Assembly (NCBI GenBank): GCA_020635395.1 | Contig: JACJZV010000001.1 | Span: 647,545 to 711,544 of the forward strand | Source of the DNA: Flavobacteriales bacterium | GTDB lineage: Bacteria; Bacteroidota; Bacteroidia; NS11-12g; UBA9320 | DNA: 64,000 nt | Direction of reading: 5' to 3' | The notes under the pieces: model-generated | What the model was told of the DNA's origin: nothing | The model's database searches: none | The model's input: only the letters and a program-made list of their open reading frames with translations | In this document: positions 1 through 64,000 of the stretch, piece after piece | Layout: every line of letters starts with the position of its first letter | Position numbering within the stretch: position 1 is the stretch's first letter | Position numbers and translations under genes: made by a program

Positions 1-150
1 AAAAGTAACTCTATTTTTCAACTATTTCAAAAAAGTTGCAATTTTAATCTTCTTATTATCAGCGAGTTAATTGTGTTTTGTTTTTGAGGTAAAAATCTAA
101 AATAGCGTTGAGGGTAGTTGTGCAACAGCTACCCGTGTTAGCAGTAGCAA
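1..150. repeat. Cassette-associated repeat A1. It is about 98% identical to 44683..44832 and lies immediately 3' (minus-strand sense) of the beta-lactamase gene
   Basis: Direct comparison of 1..150 with 44683..44832 shows only about 3 mismatches. It carries the internal 10-bp motif GTTGTGCAAC (117..126) and the terminal motifs cagctaccc and gttagcRgtag. Confidence 0.8.
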
Positions 151-153
151 TTC

Positions 154-960
154 TCATCTATCAGTTAGTTTGAGGTCGTTAAGGATTAAATAAACAATGT
201 CTATTCGAGCATTTGCAAAGTCCTTATTGTTTAAGTCAGCCGATTGAATGCAGTTAGCGAAATAATAAACTTTGTCTTTATTCTCAAGATAGCCAACATA
301 CCACCCAATATCTTTATTGTCTTGTCCGCCCCAACCAGTTTTTGCTCTAATTACATAATTCAATGTGTCCTTTGCAATCATTATATTTTTAACAATATCC
401 ATTGAACGCTTTGAAAAGGGAAGTTGGTTGTCGTGAAGTCGTTTTAAAAAGTCAATTTGTTGTTTGGGAGAAACACGAAGTCCACCAGTAAGCCAAAACT
501 TGTCTATGCCACCTGAAGTGTCAACGTTTCCATAGTTTGCTTTATCAAGCCAGTATTTCATTTGTTGTCCGCCAACTCGTTTTGCAAGTTCTTGATAATA
601 CCAAACTGTAGAATTTTTGAAAGCGGTCTTTAAGTCGTGGTCGCTATTCCAGTTTGGGTTTTGTCGGGTTACACTGTCCCAAGGAATTACAAAGTTCTCG
701 TCTTTAATTACTCCTGTCTCAAGTCCGATAAGCGAGTTACAAATTTTATAAGTCGAGGCAGGTGAAAAAGTTTGCTCGAATTGGTCTTTGTTGTAAAAAA
801 CATATTTGTCGTCTTGTGGGTCGTAAAGAACGAAAGAACCGCCAACATTAAATTGGTCGTAATATTTTTTAAAGTCGTCACGAATTTCTACCACCTGCTT
901 TTGCTTACAAGCTGTTAGTCCGAGAACCATTAAAGTCAAAATTATTATTGTCTTTTTCAC
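154..960 (-). CDS. Class D (OXA-family) beta-lactamase, lipoprotein-type signal peptide
   Basis: The 268-aa product has a lipoprotein-like N-terminus (LTAC). It has the class D active-site motifs STYK (S-x-x-K), STV (S-x-V), YGN and KTGWG plus a downstream W. Likely GTG start. Confidence 0.8.
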   Translation of the reverse strand: MKKTIIILTLMVLGLTACKQKQVVEIRDDFKKYYDQFNVGGSFVLYDPQDDKYVFYNKDQFEQTFSPASTYKICNSLIGLETGVIKDENFVIPWDSVTRQNPNWNSDHDLKTAFKNSTVWYYQELAKRVGGQQMKYWLDKANYGNVDTSGGIDKFWLTGGLRVSPKQQIDFLKRLHDNQLPFSKRSMDIVKNIMIAKDTLNYVIRAKTGWGGQDNKDIGWYVGYLENKDKVYYFANCIQSADLNNKDFANARIDIVYLILNDLKLTDR

Positions 961-964
961 TGTC

Positions 965-1045
965 GTTATATTGTTACTGCTAACGTTTTGCAGCTACCCG
1001 AAGGGCGGGGCTTTCGGAGCACTAATCTGTCAAGCTACGATAATG
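965..1045. repeat. Cassette-associated repeat C1 (module family C)
   Basis: The modules ttacYgcYaacgKtt, gcagctaccc and gggcgggKtttcggagcac are shared with 45270..45340 and 42605..42660. On the minus strand it reads GGGTAGCTG..GTTAGCAGTAA about 15 bp before the beta-lactamase start. Confidence 0.6.
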
Positions 1046-1050
1046 TTTAT

Positions 1051-2844
1051 TTATTGTACAACTGTTCCAATTCCCACTTCAGCCCCCGCTTTTGGCAAGG
1101 TGCTGTTAGCACCCGTTTTTATTTCTGTTAATTTGTCAACCAGGTCTTTCGGGAACATATTTAGTTTTCTTAATGCTTTAAACAAGGTCTTAAAATTAAT
1201 AATTGTGCTTGTGAAAATATTATTATAAACTTCATTCAATATCGTTTTTCCTCGTCTGTTCAATAACCATTTCGGATATAATAAAATTGTCTCACCAACA
1301 AATGACACTTCAATTCTTTCTGTTTCAGTCGCTGGGTCGAAATCAGGAAAGTATTTTTTTAATTCAGGTTCTACTATAGATATTATAGCGTCTGCGACTT
1401 TCTGTAAAGTTTCAGCAGGAAGCGATTTTAATTTGTATTCTTCGCCTACTGATAGCTTCAAACCCTCAACAGCTGGATTCTTTTCCTTGTCAATTAGTGC
1501 GGCATAAACAAGGATTGGATCAGCTAAATAATTTTCAATACTATATCTGTCTATTTTATAGACACCGTCAGATACGGCATTACCAGTGTCTGCGTCAATT
1601 AGTCCTTGAACAATATTTACTAATCCTGATTCTTGTAGCTTATTTACCCAATTCTGAACAACATCTTTGCCGCCTGATTTGTCTTTCGTAGATGCTGGAA
1701 TAAATACTAATGGAATATTTGCATCGATTTGATTTTCTGTTGTAAGTTGATTGTAAGCAAATGAATAAAATGAAACATCATCGTTGTCTTCAACAAGAAA
1801 ATACTTAGTTCCTTCACCTACATAAACCAATCCTGCTGTCAAGAGTGAAACAGAATGATTTTTTGAAGGGGATTTTCTAATTCGAGGTTCAACTCGTGAC
1901 ATTTCATAAATTGAATTATTGGGTGCAAGAATAACTGTTGAAGGAGAGTGGGTGGTCATTATTACTTGGACTCCAAATTTGTCAACAAGAACATTTTTGA
2001 TAACATTTAAAAACTGTTGAGACATTGATGGGTGCAGATGAGCATCAGGTTCGTCAAGTAATAATAATTTTGGAAATACTTTTTTTTCTTGGGAGTTGTA
2101 CAAATAAAACACTAATGAAATAAGTACTTTTTCTCCTGAAGACAAGTCATTAAAATTTATTTCCTCGTTTAATATTTGATGAGTAAGTTTTAATTGAAAG
2201 CCATCTCGAATTCCATTGTTTGAAGGGTCATTAACATCAAATGGTAATTTTGATTCTTTAATAATTTCTTTTAAAACAACCCACGGTTTTTCCCCGATTG
2301 ATTTTTTTATATTTTCTTCCGTTTCGTGTTTAGCCTGCAGTTCTATTTCGGATAACCTGTAATTATAAAAAACTTCACCAATCTTTTGACTTAGTTGGCT
2401 TTCCTGCTCAATTAATATCTCAGGAAAATATTCGTAAAATTCTTCTTTCGTTATGACATTGAATTGTTTCCCTGTTTTCTTAATAATTTCTTGGCATGCC
2501 CAAAACATTTTAATTTGTCCTTCTTGGTTTCTTTGATAGTTGCCACCTTTAAAGTTATTATAGTAACCATCCATCTGTTGCTGAATGGTAGAAAGATTAA
2601 CGTGTCCCGTATTTTGTAGTTGCCACTCTCCCTTAAGAAAAGTAACCTCATCTGGTTTGATGGATTTCCCTGTTATAACAACTCTTTCGGTAGTTCCTTG
2701 TTTATTGATAATCGTATTATGAATTAAATCTAATAGTTGCGATTTACCAGTTCCATTAGGTCCAGTTATTACAACGAAGTCAGGAATGTCTGTCCAGTTA
2801 AAACTTGTAATTGATTTGTATTTTTTGTCGAATTTTATTTCCAT
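1051..2844 (-). CDS. OLD-family ATP-dependent endonuclease (ABC-type ATPase plus C-terminal Toprim). Candidate anti-phage defence gene
   Basis: Walker A GPNGTGKS, Walker B LLLLDEPDAHLHP, a C-terminal Toprim-like LVEDNDD and IDADTG, and single-gene organisation. The start is trimmed from 2901 to the internal Met (MEIKFDK) at 2844. Confidence 0.7.
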   Translation of the reverse strand: MEIKFDKKYKSITSFNWTDIPDFVVITGPNGTGKSQLLDLIHNTIINKQGTTERVVITGKSIKPDEVTFLKGEWQLQNTGHVNLSTIQQQMDGYYNNFKGGNYQRNQEGQIKMFWACQEIIKKTGKQFNVITKEEFYEYFPEILIEQESQLSQKIGEVFYNYRLSEIELQAKHETEENIKKSIGEKPWVVLKEIIKESKLPFDVNDPSNNGIRDGFQLKLTHQILNEEINFNDLSSGEKVLISLVFYLYNSQEKKVFPKLLLLDEPDAHLHPSMSQQFLNVIKNVLVDKFGVQVIMTTHSPSTVILAPNNSIYEMSRVEPRIRKSPSKNHSVSLLTAGLVYVGEGTKYFLVEDNDDVSFYSFAYNQLTTENQIDANIPLVFIPASTKDKSGGKDVVQNWVNKLQESGLVNIVQGLIDADTGNAVSDGVYKIDRYSIENYLADPILVYAALIDKEKNPAVEGLKLSVGEEYKLKSLPAETLQKVADAIISIVEPELKKYFPDFDPATETERIEVSFVGETILLYPKWLLNRRGKTILNEVYNNIFTSTIINFKTLFKALRKLNMFPKDLVDKLTEIKTGANSTLPKAGAEVGIGTVVQ

Positions 2845-2861
2845 AGTTGTCTGTCTTAAAA

Positions 2862-2930
2862 TGGCAGCTAACATCCCTATATGCCCAATACAATAGTCCA
2901 ATTGTGCATATTTCCATTATCTATGCAACA
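2862..2930 (-). promoter_or_regulatory. Conserved array-head element H1. It is about 80% identical to 51812..51880 and placed about -18 to -86 relative to the first gene of array 1
   Basis: The blocks tagataatggaaatatgc, attgtattgggcatata and ggatgtta are shared with H2 at the same distance from the start codon of the first gene of array 2. It contains GTTAGCTGCC. Confidence 0.5.
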
Positions 2931-3326
2931 ATACATGCGACGCTGAAGATGTGGCTTCACCGCCAAACTCACACGGTCATGAGTTGTCTCATTCATCTGT
3001 CAAAAATATCTTTTTTCATAATAAATCCAAGCCTCTCCTTAATGACTTGTTGGTGGGTATTGCTAATTTTTTAAAGTGATGGTATAAAATTCCAATTTAC
3101 CCAACTCTATAAAGTCAATCGCACAAATCTTGATAAAGATTAAACGCTTTAAAATCAGCACACTAAATCCGTTATACCCATTTTCAAACGTTTTCAAGTG
3201 TTTTTATACGTATCTAAATGTTTTAAAAACCGATGGCACAAAATACCGCCCCAATCTTTGCAGTGTCGGAAATGGTTAAAACCCCACACCGACTTTTTTA
3301 AAGTAACATATTAATTTTTTAAACAC

Positions 3327-3665
3327 ATGAACACACTAAGAAACAGCGTACGATTGACAGGTCATTTGGGTGCTAACCCTGAGGTAAAAGAAGTAGCGGG
3401 CGGTAAAAAAATAGCTCGGTTTACGCTGGCCACCAACGAAACCTACCGCAAACAAGACGGCGAAAAAGTGACCGAAACCACCTGGCATCAGTTGTATGCC
3501 TGGGGAAAAACGGCTGAAATTGCCGAAAAATACCTCAAAAAAGGGCAAGAAATAAGCATTGAAGGCAAACTTACCAACCGCACTTGGGAAGACGAAAACG
3601 GCCACAAACGCAACATTACCGAAGTGCAGGTAAACGAGGTAATGATGTTTGGCAAAAAGGATTGA
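3327..3665 (+). CDS. ssb: Single-stranded DNA-binding protein (short form)
   Basis: The 112-aa product has an OB-fold SSB signature (TGHLGANPEV, FTLATNETYR, TTWHQLYAWGKTAE). Confidence 0.8.
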   Translation: MNTLRNSVRLTGHLGANPEVKEVAGGKKIARFTLATNETYRKQDGEKVTETTWHQLYAWGKTAEIAEKYLKKGQEISIEGKLTNRTWEDENGHKRNITEVQVNEVMMFGKKD

Positions 3666-3776
3666 GGCTTTTCGATTTTTTTTTGAACCATTAAGGCATT
3701 GAGGTAGTTAAGTCTGCGGATAAAATCTTATTGTACCTTAAAGCCTTAATGGTTTAGAACATTTAAGCTTTAAAAT

Positions 3777-4271
3777 TTATTCACTTCCCAATTTAAGCTC
3801 CTGCAACCGATTTATCAAGTTTTGGCCAAAAACTCCGGTGGCTATTACCACTCCGGCAGAGTCCACCAAATAGTTTTGAGGCAGGTAGTGGGGCAATTTC
3901 ATTTGGGTTAATAGCGGACTATCCCATTTGGCAGTGTCTATGGCATGTGTCGGCCATGTTATTCGGTCGTTTCTTATGGCTTTTTGCCACACCAAACTAT
4001 CGGTATCCAATGCGATGCTCACTATTTCAAAACCGTTTCCGTTTTTAAAGTTGGTGGTTTTGTATTGCTGATAGATGGTGTTTAATTCTCCGTTTTGTAT
4101 GCGGCATGGCAAACACCACGTACCCCAAAATTCTACCAAAATGAGTTTGCCTTTTATGCTGTCGGAAGCAATTTGATAATGCGTTTTTAGAGATTGAAAA
4201 TCGAAGGAGTGTTGGTTGTTTTGTGAAAAACTAAATAGCACTAAAAGCGGTATGACTGCCAACTTTTTCAT
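3777..4271 (-). CDS. TlpA-like thioredoxin-family thiol:disulfide oxidoreductase, secreted
   Basis: Signal peptide, a WCLPC CxxC motif, and about 160 aa. Confidence 0.7.
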   Translation of the reverse strand: MKKLAVIPLLVLFSFSQNNQHSFDFQSLKTHYQIASDSIKGKLILVEFWGTWCLPCRIQNGELNTIYQQYKTTNFKNGNGFEIVSIALDTDSLVWQKAIRNDRITWPTHAIDTAKWDSPLLTQMKLPHYLPQNYLVDSAGVVIATGVFGQNLINRLQELKLGSE

Positions 4272-5575
4272 TACAATCTTACAATGTCGGCACCGATAGC
4301 ATTCAACCGATGCTCGATGTTTTGATAGCCACGGTCTATTTGCTCAATGTTGTGAATGGTGCTGACCCCGTCGGCACTCATGGCGGCAATAAGTAGTGAA
4401 ACTCCTGCACGAATGTCGGGCGATGTCATTTGTATGCCTTTTAAATTTATGCGTCTGTCAAGCCCCATAACCGTTGCCCGGTGCGGGTCGCACAATATTA
4501 TTTGAGCACCCATGTCAATTAGGCTATCCACAAAAAATAAGCGGCTTTCAAACATCTTTTGATGTATCAACACATTGCCTTTTGCCTGCGTACACATTAC
4601 CAAGATAACACTCAACAAGTCAGGCGTTAGGCCAGGCCAAATAGCATCGGCAATGGTCATCATGCTGCCATCTATAAAACTTTCTATTTCGTAGTGTTCA
4701 TTATTAAACACCCGAATGTCGTCGTTTATTAATTCAAAATGCACACCTAATCGGCGGAAAGTTTCAGGGATTATTCCTAATTCCTTGTATTGCACATTTT
4801 TGATGGTTATGTCGGAATTGGTAAGAGCGGCCATGGCCATAAAACTGCCTATTTCAATCATATCGGGCAGCAAAGTGTGCGTGCATCCACCCAAATAATC
4901 AACCCCCTCAATGGTTAATAAATTTGAACCTACACCCGAAATTTTGGCTCCCATGCTGTTAAGCATTTTGCACAACTGTTGCAAATAGGGTTCGCAAGCG
5001 GCGTTGTATATGGTGGTAGTGCCTTTGGCCATGCTGGCGGCCATCACAATGTTGGCCGTTCCGGTCACCGATGCTTCATCCAGCAGCATATAGGTTCCGG
5101 TAAGTTTTTCGGCTTCTATCTCGTAAAAATTCTCATCGGGTAAAAAAGTAAATTTTGCACCCAAATTTTGAAACCCGATAAAGTGGGTGTCCAATCTTCG
5201 TCGGCCAATTTTATCACCACCGGGACTTGGGATATAACCTTTGCCAAAACGTGCCAACAAAGGTCCAATAATCATAACCGAACCCCGAATGCTTTTTGCT
5301 GTTTTTCTGAATTCGGCTGAGTTTAGATAGTCAAGGTCAATATTGTTTGATTCAAATCGGTAGTCGTTTTCGTTTAATTTTTCTACCGATACACCAAGAC
5401 CCCGCAACAGTTCAATAAGCCGGTTTACATCTCGAATGTTAGGAATGTTTTTTATAACAATTTCTTCGGGAGAAAGAAGCACAGCCGAAAGCACCTGAAG
5501 TGCCTCGTTTTTAGCTCCTTGCGGAATAATTTCGCCTTTAAGTTTTTTGCCTCCGGTTATTTTAAACGTTCCCAT
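4271..5575 (-). CDS. murA: UDP-N-acetylglucosamine 1-carboxyvinyltransferase
   Basis: 434 aa with an N-terminus (MGTFKITGGKKLKGEI..QGAKNEAL) typical of MurA/EPSP-fold enzymes. Confidence 0.85.
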   Translation of the reverse strand: MGTFKITGGKKLKGEIIPQGAKNEALQVLSAVLLSPEEIVIKNIPNIRDVNRLIELLRGLGVSVEKLNENDYRFESNNIDLDYLNSAEFRKTAKSIRGSVMIIGPLLARFGKGYIPSPGGDKIGRRRLDTHFIGFQNLGAKFTFLPDENFYEIEAEKLTGTYMLLDEASVTGTANIVMAASMAKGTTTIYNAACEPYLQQLCKMLNSMGAKISGVGSNLLTIEGVDYLGGCTHTLLPDMIEIGSFMAMAALTNSDITIKNVQYKELGIIPETFRRLGVHFELINDDIRVFNNEHYEIESFIDGSMMTIADAIWPGLTPDLLSVILVMCTQAKGNVLIHQKMFESRLFFVDSLIDMGAQIILCDPHRATVMGLDRRINLKGIQMTSPDIRAGVSLLIAAMSADGVSTIHNIEQIDRGYQNIEHRLNAIGADIVRL

Positions 5576-5581
5576 TTCTGC

Positions 5582-6253
5582 CTATCTGCGTTTAAAGTTT
5601 TTATTGTTGTTTCGGTTACCCCCGTTGTTGTTATTGTTTTTATTGTTGTTTTTCTTTACTTTATTTTTTGATTTTCCATTTTTGTTTCTAACTCGGTTTA
5701 CCTCAATATGAATCTGCAAATCATCTTCCGTCAGTTTTAATTGTCCTTTCGACAAGGTTCGCAAATGCTCAATTACGGCTATTTTGTCAAGGTTTTCATC
5801 ATTCCAGTTTCTTGATGAGTTTACCATAAAACTGGCGATATAGTTGATAAAAGCAGTTTGAATTTCTTTGTCTTTTATGTCTAACGCCTGCTCTACCATT
5901 GTTTGTAGATTGCGGCCATAAAAACGAAATTTTATGAGCTCATCTTTATATGGAATTGGTCGTGGCTTTTGCTCAATATGCTCGCGAACAGGCATGTTGT
6001 ATTCTGTGTCAACATCCAGTTTATAATCGCTGATAATGTATAGGTGATCCCAAAGTTTTTGTTTGTAATCTTCCAATGATTTTACCTCTGGGTTAAGGTT
6101 AATCATCACCTGAATCAATGTGTTAGCAAGCTCAGTGCGTTTGGCCTTATCTGGCAAATTGCAAACGTGCGTTACCATTTCTTGAAATGAGCGTCCATAC
6201 TCAGAAATGGTTAAAGGCTCCATTTGGGTATTATAATCCATGTTGTGTTCCAT
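5582..6253 (-). CDS. DUF4290-family protein with a C-terminal basic Asn/Lys-rich low-complexity tail
   Basis: Conserved Bacteroidetes family found next to murA. The tail is KNKVKKNNNKNNNNNGGNRNNNKNFKRR. Confidence 0.6.
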   Translation of the reverse strand: MEHNMDYNTQMEPLTISEYGRSFQEMVTHVCNLPDKAKRTELANTLIQVMINLNPEVKSLEDYKQKLWDHLYIISDYKLDVDTEYNMPVREHIEQKPRPIPYKDELIKFRFYGRNLQTMVEQALDIKDKEIQTAFINYIASFMVNSSRNWNDENLDKIAVIEHLRTLSKGQLKLTEDDLQIHIEVNRVRNKNGKSKNKVKKNNNKNNNNNGGNRNNNKNFKRR

Positions 6254-6290
6254 AGGGCAAAAGTAGCTTTAAAATGGGGGAAATAGATAG

Positions 6291-7385
6291 TTAGCTGAGC
6301 ATCGACACAAAATCGTCGAACAAATAGCGAGAATCATGTGGTCCGGGGTTTGCCTCTGGGTGATATTGCACCGCAAACGCTGGTTTGTTTTTTAACCGGA
6401 TACCTTCCACGGTACCATCATTCAAATTTTTGTGTGTTATCTCGGCCAAATCAGCCACAATGCTGTCGGGGTCAATGGCAAATCCGTGGTTTTGAGAAGT
6501 TATTTCACTTCTTCCGGTAACTATGTTTTGAACCGGATGGTTCAATCCTCGGTGTCCGTGGTGCATTTTAAAGGTTCGCATTCCAACGGCTTGAGCCAAT
6601 ATTTGACTACCCAAACAAATGCCAAAGGTCTTTTCGTTGTTGTCCACAATGTCTTTCACCACATCGGTTTCAAAGGCCATAACACCCGGATCACCGGGGC
6701 CGTTAGAAAGCATAAACCCATCCGGATTCCATGCTTTCATTTCATTGTATGTGGTTTTGCTCGGAAATACTTTTAAGTAACAATCTCGTTCGGCAAGGCA
6801 TCGCAAAATGTTGGTTTTTACTCCATAATCAAGCACAGCTACTTTGTATTTGGCATTTGCATCACCATAAAAGTACGGGCTTGTTGTGGTTACTTTCGAA
6901 CTCAATTCTAAGCCTTCCATAGACGGAACTGTGGCTAATTTTTGTTTTAAAACATCCACATCCAATTCATCAGAACTGATGATGCAATTCATAGCACCCT
7001 TGCTTCTGATATGTCGAACTATTTGACGGGTGTCCACATCGGAAATACCAATCAAATTGTTGTCTATCAAATAGTCGTTAAGGCTTAGGTTGGCCATTTT
7101 GCGACTAAATTTTTGACTGAATTTTTTGCAAATCAACCCGCTGATTTTAATGCTGTTCGATTCTACGTCTTCCAAGCTGGTGCCATAGTTTCCTATGTGG
7201 TCGGTGGTCATTACCACCACTTGGCCGTAGTATGAAGGGTCGGTAAAAACTTCCTGATAGCCCGTCATTCCTGTGTTGAAGCAAATTTCGCCAACGGTAG
7301 TGCCTATTTTTCCGATTGCTTTTCCGCTGAAAACGCTACCATCTTCAAGAACTAAGATGGCGGATTGTCCTGTTGTATTGTCCAC
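6291..7385 (-). CDS. carA: Carbamoyl-phosphate synthase small (glutaminase) subunit
   Basis: CPSase small-subunit N-domain followed by a class I glutamine amidotransferase domain (GICLGSQ, HHG, QYHPE). Confidence 0.85.
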   Translation of the reverse strand: MDNTTGQSAILVLEDGSVFSGKAIGKIGTTVGEICFNTGMTGYQEVFTDPSYYGQVVVMTTDHIGNYGTSLEDVESNSIKISGLICKKFSQKFSRKMANLSLNDYLIDNNLIGISDVDTRQIVRHIRSKGAMNCIISSDELDVDVLKQKLATVPSMEGLELSSKVTTTSPYFYGDANAKYKVAVLDYGVKTNILRCLAERDCYLKVFPSKTTYNEMKAWNPDGFMLSNGPGDPGVMAFETDVVKDIVDNNEKTFGICLGSQILAQAVGMRTFKMHHGHRGLNHPVQNIVTGRSEITSQNHGFAIDPDSIVADLAEITHKNLNDGTVEGIRLKNKPAFAVQYHPEANPGPHDSRYLFDDFVSMLS

Positions 7386-7453
7386 GTTTTTCTATTTGTG
7401 CAAAGGTAATCCAAACACCATGTCGGCCAAAGCGATGTTGAAAAATTGAGGAA

Positions 7454-8173
7454 TCAAATGTTGTCGTATTTTCTCAATAAATTAAGAAATGCTGCCATAT
7501 CCTTGGGTAAGGCGGCATCAACACTATATTGTTTGCCAAATAATTCAAATTGCAGAGAGTGGGCGTGCAATGCGGCTCGGGTTATCAAGGGTTGCTCTTC
7601 GGTTAATTTTTTGAGATTAAAATTCTTTTTAAATGTTCTTAAAAATGGCAGTTGCCCTCCATAGGCCACATCTCCGGCTATTGGGGCATTTTGCGAGGCA
7701 AGATGAATTCGGATTTGGTGTAATCTTCCGGTAATGGGTTTTGACTCTATCAAACTGAAATGCTTAAATTGCTCCAAAACTTGAAAGAGGGTTTGAGCAG
7801 GTTTGCCATTCAATTTGTCAATTTTTGCTCTGCCTTTAGAACTGACCGAGAGGGGCAGATCCACTTCAAATTTTTCAAAATAATGCCGTCCGTCGGCAAT
7901 GGCCCAGTAGGTTTTATCCATCTGCCGTTTCTCGAATTTTACAGCTATTTCGCGGTATGTTTCCGCATTTTTAGCAATGAGCAGTATGCCCGACGTTTCC
8001 TTATCCAACCGATGACAAAGCTGAGCATCTGCATAATAATTTTGAGCCAATTCTTGTACGCTCATGGCAATCCCGATTCGCTCTTGCAAACTCGACACCA
8101 TGGGCGGCTTATTGATAATCAGTAGATTTTCATCTTCCTGAATCAAAATGTCTTCAAAACGTTTGATTTTCAT
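7454..8173 (-). CDS. RluA-family pseudouridine synthase
   Basis: Catalytic motif HRLDKETSGILLIAKN and about 239 aa. Confidence 0.75.
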   Translation of the reverse strand: MKIKRFEDILIQEDENLLIINKPPMVSSLQERIGIAMSVQELAQNYYADAQLCHRLDKETSGILLIAKNAETYREIAVKFEKRQMDKTYWAIADGRHYFEKFEVDLPLSVSSKGRAKIDKLNGKPAQTLFQVLEQFKHFSLIESKPITGRLHQIRIHLASQNAPIAGDVAYGGQLPFLRTFKKNFNLKKLTEEQPLITRAALHAHSLQFELFGKQYSVDAALPKDMAAFLNLLRKYDNI

Positions 8174-9525
8174 TTTTTTAATTTGATAATCAATTCGTTG
8201 AGCGATATTTTTGACTGACTTCCATCGGTCATATTTTTTAATTGAACACAGTTTTCGGCCATTTCATTATCGCCCACCACAGCCACCAAATCAAATCCCA
8301 ACTTGTTAGCATAGTCAAACTGTTTGCCTATCTTTTTTTGATCGGGATACACAACGACTTTAATGCCTTCCTTTCGCAATTCATCAGCCCATCGACTACA
8401 AAAAATCATAGCCTTTTCATCGAAATGGCAGAATATAATTTTTTGATTATCTATTTGATTTTGAAATAGTTGAAGAGCATCCATCACATCATATATACGG
8501 TCAATACCAAAAGAAATTCCGACACCGGAAACATCCTTTAGTCCAAATATTTCGGTAAGATTGTCGTATCGGCCACCACCGCTCACACTGCCAATTCCAC
8601 TGTTTTTTATCACAGCTTCAAAAATGCAGCCTGTGTAATAATCAAGTCCACGAGCCAAACTCAAATCAAGCACCACTTGTGATAGATGACTTTCGGCCAA
8701 TCCAATAAGTTGCCCTAATTCGTGCAAGGCAATTTCTTTTTCCTGGCAATCAACTAATTGATTTTTAATGGTTTCCAATGTGTTTTCAGTTAAAGGAAGT
8801 TGAAGCAGCATATTTTTTAGAAGTTCCACTTTGGCGGCATCCACACCTTTTTCGCTTAATTCTTTTCCAACGCCGTCCCAACCAATTTTGTCCAATTTGT
8901 CTATGGCCACAGTAAATTCAGTAAAACTACCGGTAAATCCGATGGAAACCGTTACGGCCTCCAACAGTTTTCGGTGGTTTATCCGAACTTCATAATCTTT
9001 CAGACCCAACGTTTGAAAAACTTCTTCATAAATTTTAAGAAAATCTGCTTCGCAAAGCAATGATTTGGTGCCAATTACGTCGGCATCGCACTGCCAAAAT
9101 TCGCGGTATCGGCCTTTTTGTGGTCGGTCCGCACGCCACACAGGTTGTATTTGGTAGCGTTTAAATGGAAATGTTATATCACTTTGATTTTGAACCACAT
9201 AGCGTGCAAAGGGAACAGTTAGGTCATATCGAAGACCTTTTTCGGCAATGACCCAAGTGAGTTTTTGGGAGTTTTTATTAGCCAAAACTTCAACATCGGC
9301 ACTTGCCAAAAAATCACCCGAATTCAGAATTTTGAACAAGAGTTTATCCCCTTCTTCCCCATATTTTCCGGTAAGGGTAGTTAGGTTTTCCATGGCCGGA
9401 GTTTCGATGGGGTCGAATCCGTATTTTTCATAAACTTTTTTTATCGTATTGATAATGAGGTTTCTGCGAAACATCATTGTCGGAGAAAAATCACGTGTTC
9501 CTTTTGGGAGAGCTGCTTTTTGCAT
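8170..9525 (-). CDS. hisS: Histidine--tRNA ligase
   Basis: Class II aaRS motifs, an N-terminus (KGTRDF) typical of HisS, a C-terminal anticodon-binding domain, and a 4-bp overlap with the downstream gene. Confidence 0.85.
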   Translation of the reverse strand: MQKAALPKGTRDFSPTMMFRRNLIINTIKKVYEKYGFDPIETPAMENLTTLTGKYGEEGDKLLFKILNSGDFLASADVEVLANKNSQKLTWVIAEKGLRYDLTVPFARYVVQNQSDITFPFKRYQIQPVWRADRPQKGRYREFWQCDADVIGTKSLLCEADFLKIYEEVFQTLGLKDYEVRINHRKLLEAVTVSIGFTGSFTEFTVAIDKLDKIGWDGVGKELSEKGVDAAKVELLKNMLLQLPLTENTLETIKNQLVDCQEKEIALHELGQLIGLAESHLSQVVLDLSLARGLDYYTGCIFEAVIKNSGIGSVSGGGRYDNLTEIFGLKDVSGVGISFGIDRIYDVMDALQLFQNQIDNQKIIFCHFDEKAMIFCSRWADELRKEGIKVVVYPDQKKIGKQFDYANKLGFDLVAVVGDNEMAENCVQLKNMTDGSQSKISLNELIIKLKK

Positions 9526-9538
9526 GGTGCAAAAATAA

Positions 9539-11389
9539 TTATTGCAAGGCGTTTGGCTTAATGTAGTGATGATAATTTGCCACTTTTTGTTTTAGCATTT
9601 CTTCCAATTCTTTAGCCTTTTCGGGGTATTCATTCAGTAGATTTACCACACAATTTGGATCATTTTTTCTATCGTAAAGAAATAATGGTTTCGCATCGTT
9701 CATTAGCAAATTCCAATTACCCAAAGTGATGCTATACAACTGATTATCATAGTGACAAACAGGTCTTTCCGACATAGAAAGCATGTCGTTGCCAAGAAGG
9801 TTGTAGCCCACACTTCGGTTGTTCATGCTCAAAACAGTCGGAAAAATATCAATCTGCGAAACGGTTTGGTCTATGACCTTCGGGGTTAAAATTTTAGGGG
9901 CATAAATCAGCATGGGTATTTCATACTTCCCAGAAAAGGTGCGGAAAGCATGCACAGTGTTTTCGGCACTATGGTCGGCAGTAATAATAAAAATAGTTCG
10001 GTCAAACCACGGCTGTTTTTTGCATGAGTCAAGAAAACTTCGCAACGCAAAATCGGTATAGCCAATACTTTCATGAATATCGAGATTTCCTTTTGGAAAA
10101 GTGTTTTTGAATTGATCCGGAATGGGGTAGGGGTGATGACTGGTTAGCGTAAATATTCCGGCAATAAATGGTTCTTTTTGTACACTGATTTGGCGTTGAG
10201 CAAAATCAAACATGGCATGGTCATAGATACCCCAAAAGCCGTCAATGCCTGATTTGCCGCCGTCATATTCATCTTTTCCAAAATAAAAATCAAGACCGTT
10301 GGTTGTTAAAAAGGTTTGAAATCCCATCGAATTATTATCTGCTCCATGAAAAAAAAGTGAGGTGTAACCCTGCTTTTTTAATTCTTGTAAAATAGAGTTT
10401 GCCGGTTTTGCAGATAGTGGGCTGTTGATAAACGGCGAGTTACTGAGACGTGGAATTCCACAAAAAATAGCTGGAACAGCATCCATTGATTTTAATCCAT
10501 TTGCATAAGCATTTGTGAAACATACAGAGCTATCCATCAGTTTGTCAAGGTTCGGGGTGTAGCTTGTGATCCAGTTATGATTAAATGCAGTATATTCTTT
10601 ACCAAAACTCTCTAAAATAATTATTACGTAGTTATAATTAATTGGCAACGTGTCGATTAGGGTTTGTGAGAAATCATATTTTGGAGCAATGCCTTTGGCA
10701 AAGTCAGGAATATTAATGGGGTTTTGATAGGTCTCCAAAAGATAGAGCGGCGTATTCATAGCGAGCGATAAATAGGGTTCGGCAAGATATTGGCCAACAT
10801 TTGCGGATCGATACGGTTTTTTTTGAAAACCGCGAGCCAAACCAAAAAAGCACAAAATGAATATTGCTAAGTGCCAAAATTTTTGAGTTGCATTTGTAAC
10901 TTGGTTTATGCGGCGAAGAATTAAGACAAAAGTTACGGAAATAGCAACGAATAAGATAAAAAACGGCCAATAATCTTGTATATAAACCATTGGAGAAATA
11001 TTGTTGTCTCCCTTCAATTGCCAAAAAATATCGGCACTCAAATGGTTTTTAAGAATAGAAAAATACAAAGCATCAATAATGCCCAAAAGAGCTGTTGTTA
11101 TTCCAAAAACAGACAAAAGAAGAATTCGTATTCTCGGTTTTTTAAAAAAGAATGTCAGAAGAAAAACGCCACATGTAACATAGGTCGTTGGTATAATGTC
11201 GAGCCGAAACCCATAGAAAAAAGAGCTAAAAAGAGGGGAAACAGAAATGGGTTGAAATGCACTAAAATTGGCAAACAAAAAGATAGCCCGCAAACAAAAA
11301 AACAATCCCAAAACAAACAATATGCTGAGTAAAAATGCTTTGTTGGATTGCAAGAATTTTCTAACCAAAATAAAAATAAAATATGTCAA
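9539..11389 (-). CDS. LTA-synthase/sulfatase-family membrane protein (alkaline-phosphatase superfamily)
   Basis: Five N-terminal TM helices followed by a sulfatase-like extracytoplasmic domain. Confidence 0.6.
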   Translation of the reverse strand: MTYFIFILVRKFLQSNKAFLLSILFVLGLFFCLRAIFLFANFSAFQPISVSPLFSSFFYGFRLDIIPTTYVTCGVFLLTFFFKKPRIRILLLSVFGITTALLGIIDALYFSILKNHLSADIFWQLKGDNNISPMVYIQDYWPFFILFVAISVTFVLILRRINQVTNATQKFWHLAIFILCFFGLARGFQKKPYRSANVGQYLAEPYLSLAMNTPLYLLETYQNPINIPDFAKGIAPKYDFSQTLIDTLPINYNYVIIILESFGKEYTAFNHNWITSYTPNLDKLMDSSVCFTNAYANGLKSMDAVPAIFCGIPRLSNSPFINSPLSAKPANSILQELKKQGYTSLFFHGADNNSMGFQTFLTTNGLDFYFGKDEYDGGKSGIDGFWGIYDHAMFDFAQRQISVQKEPFIAGIFTLTSHHPYPIPDQFKNTFPKGNLDIHESIGYTDFALRSFLDSCKKQPWFDRTIFIITADHSAENTVHAFRTFSGKYEIPMLIYAPKILTPKVIDQTVSQIDIFPTVLSMNNRSVGYNLLGNDMLSMSERPVCHYDNQLYSITLGNWNLLMNDAKPLFLYDRKNDPNCVVNLLNEYPEKAKELEEMLKQKVANYHHYIKPNALQ

Positions 11390-11439
11390 AACTATGAAAA
11401 TAAAATTTACCTTTGCAGTCCTTTAAAAAAAGAAGAGAC

Positions 11440-11691
11440 ATGAAGCAAGGTGTGCATCCTGAAAATTACAGAATGGTTGTGTTTAAAGACATGAGTAATG
11501 AGCATACATTCATTACAAAATCAACTGTTGATACCAAAGAAACAATTAAATGGGAAGACGGAAACGAATATCCTCTTTATAAATTGGAGATTTCTAACAC
11601 CTCTCACCCTTTCTTTACCGGAAAAATGAACTTTGTTGATACCGCAGGTAGAATTGACAAGTTCAATAAACGATACGGAAAAAAGAAATAG
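11440..11691 (+). CDS. rpmE: 50S ribosomal protein L31 (type B)
   Basis: [10 protein letters not shown]...HPFFTG signature. The start is trimmed to the internal Met at 11440. Confidence 0.85.
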
Positions 11692-11737
11692 GCAAATGAT
11701 AATTTTTGCTGCAAAGCTCTCAATTTGAGGGCTTTGT

Positions 11738-12919
11738 TTGTTTAAAAAGAATATGAACATAATACTTTTCGATAATAAAAACCGCAATGATTTGTTGCCT
11801 CTGGTTTACACCCGACCAGTATGCGAATTGCGGGTGGGTATTTTAACCATTCGCGAAAAATGGGAAAAGTACTTAGGTGACAGTCCGAGCTACAAAACCG
11901 AAGAGTATTTACAAACCAAATTTCCACTCGTTTCCGCTGACGACACTGTATGGATTGATGCATCTGTTTTGCCGAATATTGAAATAGTGCAAGCTGTAAA
12001 AACACTTGCACAAAACCAGTCTATTGTTGATGAAAACAATCAATTGTTGGCTTGTAGAGGAGATATACATGATTCGGAAAATTGTGAAAGAATCAGTATC
12101 CATACCGATCGAATCCGATTTCCCGAAGATATATTTTCGAAAAATGGGGTGGAACTCGAAAAAGATTTTGACCTATTAACTACAGGAAGAAAATCAAAAG
12201 AAATTTCGGGTTCAAACCGAATAATTGGAAACGGAAGAATTTTTTTGGAAGAAACAGCCTCTGTGGAGGGAGCCATTTTAAATGCCACTTCTGGCTCTAT
12301 CTACGTTGGGCATCATGCCGAAATAATGGAAGGCAGCATTGTTCGTGGAGGTTTGGCTTTGTGTGAACATGCGGCACTCAAATTGGGTTCTAAAATTTAT
12401 GGGCCTACCACCGTTGGACCTCACTCAAAAGTTGGCGGGGAGGTTATCAATTCTGTTATTTTAGGATATTCCAATAAAGGGCATGATGGATTTTTGGGAA
12501 ATAGTGTTTTGGGTGAATGGTGCAATATCGGGGCAGACTCCAACAATTCTAACCTAAAAAATAATTATGCCGAGGTGAAACTTTGGGATTATACCACCGA
12601 GCGGTTTCGAAATACCAAACTACAGTTTTGTGGTTTGATTATGGCCGATCACAGCAAATGTGGCATCAATACGATGTTTAACACTGGAACTGTCGTTGGC
12701 GTTTCTGCCAATATTTTTGGGTCGGGTTTCCCAAGAAATTTTGTCCCTTCATTTGCATGGGGAGGCAGTGCTGGTTTTAGCACCTATCAGCTCAATAAAG
12801 CGTTTGAAACCGCCGATTTAGTAATGAAACGGAGAGGTATAGAATTAGACGAAACCGAAAAGAACATTTTAAAACATGTTTTTGAAATGTCCGAAAAATT
12901 TAGATTTTGGGAAAAGTAA
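11738..12919 (+). CDS. GlmU-like nucleotidyltransferase with a left-handed beta-helix (hexapeptide) domain
   Basis: N-terminal nucleotidyltransferase-like region followed by LbH hexapeptide repeats. Confidence 0.5.
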   Translation: MFKKNMNIILFDNKNRNDLLPLVYTRPVCELRVGILTIREKWEKYLGDSPSYKTEEYLQTKFPLVSADDTVWIDASVLPNIEIVQAVKTLAQNQSIVDENNQLLACRGDIHDSENCERISIHTDRIRFPEDIFSKNGVELEKDFDLLTTGRKSKEISGSNRIIGNGRIFLEETASVEGAILNATSGSIYVGHHAEIMEGSIVRGGLALCEHAALKLGSKIYGPTTVGPHSKVGGEVINSVILGYSNKGHDGFLGNSVLGEWCNIGADSNNSNLKNNYAEVKLWDYTTERFRNTKLQFCGLIMADHSKCGINTMFNTGTVVGVSANIFGSGFPRNFVPSFAWGGSAGFSTYQLNKAFETADLVMKRRGIELDETEKNILKHVFEMSEKFRFWEK

Positions 12920-12928
12920 AATAATAGA

Positions 12929-13684
12929 ATGAGAAAGAGATATGTAGCTGGAAACTGGAAAATGAATACCAACTTGATGGATGGTTTTGATTTGGTATCG
13001 GAAGTGTTGGAAAACATAAGTGAGACCGATTTGTCGAATTGTGATGTTGCCGTTTTTGCACCTTTCACACATTTAAAAGTGTTTCAAAATTCGCTAAACG
13101 GAAGTGGTATTCGGTTGGGAGCTCAAAACTGTCATCATGAAAAAGAAGGTGCATACACGGGCGAAATATCTGCGGCCATGTTGGCTTCAATTCCAATAAG
13201 TTCAGTAATAGTAGGGCATTCGGAACGCCGTCAATATTTTGGAGAAACCAACCAACAAATTGCTCAAAAAATGGAAAGAGCTTTTGAAAACGGACTGGAA
13301 GCCATTTATTGTTTTGGAGAAACGCTGAACGAAAGAGAAAGCAATAAACATTTTGAAGTGGTTGAAACCCAAATTCGTGAGGCTTTAACCGGTTTTTCAT
13401 GGAATGAGTGGTCGAAAATCACGTTGGCCTACGAACCTGTTTGGGCCATTGGAACGGGGAAAACGGCCACTGCCGAACAAGCACAAGAGATACACGCTTT
13501 TGTTCGCGGCATTGTCCAATCCATTGCAGGAAAAGAAGTTGCCGATACTATCCGAATTTTATACGGCGGTAGCGTAAAACCAAATAATGCAGCCGAACTT
13601 TTTTCAATGCCCGATATTGATGGTGGATTGATTGGAGGAGCTGCACTTGATGCAAAGTCATTTGCGGAGATTGTAGCCGCATAA
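12929..13684 (+). CDS. tpiA: Triosephosphate isomerase
   Basis: AGNWKMN, GHSERR and YEPVWAIGTGKTAT motifs. Confidence 0.9.
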   Translation: MRKRYVAGNWKMNTNLMDGFDLVSEVLENISETDLSNCDVAVFAPFTHLKVFQNSLNGSGIRLGAQNCHHEKEGAYTGEISAAMLASIPISSVIVGHSERRQYFGETNQQIAQKMERAFENGLEAIYCFGETLNERESNKHFEVVETQIREALTGFSWNEWSKITLAYEPVWAIGTGKTATAEQAQEIHAFVRGIVQSIAGKEVADTIRILYGGSVKPNNAAELFSMPDIDGGLIGGAALDAKSFAEIVAA

Positions 13685-13775
13685 GTGTTTGTTTAATAGG
13701 ACACATTATAAAGGTGAGAATCTAATTTTTCCCTTAAAATAAGGGCTTTGGTAGGCTGGGACAATTTTTGAACCT

Positions 13776-14954
13776 ATGCTCAAAACAATTAAATTTGAGC
13801 GTATGAAACTGAAAATTTACTCTTTCGCATTTGCATCATTTCTGATTTTATCTGTTGTTTTTTTGGGTTGTAGCTCGGGCAAAAATAGGTTCGAGAAAGG
13901 TGAGTACGATGCAGCCACTCAGCAAGCCATTAAGCGATTGCGAAGCAATCCGGATAAAAAAAAGGCGGTAAAATATCTCGATTTGGCCTACAATCATGCA
14001 GTTGATTATCATTTGAGCGAAATAGACAGGCTTAAAGCCAGTCAGGATAGATTTAAGTTTGATGATGTAGTTTGGCACTATCAAAAACTCAACGAGCTTT
14101 ATAATGAAATAATTAAGTGTCCTGGTTGTTTGGAAGTAATTCCAAACCCAAAAATATTTCAAAATGAATTTAATGAATCGAGTTTGGCGGCCAGCAAGGC
14201 TCACTTTGAGTATGGCTTGGAGCAGCTGAATTTGAACACCAAATCTGGTGGCCGAGAGGCTTACCGACATTTTACGACGGCTAAAAATTATACTCCAAAA
14301 TATTCAAAAATAGATGAATATATCTCCCAAGCTCTGTCTTTAGGAACTGTCCGAGTTTTGATAGAGAATATTCCGGTACACAGCCGAAGTTTGGCTCTTA
14401 CAAATGAGTTTTTTCAAAATCAAATTTCGGAATATGCCAGAGGTCTCAATTATACCTTTGTTGAATTTTACCGGGAGTCGGAATACAACGCGTTGAATGT
14501 TGAAATTGACGAAGTAATCGTTATGAAATTTGATGATTTTGTTGTTGGGCAAACTTATATTAAAGAAAAAACGGAAACGATTGAAAAGGATAGCGTGAAA
14601 ATTGGAACTGTAAAAACCAGTGACGGCGAGCTGCCTGTAATAGGAAAAGCAAAAGCGAAGTTTACAACCTATGAAAAAACACTTACCTCCAGTGGATTGC
14701 TTGACTTTCAAATTGTAGATGCGACAAGCGGAGCTACCTTAAGGCAACAAAAATTTCCCGGCACGTTTGTTTGGAAAACTGATTGGGCTTCATACAACGG
14801 ACAAGAGGAAGCATTAACTGCCGAGCAAATTAAAATGTCGAAACGCACGGAAGCATATCCACCCAGTCCGCAAGACTTGTTTATAGAGTTTACAAGACCT
14901 ATTTACTCACAACTGGTTCGATCTATTGCCAATTATTATTCTGGCTTAAACTAA
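13776..14954 (+). CDS. Hypothetical lipoprotein
   Basis: Signal peptide with a lipobox-like LGCSSG. No recognisable domain. Confidence 0.4.
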   Translation: MLKTIKFERMKLKIYSFAFASFLILSVVFLGCSSGKNRFEKGEYDAATQQAIKRLRSNPDKKKAVKYLDLAYNHAVDYHLSEIDRLKASQDRFKFDDVVWHYQKLNELYNEIIKCPGCLEVIPNPKIFQNEFNESSLAASKAHFEYGLEQLNLNTKSGGREAYRHFTTAKNYTPKYSKIDEYISQALSLGTVRVLIENIPVHSRSLALTNEFFQNQISEYARGLNYTFVEFYRESEYNALNVEIDEVIVMKFDDFVVGQTYIKEKTETIEKDSVKIGTVKTSDGELPVIGKAKAKFTTYEKTLTSSGLLDFQIVDATSGATLRQQKFPGTFVWKTDWASYNGQEEALTAEQIKMSKRTEAYPPSPQDLFIEFTRPIYSQLVRSIANYYSGLN

Positions 14955-15075
14955 AGAATAACACAGGTTTTGTTTTTATGCAATTGAATAATTAAAGAGT
15001 TAAACCAGAATTTAAGATAATTTCTTATGATTTGAAAATTCAAATATAAATGTGGGACTATATTAGCCTTACTCA

Positions 15076-15101
15076 AGCCCCATCCTAAAAGGATGGGGCT
15101 T
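15076..15101 (+). terminator. Hairpin downstream of the 13776..14954 gene
   Basis: aagccccatcctaaaaggatggggctt stem-loop with a weak T-run. Confidence 0.4.
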
Positions 15102-15211
15102 CTGTTTAAAGTACATATTGCATTTTAACCGTGTTCAAATATTTTCCCAATTCCAACGTTCAATTTCAATATAATTAGCGTTAAGAAGCAGAAAAGTGGA
15201 TCCATAAAAAA

Positions 15212-15239
15212 AGCCGATTCAATGAATCGGCTTTTTTTT
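15212..15239. terminator. Bidirectional rho-independent terminator between convergent genes
   Basis: agccgattcaatgaatcggct hairpin flanked by A-runs and T-runs on both sides. Confidence 0.75.
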
Positions 15240-15257
15240 ATATTGCAGTATTTTATA

Positions 15258-16799
15258 TTATCTAACTTTCATAAGGTCAATTCTTCTGGCAGGATATTGC
15301 AAACCAGGAGAAGCCGAACCTTCAGTATCCATAATGAATCTGTCGCGAGGCACACCATAGTTAGAGTTTAAGTAATCAATAATGGCATTGATTCGTTGCT
15401 GAGCCAATTGAGAACCTGATTTACTTCTAACAGAGTAACCAGTCATCAATACATTCAAATCAGGACAAGATTTCATTTTTTCAGCAACACTATACAACAC
15501 ACCAATTGCCTCAGGGCTGATTGTATGACTACCATTGTCAAAAATGATTGCTGGAAGCATTACATCAGAACAGTCGCAGCAGCCGCCGACATCGCCAGAA
15601 GTTTTAATAGTTTCACCTCTTGGGTTAACGGCAACACCTTTTTGAGTGTTTAATTCTTCATCTCTATAATCAGGCACACCGTCACCATCAACATCAATCA
15701 TAATGCCGTTAGCATCAACTTCAGAACCTCTTTCTGAGTCAATTTGTTTGTCTTTATTGTCAGGTACACCATCTTTGTCAAGGTCAACAGTAACCCCAGA
15801 ACCCCAAACGTACGCATCAGGATCTGTGTCAGGTTCTTTGTCGAAATAATCGGCTACACCGTCATTATCAGTATCTAACAAAAGAAGTTCAACCTTTTCT
15901 TGTATCATTACAAGCGTGTCCATAGTTTCATAGATGTTCTCAACAGGGTTCAACCAATCGTAGTGTTCTTTAGAACCATCTTTTCCGCCAAGTTTAATAC
16001 TTGCTTGGAAGCTTAATAAACCGTAGAAGTCAAAAACACGGTTTCTCCAAATTGGGAAAGAGAATGCATCAATATTATCGCTACGTGTGTAGTGGTTTTT
16101 GTACTCCATGCCCAAATCCAACCATCTGTTCACATTTCTTTTAAATCCAACACCAAAAGGAATAGTAAAGTTGGTTCCCTTGTACACAGATATTAAATCA
16201 ACTACGTTTCCGTTATTATCCAACTTTTGGGTGAAAAAACCTTGGTCTCCCCAAGTGTCCCACATGGCTTGCTCATTAGTTTGATATTGACCATATTGGC
16301 CTTTTACATCACTCCAAATGGCACCGAAACCAGTAAAGAAATACATTTGCCATTTACGCAAAGGTCGAATAAACGAAAGATTACCTAAAGTTAAATTGGC
16401 AGTAACGTTTAAATCTTTAAACTTGTTATTAAAGTAATAGCTGTCATCCGAAGGGGCTTGATTTCCTGCATTGAAATACTGAGTCCCATCCGAAGTATTG
16501 TTTCGGTCTTTCGAACTGTTTCCGCTGATATCATGACCGTCCCGTGAACCACTCAAAGTTCCTATATTTCCATTAACTTTAATTCCAAAGGTTTGAGAAA
16601 CAGAATACTTGGCGTGTGCTCCAAAAGCAAAATTTGCTTTGAAATGGTCAGCGTCACACATGGTGTGAGTAGGACTCAACTGAATTCCAACAGACCATCG
16701 CTTAGAATAGCGAAACTTTCCAAAAAAATCGGTCTGCGACATTGCACTCTGGCTTACAACCAAAGCACCTAAAAGCAACAAAGTTTTTAAATTTTTCAT
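15258..16799 (-). CDS. OmpA-family outer-membrane protein with thrombospondin type-3 (TSP3) Ca-binding repeats
   Basis: Signal peptide, an N-terminal beta-barrel-like region, DxDxDGxxD repeats, and a C-terminal OmpA peptidoglycan-binding domain. Confidence 0.75.
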   Translation of the reverse strand: MKNLKTLLLLGALVVSQSAMSQTDFFGKFRYSKRWSVGIQLSPTHTMCDADHFKANFAFGAHAKYSVSQTFGIKVNGNIGTLSGSRDGHDISGNSSKDRNNTSDGTQYFNAGNQAPSDDSYYFNNKFKDLNVTANLTLGNLSFIRPLRKWQMYFFTGFGAIWSDVKGQYGQYQTNEQAMWDTWGDQGFFTQKLDNNGNVVDLISVYKGTNFTIPFGVGFKRNVNRWLDLGMEYKNHYTRSDNIDAFSFPIWRNRVFDFYGLLSFQASIKLGGKDGSKEHYDWLNPVENIYETMDTLVMIQEKVELLLLDTDNDGVADYFDKEPDTDPDAYVWGSGVTVDLDKDGVPDNKDKQIDSERGSEVDANGIMIDVDGDGVPDYRDEELNTQKGVAVNPRGETIKTSGDVGGCCDCSDVMLPAIIFDNGSHTISPEAIGVLYSVAEKMKSCPDLNVLMTGYSVRSKSGSQLAQQRINAIIDYLNSNYGVPRDRFIMDTEGSASPGLQYPARRIDLMKVR

Positions 16800-16866
16800 A
16801 TTAAATTAAATACTGAATATGTAGTAATTTTGGGGCAAAGATAGATATTTAGCTATAAATACCAAT

Positions 16867-18492
16867 TTAATTTTCAAGATAAAGAATATTTATTTTAGAG
16901 TTTTTTGTTACGGAGGAGGCGGAAAGAAGGTGTTTTAAACTTGATAAGGATTCGAGTATCGATTTTTGTCTTTCCTGATTGTAATTTTCATGCCAAATTT
17001 TCGACTTTATTTTAATAACTTTTTGATAGTCTGAATTCATTTCGATGGAGTTGTCAATCATTGATTTTATTGAGTTTGAGGTTTTTTTGAACACATTTTT
17101 CCAATCCGTTTTTATGGATGCATTTAGGTATTGTCGCATTGACTCATCCATAAAAAGAGATTCCATTAAATCATCCAACTCCGAAAGTCTGTTCGAGAGG
17201 TTGTTGTATTTTTCATTGTATTTATTGACAAACAACTGACTTAATTTTTCTTTTGAGTAAAAAATTGTCTCAATTGGAATATCTGCATTTCTCAGAAATT
17301 CAAGGTTTTTTTTAGTAAAATAAAAGGTTGATGGACGAATAATCAATTTTGGGAATAGGGTTCCAAATTTAAAAAGCAATAGCTTGAGTTCTATCCAATA
17401 CATGAACTCAGCGGCACCTGCAATGTAGCTAATATTTGGCAAGATGACTTGTTGATACAATGGCCGTAACAAGGCATTTGGGCTAAATTTTTCAGGTTGG
17501 TTCAATAAAAAATCATTTATTTCTTCGGTATTATATTTTATTTCAGAACCGACAACCCTAAAATTGTTTTCGTTTTTTTCGAGCCTAAGTCTTTGATTGT
17601 CATGTAAAAAGAAAGTATTGGATGGCCTCGTGTTGATTGGTGGTTTTATCTTGTTGGCCTTTAATTCATTTATTGTTGCGTCTATTGCTTCAGAACAATC
17701 ATGTTTAAAAAGGTCGTTTTTAAAAATGTTTACAAATTGTTTTTTACAAAAGGTATTGTCTCCATCAAAAACAATAATTCCGGTATGCCCATAAAGGGTA
17801 TGAATAATTTGCCGTGTGGCTTGAGCAAAGGTTTTGCATTGGGTGTATGCTGTTTCGCAAACAGCAATAAAATGAAGATTTTCGGGGGTTTGGTCAATTC
17901 GCTGTTTTGCAAAATTTACTAAAGGCAATAAGCTTTGTGGAGCCAAACGACCAACGAAGCCCTTTGATTCTATATCCCAGGTTAATTTTTCATTGTATAA
18001 ACTGACCGAATTAATCTCTTCAAAATCATGATCTTCGGTGGCCATCCAAAATATCGGAACTGATTCATATTCAGATTGTTGTTCATTGAATTCGTCCGAT
18101 TCTAAACAAACTGAAAGCAATTTGTGGGCTACAAACATTGGCCCCAAAAAAATATGAATTTGTTGTCCGGTAGTTATGCATACGCAATTTTCATTTTGTA
18201 GTTTTACAATGTTCTGATAAACGGGACTCGATTCATTCAAATGAATGTTCGATTGCTCGTATTGTTTAAGAATTTCCTCTACCAAGCCTTTTCTGTAATT
18301 CGGGCTAAATTGTGGGTTTTGAACAACCTCTTTTGCATTGTCTGCGTCACTGTTTCGATTTACAAATTGATTCGGAAAATCTTGATTAGACAGATATTTT
18401 TTGATTAAATCGCTGAAAAAATCAGTATTGGAATAGTCAATCTCTATCAAATTATGTGTTTGATTTTCAGTCGATTGTTCCATATAAATCAA
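16867..18492 (-). CDS. bshC: Bacillithiol biosynthesis cysteine-adding enzyme BshC (putative)
   Basis: About 540 aa. Has the N-terminal IEIDYSN..LVEEILKQYEQ region typical of BshC and a coiled-coil C-terminus. Confidence 0.55.
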   Translation of the reverse strand: MIYMEQSTENQTHNLIEIDYSNTDFFSDLIKKYLSNQDFPNQFVNRNSDADNAKEVVQNPQFSPNYRKGLVEEILKQYEQSNIHLNESSPVYQNIVKLQNENCVCITTGQQIHIFLGPMFVAHKLLSVCLESDEFNEQQSEYESVPIFWMATEDHDFEEINSVSLYNEKLTWDIESKGFVGRLAPQSLLPLVNFAKQRIDQTPENLHFIAVCETAYTQCKTFAQATRQIIHTLYGHTGIIVFDGDNTFCKKQFVNIFKNDLFKHDCSEAIDATINELKANKIKPPINTRPSNTFFLHDNQRLRLEKNENNFRVVGSEIKYNTEEINDFLLNQPEKFSPNALLRPLYQQVILPNISYIAGAAEFMYWIELKLLLFKFGTLFPKLIIRPSTFYFTKKNLEFLRNADIPIETIFYSKEKLSQLFVNKYNEKYNNLSNRLSELDDLMESLFMDESMRQYLNASIKTDWKNVFKKTSNSIKSMIDNSIEMNSDYQKVIKIKSKIWHENYNQERQKSILESLSSLKHLLSASSVTKNSKINILYLEN

Positions 18493-19774
18493 ATTCTTTG
18501 GCTGAAGTTATGGTTACTTCTACAAAATCTCCAATTCTAAGATGTTGGTCGGTTTTAATCAAAACTTCATTGTCCACCTCTGGCGAGTCGTGTTCTGTTC
18601 TGCCAATAAAATATTGGTCGTCAAAATGATCAATCAAAACCTTATATTTTTTGCCCACTTTAGATTGGTTAAGGTCAAATGAAACTTGTTCCTGAATTTC
18701 CATCAGGTTAGAGGCACGTTCTTCTTTCACTTCCATAGGAATGTTATCATCCAAAGAAAAGGCGTGAGTTCCATCTTCATGCGAATATGTGAAAACTCCC
18801 AATCGGTCAATTTTGTATTTTTCAACAAAGTCACACAATTCTTCAAAATCCTTTTGAGTTTCGCCAGGATGCCCCACCAACATAGTGGTTCGCAATGCGA
18901 GTTCCGGACATTTTTCTCTGATTTGTTCCACCAATTCTACGGTTCTTCGCTTTGAAATGCCTCTCCGCATTGTTTTTAAAACATTTTCCGAAACGTGCTG
19001 CAAAGGCATGTCGAGATAGTTGCAAATGTTTGATTTTCGGTTAATTACATCCAAAACATCCATCGGAAACTGAGATGGGTAGGCATAATGTAACCGTATC
19101 CAATCTATACCATCTATGTCTGAAAGTCTATCCATCAATTCGGCTAATTTTCGCTCATTGTATAAGTCCAATCCATAATAGGTCGAGTCTTGAGCGATAA
19201 GCATAAGTTCTTTACAGCCATTTTTTGCCAAATTTTTTGCCTCTTCAACCAATAATTCCATTGGTTTTGATACATGATTTCCCCGCATTTGCGGAATGGC
19301 ACAAAAAGAACATGGCCTATTGCAGCCCTCTGATATTTTGAGATATGCGTAATGAAAAGGTGTTGTGGTTATTCGTTCGCCAAGTAAATTTTGTTTGTAA
19401 TCTGCATTTAGTTTTTGCAGCAATGCCGGTAACTCCATGGTGCCGAAAAAGGCATCAACCTCGGGCATTTCAGCTTGCAGTTCATCTTTGTAACGGTGAG
19501 ATAAACAGCCTGTTACATATAATTTATCAATATTTCCGATTTCTTTTTGGTTGATGTAATGGAAAATAGTGTCAATCGATTCTTGCTTGGCATTTTCAAT
19601 AAAACCGCATGTGTTTACCACAATAATATTGGCTTTTCCATCCTCCGCTTGATGGGTAGCTTCAAGATCGTTGGCTTTAAGCTGGGTTAATAAAACTTCG
19701 GAGTCAACCAAATTTTTGGAGCATCCCAAAGTAATAATATCCACTTTGTTTTTTCCGAAACTCTTGGTGTGCAT
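18467..19774 (-). CDS. rimO: Ribosomal protein S12 methylthiotransferase
   Basis: MTTase N-domain, a radical-SAM CxxxCxxC (CNRPCSFC) and a TRAM domain. Confidence 0.85.
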   Translation of the reverse strand: MHTKSFGKNKVDIITLGCSKNLVDSEVLLTQLKANDLEATHQAEDGKANIIVVNTCGFIENAKQESIDTIFHYINQKEIGNIDKLYVTGCLSHRYKDELQAEMPEVDAFFGTMELPALLQKLNADYKQNLLGERITTTPFHYAYLKISEGCNRPCSFCAIPQMRGNHVSKPMELLVEEAKNLAKNGCKELMLIAQDSTYYGLDLYNERKLAELMDRLSDIDGIDWIRLHYAYPSQFPMDVLDVINRKSNICNYLDMPLQHVSENVLKTMRRGISKRRTVELVEQIREKCPELALRTTMLVGHPGETQKDFEELCDFVEKYKIDRLGVFTYSHEDGTHAFSLDDNIPMEVKEERASNLMEIQEQVSFDLNQSKVGKKYKVLIDHFDDQYFIGRTEHDSPEVDNEVLIKTDQHLRIGDFVEVTITSAKEFDLYGTID

Positions 19775-19776
19775 GA

Positions 19777-20739
19777 TTAATTCGAGAATAAAGATTCGAC
19801 AAAATCAGTAGGTTCAAAATATTGTATGTCATTAATACCTTCACCAATGCCAATGTATTTTACAGGAATTTTAAATTGCTCCGAAATACCAATTACCACG
19901 CCTCCACGGGCAGTGCCGTCAAGTTTGGTTAAGGCCAGGGCATTAACCTCGGTGGCAGCAGTAAATTGCTTGGCTTGTTCATAAGCATTTTGTCCGGTAC
20001 TGGCATCAAGAACTAAGAGTACTTCGTGCGGTGCATCGGGTATAACTTTGCTCATAACGCGTTTAATCTTACTCAACTCATTCATAAGATTGACTTTATT
20101 ATGTAAACGCCCGGCGGTATCAATCAATATTAGGTCAACATCTTGGTCAACCCCTTGTTTAACAGCATCAAAGGCTACCGCCGCAGGATCCGTATTCATT
20201 CCTTTTGAAACAATAGGAACGCCCACTCGCTGACTCCAAATAGTTAGTTGGTCAACCGCTGCGGCTCTAAATGTATCACCGGCACCCAGTAGCACTTTTT
20301 TGCCTGCATTTTTATACATATTGGCCAGTTTACCAATGGTGGTGGTTTTGCCAACACCATTCACGCCCACCACCATTACCACATAAGGTTTGGCAGAGGC
20401 ATTCAAATCTTCTTTCTTGTTTTCTGTTAATAGGTGCGAAATTTCATCTTTTAGTAATGAGTTTAACTCCGCAGCACCAATATATTTATCCTTAGAAACA
20501 CGCTTTTGTAGTCGGTCGATGATATTGAGTGTTGTGTTTACCCCAACATCCGACGAAATCAAAATTTCCTCCAATTCATCGAGAAAATCATCGTCTATCG
20601 AACTTTTGCCGACCAATGCTTTTGAGATTTTACTAAAAATGCTGGATTTGGTTTTTTCTAACCCTTGATCCAGTTTTTGTTTTTCCTCAACCGATTTCTC
20701 TTTTTTAAAAAAATCAAATAATCCCATGTCTATAAACAA
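19777..20739 (-). CDS. ftsY: Signal recognition particle receptor
   Basis: SRP54-type GTPase with GVNGVGKTTT, DTAGR and TKLDG motifs. Confidence 0.85.
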   Translation of the reverse strand: MFIDMGLFDFFKKEKSVEEKQKLDQGLEKTKSSIFSKISKALVGKSSIDDDFLDELEEILISSDVGVNTTLNIIDRLQKRVSKDKYIGAAELNSLLKDEISHLLTENKKEDLNASAKPYVVMVVGVNGVGKTTTIGKLANMYKNAGKKVLLGAGDTFRAAAVDQLTIWSQRVGVPIVSKGMNTDPAAVAFDAVKQGVDQDVDLILIDTAGRLHNKVNLMNELSKIKRVMSKVIPDAPHEVLLVLDASTGQNAYEQAKQFTAATEVNALALTKLDGTARGGVVIGISEQFKIPVKYIGIGEGINDIQYFEPTDFVESLFSN

Positions 20740-20791
20740 AAAAAGCCTCCTGATGAAACACCTGGAAGCTTAAAAAGATTTTTTAAAAATG

Positions 20792-20941
20792 TTATTTAAA
20801 ATATTCCTTTACCGCTTCGGTAGGAATAATCTCTTCTTTAAACGTGTACGCACCGGTCTTTGGAGACTTAACAGCTTTGATAACCTTAGCCCAATCTCTA
20901 CCTGTTCCGGTTTTAAGTGTTGCAACTACCTTCTTTGCCAT
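20792..20941 (-). CDS. DUF4295-family small protein. It is absent from the ORF track because it is shorter than 60 aa
   Basis: Manual translation gives MAKKVVATLKTGTGRDWAKVIKAVKSPKTGAYTFKEEIIPTEAVKEYFK. The ftsY-DUF4295-rpmG-rpmB arrangement is conserved in Bacteroidetes. Confidence 0.6.
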   Translation of the reverse strand: MAKKVVATLKTGTGRDWAKVIKAVKSPKTGAYTFKEEIIPTEAVKEYFK

Positions 20942-20950
20942 GTCTCTTTA

Positions 20951-21133
20951 TTATTTAATTTCTTTATGAACGGTTACTTTCTTTAAAATGGGGTTGTATT
21001 TTTTCAACTCCAAACGCTCGGTAGTGTTCTTTTTATTTTTGGTGGTAATGTAGCGAGAAGTGCCGGGCATACCGCTCGTTTTGTGCTCTGTGCACTCCAT
21101 TATCACTTGAACTCTGTTTCCTTTCTTTGCCAT
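20951..21133 (-). CDS. rpmG: 50S ribosomal protein L33
   Basis: 60 aa, [18 protein letters not shown]... Confidence 0.85.
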
Positions 21134-21139
21134 TGCCGA

Positions 21140-21373
21140 TTATATTTTGCCGTTTTTTACAAACCCGTCTAAACAAGCTGTAATGCCTTTTTTGTTAATA
21201 GTTCTTAAAGCCGAAGTAGATACTTTTAATGTAATCCAAGCATCTTCTTCTGGGATATAGAATTTTTTAGTGTGAAGATTTGGGTAAAATCTTCGCTTTG
21301 TTTTAATATTTGAATGGGAAACATGGTTGCCTTTCAAAGCCTTTTTTCCCGTTAAATCACATACTCTCGACAT
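21140..21373 (-). CDS. rpmB: 50S ribosomal protein L28
   Basis: 77 aa, MSRVCDLTGKKALKGNHVSHSN. Confidence 0.85.
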   Translation of the reverse strand: MSRVCDLTGKKALKGNHVSHSNIKTKRRFYPNLHTKKFYIPEEDAWITLKVSTSALRTINKKGITACLDGFVKNGKI

Positions 21374-21447
21374 CGCTTATTTTTTAAGGACTGCAAATTT
21401 GAACTTTTTTTTCTTTTTACGCAAAAGAAAGTTAGAGATTTTGATTT

Positions 21448-21855
21448 TTAATCTAATATCCTGTAAGTGCTTGGTGCTAGCTGGATGGTAGAGCCAACAA
21501 CAAAGGTATCTGCTCTAGCCCATAGTTCTCTAACCATTATCTGATCAATTACCAAAAACGTGAAGTCGGATTTTGTGATTTCCTCAATATACCTTTTTTC
21601 AATGACTTGGGTATTGTCGAAATTATATGCTCTAACGGTGTCATTTTTTGGGATAACCAGAACCCTGAAACTTTTCAATTGAAGTAATGCGTTGTTGTAT
21701 CGCTCCGGATGCTTTGTGTCAAGCATAATATCAAGTTGCAAAGAATCATGCATTTTTAAATACGATTTTGATATGCAGCAGGAATCTATTTTGTTAATAG
21801 TCAGACTTTTTTTTTGGGGGGGGATTTCCCATATGGTCGAAAGAGCTGCAAACAA
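21448..21855 (-). CDS. Hypothetical protein. The N-terminal region contains a C8A9 homopolymeric tract
   Basis: ORF only. An alternative start is Met35 at about 21753. Confidence 0.35.
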   Translation of the reverse strand: MFAALSTIWEIPPQKKSLTINKIDSCCISKSYLKMHDSLQLDIMLDTKHPERYNNALLQLKSFRVLVIPKNDTVRAYNFDNTQVIEKRYIEEITKSDFTFLVIDQIMVRELWARADTFVVGSTIQLAPSTYRILD

Positions 21856-21950
21856 AAATAATAATCAATAGAATTTCGGCCTGAAATAATGTAATCAAAA
21901 ATTTCAAATTCAATTTTTATTGCAAAATGTTGGTCAAAGAATGCAATTCG

Positions 21951-22385
21951 CTACTCAACTACTTTGTAAATCCGAGGCATTAGGTTTTTTGTTTCTTTAG
22001 TCTCAATGCTGTTTTCATAAAGTATTTTGGATGCCTTGATTCTATCTATAATTACACGGGTAGAGTCTCCACCGGCAATTATTTTTTCGATTACATTTTT
22101 GCCAATGTTTCTGCTATCTGTTTTGAATGTGTAAACACTAGCAGAGCCAGTTTTAGGTGCGATAATCAAACCAAATTCATCAATATTCCAAAGTTCAGAA
22201 ACAGGATTATTTTCCTTGAATGAGGGGGAAAAATCAATCTGAAGGCTGTTTAAATTTTTCAGATTCTTCAAACTCAATGTCTCACCCTCAAAACCGTTAA
22301 GATTAATGTCGATTTTACTTTCCATTTTGGTGGTAGTAAACGACAAGGCAACAATTGCCAACAGAAATAAAAATTTTGATTTCAT
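21951..22385 (-). CDS. Hypothetical secreted protein
   Basis: Signal peptide. No recognised domain. Confidence 0.4.
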   Translation of the reverse strand: MKSKFLFLLAIVALSFTTTKMESKIDINLNGFEGETLSLKNLKNLNSLQIDFSPSFKENNPVSELWNIDEFGLIIAPKTGSASVYTFKTDSRNIGKNVIEKIIAGGDSTRVIIDRIKASKILYENSIETKETKNLMPRIYKVVE

Positions 22386-22448
22386 AGTCTTATAAATAAA
22401 GTCAAATGTATGATGAAAACTGTATTGGCAGAAATTTATTGTGTCATA

Positions 22449-25566
<3,118 letters not shown>

Positions 25567-25568
25567 GC

Positions 25569-26495
25569 TTAATTTCTTTGAGCCGCCAATAAATATAGAA
25601 CCGACATACGAATGGCCACCCCATTTTCTACCTGATTAAGTATGATAGAATAATCAGAGTCGGCCACTTCTGAGCTAATCTCTACGCCACGGTTTATTGG
25701 ACCCGGATGAAGTATAATAATTTCCTTTTTTAATTTCTCCAAATGCCGCATGGTAAGGCCATATTGCATACTGTATTCTCTTAAACTCGGGAAATATTTT
25801 GTGTCCTGCCGTTCTAATTGAATGCGGAGCATATTGGCAACATCGCACCAATCAATGGCTTTTTGTAGGTCATATTCTACTTTTACCCCCAAGCTGTCGA
25901 TGTGCTTTGGAATTAAGGTAGGAGGCCCACAAACGGCTACTTCGGCTCCCAACTTTTTGAGGCAGTAGATATTTGAAAGTGCCACACGACTGTGAAGAAT
26001 ATCGCCGACTATAACCACTTTTTTGCCCTTCAAACTACCCATTTTTTCACGAATGGAGTATGCATCTAACAAGGCCTGCGTTGGATGTTCGTGTGTTCCG
26101 TCTCCCGCATTTACAATTTGAGCATCTACATTTTTAGCTAAAAATTGAGCCGCCCCCGGTGCAGGATGCCGCATTACCACCATGTCCACTTTCATGGAGA
26201 GAATATTGTTTACGGTGTCAATCAGTGTTTCGCCTTTTGATACAGATGAAGACGAACTGGCAAAGTTGACAATATCTGCCGACAACCTTTTTTCGGCAAG
26301 TTCAAACGAAATTTTTGTTCTTGTTGAGTTTTCAAAAAACACATTGGCAATGGTAATATCGCGAAGGGAAGGAACTTTTTTTATGGGTCGGGCTAAAATT
26401 TTCTTAAAATTATCTGCTGTCTCAAAAATGAGGTTTATGTCATGAGCAGTCAGGTCTTTTATACCCAATAAATGTTTTGTCGAGAGCCTTGTCAT
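25569..26495 (-). CDS. pyrB: Aspartate carbamoyltransferase catalytic subunit
   Basis: STRTKISFE and HPTQALLD motifs. The start is trimmed to the Met that gives an ATGA overlap with the pyrR stop. Confidence 0.85.
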   Translation of the reverse strand: MTRLSTKHLLGIKDLTAHDINLIFETADNFKKILARPIKKVPSLRDITIANVFFENSTRTKISFELAEKRLSADIVNFASSSSSVSKGETLIDTVNNILSMKVDMVVMRHPAPGAAQFLAKNVDAQIVNAGDGTHEHPTQALLDAYSIREKMGSLKGKKVVIVGDILHSRVALSNIYCLKKLGAEVAVCGPPTLIPKHIDSLGVKVEYDLQKAIDWCDVANMLRIQLERQDTKYFPSLREYSMQYGLTMRHLEKLKKEIIILHPGPINRGVEISSEVADSDYSIILNQVENGVAIRMSVLYLLAAQRN

Positions 26496-27058
26496 TTCTT
26501 TTCGGTTTCTATCCAAACTTTTTGTTCGTTCACTAAATCCACAATTACTTTATCGTTGGCTCTGCTATCTACATTAAGTCCAACATAATCTGGCTGAATG
26601 GGTAGTTCTCTTTTAAATCTTCGGTCGATAAGGGTTAAAAGCTCTGTTTTGGCAGGTCGCCCAAAATCAGAAAGAGCGTTCAAGGCGGCTCGCACCGACC
26701 TGCCAGTATAGAGCACATCATCTACTAAAATAATATGCAAGCCTTCAATAGAAAATTCAATTTCCATGGTATTGGGAAGCAATATTTTTTCGCTTCTTCT
26801 AAAATCATCTCGATAAAATGTACTGTCTAACTCACCGTATCTAATATTTTTTATTCCGAAATCATCCGTTAAAATTTGTCTAATTTTTCGTGCCAACGCA
26901 CTGCCGCGAGGCTGCAATCCAATAATGGCAGAGTGTTCGAAAAGTGTGTGATTTTCGTACAATTCCATAGCCATGCGGTGCAGAACAAACTCCAATTGGG
27001 TGCTTTCTATGAGTAGCCTTTTCAACATTTTAACTTCCCAGTTTTTTAATAAGGTCAA
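26492..27058 (-). CDS. pyrR: Bifunctional pyr mRNA-binding regulator / uracil phosphoribosyltransferase
   Basis: PRTase fold (IILVDDVLYTGRS) and PyrR N-terminus. The true start may be the internal Met at about 27028. Confidence 0.8.
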   Translation of the reverse strand: MTLLKNWEVKMLKRLLIESTQLEFVLHRMAMELYENHTLFEHSAIIGLQPRGSALARKIRQILTDDFGIKNIRYGELDSTFYRDDFRRSEKILLPNTMEIEFSIEGLHIILVDDVLYTGRSVRAALNALSDFGRPAKTELLTLIDRRFKRELPIQPDYVGLNVDSRANDKVIVDLVNEQKVWIETEKK

Positions 27059-27467
27059 ATTCTTTTTTCGTTACTTTAGAAACGGATAGCCGGTTGAGCC
27101 GAACCATTTCCATGCTTTTGAGTACCGGATGTTCTTTTATTTCTGATAGGGTTATTGTTTTTGATAATTTTTGAATTGGTTTTACATCAACGGCCACCCA
27201 TGTTTCGTCGTTTATGGTTGGGTCTGGATAGCTTTCTCTTTCAACCTCAGCAATACCTACAATTTCTTTTCCTTCATTGCTGTGGTAAAACAAACATTGA
27301 TCGCCCAATTTCATATCACGCATATTGTTGCGAGCGGCATAGTTTCGCACACCGTCCCAAAATGTTTTTCCGTCTTTTTCAAACTGCTCCCAACTGTATT
27401 TGTGAGGTTCAGATTTAATAAGCCAATAATTCATTTTCTTAATTTTTAAGCAAAAAAAAAATCCCAT
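27030..27467 (-). CDS. EVE (PUA-like) domain protein
   Basis: MNYWLIKSEPHKYSW..FWDGVRNY signature. Confidence 0.7.
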   Translation of the reverse strand: MGFFFCLKIKKMNYWLIKSEPHKYSWEQFEKDGKTFWDGVRNYAARNNMRDMKLGDQCLFYHSNEGKEIVGIAEVERESYPDPTINDETWVAVDVKPIQKLSKTITLSEIKEHPVLKSMEMVRLNRLSVSKVTKKEFDLIKKLGS

Positions 27468-27486
27468 TCAAAAATGGGATTTTTAG
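27461..27486 (-). terminator. Rho-independent terminator downstream of rpsA
   Basis: aaatcccattcaaaaatgggattt hairpin followed on the minus strand by a T10 run. Confidence 0.65.
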
Positions 27487-27513
27487 TTAATATATTAAAT
27501 GTTTTATGCAATC

Positions 27514-29826
27514 TTAATTTGCTAAGAACTCTTTAAGTTGCTCTGACCAGCCATTTTTCGAGAAAGCGTCAGCTTTGCCAATGGTGGTTTCTAATTCCAC
27601 TATTTGATCAGCGTTTAAAGCTGCCAACTGGGCATAAGTTGTATAACCCGCTTCATGGATTTTTTTCTCCAATGCAGGGCCAACACCGGCCAATTTTTTC
27701 ATATCATCAGCACCAGTGTTAGATTTAGCTGCTTTTTCTTTTTTTGGAGCAGGCTCATCAGAAGAAACTTTGTCTGATTTTTCCTTTTCCATTTTAGCCA
27801 ATTTTGCTTCGGCAGATTTTCTGTTTTCTGCTTCCATCTTGGCTTTAAGTTCTGCTAAACCGTCAAGCTCGCCGAGGGTAGAAACGTCGTTAGACTTGTT
27901 CAGTTTCTTAACCATTTTGCTGGCTTGTTTTGCTGATTTTTTCTTGGCCTCATCATCGCCGTCAATGCGGGCTCTTTCTTGCTCTTTCCAAATATCGGTA
28001 TGAGAAACAATGATTCTTTTTTGATCTTTGTTGAACTCAATGATTCTGAAATTCAAAACCTCATCAACTTTTACCGAAGTTTTATCTTCTTTTTTGATGT
28101 GTTTATTAGGAGCAAAACCTTCTACACCATAAGGAAGAGCAATGGTAGCACCCTTGTCGGTCATTTCAGTAACAGTTCCTTCGTGTTCCGAACCTTCGGT
28201 GAAAATGCTTTCAAATGTATCCCAAGGATTTTCGTCCAATTGTTTATGACCAAGGCTCAAACGTCTGTTTTCGCGGTCTATTTCAAGAACGATAACCTCT
28301 AACTCTTCTCCTTTTTTAGTAAACTCGGCAGGATGCTTAATTTTTTTGCTCCAGCTCAAATCACTTACGTGTACTAAGCCATCAACACCTTCTTCCAATT
28401 CTACAAACAAACCGTAGTTGGTAAGATTTCTAACCACACCTTTGTGTTTGCTTTCAATTGGATATTTAGCTTCGATGTTTTCCCATGGGTCAGGAGTAAG
28501 TTGTTTTATGCCAAGAGACATTTTGTGTTCATCTTTTTCAAGAGTAAGCACCACAGCTTCTACTTCATCGCCCACTTGCATAAAGTCTTGAGGTGTTCTC
28601 AAATGTTGAGACCAAGACATTTCTGAAACGTGAACTAAACCTTCTATACCCGGAGCAACTTCGATAAATGCACCGTAATCGGCCACAGTAACTACTTTAC
28701 CTTTTACTTTAGACCCAACTTGAATGTCGGCACTCAAATCAGCCCATGGGTGAGGAGTAAGTTGTTTTAAGCCAAGAGAAATTCGTTTTTTATCGTCATC
28801 GAAGTCAAGCACCACAACGTTGATTTTTTGGTCAAGTTGCAATACTTCTTCCGGATGGTTGATTCTGCCCCAAGATACGTCAGTAATGTGAAGCAATCCG
28901 TCTAAACCACCAAGGTCGATGAACACACCAAAAGAAGTCATGTTTTTAACAACACCTTCAAGCACTTGACCTTTTTCAAGTCTTGAAAGGATTTCTCCTT
29001 TTTGGGCTTCAATATCATCTTCGATAAGAGCTTTGTGCGAAATAACAACGTTTTTGAAGGCTTCGTTAATCTTAACAACCTTAAATTCCATTGTTTGACC
29101 AACGTATTGGTCGTAGTCGCGAATTGGTTTAACGTCGATTTGAGAACCTGGCAAGAATGCGTCAAGTCCGTTAACATCAACTACCAAACCACCTTTGGTT
29201 CTAGATTTTACTAAACCTCGAACAATTTCGCCGGTTTCTTGAGCTTTGGTAACCATATCCCAAGAAGTTTCAGCTAATGCTTTTCTTCTTGAAAGAACTA
29301 ATTGACCAAGAGCATCTTCTGTTTCCACTACATAAACTTCAACCTCATCGCCAACTTTTAAATCAGGTTGGTTTTTGAACTCTGTTCTACCAACCAAACC
29401 ATCCGATTTAAAGTTAACATCAACAACCACGTATTTTTTGGTCATTGACACAACTTTACCTTTAATGATTGAACCAGCTTCGATGGTGTTGAACGTTTGA
29501 GAATACAATCCCATCAATTCATTTTTGTTAGAATCGTCATACTGTCCAAAGCCTTCTTTGTCCATAGACCAATCAAATGCATTAGCATCGTGAACCGGAT
29601 TGTCGTTAATTTCGACTTTAGGTCTTCTAACTTCTGCTACTTCGTCTTCCTCATCTTCGTCAGATGTGTTCACAAAGTCTTCGGTAATTGTTTCTGTAAT
29701 TTCGTTTTGTTCGGTTTGTTCCGCCGTAACATCCTGGGTTTCGGCAGCATCAAGAGATACTTGTTCGTTCTCTAATTCGTTGTTTTGTTCTGTCAAATCA
29801 ATGTGTCCTCCTTTGAGCGGCGGCAA
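27514..29826 (-). CDS. rpsA: 30S ribosomal protein S1 with an acidic N-terminal extension and a C-terminal extension containing a helix-hairpin-helix-like module
   Basis: Multiple S1 OB-fold repeats, and 770 aa against a typical length of about 560 to 600 aa. The C-terminal 150 aa are Lys/Glu-rich and are followed by GVGPALEKKIHEAGYTTYAQLAAL. Confidence 0.8.
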   Translation of the reverse strand: MPPLKGGHIDLTEQNNELENEQVSLDAAETQDVTAEQTEQNEITETITEDFVNTSDEDEEDEVAEVRRPKVEINDNPVHDANAFDWSMDKEGFGQYDDSNKNELMGLYSQTFNTIEAGSIIKGKVVSMTKKYVVVDVNFKSDGLVGRTEFKNQPDLKVGDEVEVYVVETEDALGQLVLSRRKALAETSWDMVTKAQETGEIVRGLVKSRTKGGLVVDVNGLDAFLPGSQIDVKPIRDYDQYVGQTMEFKVVKINEAFKNVVISHKALIEDDIEAQKGEILSRLEKGQVLEGVVKNMTSFGVFIDLGGLDGLLHITDVSWGRINHPEEVLQLDQKINVVVLDFDDDKKRISLGLKQLTPHPWADLSADIQVGSKVKGKVVTVADYGAFIEVAPGIEGLVHVSEMSWSQHLRTPQDFMQVGDEVEAVVLTLEKDEHKMSLGIKQLTPDPWENIEAKYPIESKHKGVVRNLTNYGLFVELEEGVDGLVHVSDLSWSKKIKHPAEFTKKGEELEVIVLEIDRENRRLSLGHKQLDENPWDTFESIFTEGSEHEGTVTEMTDKGATIALPYGVEGFAPNKHIKKEDKTSVKVDEVLNFRIIEFNKDQKRIIVSHTDIWKEQERARIDGDDEAKKKSAKQASKMVKKLNKSNDVSTLGELDGLAELKAKMEAENRKSAEAKLAKMEKEKSDKVSSDEPAPKKEKAAKSNTGADDMKKLAGVGPALEKKIHEAGYTTYAQLAALNADQIVELETTIGKADAFSKNGWSEQLKEFLAN

Positions 29827-29970
29827 ATTTAAAATTCATAATTGAAAAACCAAAAAGTATTGTTTCTTTTTTTCTTAAAGAAAATTCTAACGAAATATGA
29901 CATTAAAAATGACTTTGGTTGGTTGCATCTAACATCTCTTATCCTTAAATTTGACACTTTATTTTTGATT

Positions 29971-31293
29971 ATGAAGAAGCATCTAATAGCATTTTTGTCA
30001 GGAACAGTTTTGATGGGGGTAAATGTTTTTGCCCAAACACCTGCGGTAAAAGGGGTTCAGTGGAATGAACAAACATCGAAGATTAAGATAGTAAATTTAG
30101 ATCAGCATGGGAGTGTCCTGAACAATGTAGGCGAGGTTTCTATCCAAAATGGTCAGAAATACTTGGCTAATTCTCTTTATAATAATCAATCATCCGGTAT
30201 GTTGACGTTTGTTACAGAGACGAACGACCCAACTTTGAGGTTTGCTGTTCACCCAGGAGCTCAGCAAATTGTGTTTGCAAACGCTCAAAACGGAGAGGTA
30301 ATAAAGACAGTGCCTATTAACGCTTCTATAATGACATCTTTTGCCATTGGCGAGAAAAATAGAATGGGCTTTATCACAGAGGAAGGCAATTTTAATCCCT
30401 ACGGAAACAACAATGAAGATATTTCAATGGTGGTTTTTGATATGAACACTGGAGGTTTAACGGGGAAAATTAAACTTTCATCTCTTTCCATTACCAGCGG
30501 TGTAAACGCTCCTTTTGTGGGCAATGTGACCCCCGTTGATGGCAACGGATTGGCTCAGGATGTATCTTTGAGTAATGTGTGCTATGTTCATAAAACCCAA
30601 ATGCTTTATTTTGCTTCTAAAGACGTTACTGGCACCAATAAACTATTCAAAATAAATGCCGCCTCGAATGTTATTGAAAGTCAAACAACTATTGATTATG
30701 ACATTCTGGATTTTGTATATGACAATACAAAAGACAATCTGAAGGTGTTGTTTGTAGAAAAAAGTGGAGAAGAGTCCATCCTTAAAATAGGGGAGATGAG
30801 TTTGAAAACACACGAAATTACTGCCCAAAATGAGGTTGTAAATTTAGGTGGAGTGAAAATCATCAATGATGGATTTGTGAAAATTGACGCTCAAAATGAG
30901 TTCATCTTTGTTGGTAAAATGATTAACGGCAAAATGAATGTTTATACCTTTGGAAGTGATTTGAATCTTGTTTCGCAGGTAACCAATCAAAATACAGATA
31001 GACTTGATTTTGAGTTTCCCTATTCCTTTCAAAATTCTGCTACCATTGCGGATGGCGTGATAAGCATGTACCCTAATCCTGCTACCTCTGAGGTAACAGT
31101 AGAATCAGATTTGACAACCGTAACAAATGTTAAAATTATGAACATGCTTGGTGAGGTTGTTAGAGTAATAGAAGTTCAGTCAGGATTGCGAGCAAACACC
31201 ATTAGCGTTGATGGATTAGTTCCAGGAGCATACACTCTATCTATCGAGTCTGATAAATCTGTTACTGAAAACAAAACTCTTATCATACAGTAA
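29971..31293 (+). CDS. Secreted protein with a T9SS C-terminal sorting domain
   Basis: Signal peptide after trimming the start to Met44. The C-terminal region (MYPNPATSEVTV...TLSIES...LIIQ) is typical of Por secretion-tail domains. Confidence 0.65.
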   Translation: MKKHLIAFLSGTVLMGVNVFAQTPAVKGVQWNEQTSKIKIVNLDQHGSVLNNVGEVSIQNGQKYLANSLYNNQSSGMLTFVTETNDPTLRFAVHPGAQQIVFANAQNGEVIKTVPINASIMTSFAIGEKNRMGFITEEGNFNPYGNNNEDISMVVFDMNTGGLTGKIKLSSLSITSGVNAPFVGNVTPVDGNGLAQDVSLSNVCYVHKTQMLYFASKDVTGTNKLFKINAASNVIESQTTIDYDILDFVYDNTKDNLKVLFVEKSGEESILKIGEMSLKTHEITAQNEVVNLGGVKIINDGFVKIDAQNEFIFVGKMINGKMNVYTFGSDLNLVSQVTNQNTDRLDFEFPYSFQNSATIADGVISMYPNPATSEVTVESDLTTVTNVKIMNMLGEVVRVIEVQSGLRANTISVDGLVPGAYTLSIESDKSVTENKTLIIQ

Positions 31294-31310
31294 TCGATTT
31301 TTGACATGCG

Positions 31311-32411
31311 ATGAATCAACTGATAGATACGAGATACTTGAAATATCTAAAACATTTTCTTATACTGCTGTCGGTATTTGCAGTTGGTGGGTTTATGAGT
31401 GGTTGTGGCCCCGAACCACCGCCAGAAATTATTGGCCCCGGCAGCAAAGCCGATACCGCACTGGTGGAACGAACAGATTTGCCACCTTTACGAATTCCGG
31501 CAGACAACCCCCTTACATTGGCCGGAGTTGACTTAGGAAGACATTTGTTTTACGACCCAATGCTAAGTGGAGATGGCACTCAAGCCTGTGGAACATGCCA
31601 CAATCAAAAATTTGCTTTTACGGATAATGGCAATCCTGTGAGTCAGGGAATAAGAGGTAGTTTCGGAAAGCGTAATGCAATGACTATCTTTAATTTAATG
31701 TGGGTAGATAGCTTTTTCTGGGACAGCCGAGCAAAAACCTTACGACAATTAGCTACGATGCCCATTGAAAATCCCATAGAAATGGATGCACGGATACCTG
31801 ATGTTTTAGTGAAACTAAACAACTCGGCCATGTATCGGCAAAAATTTAAAGACGCATTTAATACAGACACAATTTTAAAAGAGCATTTAGAGAAAGCACT
31901 CGAGCAGTTTTTGTTAAGCATTACCTCTGACAATTCAAAATTTGATAGATCAAATAGAGGAGAAGTAGAACTTACAAGTGCAGAACTAAAAGGTTTCAAC
32001 GCATTAAAAATAAAAGGGTGTTTTAATTGCCATTCAACATCACTTTTAATTGACAATAAATCGCACAACACGGCTCTGGATCCATACCCTAAGGATTCGG
32101 GTAAAATGGGTTTTACAAAACTTACAAAAGATAAATTTAGCTTTAAAACGCCTTCATTAAGAAATATTATGGTGACCGCTCCGTATATGCATGATGGTCG
32201 TTTTATGACCATTGACGAGGTAATTCGGTTTTATGAAGAGGTGGGTAATAATCTGAATACTTCCAACAACTCTAATGCACCCAGAGACTTAATGACCATT
32301 GCTCCTCGAAACAGAATAACTGAGGAGGAAATGGCCGACATCAAAGCATTTTTGAATACGCTTACAGACGAAAAATTTCTGAATAATCCTAAGTATTCGG
32401 ATCCATTCTGA
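31311..32411 (+). CDS. Di-haem cytochrome c peroxidase (CCP/MauG family) lipoprotein
   Basis: Two CxxCH motifs (CGTCH and CFNCH), a lipoprotein signal, and about 366 aa. Confidence 0.8.
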   Translation: MNQLIDTRYLKYLKHFLILLSVFAVGGFMSGCGPEPPPEIIGPGSKADTALVERTDLPPLRIPADNPLTLAGVDLGRHLFYDPMLSGDGTQACGTCHNQKFAFTDNGNPVSQGIRGSFGKRNAMTIFNLMWVDSFFWDSRAKTLRQLATMPIENPIEMDARIPDVLVKLNNSAMYRQKFKDAFNTDTILKEHLEKALEQFLLSITSDNSKFDRSNRGEVELTSAELKGFNALKIKGCFNCHSTSLLIDNKSHNTALDPYPKDSGKMGFTKLTKDKFSFKTPSLRNIMVTAPYMHDGRFMTIDEVIRFYEEVGNNLNTSNNSNAPRDLMTIAPRNRITEEEMADIKAFLNTLTDEKFLNNPKYSDPF

Positions 32412-32895
32412 TGGTTTTTTCTCTCTGAATAATTTCGTGCCAATCATTTCCTTCGGCATATTTCTTTATGATAGCGTTTCTTTCAACCAACACTTTGGTT
32501 AAGTATTTTTTTAAGAATAGAATATCTGCGAGTCTTCCCAAAATGCCCAAAGGAGCTTGGTAGTCGAAATAGTCCGTCATCACACAACTTCCATTATTGT
32601 CTTCAAAAAGGTGCTTGTGGTAAAGGCTTTTGAAGATTCCTTTTTCCATTTCGTCAACAAAAAAATGCGGAAACTGAAGTTCTGTAATTCTACTGGTAAG
32701 ATGCTGGTATATTCCAAAATGTTTTGCCTTCCAAGTTACCGTTTCGTTCAAATCAATCAAACCTGAAACAACTCCCGAAATGGCTGTTTCATCCGTATTT
32801 GAAGTTGAAATTTGGTGCAAATCAATACTTCTCGATAAATCAAAAACCCGTTCAACGGGAGCTTTAATGATGGTTTGAAGTCTTATGTGCGGCAT
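32389..32895 (-). CDS. SRPBCC (Bet v1-like / polyketide cyclase-like) superfamily protein
   Basis: About 168 aa with a SRPBCC-like N-terminus. Converges on the preceding gene and overlaps its 3' end. Confidence 0.5.
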   Translation of the reverse strand: MPHIRLQTIIKAPVERVFDLSRSIDLHQISTSNTDETAISGVVSGLIDLNETVTWKAKHFGIYQHLTSRITELQFPHFFVDEMEKGIFKSLYHKHLFEDNNGSCVMTDYFDYQAPLGILGRLADILFLKKYLTKVLVERNAIIKKYAEGNDWHEIIQREKTIRMDPNT

Positions 32896-33017
32896 AAAAA
32901 CAGTGATAAAACAAATGTCAAAAGTAAAGAAATGGGGAGCAAATAACTTTTTTTAAAAATTCATCCAACCATTTTATCCTTAGCTTCGTATTGGTTTTTC
33001 AAAAGAGAATAAAAAAT

Positions 33018-35111
33018 ATGAGAAAGATACTTTACATTATTGGAATTATTTGGCTTTTGTTTTTGAGCAATACCCAAGCCAACGCACAATGCGATGCACA
33101 GTTTTCCTGGTATATGACCAGTGTTTCCGGACTGTTTTATTTTCAGGATTCTTCCGGAAATCAATATACACAGGAACATTGGGATTTTGGCGATGGAACT
33201 CGGGATTCCACATTTGGTTTTGCACAGCATAAATACAATAGTGCCGGAACCTATAAGGTTTGCAGAATTGTTATGGATTCAAAAGTGCCATGTGCAGATA
33301 CATTTTGTGTTACCGTAGTTTATACCACGGGCTGCGATGCACATTTTTCGAGTTATATAAAAGGAGACTCGGTTTATTTTGTAGATAATTCAACCAAGGC
33401 CGCCACCCATATATGGACTTTTGGCGATGGGACAACTTCCACAGCCAAAAATCCGATACACAAGTATAGTTCTTCATTGAGCTGGGCAACGGTTTGTTTA
33501 CAAATTTATGATAGCACAGCTACGTGTTCAGATCAATATTGTGTAACTATTGCCCTACCAAATGGCAACAATTGCAATGCGGATTTCGATACTTATGTAA
33601 GCGGAAGCTCGGTTAGCTTTTACCCCAAAGATTATAGCAGTAAAATATACCGTTGGACCTTTGGCGATGGTGATACATCAAGCAGTTTTAGCCCTTATCA
33701 TAAATATCAAACAACATCTATTCAGACTTTTAATGTTTGCCATTATGTGAGTGATTCAAGTATGGCTTGCAGTGATTCCGTTTGCAAAACGGTTACGGTT
33801 TATCCAGATACGTGCGATGTGAGTTTTACGCTCTCTCAATATAAAAATGTAGTTGCATTAAAAGCAAATTCAAATGTGGCAACCACTCATCATTATTGGA
33901 CTTTTGGTGATGGGCATTCGGTTAGTGGTGGTGGGGGCAGTGTTACTTACACCTATCAACCCGTCACAACAGCCACCACATATCAGGTGTGTCATTATAT
34001 AATGGATTCTACGTTGGGTTGCAATGATACTTCTTGTCAATACATAATAGTATATCCAGATAGTTGCAATGCAGCGTTTAGTACGCAAATTAGCGGAAAT
34101 TCGGTTCGATTTTCGGGAGTATATCAGGCCAATAGGTTTTACTATTGGACTTTTGGAGACGGAGCAACCAGCACAGGCAATAACTCGGTAAGTATTGTAC
34201 ACACTTATTCAAAACAGGGCACATATAATGCATGCCTCACCGTTTGGGATACTACTGGATGTCAAAGTACCTATTGCGATAGTATCGTGGTTGGAGGCTC
34301 AGCTACTGGTTGTCAGGCCGATTTCAGCTTTTATGTGATGGATACCATTGCCCATTTCAAAAACATGTCCTCGTCAAACACCACTCAATATTTGTGGAGT
34401 TTTGGTGATGGAACTTCTTCGACACAAAAAAATCCGAGTCATCATTACACCTATTTTGGAACATATACTGTTTGCCTTTATGCTTACGATAGTGGATGCG
34501 TAGATTCCATCTGCAAGTCGGTAACTATTGACAGTATGAAAAGTTGCACGGCATTTTTTAGAGTAGCGGTTGATACCAATACAAAGTATAAGTTGTACTT
34601 AATTAATGGCTCATCCAACAAATCATCACATCAATATTATTGGAATTTTGGAGATGGAGGCACATCAACCCAACGCAATCCAAGCCACCATTACTCAACC
34701 TTTGGTAGATACAATGTGTGTCTTACGGTAATAGATTCTTCAGCCAATTGTTATGATACTTATTGCGACACGTTAGGGCTTGATTCGTTGGGAAGGTTAC
34801 TAAAGGTTGATGGTTTTGATATTGAAGTTCTTGACCAACTGGGTGTTGGCAATAAATTGAATAAAAATAATTTTCGCATCTATCCAAACCCAACCTCAGG
34901 GCTGGTTAATATTGAGTTGGTTCAAGGAAAATCAGAAGGGGCAATTGTAAGAATTTATTCAATGAACGGCATTTTGATTTCTGAGGTTGAAATGGAAGCG
35001 GATGGAAAAGCGAATTTGGACATAGCCCATCAGCCCGATGGACTGTATTTAATTGAAATATCGGGCAAGCAAGTAATGGTAAGAGAGAAATTTATCAAAT
35101 TGACTAATTAA
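33018..35111 (+). CDS. Cell-surface protein with about 9 tandem PKD-like repeats and a T9SS C-terminal sorting domain
   Basis: Repeated unit WTFGDG.TS...NP.H.Y...G.Y.VC....D...C.D..C. The C-terminus FRIYPNPTSGLVNIEL...GLYLIEI is a T9SS CTD. Start trimmed to Met10. Confidence 0.75.
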   Translation: MRKILYIIGIIWLLFLSNTQANAQCDAQFSWYMTSVSGLFYFQDSSGNQYTQEHWDFGDGTRDSTFGFAQHKYNSAGTYKVCRIVMDSKVPCADTFCVTVVYTTGCDAHFSSYIKGDSVYFVDNSTKAATHIWTFGDGTTSTAKNPIHKYSSSLSWATVCLQIYDSTATCSDQYCVTIALPNGNNCNADFDTYVSGSSVSFYPKDYSSKIYRWTFGDGDTSSSFSPYHKYQTTSIQTFNVCHYVSDSSMACSDSVCKTVTVYPDTCDVSFTLSQYKNVVALKANSNVATTHHYWTFGDGHSVSGGGGSVTYTYQPVTTATTYQVCHYIMDSTLGCNDTSCQYIIVYPDSCNAAFSTQISGNSVRFSGVYQANRFYYWTFGDGATSTGNNSVSIVHTYSKQGTYNACLTVWDTTGCQSTYCDSIVVGGSATGCQADFSFYVMDTIAHFKNMSSSNTTQYLWSFGDGTSSTQKNPSHHYTYFGTYTVCLYAYDSGCVDSICKSVTIDSMKSCTAFFRVAVDTNTKYKLYLINGSSNKSSHQYYWNFGDGGTSTQRNPSHHYSTFGRYNVCLTVIDSSANCYDTYCDTLGLDSLGRLLKVDGFDIEVLDQLGVGNKLNKNNFRIYPNPTSGLVNIELVQGKSEGAIVRIYSMNGILISEVEMEADGKANLDIAHQPDGLYLIEISGKQVMVREKFIKLTN

Positions 35112-35130
35112 TTCTATAACCTACAATTAG

Positions 35131-35163
35131 GAGCGATTCGCCGCAGGCGAATCGCTCTTTTTA
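35131..35163 (+). terminator. Rho-independent terminator
   Basis: gagcgattcgccgcaggcgaatcgctc hairpin followed by a T-run. Confidence 0.75.
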
Positions 35164-35167
35164 GCTT

Positions 35168-35734
35168 ATGTCAATATCCCCAAAGCTCATAAAAGATTGT
35201 TTGCAAAACAAAAGGAGGGCTCAAAATGAGCTTTACAATGAGCTTTTTAGTTATTTGATGAACATTTGCATACGATACAAAACCAACTATGATGATGCGG
35301 GATCAGCTTTAAACGCAATTTATTTTAAGATATTGAAAGGGTTAGTTGCCATAGATATAAATAAACCATTTTTACCCTGGGTCAAAACCATTGCCATCAG
35401 GCACTTAGTGGATGAATATAGACAAAATAAAAAGTATATACCGAATGAGGCTTCAATAAATGATTTGGAGTTTATGGTTGAATCTACCGAAATGGATGTA
35501 AACCAAAAATTGAATGCCGAAGATATTTTAAACCTGATAAAACAGTTGCCCGAAACCACCTCGCAGGTATTCAACCTATATGTAATTGATGGATACAAAC
35601 ACAGGGAAATATCAGAAATGCTTGAGGTAAGCGAAGGAACTTCAAAATGGCACTTAAATATGGCCAGAAAACAGTTGCAAGCCATGTTGGCTGCCGAAAC
35701 AAAACGATTGCAAAACATAAAAGTAGAACTATGA
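35168..35734 (+). CDS. ECF-subfamily RNA polymerase sigma-70 factor
   Basis: Sigma-70 region 2 and region 4 (YKHREISEMLEVSEGTSKWHLNMARKQL). Confidence 0.8.
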   Translation: MSISPKLIKDCLQNKRRAQNELYNELFSYLMNICIRYKTNYDDAGSALNAIYFKILKGLVAIDINKPFLPWVKTIAIRHLVDEYRQNKKYIPNEASINDLEFMVESTEMDVNQKLNAEDILNLIKQLPETTSQVFNLYVIDGYKHREISEMLEVSEGTSKWHLNMARKQLQAMLAAETKRLQNIKVEL

Positions 35735-37044
35735 GCAGTTGGGATAAATTAGATGAAATGTTTAAAAAGGGGCATCAACAGGAATACAGCCCGGATGCCG
35801 AATTGTGGAATAAGGCCAGTGAACAGTTGGAGGTACTTTATCCGGTTAAAAAGAAAAGGATTATTTATATAGTTGCCGCTTTAGTGGCGTTGGTTTGTGT
35901 TGGCTTATGGTGGTCGATGAATAAATTAGATTCTACCAAAAGGAGTGATATTCAAGTAGAAAGTCAAACAGCAGAGGAAAGTAAAGTTGAAAATTTCACT
36001 GATTTTAATGATTCAAACACGAATGCAACAACTGAAGAATCAACAAAAAATGCAACTGAAACAATTCAAGAAAAAAGCTTCGCTAAATCATCAAATCCCA
36101 AAATAAAATATGAAGAGCCTTTATCAAAAAGGGGCGAATTGGGAATTGACGATTTTGCAAAACAGCTCGAAGAATGGAAGGCAAAACGGAGTTTTGAGAC
36201 GGGAAAAGGAGGTGAGTTGAGAGGAGAATTGCCAAAAGATAAAAGGGCAATATCAACGGATTATTTAGAGGCAATGTCAGCCAAAAAGGAAATTCAGTTT
36301 GAAAGATATGATTGGAAAGGTCAATCGGCAGGATTGAATTCGGTTTACAAGAATTCCAGACAATGGAGATTTTATGTTTCCGCTGAAGCCAACATGTCGG
36401 CAACAAATAAAACGCCAACCAGAAGTGTTGAAAGCCAAGAATTTGGAACAACCATGCGTTATTTTAACAAGTGGCAAGAAGTAACGAGTAGGGTAGGTGT
36501 TTACAAAAACAAATGGGCGTTGGAGATTGGGGCAGGACTGTCGAAGGTGCAAACCGAATCGGTGGTAAGAAACCAAGTTGTGGGTGAAAAAGTGGATACC
36601 ACCAATAGATATTTTACATTGGTCAACAGTGAGTATAATGCCAATGGCAGAAAAGTGTGGCTGATAAAAGAAATCGTGGAAACCAGAGTTTCTAAAGACA
36701 CGGCAAATGCCAAAATAGAATTAACTCAAAAGGCAGAATCGGCAAACTACATTCATCTGCCCGTTTCGGTGGCATACAAGTTTGTAAATAAGAGAACCTT
36801 TGGAATTTCGGCTCGTACGGGATTTGATGTTATGTTGTTGACCAATTCAAACATTGTTGGCAACGATTTCAACAAAATCCATACACGATTAAATTCGGGT
36901 ATGGAAGTGAATGTTAATCGCTTTCATTGGCAACCCTATTTCAGAATTTCAGGGGTTTGGAGTTTGAATTCTATTTATAAACGCGATATTTTGAAACCAA
37001 CAACCACAATGACTGCTTTTGGGTTGAGGTATGTTTTTTATTGA
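35731..37044 (+). CDS. Putative anti-sigma factor / membrane-anchored protein with a C-terminal outer-membrane beta-barrel-like domain
   Basis: ATGA start/stop overlap with the sigma gene. A single TM helix, a low-complexity linker, and a beta-strand-rich C-terminal region ending in the aromatic YVFY. Confidence 0.5.
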   Translation: MSSWDKLDEMFKKGHQQEYSPDAELWNKASEQLEVLYPVKKKRIIYIVAALVALVCVGLWWSMNKLDSTKRSDIQVESQTAEESKVENFTDFNDSNTNATTEESTKNATETIQEKSFAKSSNPKIKYEEPLSKRGELGIDDFAKQLEEWKAKRSFETGKGGELRGELPKDKRAISTDYLEAMSAKKEIQFERYDWKGQSAGLNSVYKNSRQWRFYVSAEANMSATNKTPTRSVESQEFGTTMRYFNKWQEVTSRVGVYKNKWALEIGAGLSKVQTESVVRNQVVGEKVDTTNRYFTLVNSEYNANGRKVWLIKEIVETRVSKDTANAKIELTQKAESANYIHLPVSVAYKFVNKRTFGISARTGFDVMLLTNSNIVGNDFNKIHTRLNSGMEVNVNRFHWQPYFRISGVWSLNSIYKRDILKPTTTMTAFGLRYVFY

Positions 37045-37577
37045 TAGGTTAACAATGAAAAAACAGGAGTGTCAGGGGGTAATAGATTTCGACCTCCCAA
37101 AAATTCAAGTTCTATAAGAAAAGAAAATTCAACCACTTGTGCCTCAAGTCGTTGCAGGAGTTTGAACCCTGCCCTGGCAGTGCCGCCCGTGGCAAGCAAA
37201 TCATCATGTAGCACCACTTTGCTGCCTGGTTTTAAAGCATCTTCGTGAATTTCTATGGTGGCATTGCCATATTCTAAATCGTATTTTTCTTGCAAGGTGT
37301 TATAGGGTAGTTTTCCGGCTTTTCTTATGGGGATAAAAGGAATATTTAACCGATTGGCTATAAGCATTCCAAACAAAAAGCCTCTTGATTCAATGCCAAC
37401 AACTGCGTCTAAATTCAGGTGTTTGTATCTTGTGGCAAATGTGTCGGCAATGTCATTGCATAGTTTATGGTCTTTCAAAACAGGTGTAATGTCTTTAAAA
37501 ACAATGCCCGGTTTTGGAAAATCAGGCACATCACGAACCACGCTTTCCAATTGCTGCGAAACGGTTTTTATATTCAT
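37038..37577 (-). CDS. apt: Adenine phosphoribosyltransferase
   Basis: PRTase motif VVLHDDLLATGGT and about 179 aa. Confidence 0.85.
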   Translation of the reverse strand: MNIKTVSQQLESVVRDVPDFPKPGIVFKDITPVLKDHKLCNDIADTFATRYKHLNLDAVVGIESRGFLFGMLIANRLNIPFIPIRKAGKLPYNTLQEKYDLEYGNATIEIHEDALKPGSKVVLHDDLLATGGTARAGFKLLQRLEAQVVEFSFLIELEFLGGRNLLPPDTPVFSLLTYQ

Positions 37578-37580
37578 AAC

Positions 37581-38135
37581 TTATTCAAGTTTAATGTCTA
37601 AATGAGAAACCAAACCAACCAAATTTTCTTTAGAAAACAGCGTTTTTTTTAACCTATTTTTCTCGGGAGATAGGATGAAATGGTTTGCAGTTCGGAAGTC
37701 TGTTTTTTCTAAAATACTTTGGTCAAAGGTGGCATAAAGCAAATTGCAAGTATCAAAAACAGCATTGGTCAAATCACATTCGGTAAAATCAGTCTCGGTT
37801 AAATCACAATTTGTAAAGCTGGTATTTTTTAGCAGGGTTTGATAAAATGAACAACTCTGAAGGTTGCAGTTATTAAATGTTACCGAAAGTCCAAATTTGT
37901 TGCACGTATCAAAATGAAGCCCTAACATTTTGCATTGGTCAAACAAAACATCTCGAAAAGTTGCATTAGATATTTTCACGAGACTGAGATTGCAGTTGAT
38001 AAACGAGCAATCAATAAACTTGAATTCCGAAAAATTCTGATCGCCAAAATTACATTCGGCAAAACGGCAGTTTTCATACTCACCAGCTTGCAGTTCTTTA
38101 ATGTTTTGATATTGTTGAGCGTCGAAATAATTCAT
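37581..38135 (-). CDS. Pentapeptide-repeat protein
   Basis: Tandem A(D/N)LxX-type pentapeptide repeats throughout. Confidence 0.75.
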   Translation of the reverse strand: MNYFDAQQYQNIKELQAGEYENCRFAECNFGDQNFSEFKFIDCSFINCNLSLVKISNATFRDVLFDQCKMLGLHFDTCNKFGLSVTFNNCNLQSCSFYQTLLKNTSFTNCDLTETDFTECDLTNAVFDTCNLLYATFDQSILEKTDFRTANHFILSPEKNRLKKTLFSKENLVGLVSHLDIKLE

Positions 38136-38606
38136 TTTGCAAACTTAATTTCAAAGCACCCAATCAAAGAAATTATTGGTGATAATGCAATTATATTGTT
38201 GATTTGGATAGTCGGTTTGCCAACTTTGCCGCGGTTGATTTTTACTTTTACTCCACTTAATCTCAAATGTGTGATAGATCGTTGTTCAATCCAGTCTAAA
38301 TCTGCACTCGAATATCGTCTCCAGAAATGTTAATACTTGCTCTTCCCTTGTAGTCCATATACTTCAACCATTCATTTATAAAAAAAACTCCCACAAAGCA
38401 CCCTTTGTCAGGCCGTATTACCATGTCAGAAAAATTGTTGATAAAAGCATATTTTTAGGATTAGTAAAAATAATTAGACTAAAGTTTATGGTTAATCGTA
38501 TGAATTAACCCTAATTATTCTGGTTACTTTGAATCTTAAACATGGATTTAATAAAAAACGGTCTGCATAAACTTCACTAAATTCGAGCCGTCAATTTTGC
38601 ATTAGT

Positions 38607-40049
38607 ATGTACAAACTCAAAAATTACATCAACGGACAGTTAGTGGAGCCAATTTCGGGAGAATATTTGGATAATTTTCAACCTTCAACCGGCAAGGTAT
38701 ATAGCCACATTCCTCGTTCTGGAAAGGCAGATGTAGATGAAGCTGTTTCGGCAGCCAAAGCGGCTTTCCCTGCGTGGAGCAGCATGAGAAACGAAGAGCG
38801 TTCGGATATTTTGTTGAGGTTGTCTAATTTGATAAATGAAAATTTAGAAACATTGGCCGAGGCCGAAAGCAAAGACAATGGCAAGCCTTTGTGGTTGGCC
38901 AGAGAGGTGGATATACCTCGAGCTCGCGATAACTTCGCTTTTTTTGCAACAGCCATAAAGCATTTTGCCAGCGAGAGCCATCGCACCAGCGATAATATTA
39001 TAAACTACACCACCCGAACGGCCATTGGGGTGGCAGGCTGCATATCTCCATGGAATTTGCCGTTGTATCTTTTCAGCTGGAAAGTAGCTCCGGCGTTGGC
39101 TGCCGGCAACACGGTGGTTGCAAAACCCAGCGAGGTAACGCCCATGACGGCCTACAAACTTTCAGAACTCTGCATAGAGGCCGGAATGCCTGCCGGAGTG
39201 TTTAACATTGTGCATGGATTGGGCACCGAAACCGGAAATGCCATTGTGGAACACCCCGATGTAACACTTATCTCATTTACTGGTGGAACCACCACTGGGG
39301 CTCACATAGCTCGAACAGCGGCTCCAATGTTTAAAAAACTGAGCCTTGAGCTTGGCGGCAAAAACCCAAACATCATTTTTGATGATTGCGATTTTGATAA
39401 AATGCTCAAAACCACACTCAATTCATCTTTTGCCAATCAAGGGCAGATTTGTTTGTGCGGTTCTCGCATATATGTGCAAAGAGGCATTTACGAAAAATTT
39501 AAAACAGCATTTGTAGAAAAGGTGGCTGCCATGAAGGTTGGAAATCCCAACGAATCAGACAGCCGTTTGGGAGCCATTGTGTCTCAGCCGCATTTTGAAA
39601 AAATAAAAAGCTACATTCAGCTTGCTCAAGAAGAAGGAGGAGTGGTGTTGACCGGAGGCGAAGAGGTGAAGCTAACGGGAGAAGAAGCAGGTGGCTGGTA
39701 TTTGCGGCCAACGGTAATAGAAGGGCTCAACGAGACCTGCCGTACCAATCAAGAAGAAATATTTGGCCCCGTGGTAACTATTCAACCATTTGATACGGAA
39801 GAAGAGGCCATAGCATTGGCAAACTCAACGGGATACGGACTTGCATCAACCGTTTGGACAGAAAATTTGAGTCGGGCACATCGGGTAGCCGATCAGTTGA
39901 AGGCCGGAATTGTTTGGATAAATTGCTGGCTTGTGAGAGATTTGAGAACACCATTTGGCGGAATGAAAAATTCTGGTGTGGGCAGAGAAGGTGGCTGGGA
40001 AGCCCTTCGGTTTTTTACAGAAGCAAAGAATGTTTGTATAAAGTATTGA
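38607..40049 (+). CDS. NAD(P)-dependent aldehyde dehydrogenase
   Basis: ALDH-family glutamate (ELGGKNP) and cysteine (QGQICLCGSR) active-site motifs. Confidence 0.8.
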   Translation: MYKLKNYINGQLVEPISGEYLDNFQPSTGKVYSHIPRSGKADVDEAVSAAKAAFPAWSSMRNEERSDILLRLSNLINENLETLAEAESKDNGKPLWLAREVDIPRARDNFAFFATAIKHFASESHRTSDNIINYTTRTAIGVAGCISPWNLPLYLFSWKVAPALAAGNTVVAKPSEVTPMTAYKLSELCIEAGMPAGVFNIVHGLGTETGNAIVEHPDVTLISFTGGTTTGAHIARTAAPMFKKLSLELGGKNPNIIFDDCDFDKMLKTTLNSSFANQGQICLCGSRIYVQRGIYEKFKTAFVEKVAAMKVGNPNESDSRLGAIVSQPHFEKIKSYIQLAQEEGGVVLTGGEEVKLTGEEAGGWYLRPTVIEGLNETCRTNQEEIFGPVVTIQPFDTEEEAIALANSTGYGLASTVWTENLSRAHRVADQLKAGIVWINCWLVRDLRTPFGGMKNSGVGREGGWEALRFFTEAKNVCIKY

Positions 40050-40067
40050 TAAAAAAGTGAAGATTAT

Positions 40068-40400
40068 TCACTTTTCAATTTCCTCCTCAGTTTGTTTATC
40101 CAAATCGGGCGTGGCAGAAACTCGTGATAAGAAATGGATGGTTCCTTTTCCTTCACATTGTTTATTGGCCAATACAATACCTAACACTAAGCCAACAAAA
40201 GTCAGAAATATGCCGATAATCAACGTGTCGATTGTTTGATTTCCCATGTAGATAAAAGCTCCAATGGCCGCACCAATCAGTGCAGGAGAAAGAACAATAA
40301 GCACCCAACCAGCAATTTCAAACACCAGTTCCAAATAGTAAAAACCATCTTTCTTCGTTTCTTTTTTCATATCGTTTATGTTTTTGTATAAATGAAACAA
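40068..40400 (-). CDS. Small membrane protein (2 TM)
   Basis: Hydrophobic segments only. Confidence 0.35.
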   Translation of the reverse strand: MFHLYKNINDMKKETKKDGFYYLELVFEIAGWVLIVLSPALIGAAIGAFIYMGNQTIDTLIIGIFLTFVGLVLGIVLANKQCEGKGTIHFLSRVSATPDLDKQTEEEIEK

Positions 40401-40430
40401 CCACTTGATGCTTTAAGAAAGGCAAAATCT

Positions 40431-41273
40431 TTATTCTAAAAAGAAAACAATAGTACTTACCACACGTGCTTTTTGCAAGTATGGCTCTTTGGGTTTTTCA
40501 CTGTATCCACCCATGTCTTCATCATAATAATATTGCCCGGCAATGGTAATTTGACCTTGTGAAGCGGTTTTTATTTTTCCCAGTTTTGCCTTCGAATCGT
40601 TTGCAAATTGCTCTCCGGCCACACGTGCATTTTTTGTGCTTTCGGCTATTAACTGAGGTTTGATAGAGTTTAATTCAGGGAAGACGTAATTGCTTGAAAT
40701 ATTGGATGTTAAGTCTTTGCTGATTAAATCCAACTCAATTTCCGACACTTTGTCTTCTGTCGTTTTCACATCTTTCGACTGAATTGTTAAACTTTGTGTT
40801 ATGGTGTATCTATCTATTTTAACTTCTGTTTGTACTCCGTTTATCCACCTTGCCTCGTAATATTTCTGCCGATCATATACATTTATATTGTTAATTTTTA
40901 GTTCGTTTTCGTTGTATCCTTTTTTCTTGAGATAAGAAACAATTGAATTCTTCTTCGTTTCTGTACGCTGAATAATATCTTGCAATTCATCTCCCGAAAA
41001 TGAAAAACTCAACGAAATGGTGGCACTTTCTGCCGTCATATTCATTTCGGCCAATCCTTTTACGGTTACTATTCTATCTTTATCACTAAATGTTTTTAAT
41101 CCTTTGTAGATAAAAAAACCTAACGAAAGAAGCCCTAACAATATAAAAACGCCAACTCCAATGGATTTTGATAAATCTCTGTTTTCCATAATGTCTTTTT
41201 TTTTGTTGTTACTCAAAATGCATTTGAATACATATTTTCTTATTTCGTAATTAAACCCTTTACCATCATTCAA
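40431..41273 (-). CDS. SIMPL (DUF541) domain protein, membrane-anchored
   Basis: N-terminal TM helix followed by a SIMPL-like region. The start may be the internal Met (MENRDL) at about 41189. Confidence 0.45.
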   Translation of the reverse strand: MNDGKGFNYEIRKYVFKCILSNNKKKDIMENRDLSKSIGVGVFILLGLLSLGFFIYKGLKTFSDKDRIVTVKGLAEMNMTAESATISLSFSFSGDELQDIIQRTETKKNSIVSYLKKKGYNENELKINNINVYDRQKYYEARWINGVQTEVKIDRYTITQSLTIQSKDVKTTEDKVSEIELDLISKDLTSNISSNYVFPELNSIKPQLIAESTKNARVAGEQFANDSKAKLGKIKTASQGQITIAGQYYYDEDMGGYSEKPKEPYLQKARVVSTIVFFLE

Positions 41274-41359
41274 TTACCTAGTGCTTCACAATCGATTTTG
41301 GACAACAACGAAACCAAAATGATATGTTGTTTTGATAATCAATAAATGGCTCACTTTCT

Positions 41360-41851
41360 TCAATCATCGTCTTTTTCGGCGTTATGCTGTTCGGATGCAG
41401 AATTGTTATTTCCGTTTCTAATTTCTGTGTGTCTTATTTCGCCACCAGTAGTGCCCGTTTGTTTCGCAAAAAACAATGCAATGAAGGCAAAAACTAAGGT
41501 GGCTATTGAAACGATGGAAGAAAAGGATTTTTGCTTAATACTTGCCCAAAGACCGAGAAGCGAAATACCTCCCAAAATATATGATAGAAATGCAAAAGTT
41601 TCGGCTGTTTCTTCGTGGGTTTCAATAAAATGTTTTGAAACACCGTTTATTTCCTCCACCACTTCTTCTGCTCCTTCGCCCGTGGTCATTGCGGCTATTG
41701 CAGCAAACGCACCAAGAATAAAAATCATAAATGCCGTTCGTTTAACAGCTTCTGATTTTGAAACAAAACCCGTAATCATTACGATTACCCCTACCATCGG
41801 GAAAATAATAGGTAGATGATTTACCACCAAATGCCAATGTGCTCCGTTCAT
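41360..41851 (-). CDS. Integral membrane protein (DUF2231-like)
   Basis: Four predicted TM helices. The opposite-strand ORF 41346..41819 is judged spurious. Confidence 0.45.
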   Translation of the reverse strand: MNGAHWHLVVNHLPIIFPMVGVIVMITGFVSKSEAVKRTAFMIFILGAFAAIAAMTTGEGAEEVVEEINGVSKHFIETHEETAETFAFLSYILGGISLLGLWASIKQKSFSSIVSIATLVFAFIALFFAKQTGTTGGEIRHTEIRNGNNNSASEQHNAEKDDD

Positions 41852-41977
41852 ATTATTGTATTTTAAAATTAACTATTTACACCAATTTGCCATTCGCAAT
41901 ATAGTTTTATTAAGTCACTCGATTTCAAATTTTTTTTGGTAGATTTTAAGATAACTGTTCTGCTCAGGTTGCAAGCT

Positions 41978-42020
41978 CCTCCTTATGGGGAGAGCCGCCT
42001 ACTCGTTTGGCAGCTACCCT
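41978..42020. repeat. Module W/Y copy (cctccttatggggagagccgcctactcg..cagctaccc) at the distal end of array 2
   Basis: The same 25-bp W module terminates the B elements at 46264, 47782, 48583 and 49305. Confidence 0.6.
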
Positions 42021-42601
42021 TCTTTTATCATTTTATAGATATTCGATTGATTAAACTGTTCTCTCCATTTCTCAATTCTATCAGTCTCACTTTCAATTTT
42101 TTGAATCTGAAATGATTCCACAAAACCAATTTTTAACCGAATTTCTTTTCCACCTTCATCTAATGGTATTTGAACAAAACAATCATGCTCATCACAAGTA
42201 ATTTTTGACTTAATTAAAGCTGAATCAATTTTGTTTGACAAGAATTCTTTTCCAAATTCCATTTGATAGGATAGCACTTTTAACGAATCTATTGTATTGT
42301 TACTGGTGTATATTGAATCTAATGATTGACGAGACAATTTGTGTTCTCCTAATCGTTTGTATATCTCGTATCTTAACAGGTTTGCCTTTTCATTTACTTG
42401 CATAACACAAAGGCCACAGGTGCAATAACCACACGTTTCAGCTTCCGTTATTTGCTTCAATGCTTTTTCGTTTTTTCCCTTAGTAACGTTTTTCTCTGCT
42501 TTATCAAGTAACATAAATGAATTCTGACCATAGCTCAACTGATAAAATACTATGAGTGTCACTATGGCGAAGGATCTGAGATATTTTACTTCTATTTTCA
42601 T
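42014..42601 (-). CDS. Hypothetical secreted protein (cassette-like array gene)
   Basis: Signal peptide. No recognised domain. Confidence 0.4.
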   Translation of the reverse strand: MKIEVKYLRSFAIVTLIVFYQLSYGQNSFMLLDKAEKNVTKGKNEKALKQITEAETCGYCTCGLCVMQVNEKANLLRYEIYKRLGEHKLSRQSLDSIYTSNNTIDSLKVLSYQMEFGKEFLSNKIDSALIKSKITCDEHDCFVQIPLDEGGKEIRLKIGFVESFQIQKIESETDRIEKWREQFNQSNIYKMIKEG

Positions 42602-42604
42602 TTT

Positions 42605-42660
42605 TTTAATTTCTAAGACGTTTTAGGGCTTTGTGTTCAGGCAGTTTCGCGGGCCATTGG
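42605..42660. repeat. Module C copy (cgttttagggctttgtgttcaggcagtttcgcggg)
   Basis: About 75% identical to 45293..45328 and 985..1022. Confidence 0.5.
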
Positions 42661-42697
42661 GGTGATTTAACCAGTGAACCACGGTAGGTGTTGTGAG

Positions 42698-43438
42698 TTA
42701 TTTTAACTTCTTAAATACATAATCCCAGTCTTTATAAGTCCAATCATTTTCACCGATAAATTCATGGTCCGCACATTCATAAATTTCATTTACATTGAAA
42801 ATCTGATTATTTTCTCTTGCTTCATCCCAAAGGTTCATTAGCCCAGATTTATCCTTTATTTTTTCAAACTTATTTTTAACATTTTTAAAACAAACTAAAT
42901 CTCCAAACTCTGAATTTCCACATGGATGATAATTTGAGTATTTACAGGATATACAGGTTTTAATTTCATAATTTTCAGGGAGCGTCTTTTGCATATCAAT
43001 CATAAGATATTCAAAATTATACATATTCCTTGCAAATAAATTCTCTCCAAAAACAGTCTTAAAAGTTGCTTCTTTTATAACCAACTCAACACCGTAATCT
43101 TTTTTATTTTCAATACTTTTTTCCAATTTTAAAATCAGTTCGCCATTAAAATTATTCTTTAAGTGGCCAATGATTATAGGTATCTCAATTTCTAATTCAA
43201 AATTTGTTAACTCATTGTAAGAATTAAATTCAAAATTACCCTTAGTTTCTTTTGTTTCTAATGACTCAAACTCACGTCCTTCAAAGATTGTATTCCTTAA
43301 TTCTAATCTTAAATTGCTTCCATGCGAAATAACCTCAGATTTGAGCGAACCGAATTTGTCAGTATATTTTACGAGATATTTTTTTAAACACATGCTCTTA
43401 CTCTTTATTTTTCTGGCATTAACTATACTGTAAAACAC
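42698..43438 (-). CDS. Hypothetical protein, AT-rich (cassette-like array gene)
   Basis: ORF only. Confidence 0.4.
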   Translation of the reverse strand: MFYSIVNARKIKSKSMCLKKYLVKYTDKFGSLKSEVISHGSNLRLELRNTIFEGREFESLETKETKGNFEFNSYNELTNFELEIEIPIIIGHLKNNFNGELILKLEKSIENKKDYGVELVIKEATFKTVFGENLFARNMYNFEYLMIDMQKTLPENYEIKTCISCKYSNYHPCGNSEFGDLVCFKNVKNKFEKIKDKSGLMNLWDEARENNQIFNVNEIYECADHEFIGENDWTYKDWDYVFKKLK

Positions 43439-43689
43439 GGAGAAGCCAAATCATCTAAACGTACTTTATTTAAAATTCTGTACGAATTTCTCCTCTTCAG
43501 TGCATGGTGTAAATATAGTTCGAAAGATAAGAAATTGATTGTCAATTTGATATAAATTATTTCCGTCTGGAACAGGTGCATCTAAATCGGGGAAGCCACT
43601 ATTCGGCGACGTCGCCAACATTGCTATTATTATCACAAAAGGTCAAGTTAGCACGTGTCCTCCAGTGGTGGAAACAGCCGTATTCTATA

Positions 43690-43775
43690 CCCCAATCCCG
43701 ATAGCTATCGGGATTGGGGTGAGAGGTACACTCTCATCATTTATGGGGAGAGCCGCCTACTTGATTATGTGCTGT
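43690..43775. repeat. Composite repeat made of a perfect 30-bp palindrome V (ccccaatcccgatagctatcgggattgggg), then a truncated B 3' half, then the W module
   Basis: The palindrome was read directly. The gaggtacactctcatcatttatggggagagccgcctacttg part matches the B-element 3' end. Confidence 0.7.
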
Positions 43776-43782
43776 TATTTTT

Positions 43783-44511
43783 TTATTCATATGGTTTCCA
43801 GTTTTTGTCTTTGGGTTCCTTGTAATTTGCAGGTCTTACATTTCGCTTCATTTCTTCATCACAAGCTCCGAACTCAATAAAGTTTTTTTGTGCCTGTCTT
43901 AACGAAATTGTGTTTGCTCCACCTTCATAATATGGGTCGTCAAGTTGGATTGGGTCATCTTCCCAAAAGCATACAGGGCAAATATCATAAGTTCCATTTG
44001 GTTTCTCCGTAAACGTTTTATGTCCACAACAAGGACAAGCAAATTTTGAATTAACTGTCAATATTAGTAATGCCTTTTCCAATGCATCTTTGTCAAAACC
44101 GATTGATGGTCTTGTTGCAACCCAGCGTTCTTTTATATACTCTGGCAATGCGTTTATTGATTGGTCATCATCAATAATAACATAGTTCTGTCCCTCTCCT
44201 TTTTTTTCAACCCATTCTTTAATTTCGGTTCCTCTGTCTAATAATTGACTTATTTCTGTTTTGTTATTTAGTTTTGATATTGTTTCAAAATTCAATCCTC
44301 TTAATCTAAAAATCTCTTTCCATTTAGTTTCGTCATAATTTATTCTATGAGTTGTTGTCAAAACTATCGAAGCATTTGTCCTTTTGTGAAGGATTAATAA
44401 GTTTTCAAGTGCTTTTTTATTTAGTTTCATAAATCCGTCAGAATATATTTCTGCCTGTCGCCAAGTAGGTGTCGTTTCCAAAACTCCGTCTATGTCTAAA
44501 AGTATTGTCAT
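43783..44511 (-). CDS. HAD-like hydrolase domain fused to a cysteine-rich CPCC domain
   Basis: N-terminal DxD HAD motif (LLDIDGVL) and a C-terminal CPCCGHKTF...CPVCFWEDD cysteine-rich CPCC-type module. Confidence 0.5.
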   Translation of the reverse strand: MTILLDIDGVLETTPTWRQAEIYSDGFMKLNKKALENLLILHKRTNASIVLTTTHRINYDETKWKEIFRLRGLNFETISKLNNKTEISQLLDRGTEIKEWVEKKGEGQNYVIIDDDQSINALPEYIKERWVATRPSIGFDKDALEKALLILTVNSKFACPCCGHKTFTEKPNGTYDICPVCFWEDDPIQLDDPYYEGGANTISLRQAQKNFIEFGACDEEMKRNVRPANYKEPKDKNWKPYE

Positions 44512-44682
44512 TCTGTTTTGTGTCGGTCTTTATAATAGCACATAACTTTTTGCCGCTTGCCGCAGTGGGGGATTTCGAAGCACTTCACTTTCAACCAAGC
44601 ACAAATGTTGATAGAATCACAGCACTTGATTTAACCACGTCAACCCCCATTGCGGCAAACGACTGTGCCTGTTGCACAACTC
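44512..44682. repeat. ORF-less structured spacer element with a 12-bp inverted repeat (ccgcaGtggggg / cccccaTtgcgg) and module Z (atttcgaagcac)
   Basis: Read directly. No credible ORF. It lies between repeat A2 and the CPCC gene. Confidence 0.5.
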
Positions 44683-44832
44683 AAAAGTAACTCTATTTTT
44701 CAACTATTTCAAAAAAGTTGCAATTTTAATCTTCTTATTACCAGCGAGTTAATTGTGTTTTGTTTTTGAGGTAAAAATCTAAAATAGCGTTGAGGGTAGT
44801 TGTGCAACAGCTACCCGTGTTAGCGGTAGTGT
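44683..44832. repeat. Cassette-associated repeat A2, about 98% identical to 1..150
   Basis: Direct comparison. It is bounded by the inverted 10-mers GTTGCACAAC (44671..44680) and GTTGTGCAAC (44799..44808). Confidence 0.85.
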
Positions 44833-45267
44833 TTACGTCATGTGTTTAAGGAAAAGTGTAATGGTTTCATATGTCAATTCGTTATCCTTGATTATATAGT
44901 TGTCAAACCAGTCGTTGTTACTTAGTGTTTGTGCTACCAACCAAGATTCTTTGCCAAGATATAAAAATCGTTTGCCGCCAACTTGTATTAACCATGAACC
45001 AAAATCCTTCTCGTGATAAGATTCTTTTGTAATCACCTTGTCTGTTAGTCGTAATAAGCAAAAGTCGAAAAGAAATTTATTCCAATTGCTTGAAACTTTT
45101 CTTTCAATGTCAAACGCATAACTTATAGCCTTGTCAATCGTATTATCAGTTGCATTGTCAACCAATTCTGCTTTTCGCCCAAATTTGTCAGTAAGAGTAA
45201 CTTTAAAAACTCCGTTCGAAATTTCGTCAATTTTAGTTGTCCAACCTGGTAGTGATTTTGTGTTCAT
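44833..45267 (-). CDS. Hypothetical protein (cassette-like array gene)
   Basis: ORF only. Confidence 0.4.
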   Translation of the reverse strand: MNTKSLPGWTTKIDEISNGVFKVTLTDKFGRKAELVDNATDNTIDKAISYAFDIERKVSSNWNKFLFDFCLLRLTDKVITKESYHEKDFGSWLIQVGGKRFLYLGKESWLVAQTLSNNDWFDNYIIKDNELTYETITLFLKHMT

Positions 45268-45269
45268 AG

Positions 45270-45400
45270 TGTCTGTCTAACATTACCGCCAACGGTTTCG
45301 GGCTTTGCGTTCGGGCGGGTTTCGGAGCACAAAGTTTCAATTTATTACTAAAGTTTATTAGAAGCACAAAGCTCCATCCCGATAGCTATCGGGATTGCAC
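45270..45400. repeat. Composite repeat made of module C (ttaccgccaacggtttcgggctttgcgttcgggcgggtttcggagcac) plus palindrome V copy (atcccgatagctatcgggatt)
   Basis: Related to 965..1045 and 43690..43719. Confidence 0.6.
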
Positions 45401-45440
45401 GTCAACCCGCATGACGCAACCCGTGTTATAGCCAGTTTTT

Positions 45441-45797
45441 CTATTCATTGGTCAACATTACTATTGTCTTATTTTTTGTCTCTGCACATTTATTTTCTGT
45501 CGGCATATTAGTTTTTATTTTCAATATGTCGTCATTTCTTTTAATGCTAAAGTTCATAACATTATAGATTGCGTCATTTAAGTAATATTCAAATAATTTG
45601 GTCGTGTCATTTCCATAATTTGCAAAAAATTCAAATCTGTAATTGTCAATCTCAGTCTGATAAACGCTATAAAAAATGTGTTCATTAGGTTCGTTTGAAA
45701 TTGTTCTCGTCACAATGAGGTTGTTCTGTTCAAAATAGGAACAGCCAACTATGAATAGTAAAAATATCAATGCATATTTTGGTATTTTTTTATTCAT
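45441..45797 (-). CDS. Hypothetical lipoprotein (cassette-like array gene)
   Basis: Signal peptide with the lipobox LFIVGCS. Confidence 0.4.
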   Translation of the reverse strand: MNKKIPKYALIFLLFIVGCSYFEQNNLIVTRTISNEPNEHIFYSVYQTEIDNYRFEFFANYGNDTTKLFEYYLNDAIYNVMNFSIKRNDDILKIKTNMPTENKCAETKNKTIVMLTNE

Positions 45798-46047
45798 ATA
45801 CTTTCGCTCCTTTAAAAATGTCTACAAATGTTGACCAGTCTGGTTTGTCCGCATTTACATTTAGTTTCATATTGTCGTAATAGCCTTGAATGTCTTCAGT
45901 AAACGCACCCAACGCTTCCAGAAAATCGGTCAAAGTTTTGTTTTCCCAATTTTCAGGATTGGCTAAAAAGTCTTTGCGTAATAAGCCAAGAAACTTAATG
46001 AAATTTTGTCTGTCCGTTACTTTAAAGTCGTTAAGTGTGTCGTTCAT
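45790..46047 (-). CDS. Hypothetical small protein (85 aa). It overlaps the next gene by 8 bp with no intervening repeat
   Basis: ORF only. It forms a two-gene unit with 45441..45797. Confidence 0.35.
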   Translation of the reverse strand: MNDTLNDFKVTDRQNFIKFLGLLRKDFLANPENWENKTLTDFLEALGAFTEDIQGYYDNMKLNVNADKPDWSTFVDIFKGAKVYE

Positions 46048-46165
46048 AAAATTGGCTATAACGTGCCAGCACTAAATGTTGTGCCACTTTTTTCACTATT
46101 TGTTGTCAGTATAAATATACAATTTTATTTCTAATTCCCTGTCTGTCAGGCATAACATTTAGTGC

Positions 46166-46292
46166 ACGTGTGTGCCGCCAATGGCAAACACCCTCCAAGT
46201 TTAGTTGAAAGGAGAGTGATAACCAATAGTTATGTTGGATTAGCTAATGAGGTGTACACTCCTCATTTATGGGGAGTTCCGCCTACTCGATT
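46166..46292. repeat. B-family structured repeat copy B1
   Basis: gtgtgccgccaatggcaaacaccctcc..aggagagtgataaccaatagttatgttggattagctaatgaggtgtacactcctcatttatggggag..cgcctactcg. Internal hairpins are ataac/gttat, ttagctaa and aatgagg/cctcatt. Confidence 0.8.
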
Positions 46293-46298
46293 ATGGGC

Positions 46299-47513
46299 TT
46301 ACAATTCAATTTTCCAAAGACCATTTTTGCCTCCGACAATTACGCTTCCCTTAGGATCGATTGCAAGGTAAAAAGCACTTTCAATGCCAGCAAATAAGTC
46401 CTTTGACCTAAAAGTATAATATTCCCCATTACTTGTCCGAATACCGAAGTCTGGATAACCCATCCAACTTGTTGTATACCAAATATTAGATTTTTCATCA
46501 ATAACTATAGAATTTGGTAATGGAATTACCGTTCCACAGTCTGGTTTTAATTTTTCATTGAAAGATTCAGATTGAATATCCAACCCTAATCCAATAAATG
46601 ATTTACTAAACCCAGGGTTTTGACCATAATGTGTACTATTATATAGATTAATACAAGGGATATTTATAACAGAATTTTTTTCGAAAACACTTCCAAATTG
46701 CTGAATACTGTCAAATGTGAAAGTTTTCCACTCATTATTTTTAATTCTAAGTAATTCAGCTTGTGAGGCTGCATTTATTCCATTACCTTTAGTTGCATAG
46801 AATCTGACCCAAACGGAGTTATCACTGGTTATAGTTATTCCATCAAGTCTTTTACCTACTGGTAGTCCATTATTTTCTGTGAATGTTAAAACATCGGAAG
46901 CTGAAATTAAACTCAATCCATTTTCCTCCCAGTTGGATCCAGGCTGAGGCTGGGTCGTATGACCTACCCAAACATTGTCAGATTGGTCAACTGCAACATA
47001 TTTCGTATGGTTATTTAGGAGACCTTCATTTTTTGAAAAGAGTTGCATTGAATTCCAGTCATATCTGCACAAACCCTTGGGAGTAGCCATCCATAATCGT
47101 CCTTTGCTGTCTTCATCAACTCCTGTAATAGTGTCTGAAGGTAATCCATCTTCTTTGCCAATATGTAACCATTTTTGTTGGGCAAAATCGAAATAATCTG
47201 CACCTTTATTCGTTCCAACCAGAATTGCCCCTGATACCTTGGAAACTGACAGATGATTAATTCGCCCGTTTGCTAAATTATGGGTTAAGTTTTCTTTTTT
47301 TTCAAAAATAGAGAAGTCGTTAAAGTTTTTACTATTCCAGCAGCTATCCCAAGTAAATTCGGACACGACAACTAGAGGTTTAGATGGTTCCTCTTTTTCT
47401 TTACAAGATAATGCCAAAATAGAAAAAGAGATAACTAAGAATGTAATTGTTTTATTCATATTTCTGTTTTTAGTTCTGACTAACGCAAAATTATGTTTCT
47501 GATTACCAAGCAA
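46299..47513 (-). CDS. Lipoprotein with two-component-regulator-propeller (Reg_prop-like) beta-propeller repeats
   Basis: Lipoprotein signal and repeated ..DG..W.GT..GL..YD blades. Confidence 0.45.
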   Translation of the reverse strand: MLGNQKHNFALVRTKNRNMNKTITFLVISFSILALSCKEKEEPSKPLVVVSEFTWDSCWNSKNFNDFSIFEKKENLTHNLANGRINHLSVSKVSGAILVGTNKGADYFDFAQQKWLHIGKEDGLPSDTITGVDEDSKGRLWMATPKGLCRYDWNSMQLFSKNEGLLNNHTKYVAVDQSDNVWVGHTTQPQPGSNWEENGLSLISASDVLTFTENNGLPVGKRLDGITITSDNSVWVRFYATKGNGINAASQAELLRIKNNEWKTFTFDSIQQFGSVFEKNSVINIPCINLYNSTHYGQNPGFSKSFIGLGLDIQSESFNEKLKPDCGTVIPLPNSIVIDEKSNIWYTTSWMGYPDFGIRTSNGEYYTFRSKDLFAGIESAFYLAIDPKGSVIVGGKNGLWKIEL

Positions 47514-47682
47514 TCACAAAGTATCATTTTTTACCTCTTTTTCAGAGGTTTTTTCGACTTCGTTGGCCTCCAAAATTAATAAAGAAAATTCAGAAATGAG
47601 AAATTGAATTAGACTCATTTCGGAATTTTTATTTTTGGATTGCCCATAACGGTGAGTGTACGCGTAGTTTGCACGTTTAGGG

Positions 47683-47816
47683 CTACACCGTGTGTGTGTG
47701 CCGCCAATGGCAAACACCCTCCAGAAAGGAGAGTGATAACCAATAGTTATGTTGGATTAGCTAATGAGGTGTACACTCCTCATTTATGGGGAGAGTCGCC
47801 TACTCGTTTGTGTGTA
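47683..47816. repeat. B-family repeat copy B2. It has an 11-bp deletion relative to B1 and is flanked by the imperfect inverted repeat ctacaccgtgtg / tgtgtgtag
   Basis: Direct comparison. Its 3' flank encodes the last 4 codons of the upstream ORF. Confidence 0.8.
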
Positions 47817-48414
47817 GTTTTTGTTCTTTATATACTTTCGTTATTTCGCTTTTTAATTCATTGTACCTTTTAGGTTCGGTCAGTTTTTTCAGTGAATTAA
47901 TTGTGATTGAGCTCTGACTTCTTTCATAGTTGTCAAGTCGATATGTTGGTAGAACATAAAAATCCCATTGCTCCATTTTTAAAGGGTCAATTGTTTTTTG
48001 GTCTTTGTGTTTTAAATGACAGAACACATAAAGGTCAGCGTGTCTTTTGGGTTCTCCACGTTGCATATTTGTTTCTGCATCCCAATATCTTGCAGGTTTA
48101 ATTGAAAATGAAATAGTCGAAAAGTTCTTTTGATTCCAACTTTGAATATAAGCGGCAGATTTGACTTCTATTTTTATTCCGTCGATAGTTGTCAAGTCAT
48201 ATGCATCCCATTCATCTCTTAAATTTTCAGGATTTAGTCCAACTGCTGTCCCGACGATAAACTCTGCAAATCTTCCGCGAGTTGCATTGCTCAAAATGTC
48301 AGAAACGCTCCAACGCCAAAAGTCCAATAGGTTAAAATTTGTTTCCTTACCATTGTCGGTAAGGGTTTCATTTCCGTTTTTGGGGCTTGCTTTTATTTCT
48401 TTGAGTTCGTTCAT
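47800..48414 (-). CDS. Hypothetical protein with a PD-(D/E)xK-like nuclease motif
   Basis: D..(x)n..IEVKS arrangement (DAYDLTTIDGIKIEVKSAAY). Weak. Confidence 0.35.
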   Translation of the reverse strand: MNELKEIKASPKNGNETLTDNGKETNFNLLDFWRWSVSDILSNATRGRFAEFIVGTAVGLNPENLRDEWDAYDLTTIDGIKIEVKSAAYIQSWNQKNFSTISFSIKPARYWDAETNMQRGEPKRHADLYVFCHLKHKDQKTIDPLKMEQWDFYVLPTYRLDNYERSQSSITINSLKKLTEPKRYNELKSEITKVYKEQKLHTNE

Positions 48415-48482
48415 TTCTAATTACACACGACGGTTCGTATATGGTGTCGTAGCATCCCGCAGGGTGCTATGTATTATATACC

Positions 48483-48618
48483 ATGTGTGTGCCGCAAATG
48501 GCAAACACTCTCCAAATTTAGCTGAAAGGAGGGTGATAACCAATAGTTATATCGGATTAGTTGATGAGGTGCACACTCCTCATTCGTGGCGAGAGCCGCC
48601 TAATGGATTGTGTGTATT
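48483..48618. repeat. B-family repeat copy B3, the most diverged
   Basis: About 85% identical to B1. Confidence 0.7.
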
Positions 48619-49047
48619 ATCTGTTAAAATTCTGTTTTTTGGAATCAGCTGATGCATTACGAGTAAAAATAATACACCTTTAGTAAAACCATTTGGAATA
48701 AACTTTACAAACGAGTCGTAAATATCAAATTGAAATCCTAATCCAGCTCCTATTATTAAAGAAATTATTATGGAAGAAATTAAGCAAACAATGCCATAAA
48801 TGCTACCAAATATTAAAGCTTTTGATAGCGATATTCCGAGATTATCTTTTGAAATATTCCTTACTAACAAATGGGTTACGAAAGCGGTAATTATTAAAAA
48901 TAAAAACTCTAAAACCATCTCATAGATGAAAAAATAGATATTGAATATTCTAGTCATTTCAAATTCGGTAAATATTAATTTTCTAATCAAATCTATTCCA
49001 ATTGAGATTAATCCAAAAAACAATATTGCTCTAAAAACCTTTGTCAT
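48580..49047 (-). CDS. Small integral membrane protein (4 TM). Its last 11 codons are encoded by the B3/W repeat
   Basis: Hydrophobic profile. The C-terminus THNPLGGSRHE is read through the repeat. Confidence 0.4.
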   Translation of the reverse strand: MTKVFRAILFFGLISIGIDLIRKLIFTEFEMTRIFNIYFFIYEMVLEFLFLIITAFVTHLLVRNISKDNLGISLSKALIFGSIYGIVCLISSIIISLIIGAGLGFQFDIYDSFVKFIPNGFTKGVLFLLVMHQLIPKNRILTDNTHNPLGGSRHE

Positions 49048-49211
49048 TCTTTACAGTTTATCTTAGTGTTATGCATACGCTGCGATTACGCATAACGGTA
49101 TAGGGTAAGAAACGTAGGGCATTTCGAAGCAATTTCCTGTTCACCGAAACGGAACTTGCTAAGAGCCCAAAACTTGCGGAAACCACTGCCCGCCCTATGT
49201 TTTATACCCAT

Positions 49212-49345
49212 TGTGCGTGCCGCCAATGGTAAACGCCCTCCAAATTTAGTTGAAAGGAAAGTGATAACCAATAGTTATGTTGGAATAGCTAAATAGGTAC
49301 ACTCTCCTCATTTATGGGGAGAGCCGCCTACTCGATTAGGAGCAT
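49212..49345. repeat. B-family repeat copy B4
   Basis: About 90% identical to B1. Confidence 0.8.
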
Positions 49346-49350
49346 CATAA

Positions 49351-49854
49351 TTATGAAATCCAAATCATTTCATTGCTTACAACTCGCCATTTTCCGAGGC
49401 GTTTTTTTAATTCAACAACATTTCCAGACGAGCTTAAGTTACCTTCGTAATATCCACAATAAACACTGGCTTTGTTTCCAGACACAATTACTTTTGAAAT
49501 ATTGAATGAAAGAAAATCAATTTCACTTTTTTCTTCGTCTGTCATATTATTGAACATTGAAATGTCCTTTACTTTGGGAGAATTCCTTTTTAGCTTATCC
49601 AATACAAATGGTAAGGATTGATTGAGAGAATCGTCTAAACTTAGAAAATAGTAGGTGGCTTTTTCTTTGGTTGCAGATGCGTTTTCTTTAAATAATGCTT
49701 TGAATGCAGCAACTTCAATTTTAACCAATGTCGTCTTTGGGATATTGTTATTCTGCAAACCCTCTTTTATATTTCCTGTCTTTTGGCTGAATACTGTGCC
49801 AGAAAGAAGTAAGAGAAGTGTCGGAAACACAAGGACTTTGAGTATTAAATTCAT
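49351..49854 (-). CDS. Hypothetical secreted protein (cassette-like array gene)
   Basis: Signal peptide. Confidence 0.4.
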   Translation of the reverse strand: MNLILKVLVFPTLLLLLSGTVFSQKTGNIKEGLQNNNIPKTTLVKIEVAAFKALFKENASATKEKATYYFLSLDDSLNQSLPFVLDKLKRNSPKVKDISMFNNMTDEEKSEIDFLSFNISKVIVSGNKASVYCGYYEGNLSSSGNVVELKKRLGKWRVVSNEMIWIS

Positions 49855-50063
49855 TTGATTGCCATTTAAATTATTTCTGTCGCATTCTAGAAAGTCAAAT
49901 TCTATCTGGTGTTGGTGTAATTGCTCCTAACGTATTCGTGTATGAGTAGTGGCGGATTTTAACCCACTAAACTATCAGATAACATCGACCTTTGATTTAT
50001 AATTTTATGTTTCTATTAAGCACCAAACCCGCTATTGCAAATGTGCTGTTAGCGGTAGTTTTT

Positions 50064-51143
50064 CTATTCTGTAAGTTCATAAACAGATATTGTTTTGTTG
50101 TCTGCCGTTAAGAAACAACCTGTCCCAACGCTGTATTCGTTTACTTTCAAAATTTCGTCTTTAAAAGCGATTTGTCCATCCGATGAAATTACCGAAAAGC
50201 CACCTTCGTCAGAAACTGTGATGAACGAATTCATTGCTCTATTGAAATACATTTTCGAACTAAGGATATTTTTGTCAACAATCTGAATTTTCTTACCTAT
50301 CTCAACATTGTCCCCGCTGATTTTGAGAAAATGAATTTCACAAGGAGAGTCTGCTGTTGAATTTTCATCTCCTTCGGTAAATGGATTATACGCAATAGCA
50401 ATAGTATCATTGTCAATCCAACATGTCGCTCTGTTTTCATGTTCCCAACCACCTATTCTCAAATCTGATATTCTATTACTTGTGATAAAATTTTCAATAT
50501 CATAGACATTATAGCAATCGTATGAACCCCAAGCCCAACCTGCACTCAAAAATTTCTTCTGATTAGGCGAAATAAAAAGTTTGCCAAAAAAATAGTCGTA
50601 TGGTCTCGGCCAAGGTAATTTGTTGTCCTCAGAATGTTTTTTATAAAAATCAATGTGTCTTTCTTCCGCCCCTTCTTCAATCAAGGATTTTGAAGCAGTC
50701 AGGATTTGTCTGGTGTCAAGATTCATGATTTGAATATGATTCCATGCTTCACCAAAAATTAAATGGGGCACTCTTTCTTGATTTTTATAAAGTACTATTG
50801 GATAAGTTGAAATGTCAGCGTGATAGTCTTCTCTCCACAAGTGCAAGGCATGATACTTGTTGGGATAATGAACAAAACCATGTCTTTTGAAGTCATTAAC
50901 TACAACTACAATTTCGTCCATTGTGTAAATTGAAGTCTTTGCTGTTAAGTCAAAACCTCCGTCTGAATATCCAAAATTGCTTTTTACTGAAAATAAATGC
51001 TTTCCCTTTTTGTCGTCCAAATTAAACCGAATGACATTACCAGAACTCATCAACATAACAACTTCATTTGACTTTGATAAAGTCGCAGTCATAATAGTTT
51101 CGTCAGTGTCAAAAGTGATGTCGTAAATTTTATTTGTTTTCAT
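50064..51143 (-). CDS. Hypothetical protein, beta-rich and possibly beta-propeller-like (cassette-like array gene)
   Basis: ORF only. Confidence 0.4.
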   Translation of the reverse strand: MKTNKIYDITFDTDETIMTATLSKSNEVVMLMSSGNVIRFNLDDKKGKHLFSVKSNFGYSDGGFDLTAKTSIYTMDEIVVVVNDFKRHGFVHYPNKYHALHLWREDYHADISTYPIVLYKNQERVPHLIFGEAWNHIQIMNLDTRQILTASKSLIEEGAEERHIDFYKKHSEDNKLPWPRPYDYFFGKLFISPNQKKFLSAGWAWGSYDCYNVYDIENFITSNRISDLRIGGWEHENRATCWIDNDTIAIAYNPFTEGDENSTADSPCEIHFLKISGDNVEIGKKIQIVDKNILSSKMYFNRAMNSFITVSDEGGFSVISSDGQIAFKDEILKVNEYSVGTGCFLTADNKTISVYELTE

Positions 51144-51317
51144 TCTAATCGTCTATTCGCTTGGTAGCTTTAAAATTACCGCTAACGGTTAGTATATGAA
51201 AAGTAGGCGATTTAGAAGCTCTAATTTTTCGGTTAAACACAAATTTTAATGCGAGCCATAACCTATGAATTTATCGCTGTTTCGCCTATTTTTTATATAC
51301 AGTGTTGTAGTGCGTTT

Positions 51318-51803
51318 TTATTCATTATTAGTTGTCGTAAACACTTGATAGAAGTATGACAGGTTATCAGGCTCTCCATTTGCAAATCGTTTAAAAGCTT
51401 TGGCAATCGGGTCGCAAACAGTTCCGTTTGGTAGTTTAATTACAATTGGCATCATATTTACTCCTTCTGGAAGGTTCGCGTCTTCTTGCTTAATCCACCG
51501 TCCATTTGCATTCTCAATCATTACTTGTCCAGAATAGCAACCAGCAACAAAAATTGTCTCAGCAAAATCGTCAACGTTCCATTCTTTACTAAAGTTGTCC
51601 AGAAATTGGTCAACAAAATTCAGCGAGTCAACTGAATAATCTAACTCAATTCCTTCGTTTTCTTTAACAGCTCCACTAAAAAACTCACTCAACCCTTTTC
51701 CATTTTCAGGGTTTGGTTCTAATTGTAAGTTTAGTCCGCGGTTTGGAAAGACTTGTTTTGGCTTTTCTTCTTTCTTTCCGAAAAGGTTTTTAAATATGCT
51801 CAT
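51318..51803 (-). CDS. Hypothetical protein. It is the first gene of array 2
   Basis: ORF only. Confidence 0.4.
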   Translation of the reverse strand: MSIFKNLFGKKEEKPKQVFPNRGLNLQLEPNPENGKGLSEFFSGAVKENEGIELDYSVDSLNFVDQFLDNFSKEWNVDDFAETIFVAGCYSGQVMIENANGRWIKQEDANLPEGVNMMPIVIKLPNGTVCDPIAKAFKRFANGEPDNLSYFYQVFTTTNNE

Positions 51804-51811
51804 CTGTTTTT

Positions 51812-51880
51812 TTTAATGCCCTATAACATCCGTATATGCCCAATACAATGTTCCTATTACGCATATTTCCATTATCTACG
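51812..51880 (-). promoter_or_regulatory. Conserved array-head element H2, about 80% identical to 2862..2930
   Basis: See H1. Same spacing from the first start codon. Confidence 0.5.
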
Positions 51881-52101
51881 AAACCAAAACAGGGTTTGAA
51901 ATTTAATGTATCCGTTTTCATTTTTTTTGGCTTCGTTCCATTCAGTCAAATATAGAAACTTTTTTTAGAAATTATCCAAAATGCCAATAGCACCTTGCGG
52001 TTTGTAACAAGGCCAAAGAAAAATGCCATTCTGTCACCATTTTAGGTTAAAAAGTGGTTGGCAAAGTAGTTGATATTGCCCAAACATTAATTCATAATCG
52101 G

Positions 52102-52641
52102 ATGAAGAAAAACAAAAAGAAGGAGCAAGAAGAAGTGATGGATAATCAAACGGAAGATACGCAATCGCAAGCCGATGAAACCTCAGCCGAAAAAGCTGAG
52201 GTAAACTGGCAAGAAAAAGCGGCCGAGCTAAACGACAAATATTTAAGATTGTATTCGGAGTTTGACAATTTCAGACGTAGAACTGCCAAAGAACGCATAG
52301 ATTTGATAAAATCTGCCTCCAAAGAAATATTGGAAGATTTGCTGCCCGTGGTGGACGATTTTGACCGAACCATTGACTCGCTTACAAAAACCGCCGATTT
52401 GAATGCGTTTGGCGAAGGGGTAAAACTGGTTCAACACAAATTTTTGGGTGTGCTTCAAAAGCAAGGTTTGCAACATTTTGAGGCCACCGGTGAGGCTTTT
52501 GATGCCGAGCTACATGAGGCCATAACAAAAATTCCGGCACCTACAGAAGATTTAAAAGGCAAGGTAGTGGACGTGATAGAAAAAGGCTATATGCTTAATG
52601 ATAAGGTGTTGCGATACGCCAAAGTAGTGGTTGGCGAATAA
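52102..52641 (+). CDS. grpE: Nucleotide exchange factor GrpE
   Basis: GrpE coiled-coil plus C-terminal beta-domain. Start trimmed to the ATG at 52102. Confidence 0.8.
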
Positions 52642-52648
52642 TACAAAC

Positions 52649-53770
52649 ATGGCAAAAAGAGATTATTACGAAATTTTAGGTGTTTCTAAATCGGCAACCG
52701 ATGCCGAGTTGAAAAAGGCTTACCGCAAGTTGGCCATCCAATATCACCCGGATAAAAACCCCGACAACAAAGAGGCGGAGGAGAAGTTTAAAGAAGCAGC
52801 CGAGGCCTACGAGGTGTTGAGCAATGCCGACAAGCGAGCCAGATACGACCGTTTTGGCCATCAAGGTGTGGGCGGTGCTGCCGGAGGCGGTTTTGGTGGC
52901 GGCATGAGCATGGACGATATTTTTAACCAATTTGGCGACATATTTGGCAGTGGTGGCAGCCCGTTTGAAAGTTTCTTTGGCGGTGGCCGAGGTGGCAGAA
53001 CCCGACAAGCCGTTGGCAGCAACATCCGCATAAAACTAAAACTCAATCTGGAAGAAATTACAAACGGCGTTGAAAAGAAAATTAAATACACCAAAAAAGT
53101 AGTTGCCCCGGGTGTAAAATTCGATACGTGCAAAACCTGCGGTGGCAGAGGGCAGGTAACTCAGGTTACCAATACGTTTTTGGGACAGATGCAAACCGCG
53201 TCAACATGTCCTGCCTGTGGTGGTGGTGGTAAAACCATCATTTCTCGCCCGTCGGGTGCCGACCATCATGGGTTAATCAGCGAAGATGTGACAACCACTT
53301 TAAACATTCCGGGTGGGGTAGAAGATGGAATGCAGCTTTCGGTGAGCGGAAAAGGAAATGAAATTGGTGGAGGCATTCCGGGTGATTTGATTGTGCTTAT
53401 TGAGGAGCAACACCACGAAAGTTTAAGACGAGAAGGAAACAACATTGTTTACAATCTGTATATCAGTTTTCCAACGGCAGCACTGGGTGGCGATGTAGAA
53501 GTGCCAACAGTAGATGGCCGTGTGCGAATAAAAATTGAGCCAGGTACACACGCCGGAAAAATTCTTCGATTAAAAAATAAGGGGGTTAAAGACATCAATG
53601 GCTACGGTCGTGGCGATCAGCTGATTCAGGTAAATGTATGGACACCTGAAAAACTCTCGAACGAAGAGAAAAATATCTTAAAACAATTGGATAATTCGGC
53701 CAATTTTAAACCCAATCCATCAAAAGGGGAAAAAGGTTTTTTTGATAGAATGAAGGAATACTTTAGGTAA
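52649..53770 (+). CDS. dnaJ: Chaperone DnaJ
   Basis: J-domain ([11 protein letters not shown]), G/F-rich region, 4x CxxCxGxG zinc fingers and a C-terminal domain. Start trimmed to the ATG at 52649. Confidence 0.9.
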
Positions 53771-53775
53771 TTTTT

Positions 53776-54690
53776 TTAGTTCTTAGCTCTTAAAATGCCC
53801 TCTTCGTATTTGCCTCGATTGGCAGGATCCATTTTGGCTAACATTTCTACCACTTTGTTTTTTATGGTGGGGCTGGCCTGACTAAAAACCTGAATCATTT
53901 CGTCCATTTTGGCATCAAAAAAGATTTTTAAGAAAAAGGCATTTGGCAACGCATCAAAAACAAGTTTTAGTTCCTTTACACTTTCATACACCTCATTTCT
54001 TCCTTTTTCTATGTCTGTGCTCATCACATCCAAGCCTTTAATATGGTATCTGTAAAGGGCAGAACGCAAGGGCTTAAAGCGGGGGTCAAGCAGATTGTCT
54101 ATCAAAAAGTGCCGATTACGGCTGCCATTGCCACTATTAGAAGCCCAGCCAGCATTTGCATCGGCAATGTTTGCCACATTTTTTATGTTTAACGCTTTGT
54201 TAAAATAGGGGTCTCCGGCATTTAGCTGGTAGCTGTCAAAATCAAGCCCAACAATAATGTAGGCATAAAAAGCCAAAATGCTGCTTAGGTTTCCCGAATA
54301 GGTATTTTCTTGAAATTCGATGGTTTGAAATTGGGTATATTTAAAAGCCACACCGCGGTCGAGGTAGGTAAAAACTTTGGTATTGTAGGTGGAATTAAAA
54401 ACCGTGCGGCTACTCTGAATATTGATATTTGCCATAAACTGGTCAGAGCTTATCGCTGTAACTTCAAAAACCACATTGCAATCTATTTTTTCGTTGGCGG
54501 CCACCTCTCCATTTACCCATTTTTTGTTGTTCATAAATTGGGTAATGGAATTTTTTAAATCGGCCGTAATTTGGTCGCTGGCCTGTTGCCCAGATCGGTC
54601 TATTACCTCCACCACGCAGTTCAAATCCTGAGCAAAAAGGGTTTGAAACCCCAAACAGAAAATAGTTATGAATAAGAGTTGTTTTTTCAT
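53776..54690 (-). CDS. DUF4835-family secreted protein
   Basis: Signal peptide. The Bacteroidetes-specific family is typically adjacent to coaBC. Confidence 0.55.
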   Translation of the reverse strand: MKKQLLFITIFCLGFQTLFAQDLNCVVEVIDRSGQQASDQITADLKNSITQFMNNKKWVNGEVAANEKIDCNVVFEVTAISSDQFMANINIQSSRTVFNSTYNTKVFTYLDRGVAFKYTQFQTIEFQENTYSGNLSSILAFYAYIIVGLDFDSYQLNAGDPYFNKALNIKNVANIADANAGWASNSGNGSRNRHFLIDNLLDPRFKPLRSALYRYHIKGLDVMSTDIEKGRNEVYESVKELKLVFDALPNAFFLKIFFDAKMDEMIQVFSQASPTIKNKVVEMLAKMDPANRGKYEEGILRAKN

Positions 54691-55892
54691 TAAATACAGG
54701 TTCTTGCAAGTTCATTTACAATGTCCTTTGCAACTTCTTTCTTACTTTTCAAATCAAAATTACAAATTTCGCCTGATTTGTGTATGATGGTAATGATGTT
54801 AGTATCTTTTGCAAATCCGGCACCCTCGTTTTTGAGCGAATTTAGGACAATAAAATCGAGGTTTTTCTTTTTGAGTTTATTTTGTGCATATTCTATTTCG
54901 TTGTTGGTTTCTAAAGCAAACCCCACTAAAAACTGATTTTCTTTTTTCATTTTCCCCAATTCATTGAGCGTATCGGGTGTTTTAACGAGTGATAGCTGCA
55001 GGTTATTGGCCGTTTTTTTAATCTTTATGTCAGATTTATTTTCTGGAGTAAAATCGGCAATGGCTGCCGTCAAGATGGCTCCGTTGCAATGGGTGTATGC
55101 TTTTGTGCATGCCTCAAACATTTCAATAGCAGTTTCTATTTGAGTCAGATGAATATTTTGTTCAAAATCAAATGTGTGAGAAGTGGGCCCCAAAACCAAT
55201 TCAACTTCGGCTCCTCTCAAGGCTAATTCGTTGGCTATGGCCAGACCCATTTTTCCGGTGCTGCGGTTGCCTATAAATCGAACGGGGTCTATGGGTTCGT
55301 GTGTTGGCCCGGCATTGACTAAAATTTTTTTGCCGATTAAATCTTGGTTTTTGGAAAGATTTTTAATTAAAAATTCTACAATATGATCAGGTTCGGCCAT
55401 TCGGCCAAGACCAATAAGTCCGCTGGCCAATTCACCTTTTTCATAAGGTATAATTTTTACACCATCGGCTTTTAAAAGGTCAAAATTTCGCATTAAACTT
55501 GGATGCTCGGCCATATCCAAATCCATGGCAGGAGATATAAAAACGGGAGATTTCGATGAAAAATAGGTGGCCAACAAAAGATTGTCGCAAATGCCATTGG
55601 CCATTTTGGCAATGGTATTGCTGGTGGCAGGTGCAATGAGCATAAAATCTGCCCACAAGGCCAGTTCTACATGGTTTTCCCATTCTCCGGTTTCGTGGTT
55701 CTGCAAAGAGGTGTAAACCTTATGTTTGGTAAGGGTAGATAGGGTAAGGGGTCCGATGAAAGATTTGGCCGAGTCGGTCATTACAACCCGCACCTCTGCA
55801 CCGGCTTTTACCAAATTTCTAATTAAATAAGCGGCTTTGTATGCGGCTATGCCGCCGCATACTCCCACTAAAATTTTTTTATTGTTTAGCAT
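54690..55892 (-). CDS. coaBC: Bifunctional phosphopantothenoylcysteine decarboxylase / phosphopantothenate--cysteine ligase
   Basis: Flavoprotein N-domain plus DFP C-domain, 400 aa. Confidence 0.85.
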   Translation of the reverse strand: MLNNKKILVGVCGGIAAYKAAYLIRNLVKAGAEVRVVMTDSAKSFIGPLTLSTLTKHKVYTSLQNHETGEWENHVELALWADFMLIAPATSNTIAKMANGICDNLLLATYFSSKSPVFISPAMDLDMAEHPSLMRNFDLLKADGVKIIPYEKGELASGLIGLGRMAEPDHIVEFLIKNLSKNQDLIGKKILVNAGPTHEPIDPVRFIGNRSTGKMGLAIANELALRGAEVELVLGPTSHTFDFEQNIHLTQIETAIEMFEACTKAYTHCNGAILTAAIADFTPENKSDIKIKKTANNLQLSLVKTPDTLNELGKMKKENQFLVGFALETNNEIEYAQNKLKKKNLDFIVLNSLKNEGAGFAKDTNIITIIHKSGEICNFDLKSKKEVAKDIVNELARTCI

Positions 55893-56205
55893 CTTTGCTT
55901 GGGTTTCTGAAATAAACCTGTCCGTTCAGGAATTCTTCAGTTGCAAGCAAAGTAGGCTTTGGAAGTGATTCGTAATACTTTGAAATTTCAATTTGCTCGC
56001 GGTTTTCAAAAATTTCTTCTAAATTGTCTGTGTCGCTTGCAAATTCTTCCAGCTTTGCGTTTAACTCTTCTTTTACTTTTCCTGATAATTGATTTGCTCT
56101 TTTAGAAATGATGGCCACTGCCTCATAAAGGTTGCCAGTGTCTTTGTCTAATTCTCTTGTGTCTCGAGAAATAGTGGTGTTGGGAGCTGTTATATTTTTA
56201 ATCAT
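55879..56205 (-). CDS. rpoZ: DNA-directed RNA polymerase subunit omega (Bacteroidetes-type)
   Basis: NLYEAVAIISKRANQL core motif. Confidence 0.55.
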   Translation of the reverse strand: MIKNITAPNTTISRDTRELDKDTGNLYEAVAIISKRANQLSGKVKEELNAKLEEFASDTDNLEEIFENREQIEISKYYESLPKPTLLATEEFLNGQVYFRNPSKDAKQ

Positions 56206-56222
56206 TTTGAAAAAAACTTATT

Positions 56223-57044
56223 CTATTGCTGTTCTGATATTTTTTTTAGTTCTTCAATGGCCAATTTAGATTTCTCCATAAGGTCTTTCACTTTTGGCGT
56301 GTATTTGTTTTCTTGTGTTGCCTCTAAAAAATCTTTGGCCGCCACAATGGTGGTTTCATAACGTTCTTCTTGCACGCTTTTTACACTCTGTTTGGCATAT
56401 CTGTATGCCGACTCTACTTTGTAGTAATGAGCTTTTTCAATTTCCGGTAGGTCGGGGTAGTTTATAATGGCATTTTTAAAAGCGGTGTATGCCGCCAAAT
56501 AATTCTCCATATTGAAGTAAAGCATGGCTGAGTTGAATGCTTTTTCATGCAATCTCGACCGCAATTCATCGATCAGTTTGTTGCCACTTTCAACAGAGTC
56601 GTTGGTGGGGTATCTGTTTATAAAAATTTGAATGGCCTCTATCGCCTGGGTGGTATTGGTTTGATCTAATTCGCTGGCTAAGGCTTGATGATATTGACAT
56701 CTTGCCGACATGAATGCCGCCTGAGTGGCATATTTGCTGTTTGGGTAGCTTGTAGTAAAGTTAGTAAACAGGTGCTGAGCCATATAAAATTCTTGCATTG
56801 CAAACTTTGAATAGGCAAATAGGTAGTAAACCTCTTCGGCTTGTTCTCCCCTAAAATTTCCAATTAAGTTTTCGAGCAAAATAGAAGCTCTGTTGTAGTC
56901 TTTCTTTTTATAGTATTTTCTGGCGGCTTCCAGTTTTTGCTCGTTCGTGCCTTTATTCAATATTTTATTGTATTCGCACCCGCTTGATACAAGCAGAACC
57001 ACAGACAGTATGAATAAGACTCTTCGCATTTTAAAAGTTTGCAA
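56223..57044 (-). CDS. bamD: Outer membrane protein assembly factor BamD (TPR lipoprotein)
   Basis: Lipoprotein signal (SSGC) and TPR repeats, in the usual position next to rpoZ/coaBC in Bacteroidetes. Confidence 0.7.
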   Translation of the reverse strand: MQTFKMRRVLFILSVVLLVSSGCEYNKILNKGTNEQKLEAARKYYKKKDYNRASILLENLIGNFRGEQAEEVYYLFAYSKFAMQEFYMAQHLFTNFTTSYPNSKYATQAAFMSARCQYHQALASELDQTNTTQAIEAIQIFINRYPTNDSVESGNKLIDELRSRLHEKAFNSAMLYFNMENYLAAYTAFKNAIINYPDLPEIEKAHYYKVESAYRYAKQSVKSVQEERYETTIVAAKDFLEATQENKYTPKVKDLMEKSKLAIEELKKISEQQ

Positions 57045-57225
57045 AATTAAGGTTTTAAAACAGTAAGAACAATGGTTTTAACGATATGCAGTAGGTTATG
57101 TTACAGCCACTTGCAATTTTTGTTAGAAAACATGACAAAATACTTTGCCCGAAAGCCTCATTTTTTTGAAGCTCGGAATAATAATATTGCCAAATTCTTA
57201 CCTTTGCCCAAAATTTATTGGTTAA

Positions 57226-58472
57226 TGGATATTTTTGAAAAACTGACATCAAACATGGGCCCGTTGGCTCTGCATGCCGAAGCCGCCAAAGGTTATTACA
57301 CATTTCCGAAATTGGAAGGAGAAATTGCTCCACGAATGATTTTTAAAGGAAAAGAAAGACTTACCTGGAGTTTGAACAATTACCTTGGTTTGGCAAACCA
57401 TCCGGAAGTTAGAAAAGCGGATGCGGATGCAGCCGCCGAGTATGGATTAGCCTATCCGATGGGAGCCAGAATGATGTCTGGAAATAGCAATAATCATGAA
57501 TTGCTTGAGCAAAAACTCAGCGAATTTGTGATGAAAGAAGATACCATGTTGCTCAATTTTGGCTATCAAGGAGTGCTTTCTATCATCGATGCTTTGGTGG
57601 ACAGACATGATGTGATTGTGTATGATGCCGAGTCTCATGCATGTATTATTGACGGGGTTCGATTGCACCAAGGCAAACGATTTGTCTATGCCCACAACGA
57701 CATGGAAAATCTTGAAAAACAACTTGGCCGTGCTGCCAGATTGACCGAAGAATCGGGTGGCGGAATATTGGTAATTACCGAAGGTGTTTTTGGAATGTCC
57801 GGAAATCAAGGCGACTTGAAAGGTGTTGTAGAATTAAAGAAAAAATTCAACTTCCGACTTTTTGTTGACGATGCCCACGGATTTGGTACACAAGGCGAAA
57901 CGGGTGCCGGAACAGGCGAAGGACAAGGTGTTCAGGATCAGGTAGATTTATATTTCTCCACTTTTGCAAAATCAATGGCCAGCATTGGTGCATTTGTGAG
58001 TGGAAATAAAAAAATAATCGACTATTTGAGATACAACACTCGTTCACAAATTTTTGCAAAATCGCTTCCAATGCCACTGGTTATTGGTGCTTTAAAAAGA
58101 TTGGAGTTGCTAAAAACCCGACCAGAAATAAAAGCCAACCTTTGGACAATTGTGAATGCCTTGCAAAACGGGTTGCGAGAGCAAGGCTTTAATATCGGAA
58201 CGACAAAATCATGTGTAACTCCGGTAATATTAAATGGTTCAGTTGATGAGGCATTGCATTTAATTCACGATTTGAGAGAAAACTACAATATTTTCTGTTC
58301 TATTGTTGTGTATCCGGTTGTTCCAAAAGGCATTATTATGTTGCGTTTGATTCCGACAGCGGCACATACACTGGAAGATGTAAAAGAAACAATTGCTGCT
58401 TTTAGTGCCATAAAGGATAAATTGGGAAGAGGAGAGTATCAAAAATCAGAAGTTGCTGATTTAGCATTGTAA
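57226..58472 (+). CDS. PLP-dependent alpha-oxoamine synthase family enzyme (Kbl/BioF/serine palmitoyltransferase-like)
   Basis: Class I/II aminotransferase fold with a PLP-lysine region (FSTFAKSMAS). Start trimmed to the Met at about 57226. Confidence 0.7.
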
Positions 58473-58497
58473 TTTTATTGAAAATTTAAAATACAAA

Positions 58498-58534
58498 CCC
58501 TGCAATTGCTGATTGCAGGGTTTTTTGTTTTTGG
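58498..58534 (+). terminator. Rho-independent terminator
   Basis: ccctgcaattgctgattgcaggg hairpin followed by a T-run. Confidence 0.75.
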
Positions 58535-58545
58535 TTGTGTGAACA

Positions 58546-58615
58546 CGCCTGTAGGAACACGCCTCGAGGCGTGTTCACACAGGCGTGTCCCTACAAGGCG
58601 TGTTCCCACCAATAC
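58546..58615. repeat. GC-rich cluster of five 10-bp GAACACGCCT motifs (2 direct, 3 inverted), including a perfect 22-bp palindrome
   Basis: tgtgaacacgcct gtag gaacacgcctcgaggcgtgttc acac aggcgtgtcc ctaca aggcgtgttcc. Confidence 0.6.
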
Positions 58616-58685
58616 AAAAAATGTATCAACCTATGCTAAAATTCCTAAATTTCATATACCTTTGGTTTGGTTAATTTTCTAAAGT

Positions 58686-59561
58686 ATGCTCAAACAATTC
58701 CTTGAATATTCCCCCTCCACCCAACGCGGCATTCTTGTTTTGTTTATTCTTCTTTTGGGGGCGATTATTTGGCGGGCGTGGCCAGTAAAATGGCGGAGTA
58801 TAGATGTTCAATTTACGTATCTCACAGCCATAGATGCCAAGAAAACCGACTATTCCCAAAGAGCTGAAAACGAAATTTCTACAGGAGATTCAAAACAGGA
58901 ATGGAATCTACACACATTTGACATTAACTACACAAAAGCCATAGATTTTAGAGAAATGGGTTTTTCAAAAGAATTCATTTCACGCTGGTTTTCGAAAAAA
59001 GGAGAAATTGGATTTGTCAAAAGTTATGAGCAATTGGTTAATTCAAAGATATGTACATCGGAAGAATTGGATGCAATGAGGCCGTTTTTGGATTTTAGCC
59101 GGTATGAAAAACGCAACGGTTTTGCACCAGTCAGCGAACAACAAAATGAACCGCCAAAACTGCAAAATCTGAAAATAAATATTAATACGGCATCCATTGA
59201 TGAGTTGAAAAAACTCAAAGGAATAGGGGATGGGTTTGCAAACAGAATTGCAAAATATAGAGACAAACTGGGTGGATATCATTCAGTTGGCCAATTGCAT
59301 GAAGTATATGGCCTGCCCGATTCTGTCTATCAAAACTTGTTGAACAATGTGGTTTGTGATGGAACAATTCAGACAATCAATCTAAATATTATTGGTTCTG
59401 CCGAATTATCAAATCATCCGTATGTAAGCCAAAAACTTGCCGAGAGAATAGTCAATTACCGCACACAGCATGGCAAATTCAATTCAAAGGAAGAACTGTT
59501 GAAAGTGTATGGAATTGATAAAGTTTGGTTGGATAAAATGAGTCCTTACCTCACGCTATAA
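58686..59561 (+). CDS. ComEA-like protein with two helix-hairpin-helix DNA-binding modules
   Basis: N-terminal TM helix. Two IN(I/L)NxAsxxEL..l.GIG..A.rIv.yR modules. Confidence 0.65.
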   Translation: MLKQFLEYSPSTQRGILVLFILLLGAIIWRAWPVKWRSIDVQFTYLTAIDAKKTDYSQRAENEISTGDSKQEWNLHTFDINYTKAIDFREMGFSKEFISRWFSKKGEIGFVKSYEQLVNSKICTSEELDAMRPFLDFSRYEKRNGFAPVSEQQNEPPKLQNLKININTASIDELKKLKGIGDGFANRIAKYRDKLGGYHSVGQLHEVYGLPDSVYQNLLNNVVCDGTIQTINLNIIGSAELSNHPYVSQKLAERIVNYRTQHGKFNSKEELLKVYGIDKVWLDKMSPYLTL

Positions 59562-60322
59562 TTACTTATTCGATTTGTCAAGAAATCATACAATTCCAGT
59601 AATGGAGCATTGTTGGCAATAAGTTGTCGGTGTTTTTCCAAGGTAATTTTATCACCCCGAAGAGCAGGGCCGGTTTGAGCATCTTGTGGCGACAGCTCCA
59701 ATACTTTTTTTGCGGTTTCAACAATGATGGGTTTCAAAACATTGAAGTCTAAGTTGTTTTCGCTCAAAAAAGTTTCCGCTTCAAAAAACAATCTGTTCAC
59801 AAAATTATTGACCAAAACTGCCGAAAAATGATACTGCAACCTCTCGTGCGAGTTGGCATAAAACACTTTGTTGGAAATAGAATCACCCAATTTTCGCAAA
59901 AAATCCAATTTATTCGGGTCGTTGCACTCAATCATAATGGGTACTTCAAACATATTTACAGCCCTGTTTTTGGAGAATGTTTGCAATGGATAAAAGATGC
60001 CATAATTTTCGGAACAACCCTTTAAAACCTCAATAGATTGAGAGCCGCATGTATGAACAACGGTGCAACGGTTGTATGGAATTTGCCTAACCACCTCGGC
60101 CAAATTTCCATCAGAAACGGCAATAATGCAGATGTCGGCTTCCGGCAAAAGATTGGTAATAAGTGTATCGGAATCTGCACCTACTTTGGCTGCCAATTTT
60201 TGGGCATTTTCTTTGGTTCGGCTAATTATTTGAATGATAGAATGCCCCGCCCCATCAAGTGCCGGAGCCAAATGCCAAGCTACATTTCCGGAACCTATAA
60301 AAGCAATTTTTAATGCATTCAT
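59546..60322 (-). CDS. Rossmann-fold NAD(P)-binding protein (DUF2520 / ProC-like family)
   Basis: N-terminal IAFIGSGNVA dinucleotide-binding motif. Confidence 0.55.
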   Translation of the reverse strand: MNALKIAFIGSGNVAWHLAPALDGAGHSIIQIISRTKENAQKLAAKVGADSDTLITNLLPEADICIIAVSDGNLAEVVRQIPYNRCTVVHTCGSQSIEVLKGCSENYGIFYPLQTFSKNRAVNMFEVPIMIECNDPNKLDFLRKLGDSISNKVFYANSHERLQYHFSAVLVNNFVNRLFFEAETFLSENNLDFNVLKPIIVETAKKVLELSPQDAQTGPALRGDKITLEKHRQLIANNAPLLELYDFLTNRISNYSVR

Positions 60323-62967
60323 CGTGTGTTTTCTTTGCGTCGGCGGCTAAACGAAAGGCCAAACCCAACCAACATAACAATGGTGCCAAGCCATACTAAA
60401 TTGATGTATGGGAAAACAATGGCACGCATCAAAACATATCGTTGAGGTTTTACCCATGTTTGAAAACGGTGTACCATATTTCCGTTGTCATCTTCGCCGG
60501 GAGTATATTCAAATTTTACCCCTGCAAATTCGGCAAAGCTCGGTATTGGGTCACCTTTTCCGGTGGAGGAAATAACGAATGTGGGAGTGGCTATCACGGT
60601 GCTATCCATTTTGGTAACAGCCAACCGAGCAACGTATAATTCAAATCCTTTTAACGTTTTCAAACTTTCTACCGTATCGGCCAATACCTTTTTTACATCA
60701 ATCAGTTTTACCATAGATTGGTTGGAAAATATGGTATCGCCTTGCTGCAAGAAATATACAGAGTCTTCCAAAAATTCATTTTCATCAAAATCTGGAACTT
60801 GAATAAGATAGGTAAAAACATCGCGGGTCAAATAGTGCTTTGTGTCGGGGTTTGACGAAGCAATGCTTCCGTTTCTAAACTGAACATTTGGTTTTAGGCT
60901 AAATGATTTTTTGCGAAGCGTGTCGTAATAGTCAATGCGATAATAGTGGTCAGGTTCTATGGCCGTATCTTTGGCGTAGGTTACCAAATATTCCTGCATT
61001 TGGTGTGGTTGATTTTGAAAAAGGGCAATGGTTTCGCGGGTTTCTTGCTTGTTCATTTTATCTCCGTAGGTGTAGATTTGATTTTCGGAGATGACATTCT
61101 TTTTGGATGAGCTAACCAAAATACCCATCAACATCAATCCAAAACCAACGTGTGCCACCGAACTGCCTGATAGTTTCCATTTCCAACGAAGTGCTTTGGC
61201 CATAAAAATAATGTTGCCCACAATGGCAAAAGTGGCCGAGAAAAGGAAGATTAGATATGAGATATAATTCTTTAAATCAAACTCTTGTTTGTTGTAATGT
61301 AAATGAAAAATGAAAATAAAAATGGCCGTTACAAACAGCGAAATGGCAAACGTATAACCAGACCATTTTCCAAAATTTTTGCCGGTTGTTTTTTTATAAG
61401 TTAAAAACTGAACCAAGCCCGATAAAACGGCCATTATAATGGCAAACCAAATCTGAAAATTGTTAAAGTGGCTAATAATATCCAGCGGAGCATTAACGGT
61501 GCCTGCACCCATTTTTTCAAAAGTTTGCACGCCGGTAAGGTTGGCCAGCCATTTGAAAAATCCTCCAAATTGAGCGGTTATTTTATTAAAAACCGGAATG
61601 CTGGTGGTAAATAAAATTTGAACGGCAGAAAGAAACAAAATCAATGAACCGATAAACATCCAAAACTCTCGGCTGTAGCTGCTTTCGTCGTGTGGAGAAT
61701 GTGGCAAATTTTTAGAAAAATTTCGGGCAAACAATACACCGGAAGTTATTAAGAATACAAGATTTATTCCGGTAAAAAATTTGCCTGCCAAAATATTTAG
61801 AACCAATAAAGCAATTATTGTGGAGCCATAAATGATTTTTTCTTTTGATTTTTTGAATGAAAATAAAACAGGTAAAACCAAAAATAGAAGCACAAACACC
61901 AACAATTGTTGGGTTAGTCCCAAATCGGTAAAAGAGTGTACAGAGGAGTCGCCCAAAATGCCACTTCTTGTCAAAAAGGATGCGTAAAGCACCAAAATAA
62001 AAGCCCCCATAATCAGCACGTACGCCAAACCCAAAGAGTTTCCGGTGCTGCGGTTTATTACCATTACGTGCAGCCCGGCAATAAGCACAAGCCATGGAAT
62101 TAATGAGGCATTTTCCACCGGATCCCAAGCCCAATATCCACCAAAAGTCAAACTTTCGTATGCCCAAAATGCACCCATTATAATGCCTGCACCCAACACC
62201 AATCCCGAGAAAGAGGCCCACGGAAGTGCGGGCTTAACCCATTGTTTGTATTGTTTTGTCCATAATCCTGCAATGGCAAAAGCAAATGGCACCACGGTGC
62301 TGGCAAAACCTAAAAACAATGTGGGAGGGTGGATAACCATCCAATAGTTTTGCAGCAATGGGTTTAGGCTATTTCCGTCGGTAATTAAATGTAAATAATC
62401 AGCTTTGGCCAATCCAAACTGGTCAAGTTCGGGCATATAAATTACATCTGGATTTACTTCGCGAAGCAACTGAAACGGGCTGCTGCCAAACATAAAATCA
62501 TTCAAAACAGGTATTTCGATACCCAAAAGCATAGATGCTAAAACGGCTTGGCAGAGCATAATAACAGCCATTACAGGGCTTCGCCATTCCGATTTTTTAA
62601 AAGTAAGAGCGGCTCCCAATATGGCAGTCCAAAATAACCAAAGTAAAAAACTTCCTTCCTGACCGCTCCAAAAACTACTTATCATATACCGCAATGGCAG
62701 ATTGTTGCTCGAGTGCTGCCATGCGTAGTTGTATTCGTACAGATGGTTGTATATAATGTAAAATAGAGTACCCAAAATACCCACAACACTTATAAGGTGA
62801 AGGCCAAAAATGCCCTTTGCCAGAGCCACATCTTCCTTTTTTTTGTAATGAGTGTGCCAAGCAAACGCCATGGCTGCCAATAAAGCACTGATAAAGGAAA
62901 TGATTACGAAACTTCTTCCAAGATGGCCAATCCAAAGGTTTTCGTTGTTAAAAACAATAGTTTCCAT
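60319..62967 (-). CDS. ccmF: Cytochrome c-type biogenesis protein CcmF (long form)
   Basis: WWD domain (GGYWAWDPVENASLIPWL), multi-TM, 882 aa. Adjacent to ccmE/ccmD/ccmC. Confidence 0.7.
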   Translation of the reverse strand: METIVFNNENLWIGHLGRSFVIISFISALLAAMAFAWHTHYKKKEDVALAKGIFGLHLISVVGILGTLFYIIYNHLYEYNYAWQHSSNNLPLRYMISSFWSGQEGSFLLWLFWTAILGAALTFKKSEWRSPVMAVIMLCQAVLASMLLGIEIPVLNDFMFGSSPFQLLREVNPDVIYMPELDQFGLAKADYLHLITDGNSLNPLLQNYWMVIHPPTLFLGFASTVVPFAFAIAGLWTKQYKQWVKPALPWASFSGLVLGAGIIMGAFWAYESLTFGGYWAWDPVENASLIPWLVLIAGLHVMVINRSTGNSLGLAYVLIMGAFILVLYASFLTRSGILGDSSVHSFTDLGLTQQLLVFVLLFLVLPVLFSFKKSKEKIIYGSTIIALLVLNILAGKFFTGINLVFLITSGVLFARNFSKNLPHSPHDESSYSREFWMFIGSLILFLSAVQILFTTSIPVFNKITAQFGGFFKWLANLTGVQTFEKMGAGTVNAPLDIISHFNNFQIWFAIIMAVLSGLVQFLTYKKTTGKNFGKWSGYTFAISLFVTAIFIFIFHLHYNKQEFDLKNYISYLIFLFSATFAIVGNIIFMAKALRWKWKLSGSSVAHVGFGLMLMGILVSSSKKNVISENQIYTYGDKMNKQETRETIALFQNQPHQMQEYLVTYAKDTAIEPDHYYRIDYYDTLRKKSFSLKPNVQFRNGSIASSNPDTKHYLTRDVFTYLIQVPDFDENEFLEDSVYFLQQGDTIFSNQSMVKLIDVKKVLADTVESLKTLKGFELYVARLAVTKMDSTVIATPTFVISSTGKGDPIPSFAEFAGVKFEYTPGEDDNGNMVHRFQTWVKPQRYVLMRAIVFPYINLVWLGTIVMLVGFGLSFSRRRKENTR

Positions 62968-62976
62968 CCGGTAATT

Positions 62977-63411
62977 TTATATCTCAGTAAGCTCTTTTTC
63001 GTATTTGCTCGGACATTTCATTTGCATTCCGGTGGCAATAAACTCGTTGTTTTCGTCAAAATGTCCGGTTAGTTTCAATTCTTCCGATCGCTCGAAGCCT
63101 TGCGGTTTTTCTTTCAAACATGTTACTTTTCTTACCTCGCCGTTTTGGTCTTTAGCAAAAAAAGTAAATTTTTCTGGGTCAATCTTGGCATTATATTCAA
63201 TGGGTTGGTCTTTTACCAAAGTTGTTTTTACCGGAAAACTTTTGTTCGGGTGTTTTGATGCTTCTTTAAAAGAAACCACTTCGCTCGATTCTTTATAAGT
63301 CAGCAAAAAGGCCGAAAGCCCAATGGCGATAATTATCAATATAACGATTTGTTTATTTTTCATTTTCTTCTCGTTTTGAAACTTTTCTATCCAACATAAA
63401 AAGGTAAACAA
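62977..63411 (-). CDS. ccmE: Cytochrome c-type biogenesis protein CcmE, CxxxY-variant
   Basis: N-terminal TM anchor plus OB-fold. The C-terminal KCPSKY has Cys where the canonical haem-binding HxxxY has His. The start is probably the internal Met (MKNKQ) at about 63363. Confidence 0.6.
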   Translation of the reverse strand: MFTFLCWIEKFQNEKKMKNKQIVILIIIAIGLSAFLLTYKESSEVVSFKEASKHPNKSFPVKTTLVKDQPIEYNAKIDPEKFTFFAKDQNGEVRKVTCLKEKPQGFERSEELKLTGHFDENNEFIATGMQMKCPSKYEKELTEI

Positions 63412-63571
63412 TCAAAAACAGAAAAATGATTGATAAAACAGCGACTACCACGAAATATTTTCCATTGCTGAAAAAAACATCCTGACTTTGAGCAAATGTT
63501 TGAGTAGAGCTAATCAAAAGCAAAAACAAGCCAAAGGCCTTAACATATCTATTCATTGACGTATTTATCAA
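63353..63571 (-). CDS. ccmD: CcmD-like small membrane protein
   Basis: Single TM helix followed by a charged tail (DRKVSKREENEK). Positioned between ccmC and ccmE. Confidence 0.45.
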   Translation of the reverse strand: MINTSMNRYVKAFGLFLLLISSTQTFAQSQDVFFSNGKYFVVVAVLSIIFLFLIVYLFMLDRKVSKREENEK

Positions 63572-64000
63572 GTTGAAACTCTTTTTTGTGCTTTAGCCAA
63601 TCCACCCGGGCGGTGAGTTGACCAATCCAAGCAGCCACCAAAACCCAGCCTAATGATATTGGGTAAAACACTTTTCTCAAATTGTTGTCTAAATCATAGT
63701 CAGAAAAACCCGAATTGCCACCTGCATTGGGATGCAAAGAATCATCCGCCATAAATTTGGGCAAAAGCTGAATGAGTACAATAAACATAGGGAAGGCAAA
63801 AACGTTGTAAACCGCACTAATTCTGCCTGTTTTGTCGTCATCATCTATTGAACTACGCAACACCTGATAGGCAACATAAAGCAAAACACCTACTGCTGCA
63901 CCTTTCAGTTTGGGGTCGTTTGGCCAGGGTTCTCCCCACGTAAAATTGGCCCAAAACATTCCTGTAGAAACGCCCATAAGGCCAAATAGCAAAGCTGTTT
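63549..64000 (-). CDS. ccmC: Haem exporter protein CcmC (partial; the 5' end lies beyond the window edge)
   Basis: WWD motif FWANFTWGEPWPNDPK. The ORF runs off the window. Confidence 0.65.
   Translation of the reverse strand, partial: TALLFGLMGVSTGMFWANFTWGEPWPNDPKLKGAAVGVLLYVAYQVLRSSIDDDDKTGRISAVYNVFAFPMFIVLIQLLPKFMADDSLHPNAGGNSGFSDYDLDNNLRKVFYPISLGWVLVAAWIGQLTARVDWLKHKKEFQLDKYVNE

Follow-up and report, generated by a model that had tools for sequence, protein, structure and literature searches.

The 64,000-nucleotide stretch analysed here (the window) comes from an uncultured Flavobacteriales bacterium. Its positions 1-2935 very probably form the head of a cassette array of the integron type in the chromosome. 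A first-pass annotation had proposed a cassette-capture array at this edge, carrying a beta-lactamase gene and a nuclease gene, and we found all of the features that it claimed for the region in their places. Its integron-like reading is supported by the structure of the attC-like sites, by cassette boundaries at G|TT and by the varied contexts in which the cassettes occur. Counted from the head, the first cassette encodes a fused ATPase-Toprim protein, and the beta-lactamase (bla) cassette abuts it at 984|983. The window also holds a sister array of the same modules, array 2. The features are as follows.

1..132, minus strand: element A, a miniature transposon-like insert inside the bla attC, 148-150 nt in full (terminal inverted repeats, target duplication)
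133..144, minus strand: 5' end of the bla attC, with R'' core CTGCTAAC (144-137), then ACGG (136-133), the target duplication of element A (sequence)
154..960, minus strand: predicted gene for a class D (OXA-type) beta-lactamase whose signal peptide is of the lipoprotein type (NCBIfam bla_class_D_main)
978..1111, minus strand: attC-like site belonging to the ATPase-nuclease cassette; R'' TGCTAAC (1111-1105) and R' GTTAGCA (984-978) enclose an imperfect hairpin (covariance model)
1051..2844, minus strand: predicted fusion of an ABC-type ATPase and a DUF4435/Toprim-like nuclease domain, a single-gene defence candidate (PADLOC, Pfam)
2860..2929, minus strand: H1, conserved head element and candidate attI-like insertion site
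3001..3031, minus strand: promoter-like box reading into the array, TTG, 19 nt, then TATTTTTG (conserved with array 2)
41852..51890, minus strand: array 2 (repeats, covariance model, GC)
44540-44669, 45287-45431, 49090-49217, 49925-50054 and 51180-51310, minus strand: attC-like sites of array 2 (covariance model)
44665-44814: element A in array 2
46168-46290, 47694-47806 and 49213-49335: positions where element B copies of array 2 end or begin
51815-51884: H1 of array 2

The repeats between the ORFs are hairpins of about 132 nt, each made of an xxxTAAC core, an imperfect stem whose pairs covary, and a GTTRxxx core. We assembled 45 distinct sites from at least 8 genomes, and they fit a single 132-position model. 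AAC is present in 44-45 of the 45 sites and the G of GTT in 43, and the inner TAAC and GTTA positions are conserved; the outer core positions fit RYYYAAC/GTTRRRY only loosely, YGCTAAC/GTTAGCR being typical. Compensatory changes occur in all of the 14 stem pairs, and 90.8% of cells are paired, compared with 32-45% for slid partner columns. The observed covariation, 0.587 (about 0.07 for slid partners), was reached in none of 500 shuffles. The sites have two of the features that define an attC: inverse core sites, and between them an imperfect palindrome that is conserved in structure and not in sequence. Their length also fits that of attC sites, about 57-141 nt, with most sites measuring 130-134 nt, as uninterrupted ones do in several genomes, and others 77, 92 or 145 nt.

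These sites were called with our own covariance model and not with IntegronFinder. Matches are confined to gaps between same-strand ORFs and to the coding strand. The model found 6 sites in array 1 and 5 in array 2, as well as matches in nine other Bacteroidota loci, always on the cassette strand; one of the nine is a 17-site array in the cultured Chryseobacterium gotjawalense. The genomes that bear arrays include three complete ones (CP124855.1, CP129492.1 and OZ260106.1) and the metagenome-assembled genome (MAG) GCA_041391645.1. Across the 64-kb window, no match with E<0.01 fell outside the two arrays on the cassette strand, and 1.34 Mb of other Bacteroidota DNA, scanned as a control, gave two strong matches, both at one locus.

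In canonical attC sites, the L'' arm of the bottom strand bears the extrahelical bases, and each arm has 5-6 nt of unpaired central spacer (Nivina 2016, PMC5027507). In-silico arm alignments of our sites do not follow this pattern: the R''-L'' arm has 0-3 nt of spacer and the L'-R' arm 4-7 nt. In these alignments the additional bulges fall on the L'-R' arm of the coding strand, opposite the arm with the canonical extrahelical bases.

Both arrays are headed by a promoter-like box and the attI-like element H1, roughly 60 nt. The claim that H1 is shared between the heads held up, with 83% identity between 2860-2929 and 51815-51884. H1 ends GGGATG|TTAGCT (core 2872-2866), and similarity to the array 2 copy stops at GTTA; in the alignment, the block conserved in both heads ends at GGATGTTA, and the first cassettes diverge from there. 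An attI adjoins the first cassette, ends in the GTT core and is the place where the integrase binds and inserts. H1 is conserved at both heads, with similarity ending at GGATG|TTA in this comparison of two copies. Genome and metagenome collections scanned for the exact pattern yielded no third copy. We regard H1 as a candidate site of cassette insertion. The promoter-like box has its array 2 counterpart, TTGGAT...TATATTTGAC, at 51980-51947. Bacteroidota promoters of the -33/-7 type have the consensus TAnnTTTG, and the 3001..3031 box is promoter-like in this sense. Two contigs from metagenomes, L002 and L099, break here, and their overlap is exactly 3001-3029.

We searched for a recombinase by tblastn with IntI1 and XerD as queries. 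No tyrosine recombinase was found in the window and the 9.8 kb to its left (74 kb), nor within 10 kb on either side of the nine other arrays. The searched loci likewise contained no complete integron, with an intI gene that has the integron-specific insertion and lies beside attI and Pc, and four array heads (array 1, array 2, L084 and L092) have no adjacent integrase. A CALIN is defined by two or more attC sites spaced no further than 4 kb apart and by the lack of a nearby intI (Cury 2016, PMC4889954), and this is the arrangement found here.

Each cassette comprises an ORF just after a TTRxxx core together with its own attC-like site of about 132 nt, laid out as an xxxTAAC core, an imperfect hairpin whose stem varies in sequence between sites, a short unpaired spacer and a G abutting the TT of the next cassette. 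We propose that excision and insertion would proceed by site-specific recombination at G|TT, new cassettes would enter at the attI-like H1, and the promoter-like box upstream of H1 would read into the array. The recombinase, not being encoded nearby, would act in trans and is probably a tyrosine recombinase of the IntI type. Alternatively, the system might merely resemble an integron, with hairpins used by a recombinase other than IntI, such as another tyrosine recombinase lineage encoded elsewhere, and with heads that are never linked to an integrase. The four heads and the nine further arrays without an integrase (within 10 kb for the latter) are consistent with this alternative, as is the reversed asymmetry of unpaired bases. 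IntegronFinder surveys found Bacteroidota to be without or nearly without integrons (PMC9024848; bioRxiv 10.1101/2024.07.02.601686), and the 11 taxon models of PMC8352920 include no attC type from Bacteroidota. However, all testable features of movement are integron-like, namely the G|TT crossover, the attC 3' of the ORF, the complementary cores and the single orientation. Integrase-less attC clusters are, moreover, common in ordinary integron hosts (PMC4889954), and an IntI gene may lie elsewhere in the genome, beyond the searched loci. We consider a recombinase other than IntI unlikely, if worth keeping in mind, and favor an IntI-type enzyme acting in trans.

The first cassette had been annotated as an OLD-family nuclease. 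The ORF at 1051-2844 is better placed in the OLD-like superfamily at large than in a defined OLD class, its best PADLOC matches being the fused PARIS model AriAB (5.7e-32) and ATPase-Toprim_I-B (4.7e-27). Pfam detects AAA_15 and AAA_21, whereas DUF4435 reaches 24.4 bits, short of its cutoff of 27. Solved AriA, OLD and PtuA chains are only marginally similar in sequence (E 1e-3 to 1e-2). Walker A, LSSGE, DEPD, H299, E352/D353/D356 and D417-x-D419 are invariant in 30 homologues, and the protein is predicted to combine an ABC ATPase with a C-terminal Toprim domain containing the catalytic Glu and DxD. It has 597 residues, compared with 579 in most homologues, and the attC encodes the last ~18 codons of the ORF. 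Indeed, the attC-like site at 978-1111 (134 nt, 100 bits, E 1.2e-19, minus strand only) overlaps the 3' end of the gene, and the repeat previously called C1 (961-1050) is part of it. Homology of this cassette with four other loci (L102, L104, L105 and L106) starts at G|TTAGC, spans the entire attC and stops at CG|TTA; in L102 the whole site 978-1111 is kept along with the gene. An identical protein (P0134) is found behind at least three different upstream sequences.

The second cassette encodes a predicted class D beta-lactamase. The ORF at 154-960 scores 272.9 bits against NCBIfam bla_class_D_main (cutoff 250), and its translation contains STYK, STV, YGN and KTG, corresponding to the class D motifs S-x-x-K, S-x-V, Y-G-N and K-T-G. 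Its best solved relative is 6nhs_A (1.5e-70). No plasmid-borne OXA is more than 44% identical to it, and the protein falls under the cutoff of every named OXA family in NCBIfam. On the minus strand, GTTAGCAG lies at 984-977, 16 nt 5' of the GTG start. This core-like sequence had been proposed as the R' core of a cassette junction, and that proposal is borne out. OXA homologues with 82-87% identity sit in unrelated chromosomal contexts, namely next to cytochrome genes (L084), with pyruvate carboxylase on one side and alanine dehydrogenase on the other (L090), and alongside a T9SS protein (L092), and in five loci the cassette homology begins at the TTAGCA core. The hairpin body of this cassette is not conserved between genomes; the flanking cores alone are kept. 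After the stop codon of the OXA homologues in two other genomes comes GAATTGCTRCTGCTAAC, and the bla R'' core CTGCTAAC is fully complementary to TTAGCAG, the 5' end of the same cassette.

The bla attC is interrupted by an insert. The repeat named A1 in the first-pass annotation is common to array 2, as claimed (window positions 1-147 are 99% identical to 44683-44829), but rather than an attC module it is a transposon-like insert of 150 nt, element A, in the bla attC. The three copies of element A are 97-99% identical and have imperfect terminal inverted repeats, GTAGCTGTTGCACAACT / AGTTGTGCAACAGGCAC, with 4-bp target duplications in two of them (ACGG and ATCG). The copy at the window edge reaches 17 nt left of position 1. 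Element B, of about 122 nt, lies precisely between AA and C of the R'' core, and with element A or B taken out, the sites that carry them measure 130-133 nt again. Neither element has a match among the Rfam families. The other core-like sequence that had been reported, ahead of ORF 50064..51143 in array 2, is also present, with GTTAGCGG 35 nt 5' of the ORF.

Comparison of the cores argues for a mobile past. In the pairs of cores that flank an ORF, 39 of 48 outer positions are complementary, compared with 18.4 +/- 3.7 after permutation, and 39 was reached in 0 of 100000 permutations. In contrast, the cores flanking a hairpin match at 18 of 42 positions. Complementarity across the ORF and not across the hairpin is predicted by a past circular form of the cassette. 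The units thus have the properties that define gene cassettes: a boundary at G|TT, an attC that moves with the upstream ORF, differing contexts, and a 5' TTRRRY complementary to their own R''. Additionally, unitig L099, found in 2 samples, spans exactly 980-3029 and ends inside the R' core, and no 31-mer repeat in the known 74 kb accounts for this break, which we take as a sign of variation within the population.

These data bear on a simpler reading, in which both genes are intrinsic to the chromosome and the repeats, as REP- or MITE-like intergenic elements or as terminators, have nothing to do with gene movement. Elements A and B are truly transposon-like inserts, the hairpins lie downstream of ORFs as terminators do, and class D enzymes are intrinsic in some Bacteroidota, such as the Chitinophaga enzyme 8ep6. 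However, neither the beta-lactamase nor the ATPase-nuclease gene was found near murA/trx in 80 related genomes, and the reading of them as syntenic, intrinsic genes therefore fails. The homologues occupy unrelated contexts with homology breaking exactly at the cores, and the complementarity of ORF-flanking cores is far beyond chance. The ATPase-nuclease is also 85% identical to a Chryseobacterium protein, whereas MurA reaches ~70-83% at most to any relative. We regard intrinsic genes as largely refuted and highly improbable.

The array continues beyond the window, as had been anticipated. A contig in GCA_041391645.1 is identical to the window and extends 9.8 kb leftwards, where ORF-plus-repeat units recur: about 8 additional ORFs that share the strand and the repeat modules of the array, and about 6 further cassettes. 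The last repeat on this contig lies ~5.8 kb left of position 1, for a total array length of ~8.7 kb. A leftward search had been suggested for further units and for a recombinase; it yielded the units but no recombinase in the 9.8 kb. The arrays are lower in GC than their flanks; array 2 has 0.32-0.36, compared with 0.38-0.44 around it. Because the source is a MAG and the window begins within a near-identical repeat, one might suspect that two unrelated pieces were joined at the 147-nt repeat (99% identity), but such an artefact is scarcely credible, since the contig runs smoothly for 9.8 kb leftwards with an intact attC beyond element A, the same gene neighbourhood recurs in a second assembly of >1 Mb, and an independent Logan unitig equals 980-3029 with zero mismatches.

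In Gram-negative pathogens, resistance genes are assembled mainly through integrons. The mapping of integron reservoirs in the environment has relied largely on a single tool and has dealt largely with Proteobacteria. To this the analysis adds large cassette arrays in environmental and cultured Bacteroidota. They appear, from their predicted proteins, already to hold a distinct lineage of class D beta-lactamase and candidate single-gene anti-phage systems, and the same cassettes are found across genomes of several Bacteroidota families. The ~132-nt attC family spans Flavobacteriales-like, Weeksellaceae, Vicingaceae and Sphingobacteriales genomes. Tentatively, the arrays could represent a Bacteroidota lineage of integron-like platforms that surveys have largely missed, with the ~132-nt attC family and its reverse-arm unpaired bases, with promoter and attI-like heads unlinked to an integrase, and with a recombinase elsewhere that is perhaps not a classical IntI; this is possible, and we do not lean toward it. 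The cultured host C. gotjawalense would make it testable. An unlinked or unusual recombinase, if true, would widen the design space of cassette-capture systems and would account for the near absence of integrons scored in this phylum. Should an ordinary IntI lie elsewhere, the finding reduces to a new host range and a new attC type, still useful for surveys of resistance reservoirs.

Among known systems, the ATPase-nuclease is closest to PARIS (AriA/AriB) and the OLD-family ATPase-Toprim proteins (Gabija GajA, the retron Eco8 effector). It shares their N-terminal Walker A, LSSGE signature, Walker B and H-loop, and their C-terminal Toprim-like domain with invariant Glu and DxD. It differs in being a single fused polypeptide whose Pfam DUF4435 match is sub-cutoff and whose function is predicted from sequence. 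Defence cassettes have already been described in chromosomal integrons (bioRxiv 10.1101/2024.07.02.601686). The attC 5' end is a described hotspot for attC-targeting elements (PMC3001079), and elements A and B, like IS1111-attC insertion sequences and group IIC-attC introns, lie near it in a single orientation. Unlike those elements, A (150 nt) and B have no coding capacity, and A has inverted ends and a 4-bp duplication.

Class 1-5 mobile integrons with blaOXA share with this array a class D beta-lactamase cassette bounded by GTTRRRY-type cores. Here, in contrast, the cassette sits in the chromosome and lacks both an intI and the backbone of a transposon or plasmid, and the predicted enzyme is distant from the plasmid-borne OXA proteins (at most 44% identity) and below the named OXA cutoffs of NCBIfam. 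With known integron cassette arrays in general, the arrays share small ORFs that lie on one strand, mostly lack promoters and each have a structured attC with AAC/GTT cores behind them, as well as the G|TT crossover, the similarity of sites within an array (L090, L107) and the types of cargo, namely toxin-antitoxin, restriction-modification and defence genes. As in CALINs, there is no integrase nearby (Cury 2016, PMC4889954). Unlike known arrays, these keep a conserved head without an integrase, and this head occurs twice in one genome. Their unpaired spacer and bulges lie on the arm opposite to that of canonical attC sites, their host phylum has been reported as almost integron-free, and a single ~132-nt site family is common to several Bacteroidota families.

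The first-pass annotation had described two minus-strand ORFs and three repeat elements at the left edge of the window (1-2935, array 1), including a head element, H1, shared with a sister array (array 2, 41852..51890). Family models and self-comparison of the window placed both ORFs and all three repeats at those positions. Identity is 99% between window 1-147 and 44683-44829, and 83% between H1 at 2860-2929 and its counterpart at 51815-51884. A core-like sequence claimed to lie about 15 bp 5' of the beta-lactamase gene is present as GTTAGCAG, 16 nt upstream of the start codon. Array 1 had also been predicted to continue leftwards. Contig JAWKNP010000003.1 (MAG GCA_041391645.1), which is identical to the window across 13.7 kb, supplies 9.8 kb left of position 1, and there we found further minus-strand ORFs with the same repeat modules between them: TspO, a 234-aa ORF, DUF1877, a 117-aa ORF, a pair of 245 and 188 aa, and a 58-aa ORF with a TPR protein. 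The final repeat lies ~5.8 kb to the left of position 1, with no model sites past that point, so array 1 is ~8.7 kb long and holds about eight cassettes. The array DNA had no plasmid match.

The ORF at 154-960 (minus strand) matches the NCBIfam class D beta-lactamase model at 272.9 bits (cutoff 250) and encodes an OXA-type enzyme that has a lipoprotein-type signal peptide as well as the motifs STYK, STV, YGN and KTG. Among solved structures it is closest to uncharacterised class D enzymes, including one from Chitinophaga, and it shares at most 44% identity with any plasmid-borne OXA. The ORF at 1051-2844 (minus strand) encodes an ATPase of the ABC type (AAA_15, AAA_21) that also matches DUF4435 weakly; in PADLOC it scores best against fused PARIS AriAB (5.7e-32) and an ATPase-Toprim model (4.7e-27). 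Walker A, LSSGE, DEPD, H299, E352/D353/D356 and D417-x-D419 are invariant in 30 homologues, and we assign the E352/D353/D356 and D417-x-D419 residues as the predicted Glu and DxD of the Toprim fold. Relative to most homologues of this ATPase-nuclease, the ORF reaches 18 codons into its own attC.

Read on the coding strand, the inter-ORF regions carry an R'' core, xxxTAAC, right after the stop codon and an R' core, CGTTRxxx, shortly before the following ORF. Between the cores lies an imperfect hairpin whose stem sequence varies from site to site. Uninterrupted sites measure 130-134 nt in several genomes, and apparently longer ones come to 130-133 nt once an inserted element is taken out. Hairpin arms were compared by arm alignments, and compensatory changes occur in all 14 stem pairs derived from an alignment of 15 sites. 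A covariance model built on this alignment matched six sites in the 64-kb window, all on the minus strand:

978-1111, minus strand, attC-like site in array 1
44540-44669, minus strand, attC-like site in array 2
45287-45431, minus strand, attC-like site in array 2
49090-49217, minus strand, attC-like site in array 2
49925-50054, minus strand, attC-like site in array 2
51180-51310, minus strand, attC-like site in array 2

Control DNA from other Bacteroidota (1.34 Mb) gave matches at a single locus. Over all loci the model gathered 45 distinct sites, in which 90.8% of cells are paired, compared to 32-45% with a slid partner column. The covariation score was 0.587 (slid partners, ~0.07), a value that no shuffle out of 500 reached. 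A naive R''/R' scan that asked for complementarity at 6/7 positions or more could not tell the arrays apart from the remaining window sequence (minus strand, 25 hits; plus strand, 22), because the outer core bases of one hairpin come from two different cassettes. Rfam at gathering thresholds found no family in the window or in locus L001, and permissive thresholds gave a single chance-level match in array 2 (E 0.39). The alternating inverted cores had prompted an analogy with Xer/dif modules, which we set aside since the sites are long covarying hairpins and not 28-bp dif-like sequences.

Sites of the ~132-nt family also flank murA, 8 kb to each side, in a contig of an Arcticibacter sp. MAG (Sphingobacteriales; L014, 1793-1923 and 19549-19677). 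On a single strand of the cultured Chryseobacterium gotjawalense (CP124855.1, 836018-857772), a stretch of 21.7 kb contains at least 17 attC-like sites. Many of them are near-identical to one another, a pattern shared with sedentary chromosomal integrons, and the strain is a possible experimental system.

Comparison with other genomes located the cassette boundaries. ATPase-nuclease homologues with 84-89% identity sit within long same-strand arrays, and one identical protein, P0134, follows three different upstream sequences (L102/L106, L104 and L105), with homology starting at G|TTAGC in all of these loci. Between the window and L102, homology spans the entire attC-like site and ends at CG|TTA. 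OXA homologues (82-87% identity) occupy unrelated chromosomal places; in five loci homology of this cassette begins with the TTAGCA core, and in three it ends at GAATTGCTRCTGCTAAC. The first-pass annotation had proposed that intrinsic genes would be syntenic in all relatives, and near murA/trx in 80 related genomes both genes are absent.

A mirror-image model, with the crossover at the AAC just past each ORF and the attC owned by the downstream ORF, was first suggested by the end of OXA homology at CTGCTAAC and by bulges on the 'wrong' arm. We discarded it, since the entire attC downstream of the ATPase-nuclease gene moves with that cassette and the attCs upstream of it vary. The cores show the trace expected of a cassette that was once circular and closed at its own attC: across both arrays, ORF-flanking cores match at 39/48 outer positions (permutations, 18.4 +/- 3.7; 0/100000 reached 39), whereas hairpin-flanking cores match at just 18/42. 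Additionally, a metagenome unitig from two samples spans exactly 980-3029. Its end falls within the R' core, and known sequence holds no repeated 31-mer that would explain the break at 980, which points to alternative cassettes past this attC in the natural population.

The pair of loci L091 and L092 was uninformative: a replaced restriction-modification segment sets them apart, and attC sites do not bound it. In a 20.8-kb JGI contig (3300056626, L096), an OXA homologue of 86% identity lies in a long same-strand array beside an aminoglycoside phosphotransferase, a nucleotidyltransferase toxin-antitoxin pair and a Fic gene. Its flanks belong to a different repeat family (...CCCGCTGGCGCAAGTGTTCC...GCAATAACA...), and that contig has only one 132-nt-type site.

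Two further elements are inserted in the sites. Element A (148-150 nt, non-coding) has three copies that are 97-99% identical. Its ends are imperfectly inverted, and its 4-bp target duplications read ACGG and ATCG. Every copy is in an attC-like site, 4 nt past the R'' core. Element B (~122 nt, seven full copies, a single orientation throughout) folds into 3-4 hairpins and sits exactly between AA and C of the R'' core.

1-132, element A
44665-44814, element A
~1420-1567 nt left of the window start, element A
46168-46290, element B
47694-47806, element B
49213-49335, element B
~48485-48600, element B
near 43720-43790 and 41980-42013, partial element B

The element A copies of arrays 1 and 2 have a common left flank, and the array 2 copy has no duplication, suggesting exchange between the arrays. 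Element B splits the R'' core and may thereby immobilise the cassettes concerned. Neither element has an Rfam match, and the exact pattern of element B had none in the metagenome contig collection, which apparently does not include the source MAG. Locus L014 contains a 28-nt match to element A (3390-3417). The attC-targeting IS1111-attC insertion sequences and group IIC-attC introns insert near the same attC end as these elements (PMC3001079).

Both arrays open with one module, a TTG...TAnnTTTG box followed ~70 nt on by H1.

3031-3001, minus strand, TTG...TAnnTTTG box of array 1, shared with array 2
51980-51947, minus strand, TTG...TAnnTTTG box of array 2, shared with array 1

The box is a putative promoter, which we take from its consensus to be of the Bacteroidota -33/-7 type. 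Similarity between the H1 copies ends at GGATG|TTA, and we treat H1 as a candidate attI-like site. Its exact pattern had no match in the genome or metagenome contig collections, the source MAG apparently being outside both. An ATG in H1 overlaps the G|TT core (2866-2874, 51821-51829). In array 1 (ATG TTA GCT GCC...) this ATG shares the reading frame of the ATPase gene and is its start in the public annotation (607 aa); the array 2 sequence is ATG TTA TAG. The arrangement is reminiscent of the short leader that class 1 integrons translate at attI1.

No integrase adjoins any of four heads (array 1, array 2, L084 and L092). Using hand-entered IntI1 and XerD query sequences, tblastn found no tyrosine recombinase in the window and its left extension, in 80 murA loci or in the other array loci, C. 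gotjawalense included. L002, from the ssb side, and L099, with H1 and the ATPase cassette, are metagenome contigs that both end at 3001-3029 and overlap in only these 29 nt, so in the samples concerned this stretch seems not to be limited to one context.

The two closest available relatives (L004, L006) have the gene order DUF4290-murA-trx-(0 or 1 gene)-grpE-dnaJ. In the window, trx-like 3777-4271 and grpE-dnaJ 52054-53770 lie 48 kb apart, each adjoining an H1-headed array. A single inversion from array 1 to ~40050 would bring the tails of both arrays together between ssb/trx and grpE, so they may once have been a single hotspot. Elsewhere, a 62-nt palindrome with two GAACACGCC-type half sites occupies 58535-58596, in the gap that separates ORF 57072-58472 from ORF 58686-59561, and is possibly a terminator or an operator. 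Within ORF 32991-35111, five repeat copies ~249 nt apart (33399-34657) encode a W-x-F-G-D-G motif and resemble tandem PKD-type protein domains.

Judged by its sequence, the locus appears to work like an integron cassette array and falls within the definition of a CALIN, an attC cluster without a nearby integrase (PMC4889954). It differs from what is known in that its heads are intact, yet without an adjoining integrase, and in that one ~132-nt site family is common to several Bacteroidota families, including the 17-site C. gotjawalense array. Compared to canonical attC sites (PMC5027507), these sites have an asymmetric unpaired spacer, and their bulges are on the arm opposite the canonical extrahelical bases. 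Taxon-specific attC models include none for Bacteroidota (PMC8352920), and a review counts the phylum among integron hosts (PMC8618304). If an ordinary IntI is encoded elsewhere in these genomes, the finding would be a new host range and attC type and not a new variant. The host itself sets the locus apart from the integrons of IntegronFinder surveys, which score Bacteroidota as lacking or nearly lacking them (PMC9024848; bioRxiv 10.1101/2024.07.02.601686).

Follow-up and report, generated by a model that had tools for sequence, protein, structure and literature searches.

A putative class D β-lactamase gene carried as an apparent integron-type cassette in Bacteroidota

Cassettes are the form in which mobile integrons capture resistance genes, and the OXA cassettes of class 1 integrons (for example, the OXA-2, OXA-10, and OXA-46 families) each consist of a single promoterless class D β-lactamase gene followed by a 3′ imperfect palindrome bounded by ...AAC and GTT... 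cores. The gene described here, which we call bla, has the same layout, but it differs from the class 1 cassettes in that its product scores less than a third of the cutoff of every one of these family models (OXA-2, 171.5 of 590 bits; OXA-10, 157.8 of 580 bits), its host phylum is Bacteroidota, its attC-like sites are ~130 nt long with the R″ core TGCTAAC, and no IntI1, plasmid, or transposon accompanies it. Sedentary chromosomal integrons and CALINs (IntegronFinder) are a second point of comparison, since they too form long co-oriented arrays of small ORFs, mostly of unknown function, with related attC sites. As in CALINs, there is no integrase by the arrays reported here, and these carry defense cassettes, with toxin-antitoxin cassettes in a related locus (L088); unlike CALINs, they have an attI-like head, which in related loci adjoins Xer-like recombinases. 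At the level of the protein, the closest described enzymes are OXA-48/OXA-181, Nostoc YbxI (6nhs), and Chitinophaga pinensis Cpin_0907 (7k3m/8ep6), with which the bla product has its fold (TM ~0.9) and catalytic set in common and which are of similar size; the BlaR1/MecR1 sensor domains have a homologous penicillin-binding fold. Genomes of Bacteroidetes are reported to contain a complete integron only very rarely (PMC9024848). What we found in the literature on integron-like systems of Bacteroidota consisted of general statements alone, and a limited search returned no description of arrays of this kind, which is no proof of novelty. We consider it quite probable that bla encodes an exported, probably lipid-anchored class D β-lactamase and is a promoterless integron-type cassette, the second in an array of at least 17 cassettes that has an attI-like head and no recombinase nearby.

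We analyzed a 64,000-nt stretch of DNA (the window), and the sequence past its edge was read from contig JAWKNP010000003.1, which has an exact match to the window's MurA and in whose record window positions 1 to 64000 are 131407 to 195406; the features discussed below are collected in Table 1. An earlier, sequence-only reading had reported a class D homologue with an STYK motif I at 154 to 960, and both the ORF and the motif can be read directly in the sequence: the ORF listing of the window has a single ORF at exactly these coordinates, on the minus strand, with a GTG start. The N terminus of the relatives reads M-(T-T)-M-K-Q-T..LTAC, and the GTG at 960 aligns with the relatives' ATG. Both ATG codons of the relatives are altered in the window copy, to ATA and GTG, so that translation relies on a GTG start. 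Starting at GTG 960 restores MKKTIIILTLMVLGLTAC, including a lipoprotein-type L-T-A-C box that is kept in most relatives in the alignment. We therefore infer that this GTG, rather than the ATG called in GenBank, is the real start and that the protein is exported and probably lipid anchored. The 258-aa GenBank form, which begins at the internal ATG at 930, has lost the signal peptide and would give an unexported protein. Because the GenBank form starts there, a look-up did not retrieve the exact 268-aa protein; the protein is nevertheless already deposited, as MCB9261288.1 and MEZ4845189.1, under the name “class D beta-lactamase,” and the genome with the named copy is the Flavobacteriales metagenome-assembled genome (MAG) GCA_041391645.1.

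Table 1. Coordinates of features of the window (a slash in a sequence marks a junction or cleavage point)
Feature	Position	Strand	Details	Basis
MITE-like insertion inside bla attC	1..130	-	~153 bp, cut by window edge	Copies compared; contig extension L091/L094
Box behind bla	137..153	-	GAATTGCTACTGCTAAC right after bla stop; R″ core TGCTAAC at 143-137	Comparison of bla loci
Class D β-lactamase ORF	154..960	-	268 aa from GTG at 960	ORF list, profiles, structure, dN/dS
K207-T-G209 motif	334..342	-		Translation, family conservation, OXA-181 alignment
W156	493-495	-		Sequence read
Y143-G-N145 motif	526..534	-		Translation, family conservation, OXA-181 alignment
Motif II	604..612	-	S117-T-V119 (SxV)	Translation, OXA-181 alignment
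Motif I	745..756	-	S69-T70-Y71-K72; nucleophile Ser and general-base Lys, Tyr for usual Phe	Sequence read; aligned to OXA-181
Probable lipoprotein signal peptide	907..960	-	MKKTIIILTLMVLGLTA/C, residues 1-18	Read from translation
GenBank's start call	930	-	ATG; 258 aa	Deposited protein records
R′ core at 5′ end of bla cassette	978..984	-	GTTAGCA	Homology among bla loci begins at GTTAG
attC-like site of upstream ATPase cassette	978..1111	-	5′ arm overlaps end of ATPase ORF	R1 covariance model
Cassette 1 of array A	1051..2844	-	Fused ABC-type ATPase and DUF4435; resembles PARIS AriA-AriB (antiphage defense)	Pfam, PADLOC
attI-like head of array A	2860..2929	-	Ends ...GGGAT/GTTAGC	Repeat family D11; recombinase junctions elsewhere
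Array B	41955..51884	-	~12 co-oriented small ORFs and attC-like sites; attI-like head 51815-51884	ORF list, R1
Second MITE copy, inside attC of array B	44664..44822	-	98.7% identity	Repeat families D3, I8

The window contains two arrays of co-oriented genes. Array A starts at ~2930, by ssb, trx, and murA, and runs leftward through an ATPase cassette (Pfam AAA_15, AAA_21, and DUF4435; PADLOC AriAB, 109 bits) to bla, its second cassette; it has at least 17 co-oriented ORFs, at least 15 of them past the window, including genes for TspO, DUF1877, TPR, and cNMP-binding proteins. Array B abuts grpE/dnaJ, and most of its ORFs are without a Pfam match. A 70-nt head ending in ...GGAT/GTTA is common to the two arrays, with 83% identity. 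Neither a motif scan nor tblastn (E values of 1 or more) found a tyrosine recombinase across the 64-kb window and a further 10 kb past its edge, and no IntI-type integrase with the IntI-specific domain adjoins the arrays in the same interval, as a complete integron would have. Because no recombinase is encoded there, arrays A and B are, within the sequence available, integrase-less attC clusters. Scanning the window for Rfam families and for tRNA genes gave no matches.

To describe the attC-like sites, we aligned 15 of them. The AAC and GTT cores are invariant in all 15, the R″-to-R′ distance is 120 to 122 nt, and the two spacers differ in length (1 nt versus 5 nt). The R″ core TGCTAAC compares with the canonical RYYYAAC, and the RYYYAAC/GTTRRRY consensus is matched in part only. 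The stem adjacent to the cores covaries, with pairs such as GCACCTACCC/GGGTAGCTGC, CAAGCATGTAA/TTACATGCTTG, and GGCGTTTGGC/GCCAAGCGCC; cognate arms pair at -12.5 kcal/mol, versus -6.2 kcal/mol for noncognate arms, and the L-stem has changes on both sides in 8 of 10 pairs. Across the alignment, 72.5% of cells in the stem are paired, compared with 64.6% in shuffled alignments (0 of 500 attained the observed value) and 23 to 43% when the partner is slid. RNAalifold predicted no structure from a MAFFT alignment of the 15 sites because the stems are out of register in that alignment. A scan of the window for AAC...GTT duplexes was too noisy, with hundreds of weak matches and one clear site.

We then used a covariance model of our own (R1), built from the aligned sites with a hand-specified structure. 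In the window and its extension, all R1 matches with E < 0.01 lie inside the two arrays and on the gene strand only, and the weaker ones elsewhere have E values of 0.04 or more. The matches in array B, all on the minus strand, are at 44540-44669, 45287-45431, 49091-49219, 49925-50054, and 51180-51310. When R1 was run over 84 bla loci (0.9 Mb, both strands), 61 of 61 matches fell on the bla strand, often at intervals of one ORF; the richest locus had 11, and 19 of the 84 had a site directly behind bla. We also asked whether the “type 2” repeats of array B, 154 nt in length, are a second attC family and rejected this, as no long hairpin forms in them (z = -1.8 and -2.4).

The attC behind bla is itself split in the window copy. 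Reading outward into the extension, its order is R″ TGCTAAC, ACGGGT, an insertion of ~153 bp, the hairpin core, and R′ GTTGGGC, the last two lying 144 nt beyond position 1. The insertion has the terminal inverted repeats AGCTGTTGCACAACT...AGTTGTGAAACAGGC and is flanked by duplicated ACACGGGT; in addition to the copy in array B, there is one in another attC (L094, 12350-12499), these two showing 97 to 99% identity, and all copies are 97 to 100% identical. With this MITE in its attC, the bla cassette is 1,121 bp long instead of ~960 bp. For the core of the bla attC, the folding energy is -28.7 kcal/mol (z = -4.1) and the R1 score is 92.3 bits; this core is ~87% identical to the attC behind the bla of a Bacteroidales MAG, itself 89% identical. 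Because both parts are similar, the ORF and its attC must have traveled together in this pair.

No promoter was identified for the bla cassette, and bla would be expressed by read-through from the array head. These features raise the alternative that the cassette is silent or decaying, that is, intact in sequence yet unexpressed or immobile here and without a phenotype. Neither ancestral ATG start survives, the cassette lacks its own promoter and stands second in its array, no recombinase was found nearby, and the MITE in the attC may immobilize this copy. However, the ORF is uninterrupted, every invariant position of the family is kept, GTG is usable as a start, and bla is close to the array head, a position that in classical integrons favors cassette expression. 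Furthermore, dN/dS is low (0.11 to 0.18 against 10 relatives), although this value is averaged over the whole lineage, and it points to a gene under purifying selection. On balance, we think it unlikely, though not negligibly so, that the cassette is silent or decaying.

The boundaries of that cassette can be placed by comparing bla loci. The sequence-only reading had noted that the gene forms a repeat-flanked unit, and the repeats in question, inverted GTTAGC and GCTAAC boxes at 978-984 and 137-143, proved to be the cores of two attC-like sites. On the coding strand, the order is the end of the ATPase gene with its attC-like site (1111 to 978), G/TTAGCAGTAACAAT, 23 nt, bla, the stop codon, and the box GAATTGCTACTGCTAAC; this box and the 5′ end of the cassette are reverse complements of each other, and their pairing is as expected for R″ and R′ of a circularized cassette. 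The crossover would fall at G/TT (984/983). The upstream site scores 100.2 bits with R1, though it is part of the R1 training set, and in many loci the attC detected by the model ends ~18 nt before the start of bla. Homology across the bla loci runs from GTTAG through the box GAATTGCTnCTGCTAAC, and past the box the attC interior differs between hosts. Of 87 listed loci, ~30 retain the box behind bla, some of them being repeat assemblies of the same place.

Outside these boundaries, the neighbors of bla are different in every genome, with breakpoints at the GTT core. Upstream of bla lie the ATPase gene in the window and, in three other loci, a 202-aa ORF, a recombinase gene (L018), and nonarray DNA; downstream neighbors include tspO, an Rce1-like gene, a 212-aa ORF, and a 528-aa ORF. 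Arrays from at least five orders of Bacteroidota contain this same cassette among differing neighbors, and the carriers include MAGs of Flavobacteriales, Chitinophagales, Saprospiraceae, Bacteroidales (including Rikenellaceae and Bacteroidaceae), and Cytophagales. These observations bear on a further alternative, in which bla simply belongs to the intrinsic gene set of the chromosome and the inverted repeats beside it are terminators or intergenic repeats of a generic kind instead of recombination sites. In its favor, distant relatives at 60 to 73% identity, many from Ignavibacteria and Saprospiraceae, are without the box (a few have a decayed one) and look like resident chromosomal genes, and the attC upstream of bla folds poorly by itself (z = +0.76 in DNA folding), but against it the unit changes neighbors on both sides, in different orders and at the GTT core, and the repeats are strand specific, one ORF apart, and covarying, so that we regard it as highly improbable. 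The sequence-only reading had found the context unlike that of intrinsic chromosomal class D genes, and this was borne out: by sequence comparison, bla is no fixed intrinsic gene but a promoterless integron-type gene cassette that lies within an attC-type array.

The class D family in Bacteroidota thus includes both resident genes (60 to 73% identity, no attC) and cassettes (about 74% identity or more, across orders). Since the two versions coexist in one family, the birth of a cassette could be studied directly. A class D β-lactamase also appears to circulate as a ready-made cassette among environmental and gut-associated Bacteroidota of at least five orders, and we see the main value of the locus in this carrier, an integron-type cassette system that would spread bla across orders.

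Loci elsewhere whose recombinases are linked to this attC family supply candidates for the missing recombinase. One of them, L018, has a gene for a tyrosine recombinase of 455 aa directly upstream of bla, in the same orientation, with the junction ...TTTAAAC/GTTAGCAGCAAC. Its family is very large in Bacteroidota; in Catalinimonas niigatensis, the array that comes after a family member has HigB/HTH toxin-antitoxin cassettes and ..CTAAC/GTTAG.. sites, one of which contains an IS110 element. We also sampled at least 80 metagenome loci with generic Xer/IntI peptide patterns, a mixed set of mostly short loci, 8 of them informative. R1 sites lie downstream of and co-oriented with the recombinase in at least five metagenome loci and upstream of and divergent from it in at least two. 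The linked recombinases score 191 to 230 bits with the integron-integrase model TIGR02249 (cutoff, 265) and match it in two pieces. They have 19 residues where VchIntIA (2a3v) has 62, and for this reason the IntI-specific insertion is judged absent; by sequence, they appear to be Xer-like and without the defining feature of integron integrases. Many have one to three N-terminal modules with R-W-x5-W-x-(V/I)-P. The regions between recombinase and first cassette end in ...AT/GTTA or ...AA/GTTA, and those of L018 and L093 share a TATGGAA(A)ATAT motif and the form of the junction with the heads of arrays A and B, to which we assign a putative attI role.

A recombinase of this type, acting in trans, would excise and insert the folded attC of bla at G/TT. 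We suggest only tentatively, as something rather short of an even chance, that bla belongs to a Bacteroidota-wide integron lineage with its own ~130-nt attC family (R″ TGCTAAC), attI-like heads, and Xer-like recombinases that do not have the IntI insertion. If this is true, a detector that depends on finding the IntI-specific domain would not recognize such elements as complete integrons. The locus is in any case a concrete system for two questions, namely, how cassettes (ORF plus attC) arise and whether attC recombination requires the IntI-specific domain.

Turning to the enzyme, the protein passed the NCBIfam class D cutoff (NF012161, bla_class_D_main; 272.9 bits versus 250, E = 1.8e-81), covering positions 2 to 235 of 236 in the model. 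In contrast, no named OXA family fits by the NCBIfam cutoffs (OXA-48, -2, -10, -1089, -347, and others): the best such model, OXA-1089-like, scored 246.6 bits versus 580, and the OXA-48-like model scored 193.8 bits versus 580. In Pfam, the transpeptidase (penicillin-binding) domain alone was found. The nearest solved structures (best E = 1.5e-70) are 6nhs (Nostoc) and 7k3m/8ep6 (Chitinophaga pinensis), followed by the OXA-48 group. With E values of this order, in NCBIfam and among the structures, a chance ORF is out of the question. An AlphaFold2 model built on 31 relatives (pLDDT, 86.2; pTM, 0.84) has the class D fold, its top Foldseek matches being 7k3m, OXA-48, and 6nhs (target-normalized TM score, 0.91 to 0.93; rmsd, 1.7 to 2.0 Å) and the best 50 all being class D β-lactamases (0.90 to 0.94). 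By structural alignment, the protein is 45% identical to 6nhs and 40% identical to 7k3m; it is 38% identical to OXA-181 and 39% identical to OXA-347.

At least 175 species-level genomes from Bacteroidota and Ignavibacteria, almost exclusively MAGs, contain relatives, the best of which is 89% identical. As an enzyme, the protein is an unnamed, already auto-annotated member of this large environmental clade, and it adds little. The suggestion in the sequence-only reading that it may be a novel OXA-type variant held in part: no named family accommodates it, but the protein was already in GenBank, the clade is large, and the STYK motif is recurrent. Its other suggestion, that the protein is likely functional, fits the retained catalytic residues, the class D score, the predicted fold, and the low dN/dS, which together indicate an intact, constrained class D (OXA-type) enzyme that is probably active. 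Two other readings were dropped: a pseudogene, given the uninterrupted ORF and low dN/dS, and plasmid or phage carriage, the nearest plasmid-borne gene being 44% identical.

The class D active-site motifs reported from the sequence are all present. The plus strand at 745-756 reads tttataagtcga, and the coding strand, TCG ACT TAT AAA, gives S69-T-Y-K72, which aligns with S70-T-F-K73 of OXA-181, the active-site serine and lysine being invariant in the family. STV (117-119), YGN (143-145), KTG (207-209), and W156-L157 align with S118/V120, Y144GN, K208TG, and W157/L158 of OXA-181; S117 and T118 are invariant in the family, and V119 is conserved in at least 90%. All of the OXA-181 residues compared (S70, K73, W105, S118, V120, Y144-G-N, W157, L158, K208-T-G, and R250) are kept, as are all positions invariant in the family. 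By analogy with known class D enzymes, Ser69 would acylate the β-lactam ring, and deacylation would proceed by a water molecule activated by carbamylated Lys72 as general base. Val119, Trp156, Leu157, and the aromatic side chain at position 71 would form the hydrophobic pocket that holds Lys72, with Tyr71 filling the position of Phe72. The window protein differs from OXA-48/OXA-181 in this Phe72-to-Tyr change and in having a lipoprotein-type signal. The β5-β6 loop after KTG (WGGQDNKD in the window protein versus YSTRIEPK in OXA-181) is unrelated to that of OXA-181, and for that reason no carbapenemase spectrum can be inferred for the predicted hydrolytic activity.

A tyrosine in motif I (S-T-Y-K) is the typical form of BlaR1/MecR1 sensors, and the notion that the protein is such a sensor domain, or an acylation-only penicillin-binding protein and not a hydrolase, could also draw on the BlaR1 model NF000326 (219 bits, the third-best NCBIfam match) and on the BlaR1 structure 1nrf among the PDB matches (E = 8e-47), but we find it scarcely credible, because the BlaR1 score is far under its cutoff of 400 whereas the best matches are to class D enzymes, the protein is only 268 aa long, with a probable signal peptide but neither a transmembrane nor an M56 protease module, motif II is S-T-V, the hydrolase form, where BlaR1/MecR1 sensors carry S-x-N, no blaI/mecI-like repressor gene adjoins bla, and close relatives that differ little elsewhere are mostly STFK.

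Among the 120 closest clusters (71 to 89% identity), motif I is STFK in 94 and STYK in 19; among 150 representatives of diverse 50%-identity clusters, it is STFK in 125, STYK in 5, and SSFK in 4. Searching the literature for class D enzymes with STYK yielded nothing but tables of class A enzymes and unrelated matches. In a neighbor-joining tree of the close family, the F/Y state at motif I switches at least 12 times, the difference being a one-base toggle between TTY and TAY. Judged from these distributions, STYK is an ordinary, recurrent allele that selection appears to tolerate, neutral-looking and no distinguishing feature of the window protein.

The heads of the two cassette arrays, array A (which carries the class D beta-lactamase gene, bla) and array B, share a 70-nt sequence that is 83% identical between them and ends in ...GGAT|GTTA. 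Both heads adjoin housekeeping genes (ssb/murA for array A and grpE/dnaJ for array B), and the shared sequence is similar to the junction regions found downstream of Xer-like recombinases at other Bacteroidota loci. To judge from sequence, the two heads look like orphan attI-like sites.

At other loci, the attC family of these arrays is linked to tyrosine recombinases, all of them lacking the IntI-specific insertion and each carrying zero to three N-terminal modules with an R-W-x5-W-x-(V/I)-P motif. Their genes either precede the array in the same orientation or are divergent from it. In L133, a metagenome locus, the recombinase gene has an in-frame stop.

Positions of the features described
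Feature	Locus	Position	Strand
Array A head (70-nt shared sequence)	window	2860-2929	
Array B head (70-nt shared sequence)	window	51815-51884	
ABC-type ATPase-DUF4435 fusion, first cassette of array A	window	1051-2844	-
MITE-like element	window	1-130; 44664-44822	
MITE-like element	L094 (continuation of the window's contig)	10791-10950; 12350-12499	
IS110 interruption of attC-like site	L088 (Catalinimonas niigatensis CP119422)	15624-17142	
~154-nt array B repeat	window	46150-46303; 47667-47820; 48467-48620; 49195-49348	
~154-nt array B repeat, partial	window	43723-43791; 41983-42028	
22-nt palindrome	window	43693-43714; 45376-45397	
attC-linked tyrosine recombinase	L018 (bla-containing)	4478-5843	
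attC-linked tyrosine recombinase	L095	2237-3934	
attC-linked tyrosine recombinases	L101, L106, L111, L112, L121, L133 (metagenomes)		
706-aa ORF	window	32991-35111	+
31+31-nt inverted repeat	window	58535-58596	

A MITE-like element of ~153 bp, with terminal inverted repeats AGCTGTTGCACAACT...AGTTGTGMAACAGGC, is present in at least three copies (97-100% identity) in the window and L094, and every copy is inserted within an attC-like site, two of them with a target duplication of 7-8 bp. In the C. niigatensis array, which includes two HigB/HTH toxin-antitoxin cassettes, one attC-like site is split by an IS110-family transposase gene, with R'' (GCAGCTAAC) on one side of the gene and R' (GTTAGCC) on the other.

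In several array B cassettes, a conserved ~154-nt repeat (62-79% identity) follows the stop codon of the ORF and precedes the attC core. On folding, it gave small local hairpins only (z = -1.8 and -2.4) and did not form an attC-type hairpin. Two inter-ORF elements have the same perfect 22-nt palindrome, ATCCCGATAGCTATCGGGAT, in their loops, and in L001, another bla-containing locus, a similar sequence, GTCCCGATAAAATCGGGAT, is present upstream of bla.

The GenBank call for bla begins at an internal ATG (window position 930, 258 aa) rather than at position 960, and the predicted signal peptide is therefore lost; the ancestral ATG positions are now ATA and GTG in the source genome. The best match of the ATPase-DUF4435 protein is PARIS AriA-AriB (PADLOC, 109 bits), which makes this a probable single-gene anti-phage defence cassette.

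Elsewhere in the window, ~249-nt repeats bearing a W-x-F-G-D-G motif in the 706-aa ORF suggest repeated PKD-like or similar surface domains. The inverted repeat downstream of the ORF at 57072-58472 (zero spacer, 84% complementary) is probably a terminator.

What the first reader, a model, noticed from the sequence alone, without database searches (positions are those of the whole stretch)
1051..2844. Stand-alone OLD-family ATPase/Toprim nuclease (class 1-like) as a probable anti-phage defence gene
Walker A/B ABC-type ATPase plus C-terminal Toprim (E..DxD) without a partner helicase or HNH gene matches single-gene OLD systems. Its location in a repeat-delimited unit next to a resistance gene suggests horizontal acquisition.
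Basis: partly seen in the sequence, partly recalled or inferred. Interest (0 to 1): 0.55.

Follow-up and report, generated by a model that had tools for sequence, protein, structure and literature searches.

The report
Fused PARIS defence gene, integron cassette
The gene is a single-polypeptide version of the known PARIS anti-phage system (an ABC ATPase sensor fused to an AriB-type Toprim nuclease), and in this uncultured Flavobacteriales genome it is carried as an integron-type gene cassette directly upstream of a class D beta-lactamase cassette.

Summary
Window 1051-2844 (minus strand) is an intact 597-aa ORF with invariant Walker A, ABC signature, Walker B and H-loop motifs, plus a C-terminal E..D / DxD Toprim-like domain. 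There is no helicase or HNH partner, and a class D beta-lactamase gene lies next to it.

The "class 1 OLD" label is not supported. The C-terminal domain matches only Pfam DUF4435 and the PADLOC AriB/AriAB models. Its only significant PDB fold match is AriB, and nothing matches Toprim_Old or GajA. The best whole-protein PADLOC hit is the fused PARIS model AriAB (5.7e-32). This is therefore a merged ariAB gene (PARIS, also called OLD class 4), a known kind.

The "repeat-delimited unit" is real and specific: the gene is an integron-type cassette.
- It starts at a G|TT junction (GTTAGCT, 2872->2866) and ends in a ~134-nt attC-like site (978-1111).
- A covariance model built without that site finds it at E 7e-11.
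- Homologues 65-89% identical at protein level lie beside sites of the same family in other Bacteroidota. In five of seven loci checked, the cassette's first bases still complement its own inverse core.
- The bla gene is the next cassette.
- No integrase lies in the window.

A mobile-integron AriAB cassette (Brc59) is already published. Verdict: new member of a known kind, moderate interest.

The parts
1051..2844 (-). Merged ariAB (PARIS) coding sequence, 597 aa
   Evidence: ORF. PADLOC AriAB 5.7e-32. Pfam AAA_15 2e-17, AAA_21 3e-17 and DUF4435. 982 homologues of about 580 aa in Bacteroidota. dN/dS 0.05-0.12.
1870..2844 (-). AriA-like ABC ATPase domain (aa 1-325), with a helical insertion at about aa 84-197 between Walker A and the signature motif
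   Evidence: Pfam AAA_21 covers aa 23-303 and AAA_15 covers aa 141-302. Model m1e048f880717 has pLDDT 81.5. Its fold matches are PtuA, Ts OLD, GajA, SMC and Rad50 heads.
2740..2763 (-). Walker A GPNGTGKS (K34)
   Evidence: G28, N30, G31, G33 and K34 are invariant in 28 sequences.
2128..2145 (-). ABC signature LSSGEK
   Evidence: L234-E238 are invariant.
2044..2067 (-). Walker B LLLLDEPD (D264, E265), followed by the D-loop AHLHP
   Evidence: D264-P272 are invariant.
1945..1956 (-). H-loop TTHS (H299)
1810..1869 (-). Inter-domain linker (aa 326-345). Model confidence is low here (aa 335-338 have pLDDT below 50).
1111..1809 (-). AriB-like DUF4435 / Toprim nuclease domain (aa 346-578). Proposed metal-binding residues: E352 (1789-1791), D356 (1777-1779), D417 (1594-1596), D419 (1588-1590), E437 (1534-1536).
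   Evidence: Pfam DUF4435 on aa 350-441. PADLOC AriB 2.7e-7 and AriAB 1.4e-9 on the domain alone. Foldseek top and only significant hit is 8v46_D, AriB. E352, D356 and D417 are invariant, and D419 and E437 are at least 90% conserved, in 20 sequences sharing only 29-48% identity with the window domain.
1054..1113 (-). C-terminal tail of about 20 aa (GANSTLPKAGAEVGIGTVVQ), encoded by the 5' part of the attC site. It is not part of the conserved protein.
   Evidence: The tail is absent from most homologues. pLDDT is below 50 for aa 580-597. Nucleotide homology to homologues lacking the tail stops at 1103-1115.
978..1111 (-). attC-like recombination site of the ariAB cassette: R'' TGCTAAC (1111->1105) ... 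R' GTTAGCA (984->978), with the cassette boundary at G|TT
   Evidence: Model R1, built without this site or its L001/L012 homologues, scores it 63 bits, E 7.4e-11, full length. The homologous sites in L012 and L001 fold as imperfect hairpins (z -5.41 and -2.20). This copy is weaker (z -1.23).
2866..2872 (-). 5' cassette junction GTTAGCT (G|TTAGCT), 22 nt upstream of the ATG
   Evidence: Nucleotide homology to the Vicingaceae and Saprospiraceae copies begins at 2872. The intra-window repeat shared with 51824-51884 ends at 2869.
2869..2929 (-). ~60-nt 'head' sequence preceding the first cassette, repeated (87%) in front of the second array at 51824-51884. It is a candidate attI-like site of unknown status.
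154..960 (-). Next cassette: class D (OXA-type) beta-lactamase, a lipoprotein-type precursor with STYK, YGN and KTG motifs
   Evidence: NF012161 272.9 bits, above the cut-off of 250. The cassette start GTTAGCAGTA (984->975) is the exact reverse complement of its own R'' TACTGCTAAC (146->137), 10/10.
1..143 (-). R'' of the bla attC (143->137), followed by a ~150-nt MITE-like insertion. The rest of the attC lies beyond the window's left end.
   Evidence: Window 1-147 is 98.6% identical to window 44683-44829. The complete site is seen in L015 19373-19668.

Best explanation
The gene encodes a merged PARIS system (AriAB). An AriA-type ABC ATPase (sensor and regulator) and an AriB-type DUF4435 Toprim nuclease (effector) are joined in one 597-aa chain.

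Proposed mechanism, by analogy with the two-gene E. coli system:
1. The ATPase part oligomerises and keeps the nuclease domain inactive.
2. A phage protein, typically an anti-restriction or other counter-defence protein, binds the ATPase in an ATP-dependent manner.
3. The resulting conformational change lets the Toprim domains pair up and cut host tRNA.
4. Translation stops and the infection is aborted.

Because the two parts are covalently linked here, activation must work by rearrangement around the flexible linker (aa ~326-345) and not by release of a free AriB.

The gene is carried as the first cassette of an integron-type array, with an OXA-type beta-lactamase as the second cassette. It has spread as such a cassette among several Bacteroidota lineages.

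Shown: domain composition, conserved catalytic motifs, purifying selection, cassette boundaries, the attC family and the cross-lineage distribution. Inferred: the defence phenotype, the trigger, the tRNA target and the mode of activation.
For: Family assignment:
- PADLOC AriAB 5.7e-32 is the top hit.
- Pfam gives AAA_15/AAA_21 plus DUF4435. This is the domain pair that Rousset et al. used to define PARIS, including single-gene fusions (PMC9122126).
- The C-terminal domain alone hits only AriAB, AriB and one weak unrelated model.
- The C-terminal model (pLDDT 83.7) has AriB, 8v46_D, as its only significant PDB match.
- The acidic residues E352, D356, D417, D419 and E437 are conserved to at least 90% across homologues 29-48% identical to the window domain. 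Their spacing (+4, +65, +2) resembles E26/D30/D88/E90 of E. coli AriB (PMC11464382).
- The ATPase motifs are invariant, and dN/dS is 0.05-0.12.

Known biology of the family:
- Merged ariAB clades are described.
- The mechanism of two-gene PARIS is established.
- A mobile-integron cassette, Brc59, is an AriAB homologue and reduced HK544 prophage production more than 1e7-fold.

Cassette status:
- Junctions lie at G|TT.
- Across 17 cassettes, the first bases of each cassette are complementary to its own inverse core at 108 of 119 variable positions, against a permuted mean of 63.7. None of 100,000 permutations reaches the observed value.
- Among homologous ariAB cassettes this pairing is kept through compensatory changes.
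- The attC stem shows 14 of 16 pairs with compensatory changes.
- An independent covariance model hits window 978-1111 at E 7e-11 and finds 5-16 sites in each of the three arrays L001, L010 and L012.

Horizontal transfer:
- The host HisS has no relative above 68% identity other than its own genome. AriAB has named relatives at 75-85% identity in Chryseobacterium, Vicingaceae, Thalassobellus and Flavobacterium, and unnamed metagenomic relatives up to 92%.
Against: - There is no experiment on this protein or on any close relative.
- HMM profiles of the C-terminal domain do not reach E. coli AriB in the PDB by sequence, so the residue-by-residue equivalence with AriB rests on motif spacing and not on an alignment.
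- The Foldseek match to AriB has low global TM-scores (0.32/0.29).
- On the full protein, Pfam DUF4435 scores 24.4 bits, below the gathering score of 27. It only just reaches it (27.1) on the isolated domain.
- The ATPase part (about 325 aa) is much shorter than AriA (464 aa), so the hexameric propeller architecture and trigger pores of E. coli AriA may not be conserved.
- A covalently fused effector cannot be released, so the published activation mechanism cannot apply literally.
- This copy's attC folds no better than shuffled sequence (z -1.23).
- No integrase is present in the window, so present-day mobility in this genome is unproven.
Confidence: 0.75

Rival explanations
1. Class 1 OLD nuclease. 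This would be a stand-alone P2 Old / Thermus scotoductus OLD-type enzyme whose Toprim domain degrades DNA (an ATP-stimulated exo/endonuclease) in response to, for example, RecBCD inhibition.
For: It has the same overall ATPase-then-Toprim order in one polypeptide and no partner gene. The whole-protein fold search lists Ts OLD 6p74 at E 4.7e-8, and the sequence search lists it at E 0.002. Both matches run through the ATPase region.
Against: Nothing matches Pfam Toprim_Old at E<=10 on the isolated C-terminal domain. The C-terminal fold search finds no OLD or GajA Toprim in the top 50, while AriB is the single significant hit. The PADLOC ranking puts AriAB first and GajA only at 1.2e-13, confined to aa 166-317.
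Confidence: 0.07
2. An orphan or re-purposed component of another AAA_15/21-Toprim system (retron type I-B effector, AbiL, MADS mad3/4). It would have lost its partner, or would need partners encoded elsewhere, and so would be inactive or act differently on its own.
For: PADLOC ATPase-Toprim_I-B scores 4.7e-27 over aa 21-444, and mad3 scores 8.1e-21 over the ATPase.
Against: There is no reverse transcriptase, msr/msd-like RNA or methyltransferase in the cassette or beside it. The same single-gene unit is bounded by its own recombination sites in five further genomes with unrelated neighbours. Strong purifying selection acts on the whole length. The C-terminal domain alone matches the AriAB and AriB models and, far more weakly, PDC-M38B (0.0052), but not the retron model.
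Confidence: 0.06
3. Primarily an addiction or stabilisation module of the cassette array. This would be a fused toxin (Toprim RNase) and antitoxin (ATPase) that penalises loss of the array, with phage defence secondary or absent.
For: PDB depositors label AriA an 'antitoxin' (8v45). Activated AriB arrests growth.
Against: A covalent fusion gives no differential stability between toxin and antitoxin, which classic post-segregational killing needs. The tested integron AriAB cassette Brc59 protected against phage. The gene is the first cassette, not embedded deep in the array.
Confidence: 0.07

Closest known systems
Merged PARIS (ariAB single-gene fusions; 'merged 1/2' clades of Burman et al. 2024; PARIS_merge models of DefenseFinder/PADLOC)
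   Same: It has an AAA_15/21 ABC ATPase followed by a DUF4435 Toprim domain in one chain. The top PADLOC hit is the AriAB model. The catalytic acidic residues and ATPase motifs are conserved.
   Different: It has not been placed in the published tree, so it is unknown which merged clade it belongs to. It is compact: 597 aa against roughly 770 aa for E. coli AriA plus AriB. The last ~20 aa are supplied by the attC site.
Two-gene PARIS of E. coli B185 (AriA 464 aa + AriB 305 aa; PDB 8UX9, 8V45-8V49)
   Same: The domain families are the same. The C-terminal model's only significant fold match is AriB. It presumably uses the same logic, in which the ATPase senses a phage protein and the Toprim RNase cuts tRNA.
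   Different: It is fused, so the effector cannot dissociate. The ATPase is about 140 aa shorter, so the IS1/IS2 and pore regions are probably different. Sequence identity is too low for HMM detection against the PDB chains in the nuclease part, and the ATPase matches only around the signature/Walker B region.
Brc59 (gcu59), an AriAB homologue carried as a class 1 mobile-integron cassette (Kieffer et al., bioRxiv 10.1101/2024.07.02.601719)
   Same: It is an AriAB-type defence gene packaged as an integron cassette. This shows that the combination exists and is functional.
   Different: Brc59 comes from the mobile integrons catalogued in INTEGRALL, with a canonical IntI1/attI1 platform. Here the cassette sits in a chromosomal, integrase-less array of an environmental Flavobacteriales MAG with a different attC family. 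Sequence similarity to Brc59 was not tested.
Class 1 OLD nucleases (P2 Old, Thermus scotoductus OLD, PDB 6P74)
   Same: It is a single polypeptide with an ABC ATPase followed by Toprim. It belongs to the same broad OLD-like group.
   Different: The nuclease domain is DUF4435/AriB-type, not Toprim_Old. There is no sequence or fold match of the C-terminal domain to OLD.
Sedentary chromosomal integron / CALIN cassette arrays carrying streamlined defence systems (Darracq et al., bioRxiv 10.1101/2024.07.02.601686)
   Same: It shows co-oriented short ORFs, each followed by a ~130-nt hairpin site with conserved AAC...GTT, cassette junctions at G|TT, and a compact defence gene.
   Different: The host phylum is Bacteroidota, where integrons are reported as rare in complete genomes (PMC9024848). 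No intI lies next to either array. The arrays begin at a shared 60-nt sequence beside ssb and grpE.

Membership tests
PARIS (AriA/AriB, merged form) | ABC ATPase of the AAA_15 / AAA_21 type with intact Walker A, signature, Walker B and H-loop | tested here: met
   AAA_15 scores 64.3 bits (cut-off 32.1) and AAA_21 scores 64 bits (cut-off 27). The motifs are invariant in 28 sequences.
PARIS (AriA/AriB, merged form) | DUF4435 (PF14491) domain in the same protein or an adjacent gene | tested here: met
   It scores 27.1 bits on the isolated domain against a gathering score of 27, which is borderline, and 24.4 bits on the full protein. This is supported by PADLOC AriB 2.7e-7 and AriAB 1.4e-9 on the domain alone. 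Many homologues carry precomputed PF14491.
PARIS (AriA/AriB, merged form) | Match to a fused AriAB profile above the detection threshold (Rousset et al. used 80 bits for AAA_15+DUF4435) | tested here: met
   PADLOC PDLC02981 AriAB scores 109.2 bits, E 5.7e-32, and is the top-ranked model. This is PADLOC's profile and not necessarily the identical DefenseFinder HMM.
PARIS (AriA/AriB, merged form) | Toprim acidic residues equivalent to AriB E26, D30, D88, E90 and E122 | tested here: inconclusive
   E352, D356, D417, D419 and E437 are conserved with similar spacing. No residue-level alignment to E. coli AriB could be obtained: the HMM searches of the PDB miss AriB, and Foldseek gave only summary scores.
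PARIS (AriA/AriB, merged form) | AriB-like fold of the effector domain | tested here: met
   8v46_D (AriB) is the only PDB hit with E<=0.001 (4.4e-5, probability 1.00) over 256 aligned columns. Global TM-scores are low at 0.32/0.29.
PARIS (AriA/AriB, merged form) | Trigger-dependent activation, tRNA cleavage and abortive infection | not testable with these tools
   Requires experiments.
Class 1 OLD nucleases | OLD-type Toprim domain (Pfam Toprim_Old PF20469) C-terminal to the ATPase | tested here: not met
   No such hit at E<=10 on the C-terminal 260 aa. No OLD or GajA Toprim appears among the top 50 fold matches of the C-terminal model.
Class 2 OLD / Gabija | Adjacent UvrD-like helicase (GajB) | tested here: not met
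   The neighbours are ssb and bla. There is no helicase ORF within the cassette or beside it.
Retron type I-B effector (class 3 OLD) | Adjacent reverse transcriptase and msr-msd ncRNA | tested here: not met
   There is no RT ORF and no Rfam family in the window.
Integron gene cassette | A 3' attC site: an imperfect hairpin with conserved inverse core ...AAC and core GTT... | tested here: met
   Window 978-1111 runs from TGCTAAC to GTTAGCA. Model R1, built without it, scores it 63 bits, E 7.4e-11. In the family stem, 14 of 16 pairs show compensatory changes. Relatives fold at z -3.1 to -5.4. This copy's own fold is weak (z -1.23). IntegronFinder's canonical attC model could not be run.
Integron gene cassette | Cassette boundary at G|TT, with the cassette's first bases complementary to its own inverse core | tested here: met
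   The homology breakpoints lie at 2872 and 981. Own-pair complementarity is 108/119 against 63.7 when permuted, with 0 of 1e5 permutations reaching it. ariAB cassettes score 10/10, 10/10, 9/10, 9/10 and 9/10 in five other genomes and 8/10 here. bla scores 10/10.
Integron gene cassette | Array of co-oriented cassettes | tested here: met
   The order is ariAB, bla, TspO, a hypothetical gene and DUF1877 in L015. A second array lies at 41.9-51.8 kb. Searches show an array of more than a dozen cassettes in Chryseobacterium gotjawalense.
Complete integron | Adjacent intI tyrosine recombinase and attI | tested here: not met
The genes beyond both array heads are ssb and grpE/dnaJ. The arrays therefore qualify at most as CALIN-like. 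The rest of the MAG could not be searched.

The most novel reading that the evidence does not exclude
Bacteroidota may hold a large, under-recognised pool of integron-type cassettes, defined by a distinct ~130-nt attC family, that moves between families and orders. Here the pool was seen in Chryseobacterium, Vicingaceae, Saprospiraceae, Bacteroidales and this Flavobacteriales MAG, with cassette junctions but no detected attC site in Lutibacter and Thalassobellus. The cassettes may insert at integrase-less ~60-nt 'head' sites next to housekeeping genes, served by an integrase encoded in trans or by a non-canonical recombinase. In that case a compact AriAB and an OXA-type beta-lactamase would be co-circulating cassettes. 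The attC sites are themselves colonised by two miniature elements, of ~130 nt and ~150 nt, that insert at the inverse core.
Probability: 0.3. Interest if true: 0.6.

Novelty: new member of a known kind. Interest (0 to 1): 0.4.

Why it matters
Public records name this protein family only 'AAA family ATPase' or 'ATP-binding protein'. Recognising it as a fused PARIS system adds a widespread Bacteroidota lineage to a defence family studied almost only in E. coli. It also offers a naturally minimal version (597 aa) in which the sensor and effector cannot separate. That makes it a useful test of how activation works without release of AriB.

The cassette context links phage defence and beta-lactam resistance in the same recombination-driven array in an environmental Flavobacteriales genome. 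It also documents integron-type arrays in a phylum where they are reported as rare. This bears on where resistance and defence cassettes originate.

Tried and rejected
- phmmer and profile searches of the PDB with the whole protein matched only through the ATPase signature/Walker B region. They could not discriminate between AriA, PtuA and OLD.
- Two C-terminal-domain profiles (A5 narrow, A6 broad) did not reach AriB in the PDB.
- The whole-protein Foldseek search was dominated by ABC/SMC heads.
- Representatives of about 280 aa that looked like stand-alone AriB also match the end of the ATPase in fused profiles. They are probably fragments, so they were not used as evidence.
- ARAGORN and Rfam found nothing in the window.
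- The sigma-70 promoter and terminator scan was at chance level.
- DNA folding of the window's own ariAB attC and of the bla-downstream segment was not better than shuffles.
- The exact protein is not on record in the contig index. The source genome was reached through HisS instead.
- The genome-contig scan returned only 5 loci.
- I first suspected that the ORFs at 52054-53770 might be an integrase. They are GrpE and DnaJ.
- I first took the ~130-nt repeats at 46-49 kb for attC sites. They are insertions inside attC inverse cores.
- The literature search for integrons in Flavobacteriia/Chryseobacterium gave nothing specific.
Full report
**Observation.** Window 1051-2844 on the minus strand is an intact ORF of 597 aa starting at an ATG.
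- A 28-sequence alignment of full-length relatives (57-89% identity) shows M1 and all nucleotide-binding motifs invariant: Walker A GPNGTGKS (aa 28-35), ABC signature LSSGEK (234-239), Walker B/D-loop LLLLDEPDAHLHP (260-272) and H-loop TTHS (297-300).
- The same holds for the C-terminal acidic motifs VEDxDD (351-356), IDxD (416-419) and RYSIENYL (433-440).
- dN/dS against five homologues is 0.05-0.12.
- The neighbours are ssb (divergent, 3327-3665) and a class D beta-lactamase at 154-960 (NF012161, 272.9 bits against a cut-off of 250). There is no helicase, HNH or RT gene.
- G+C is 0.30-0.36 over the gene against 0.40-0.45 in the housekeeping genes to the right.

**What the protein is.**
- Pfam gives AAA_15 and AAA_21 over aa 23-303 and DUF4435 over aa 350-441.
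- PADLOC ranks the fused PARIS model AriAB first (5.7e-32, 109 bits), followed by ATPase-Toprim_I-B, AriA, mad3 and PtuA. GajA matches only within the ATPase.
- The C-terminal 260 aa alone match only DUF4435 (27.1 bits, exactly at Pfam's gathering score) and a very weak DUF5644 in Pfam. In PADLOC they match only AriAB (1.4e-9), AriB (2.7e-7) and a weak PDC-M38B. Nothing matches Toprim_Old.
- An AlphaFold model of the whole protein (pLDDT 81.5) shows two domains joined by a low-confidence linker. Its fold matches are ABC/SMC-type heads such as PtuA, Ts OLD and GajA.
- A separate model of the C-terminal domain (pLDDT 83.7, pTM 0.83) has a single significant PDB match: AriB in the AriA-AriB complex (8v46_D, E 4.4e-5, probability 1.00). 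The next hit is at E 7.8e-3 with probability 0.16, and no OLD or GajA Toprim appears in the top 50. The global TM-score of the AriB match is low (0.32/0.29).
- Sequence profiles of the domain do not reach AriB in the PDB. The equivalence of E352/D356/D417/D419/E437 with AriB E26/D30/D88/E90/E122 (PMC11464382) therefore rests on conservation and spacing, not on an alignment.
- These residues stay invariant or at least 90% conserved in 20 sequences that share only 29-48% identity with the window domain.
- A search of 1.84 billion representatives with the C-terminal profile finds 1,200 clusters. Most of the best 150 are proteins of 530-750 aa with the domain at the C terminus, so the fusion is the rule in this lineage.

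**Relation to what is known.**
- Burman et al. describe two merged ariAB clades. They quote the Dot et al. classification, in which P2 Old-like single genes are class 1 and PARIS is class 4.
The gene is a merged PARIS.
- In the two-gene system, an AriA hexamer sequesters AriB. A phage protein (Ocr, Ptr1/2) binds AriA in an ATP-dependent way. [quoted passage not shown]
- For a covalent fusion, I infer the same logic with activation by rearrangement around the linker instead of dissociation. The shorter ATPase (about 325 aa against 464 aa) suggests a different trigger-binding surface.

**The 'repeat-delimited unit'.**
- Nucleotide homology (82%) with a Vicingaceae genome covers only window 981-2872, with unrelated genes on both sides.
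- Homologues that lack the last ~20 aa lose homology at 1103-1115.
- The upstream breakpoint falls on the G of GTTAGCT (2872->2866). The downstream segment runs from TGCTAAC (1111->1105) to GTTAGCA (984->978).
- In Chryseobacterium gotjawalense, the 85%-identical homologue sits in a run of more than a dozen co-oriented small ORFs. Most are followed by a ~130-nt site that begins with ...AAC and ends with GTT.... The bases after G|TT at the start of such a cassette are the reverse complement of that cassette's own inverse core.
- Over 17 cassettes, 108 of 119 variable positions are complementary against 63.7 for permuted pairings, and none of 100,000 permutations reaches the observed value. The pairs were partly picked by a best-match scan, so the number is somewhat inflated.
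- Among homologous ariAB cassettes the pairing is kept through compensatory changes: GTTAGCACCC/GGGTGCTAAC, GTTAGCCACC/GGTGGCTAAC and GTTGGCATTC/AAATGCCAAC. The match is 8/10 in the window copy.
- The sites fold as long imperfect hairpins, with z -3.1 to -5.4 in Chryseobacterium. The ariAB site there has a 7-bp R box, a 4-nt spacer, a bulged base and a long stem.
- An RNAalifold consensus has 16 pairs, 14 of them with compensatory changes.
- A covariance model built without the ariAB sites finds window 978-1111 at 63 bits (E 7.4e-11). It finds five more sites in the window and 5-16 in each of the three arrays L001, L010 and L012, all on the gene strand.
- These are the defining features of integron gene cassettes and attC sites.
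- The window's own ariAB attC has decayed (z -1.23).
- The last ~20 residues of the protein are encoded by the attC and are disordered in the model.

**Genome context.**
- The window is 100% identical to contig JAWKNP010000003.1 of GCA_041391645.1, a 'Flavobacteriales bacterium' MAG.
- Beyond the window's left end the array continues: ariAB, bla, TspO, a 234-aa hypothetical gene and DUF1877.
- ariAB is the first cassette. It is preceded by a ~60-nt sequence (2869-2929) that recurs at 87% identity in front of a second array at 41.9-51.8 kb.
- The genes beyond both heads are housekeeping genes (ssb; grpE/dnaJ). No IntI-like ORF is detectable in the window or the loci. The arrays are therefore CALIN-like, and current mobility in this genome is unproven.
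- The host's HisS has no relative above 68% identity apart from its own genome. AriAB has named relatives at 75-85% identity in Chryseobacterium, Vicingaceae, Thalassobellus and Flavobacterium, and unnamed metagenomic relatives up to 92%. This fits horizontal spread of the cassette.

**Novelty.**
- Integron cassettes are known to carry streamlined defence systems (Darracq et al.).
- A mobile-integron cassette, Brc59, is an AriAB homologue with strong activity against HK544 (Kieffer et al.).
- Integrons are listed for Bacteroidota in reviews but were nearly absent from complete genomes in the IntegronFinder 2 survey.
- The finding is therefore a new member of a known kind. Its side interest lies in the Bacteroidota cassette pool, the integrase-less heads and the miniature elements that colonise the attC sites.

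**Confidence.**
- About 0.75 that this is a PARIS-type, trigger-activated Toprim nuclease defence gene.
- About 0.85 that it is, or recently was, an integron-type cassette.
- The specific tRNA target and the activation mode are inference only.

Noticed in passing
window 154-960 (-): A class D (OXA-type) beta-lactamase with a lipoprotein-like signal peptide. It is itself a gene cassette: its start GTTAGCAGTA and its own inverse core TACTGCTAAC are perfectly complementary (10/10). It is not assigned to any named OXA family, since all NCBIfam 'exception' models score far below their cut-offs.
   Followed up: partly
window ~41,900-51,830 (-), attC hits at 44540-44670, 45287-45431, 49090-49217, 49925-50054 and 51180-51310: A second array of at least 11 co-oriented cassettes between housekeeping genes. 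The products are mostly hypothetical or DUF proteins: DUF6304, HAD_SAK_2 + Cys_rich_CPCC, Reg_prop repeats and a weak DUF6278 match.
   Followed up: partly
window 2869-2929 and 51824-51884: A ~60-nt sequence (87% identical) lies immediately upstream of the first cassette of both arrays and ends in the G|TTA junction. It is followed by ssb and by grpE/dnaJ, not by an integrase. It could be an attI-like site, a secondary insertion site or a remnant; which one is unresolved.
   Followed up: partly
window 1-136 and 44683-44818; L015 ~20945-21095: A ~150-nt MITE-like element with terminal inverted repeats GTTGCACAAC / GTTGTGCAAC is inserted directly after the inverse-core AAC of three different attC sites. 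The window copies are 98.6% identical. It explains the long repeat at the window's left end.
   Followed up: partly
window 46168-46295, 47693-47825, 48467-48625, 49195-49343; partial copies at 43723-43798 and 41976-42014: A family of ~130-nt direct repeats (81-90% identical) sits inside the inverse core of attC sites (after ...TAA). Each copy contains several hairpins (RNA fold z -2.4 to -2.9). There is no Rfam match at E<=0.1. Its nature is unknown.
   Followed up: partly
window 2845-2874: The public gene call for this protein starts at an ATG at 2874 (607 aa). That ATG lies just upstream of, and overlaps, the cassette junction (ATGTTAGCT). Alignment with homologues shows the real start is the ATG at 2844.
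   Followed up: yes
L016 (Logan contig SRR12358675_1672662), end corresponds to window ~3001: An independent assembly of the same region stops about 70 nt before the 60-nt head. This could be an assembly break at the repeated head, or a sign of strain heterogeneity in cassette content.
   Followed up: no
L001 (Vicingaceae CP129492) 1-4938: A four-gene block (DNA methylase, HATPase_c_3 protein and two small ORFs) is followed by an attC hit at 5077-5208. It may be a multi-gene defence-type cassette in the same array as the ariAB homologue.
   Followed up: no
window 28482-28555 and 28743-28816: An internal 75-nt direct repeat (81% identical) lies within the 770-aa ORF 27514-29826.
   Followed up: no

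Follow-up and report, generated by a model that had tools for sequence, protein, structure and literature searches.

Two cassette arrays in the window, meaning the whole 64,000-nucleotide stretch of DNA analysed here, open with the same short element, H, which is best explained as the attI-like, array-side recombination site of an integron-type cassette platform with a Pc-like promoter lying upstream of it. Judged from the sequence, this reading is given a probability of about 0.55. By the mechanism proposed, a tyrosine recombinase of the integron-integrase kind, either encoded elsewhere in the genome or since lost, would recombine the folded repeat of a circular, unattached cassette with H, the joint falling between G and TT. 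Incoming cassettes would thereby land next to the promoter, and transcription would begin a few bases past the -7 box and read through H into the first cassettes. H could be a still-active site or a conserved relic, and with only two copies in one genome, conservation is not cleanly separable from recent common descent. Table 1 presents the coordinates of the features discussed below.

Table 1. Features of the two array heads, the arrays and their repeats (window positions unless another locus is named)
Feature	Position	Strand	Description
H1 core	2872..2923	minus	52-nt left arm of the array 1 head junction; final G of the G|TT crossover at 2872
H2 core	51827..51878	minus	array 2 head; 52 nt; crossover G at 51827
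First bases of cassette 1, array 1	2862..2871	minus	TTAGCTGCCA...; within the earlier interval, cassette-derived
First bases of cassette 1, array 2	51812..51826	minus	TTATAGGGCATTAAA; cassette-derived
P block 1	2986..3033	minus	-33 TTG (3028-3030), 19-nt gap, -7 TATTTTTG (3001-3008), then GAC..TGAATGAGAC; candidate promoter
P block 2	51935..51985	minus	-33 TTTG (51977-51980), 22-nt gap, -7 TATATTTG (51947-51954), then GACTGAATGGAAC; candidate promoter
Spacer 1, between P block and H1	2924..2985	minus	poorly conserved save ~15 nt beside H
Spacer 2, between P block and H2	51879..51934	minus	from the head alignment
Array 1, in-window part	1..2871	minus	cassette 1 ATPase (attC-like junction G at 984), cassette 2 class D beta-lactamase
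Class D beta-lactamase	154-960	minus	NCBIfam bla_class_D_main 272.9 bits, cut-off 250; discrete cassette
Array 2	41950..51826	minus	~12 cassettes; ends in a truncated repeat near 41950
Array 2 attC-like crossover G	51186, 49931, 49096, 48431, 47650, 46062, 45293, 44546, 42619	minus	
~125-nt repeat	49195-49348, 48467-48620, 47667-47820, 46150-46303, ~43660-43791, ~41950-42013		
~125-nt repeat, L015	~15095-15230, 17140-17270, 18520-18650		
MITE-like insert	1-147 and 44683-44829; L015 ~14300-14445		window copies 99% identical

The shared array heads

H occurs twice in the window, where no third copy was found. Both copies read 5' to 3' on the minus strand, the strand that also encodes the genes of the two arrays. 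The two cores are identical at 46 of 52 positions (88%) and share the consensus TAGATAATGGAAATATGC-RY-AAT-W-GGA-MY-ATTGTATTGGGCATATA-S-GGATG. With up to 3 mismatches allowed, the blocks tagataatggaaatatgc and attgtattgggcatata still have just two occurrences apiece in the window, against chance expectations of 0.14 and 0.29, respectively, and the two 200-nt heads reach a local alignment score of 47 compared with 10.2 +/- 1.6 for 1000 shuffles (maximum 18). A preliminary description of this DNA had proposed a conserved head element 5' of the first gene in both arrays, long identical blocks common to both copies, and an end 9 to 18 bp before the first start codon. The element and its blocks are real, and the distance is correct for starts at 2844 and 51803. 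The extents given for the two intervals need trimming on one side. Likeness between H1 and H2 continues through GGATG and the next TTA and then collapses, and the final 10-15 nt of the earlier intervals, which differ between the copies, are the starts of two different first cassettes and lie outside the shared element.

Within H are found a short inverted repeat (ATATGC / GCATAT), three WAT(W)GG repeats and, 6 nt before the crossover, a CATATA box; a similar box is present in the L' arms of some attC-like sites. From their sequence, we infer that these motifs may bind a recombinase. A separate observation concerns the end of the element, GGATG|TTA, which places an ATG at the crossover of each copy (2872-2874 and 51827-51829, minus strand). 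The ATG of H1 continues in frame into the ATPase ORF, and NCBI places the start of the first gene of array 1 at it (2874); the ATG of H2 leads to Met-Leu-stop. An ATG in this position is reminiscent of the short ORFs that aid cassette translation in attI1 of class 1 integrons.

The crossover between H and the first cassette was scored with a position weight matrix (PWM) built from 15 curated attC-like junctions. To its right, 14 nt score as cassette starts at both heads; H1 reaches 10.4 bits, within the top 0.02% of window positions, and H2 reaches 3.7 bits, within the top 1%. The motif GTTAGCTGCC in H1, singled out earlier for its resemblance to junction cores, proves to be the genuine cassette-start core that gives this higher score. 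To its left, 20 nt score -15.9 bits (H1) and -17.1 bits (H2), whereas genuine attC 3' arms mostly score +2 to +15 bits in leave-one-out tests, and these values rule out H as a degenerate attC 3' half. Since the left arms are unlike attC arms, H would not be a worn attC half. It would instead be a separate sequence joined to cassette 1 at the canonical crossover, and this is how an attI-type site is defined in operational terms. By its position, its G|TT end and both of its arms, H has the characters of such a putative site, namely a non-attC site at the first-cassette junction with the crossover within G|TTRRRY. The earlier proposal of an attI-like site combined with a Pc analogue survives in its first half, as H sits exactly at the first-cassette boundary and its likeness ends at G|TT; the second half must be modified, as the promoter lies outside H and no integrase is linked.

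In a global alignment of the heads, a second conserved island is found upstream of H (GGC..TTGGAT....AAAAAAG..TATWTTTGAC..TGAATGRRAC). This P block places a candidate -7 box 68-77 nt upstream of H in the two heads, and the 55-62 nt between the block and H are unalignable between them. Together, the P block, spacer and H make up a head module of ~150-190 nt that is present at the start of both arrays. The P blocks match TTTG / TAnnTTTG, the established -33/-7 promoter consensus of Bacteroidota. Comparison with this consensus had been suggested for H; a TTG or TTTG and a TAnnTTTG are indeed present with the two gap lengths of Table 1, although in the shared block upstream of H and not inside it. 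TAnnTTTG alone has 78 occurrences in the window, so the case for a promoter is that the entire block is conserved at the two heads. The P block would be a Pc-like promoter with H lying in the 5' UTR, and H would be transcribed within a leader of about 125-160 nt. The two interpretations offered at the outset, an attI/Pc arrangement or a shared promoter and 5' UTR, are then both partly true, since a promoter 5' of H makes H part of the 5' UTR. Moreover, two conserved islands separated by a diverged spacer argue for selection on H and the P block and not for even decay after duplication. One further observation was made at P block 1, inside which two independent Logan assemblies of the same strain break (2999-3033, minus strand; L002, L003 and L016) with a contig overlap of 29 nt. 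The assembly graph would therefore branch at this point, either because the block has a third copy elsewhere or because the population varies past the -7 box.

The cassettes and their attC-like repeats

The ORFs downstream of H1 and H2 are all co-directional and mostly small, and both arrays have a lower G+C content than the backbone. Array 1 continues ~6.8 kb to the left of the window, giving about 8.7 kb and about 10 cassettes in all. An integron cassette consists of one or more ORFs and an imperfect palindrome, with an inverse core (RYYYAAC), a core (GTTRRRY) and circularly permuted ends. In both arrays, attC-like ends lie between the genes, with ...ACTACCGCTAAC just past the stop codon and ...AACCG|TTAGCGGTAAT ahead of the next gene; the cores CGCTAAC / GTTAGCG are near the textbook consensus and not identical to it. 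The curated attC-like junctions number 10 in the window, with at least 6 more in locus L015.

If such units are excised and inserted as circles at G|TT, the 5' bases of a unit should complement the inverse core at its own 3' end. For 16 cassettes, the reverse complement of the 14 nt after the crossover was therefore compared with the region at the stop codons, using 100,000 permutations. The mean match to the own cassette was 10.4/14 compared with 8.2 (sd 1.05) for other cassettes (permutation p < 1e-5). The own stop-codon region was the best partner for 10 of the 16 cassettes, and 0 of the 100,000 permutations reached the observed sum. The first cassettes match their own inverse cores weakly, at 9/14 in array 2 and 8/14 in array 1. 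Several of the repeats fold as long imperfect hairpins, with z from -2.7 to -4.8. A second genomic context is available for the beta-lactamase cassette in L030, a locus of another organism, where an 87%-identical beta-lactamase stands in an array of the same repeat family but has other sequence upstream of it. The DNA homology of the two cassettes starts exactly at |TTAGCA, which independently confirms the cassette boundary. From own-end complementarity, the recurrence of the beta-lactamase cassette and the hairpins together, it follows that the units downstream of H are integron-type, circularly permuted cassettes bounded at G|TT.

Several minor features of the repeats may be recorded. The R stem of the sites (e.g. 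51174-51186 / 50040-50056) is 12 bp long, pairing ACTACCGCTAAC with GTTAGCGGTAAT, and six cassettes carry the same C x A mismatch in it, which may serve to mark strand or orientation. Directly after the inverse core of at least 9 attC-like sites is a structured repeat of ~125 nt (GAGTAGGCGGCTCTCCCCATAAATGAGGAG...TGCCATTGGCGGCACACAC), truncated copies of which terminate both arrays. It looks like either an element targeting attC-like sites or a second class of long attC. This repeat has no Rfam match, and exact-pattern scans for parts of it returned nothing real in IMG/VR or JGI metagenomes; pattern scans for the type-A repeat gave 0 matches in IMG/VR and 2 in JGI metagenomes, both by chance. 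A MITE-like insert of ~147 nt with terminal inverted repeats (TGTTGCACAACT...AGTTGTGCAACA) lies inside attC-like sites of both arrays. Logan contigs, which are 99.99-100% identical to the window (same strain, two runs), break within 4 nt of two predicted crossovers. These breaks were considered as evidence of shuffling and set aside, as the contigs are of the same strain and the breaks may be plain assembly effects. The window sequence is also present in NCBI assembly GCA_041391645.1.

Genomic setting and rival explanations

In a complete integron, intI encodes a tyrosine recombinase with an IntI-specific insertion and lies adjacent to attI. No such arrangement was found in the window and its flanks. 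The Pfam hits of called genes include no recombinase family in the window, the 9 kb to its left, or the 10-kb flanks of L030 and L040, and a PF00589-type gene is absent among the called genes of the window, L015, L001 and L012. A tblastn search with approximate IntI1 and XerD sequences against the window and 58 loci (634 kb) gave no match with an E-value below 0.5. Between the arrays lie genes of core metabolism and information processing only (gyrB, hisS, murA, ftsY and ribosomal proteins). If the repeats are counted as attC, there are at least two such sites and no nearby integron-integrase, and for want of a linked integrase both arrays are of the CALIN type and not complete integrons.

H itself was sought more widely. 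The pattern ATATGCN{9,13}ATTGTATTGGGCAT gave 8 matches in 185,579 representative genomes, all by chance in unrelated coding DNA; TATTGGGCATATANGGATGTT gave 0 matches in JGI metagenomes; and an H 17-mer gave 6 matches in IMG/VR, all by chance. These scans of large collections used exact patterns and miss diverged copies. A blastn search of plasmids and phages returned nothing relevant, and nhmmer found no match to H in the related array of L030. The sequence ATTGCGTATAGAATTTTC| of L030 was considered as an H 3' end, but its 10/18 match was judged not significant and it is probably a degenerate ORF-less cassette. Copies of H upstream of unrelated single genes, which according to the preliminary description would mark it as a generic promoter motif, did not turn up in the exact-pattern scans of representative genomes, JGI metagenomes and IMG/VR.

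On their far sides the heads adjoin ssb (H1) and grpE (H2). This pairing with housekeeping genes, already noted from the letters, is accurate for the present order, although ssb is probably not the ancestral neighbour, for in relatives Trx is followed directly by grpE. Those relatives, whose GrpE is 73-78% identical (L053, L055 and L056), have the order Aldedh - DUF4290 - murA - Trx - grpE - dnaJ with a Trx-grpE gap of 130-180 nt, and array, H and P block are all absent from the junction. A look for empty H sites in related strains had been suggested; what is found is a junction that is array-free and also without H, from which it follows that the head module came in with the arrays. In the window, an inverted Trx-murA-DUF4290 segment lies beside ssb, which is followed by P1-H1-array 1; grpE lies beside P2-H2-array 2, and Aldedh adjoins the tail of array 2. 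Seen as a break in synteny (3327-6253 and 38607-52641), the block that is contiguous in relatives is in two parts, some of it inverted, and each side has an array head. A single inversion between the heads failed to explain how the current gene order arose from that of the relatives; at least two events are needed. The ssb gene (3327-3665), which is not at the relatives' junction, may be part of the acquired DNA.

Because two heads now flank what is one Trx-grpE junction in relatives, they could be inert relics of one ancestral head that was duplicated or split in the rearrangement separating the Trx and grpE sides, with H conserved merely through recency. The lack of a linked integrase, the degenerate inverse cores of the first cassettes and the failure of exact-pattern scans to find H elsewhere would all agree with such an origin. 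Nevertheless, we regard it as unlikely. Neutral decay should be even, whereas here the spacer is unalignable beside an H that is 88% identical and a P block that is well conserved. No cassette is common to both arrays, which points to divergence by cassette turnover after any duplication. Finally, an inversion, whether site-specific or homologous, does not duplicate sequence.

The position of H in a predicted leader raises the question of a role in RNA. In that case, H would be a cis-acting RNA element in the shared 5' UTR, controlling the translation or stability of the first cassette, and would not be bound by a recombinase. Lying 68-77 nt downstream of the candidate -7 box, H would be transcribed. 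A hairpin formed by ATATGC...GCATAT is predicted in both copies, and an AC to GU change in its 5' arm keeps the pairing solely via G-U, and so in RNA. Compared with shuffles, H2 has the better fold (z -2.3), but H1 has no such advantage (z -0.5), the register of the inner stem differs between the copies, and two sequences give no real test of covariation. The ATG at the 3' end of H would suit a translational role. A known cis-regulatory RNA was dismissed, there being no Rfam hit at gathering score in the window and only chance-level hits (E > 1) around H1; Rfam contains no attC family. The likeness between the copies could stop at G|TT merely because the cassettes differ past it, yet an RNA role offers no reason for the base-exact fit of the element to the cassette boundary. 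As a replacement for the attI-like reading an RNA element is quite improbable, and as an additional property of the same sequence it is compatible with that reading and not exclusive of it.

H is very unlikely to mark one end, or the attachment site, of a bigger array-carrying mobile island whose own integrase or transposase would recognise it: H, P block and arrays are absent from the orthologous junction in relatives, and ssb, a gene often found on mobile elements, lies beside head 1 and not at that junction, but no transposase, integrase or conjugation gene was found near either H copy, the copies stand 49 kb apart in direct orientation and enclose core housekeeping genes (gyrB, hisS, murA, ftsY), and the boundary of H coincides with a cassette boundary and not with an island boundary.

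Comparison with known systems and cassette contents

The closest parallel to the attI-like reading is the attI/Pc head of integrons, e.g. attI1/Pc of class 1. As with H, this is a conserved non-palindromic site of ~50-65 nt directly 5' of the first cassette with its crossover at G|TT, and the promoter lies further upstream so that the site falls in the leader of the cassette transcript. The cassettes also correspond, with one or two ORFs, an imperfect palindrome, an inverse core ending in ...CTAAC, a core beginning GTTAG... and circularly permuted ends. The differences are that intI stands beside the site in integrons and is missing here within 64 kb plus flanks; that the same head appears twice in one chromosome; that R stems are canonically 7 bp and here 12 bp with a conserved C x A mismatch; and that the integron promoter is inside intI, whereas the candidate here is of the Bacteroidota type (-33/-7) and in intergenic DNA. 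Sites of the attI kind have been characterised for only a handful of integron classes.

As attC-flanked cassette arrays with no nearby integrase, the two arrays resemble CALINs (PMC4889954; PMC8618304). Hypothetical origins proposed for CALINs are an integrase acting in trans, loss of intI, and a rearrangement that splits an array (PMC8618304), and all of these fit the two arrays. CALINs are not defined by a head with an attI site and promoter, however, and here both arrays carry the same promoter and attI-like head, each abutting backbone genes, which is not what random splitting of an array would give. A second comparison is with the rAID-1 arrays of Bacteroidales, which share with these arrays a Bacteroidota host, long runs of co-directional, small, low-G+C genes, repetitive intergenic sequences and a conserved sequence ahead of the first gene. 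They are defined by an XerD-like recombinase gene at the 5' end of the array (bioRxiv 10.1101/471110); here ssb and grpE lie 5' of the heads, with no XerD-like match. Many of the rAID-1 genes are immunity genes, unlike the mixed contents of the present arrays (a beta-lactamase, an OLD-like ATPase, an endonuclease and DUFs), which are not recognisably immunity functions.

Integrons are reported to be rare in Bacteroidota, and attI sites to be poorly described outside class 1 (PMC9024848). A duplicated promoter and attI-like head without an integrase is not described in the literature searched. This leads to the tentative and rather doubtful suggestion of a 'distributed' integron in Flavobacteriales, in which promoter and attI-like heads at more than one chromosomal locus would be served in trans by an unlinked, possibly non-IntI, recombinase. 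The same cassette architecture is found in other Bacteroidota (L030 and L040), also without a linked integrase, which hints that an unlinked recombinase may be the rule in the lineage and not a sign of decay. If the suggestion is true, a single cell would maintain a number of cassette arrays, each expressed on its own, with genes for resistance and defence; the class D beta-lactamase cassette, which is shared across environmental Bacteroidota, would be one example. More generally, a head found twice without a linked integrase would offer a testable case for how CALINs arise and are expressed, and perhaps for their continued supply with cassettes in trans.

Turning to the contents of the arrays, most cassettes, the units of array 2 among them, have no family or only a DUF assigned. 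Chromosomal cassette arrays have been described as stores of defence genes, and the contents here fit. The first cassette of array 1 encodes an ATPase with AAA_15/AAA_21 and DUF4435. Among the contents on the minus strand are this OLD-like ATPase (1051-2844), a protein like phage T4 endonuclease IV (47800-48414), and a HAD_SAK_2 + CPCC protein (43783-44511). For the class D beta-lactamase, metagenomes supply more than 100 protein clusters with 71-89% identity, of which the few with an organism name are Bacteroidota; relatives at 80-89% identity occur in many environmental Bacteroidota metagenomes. Around the homologues in L041-L050 and L051, attC-like repeats are absent, and plasmid-borne homologues are at most 44% identical. 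In the window, then, a class D beta-lactamase is demonstrably carried on a discrete mobile unit.
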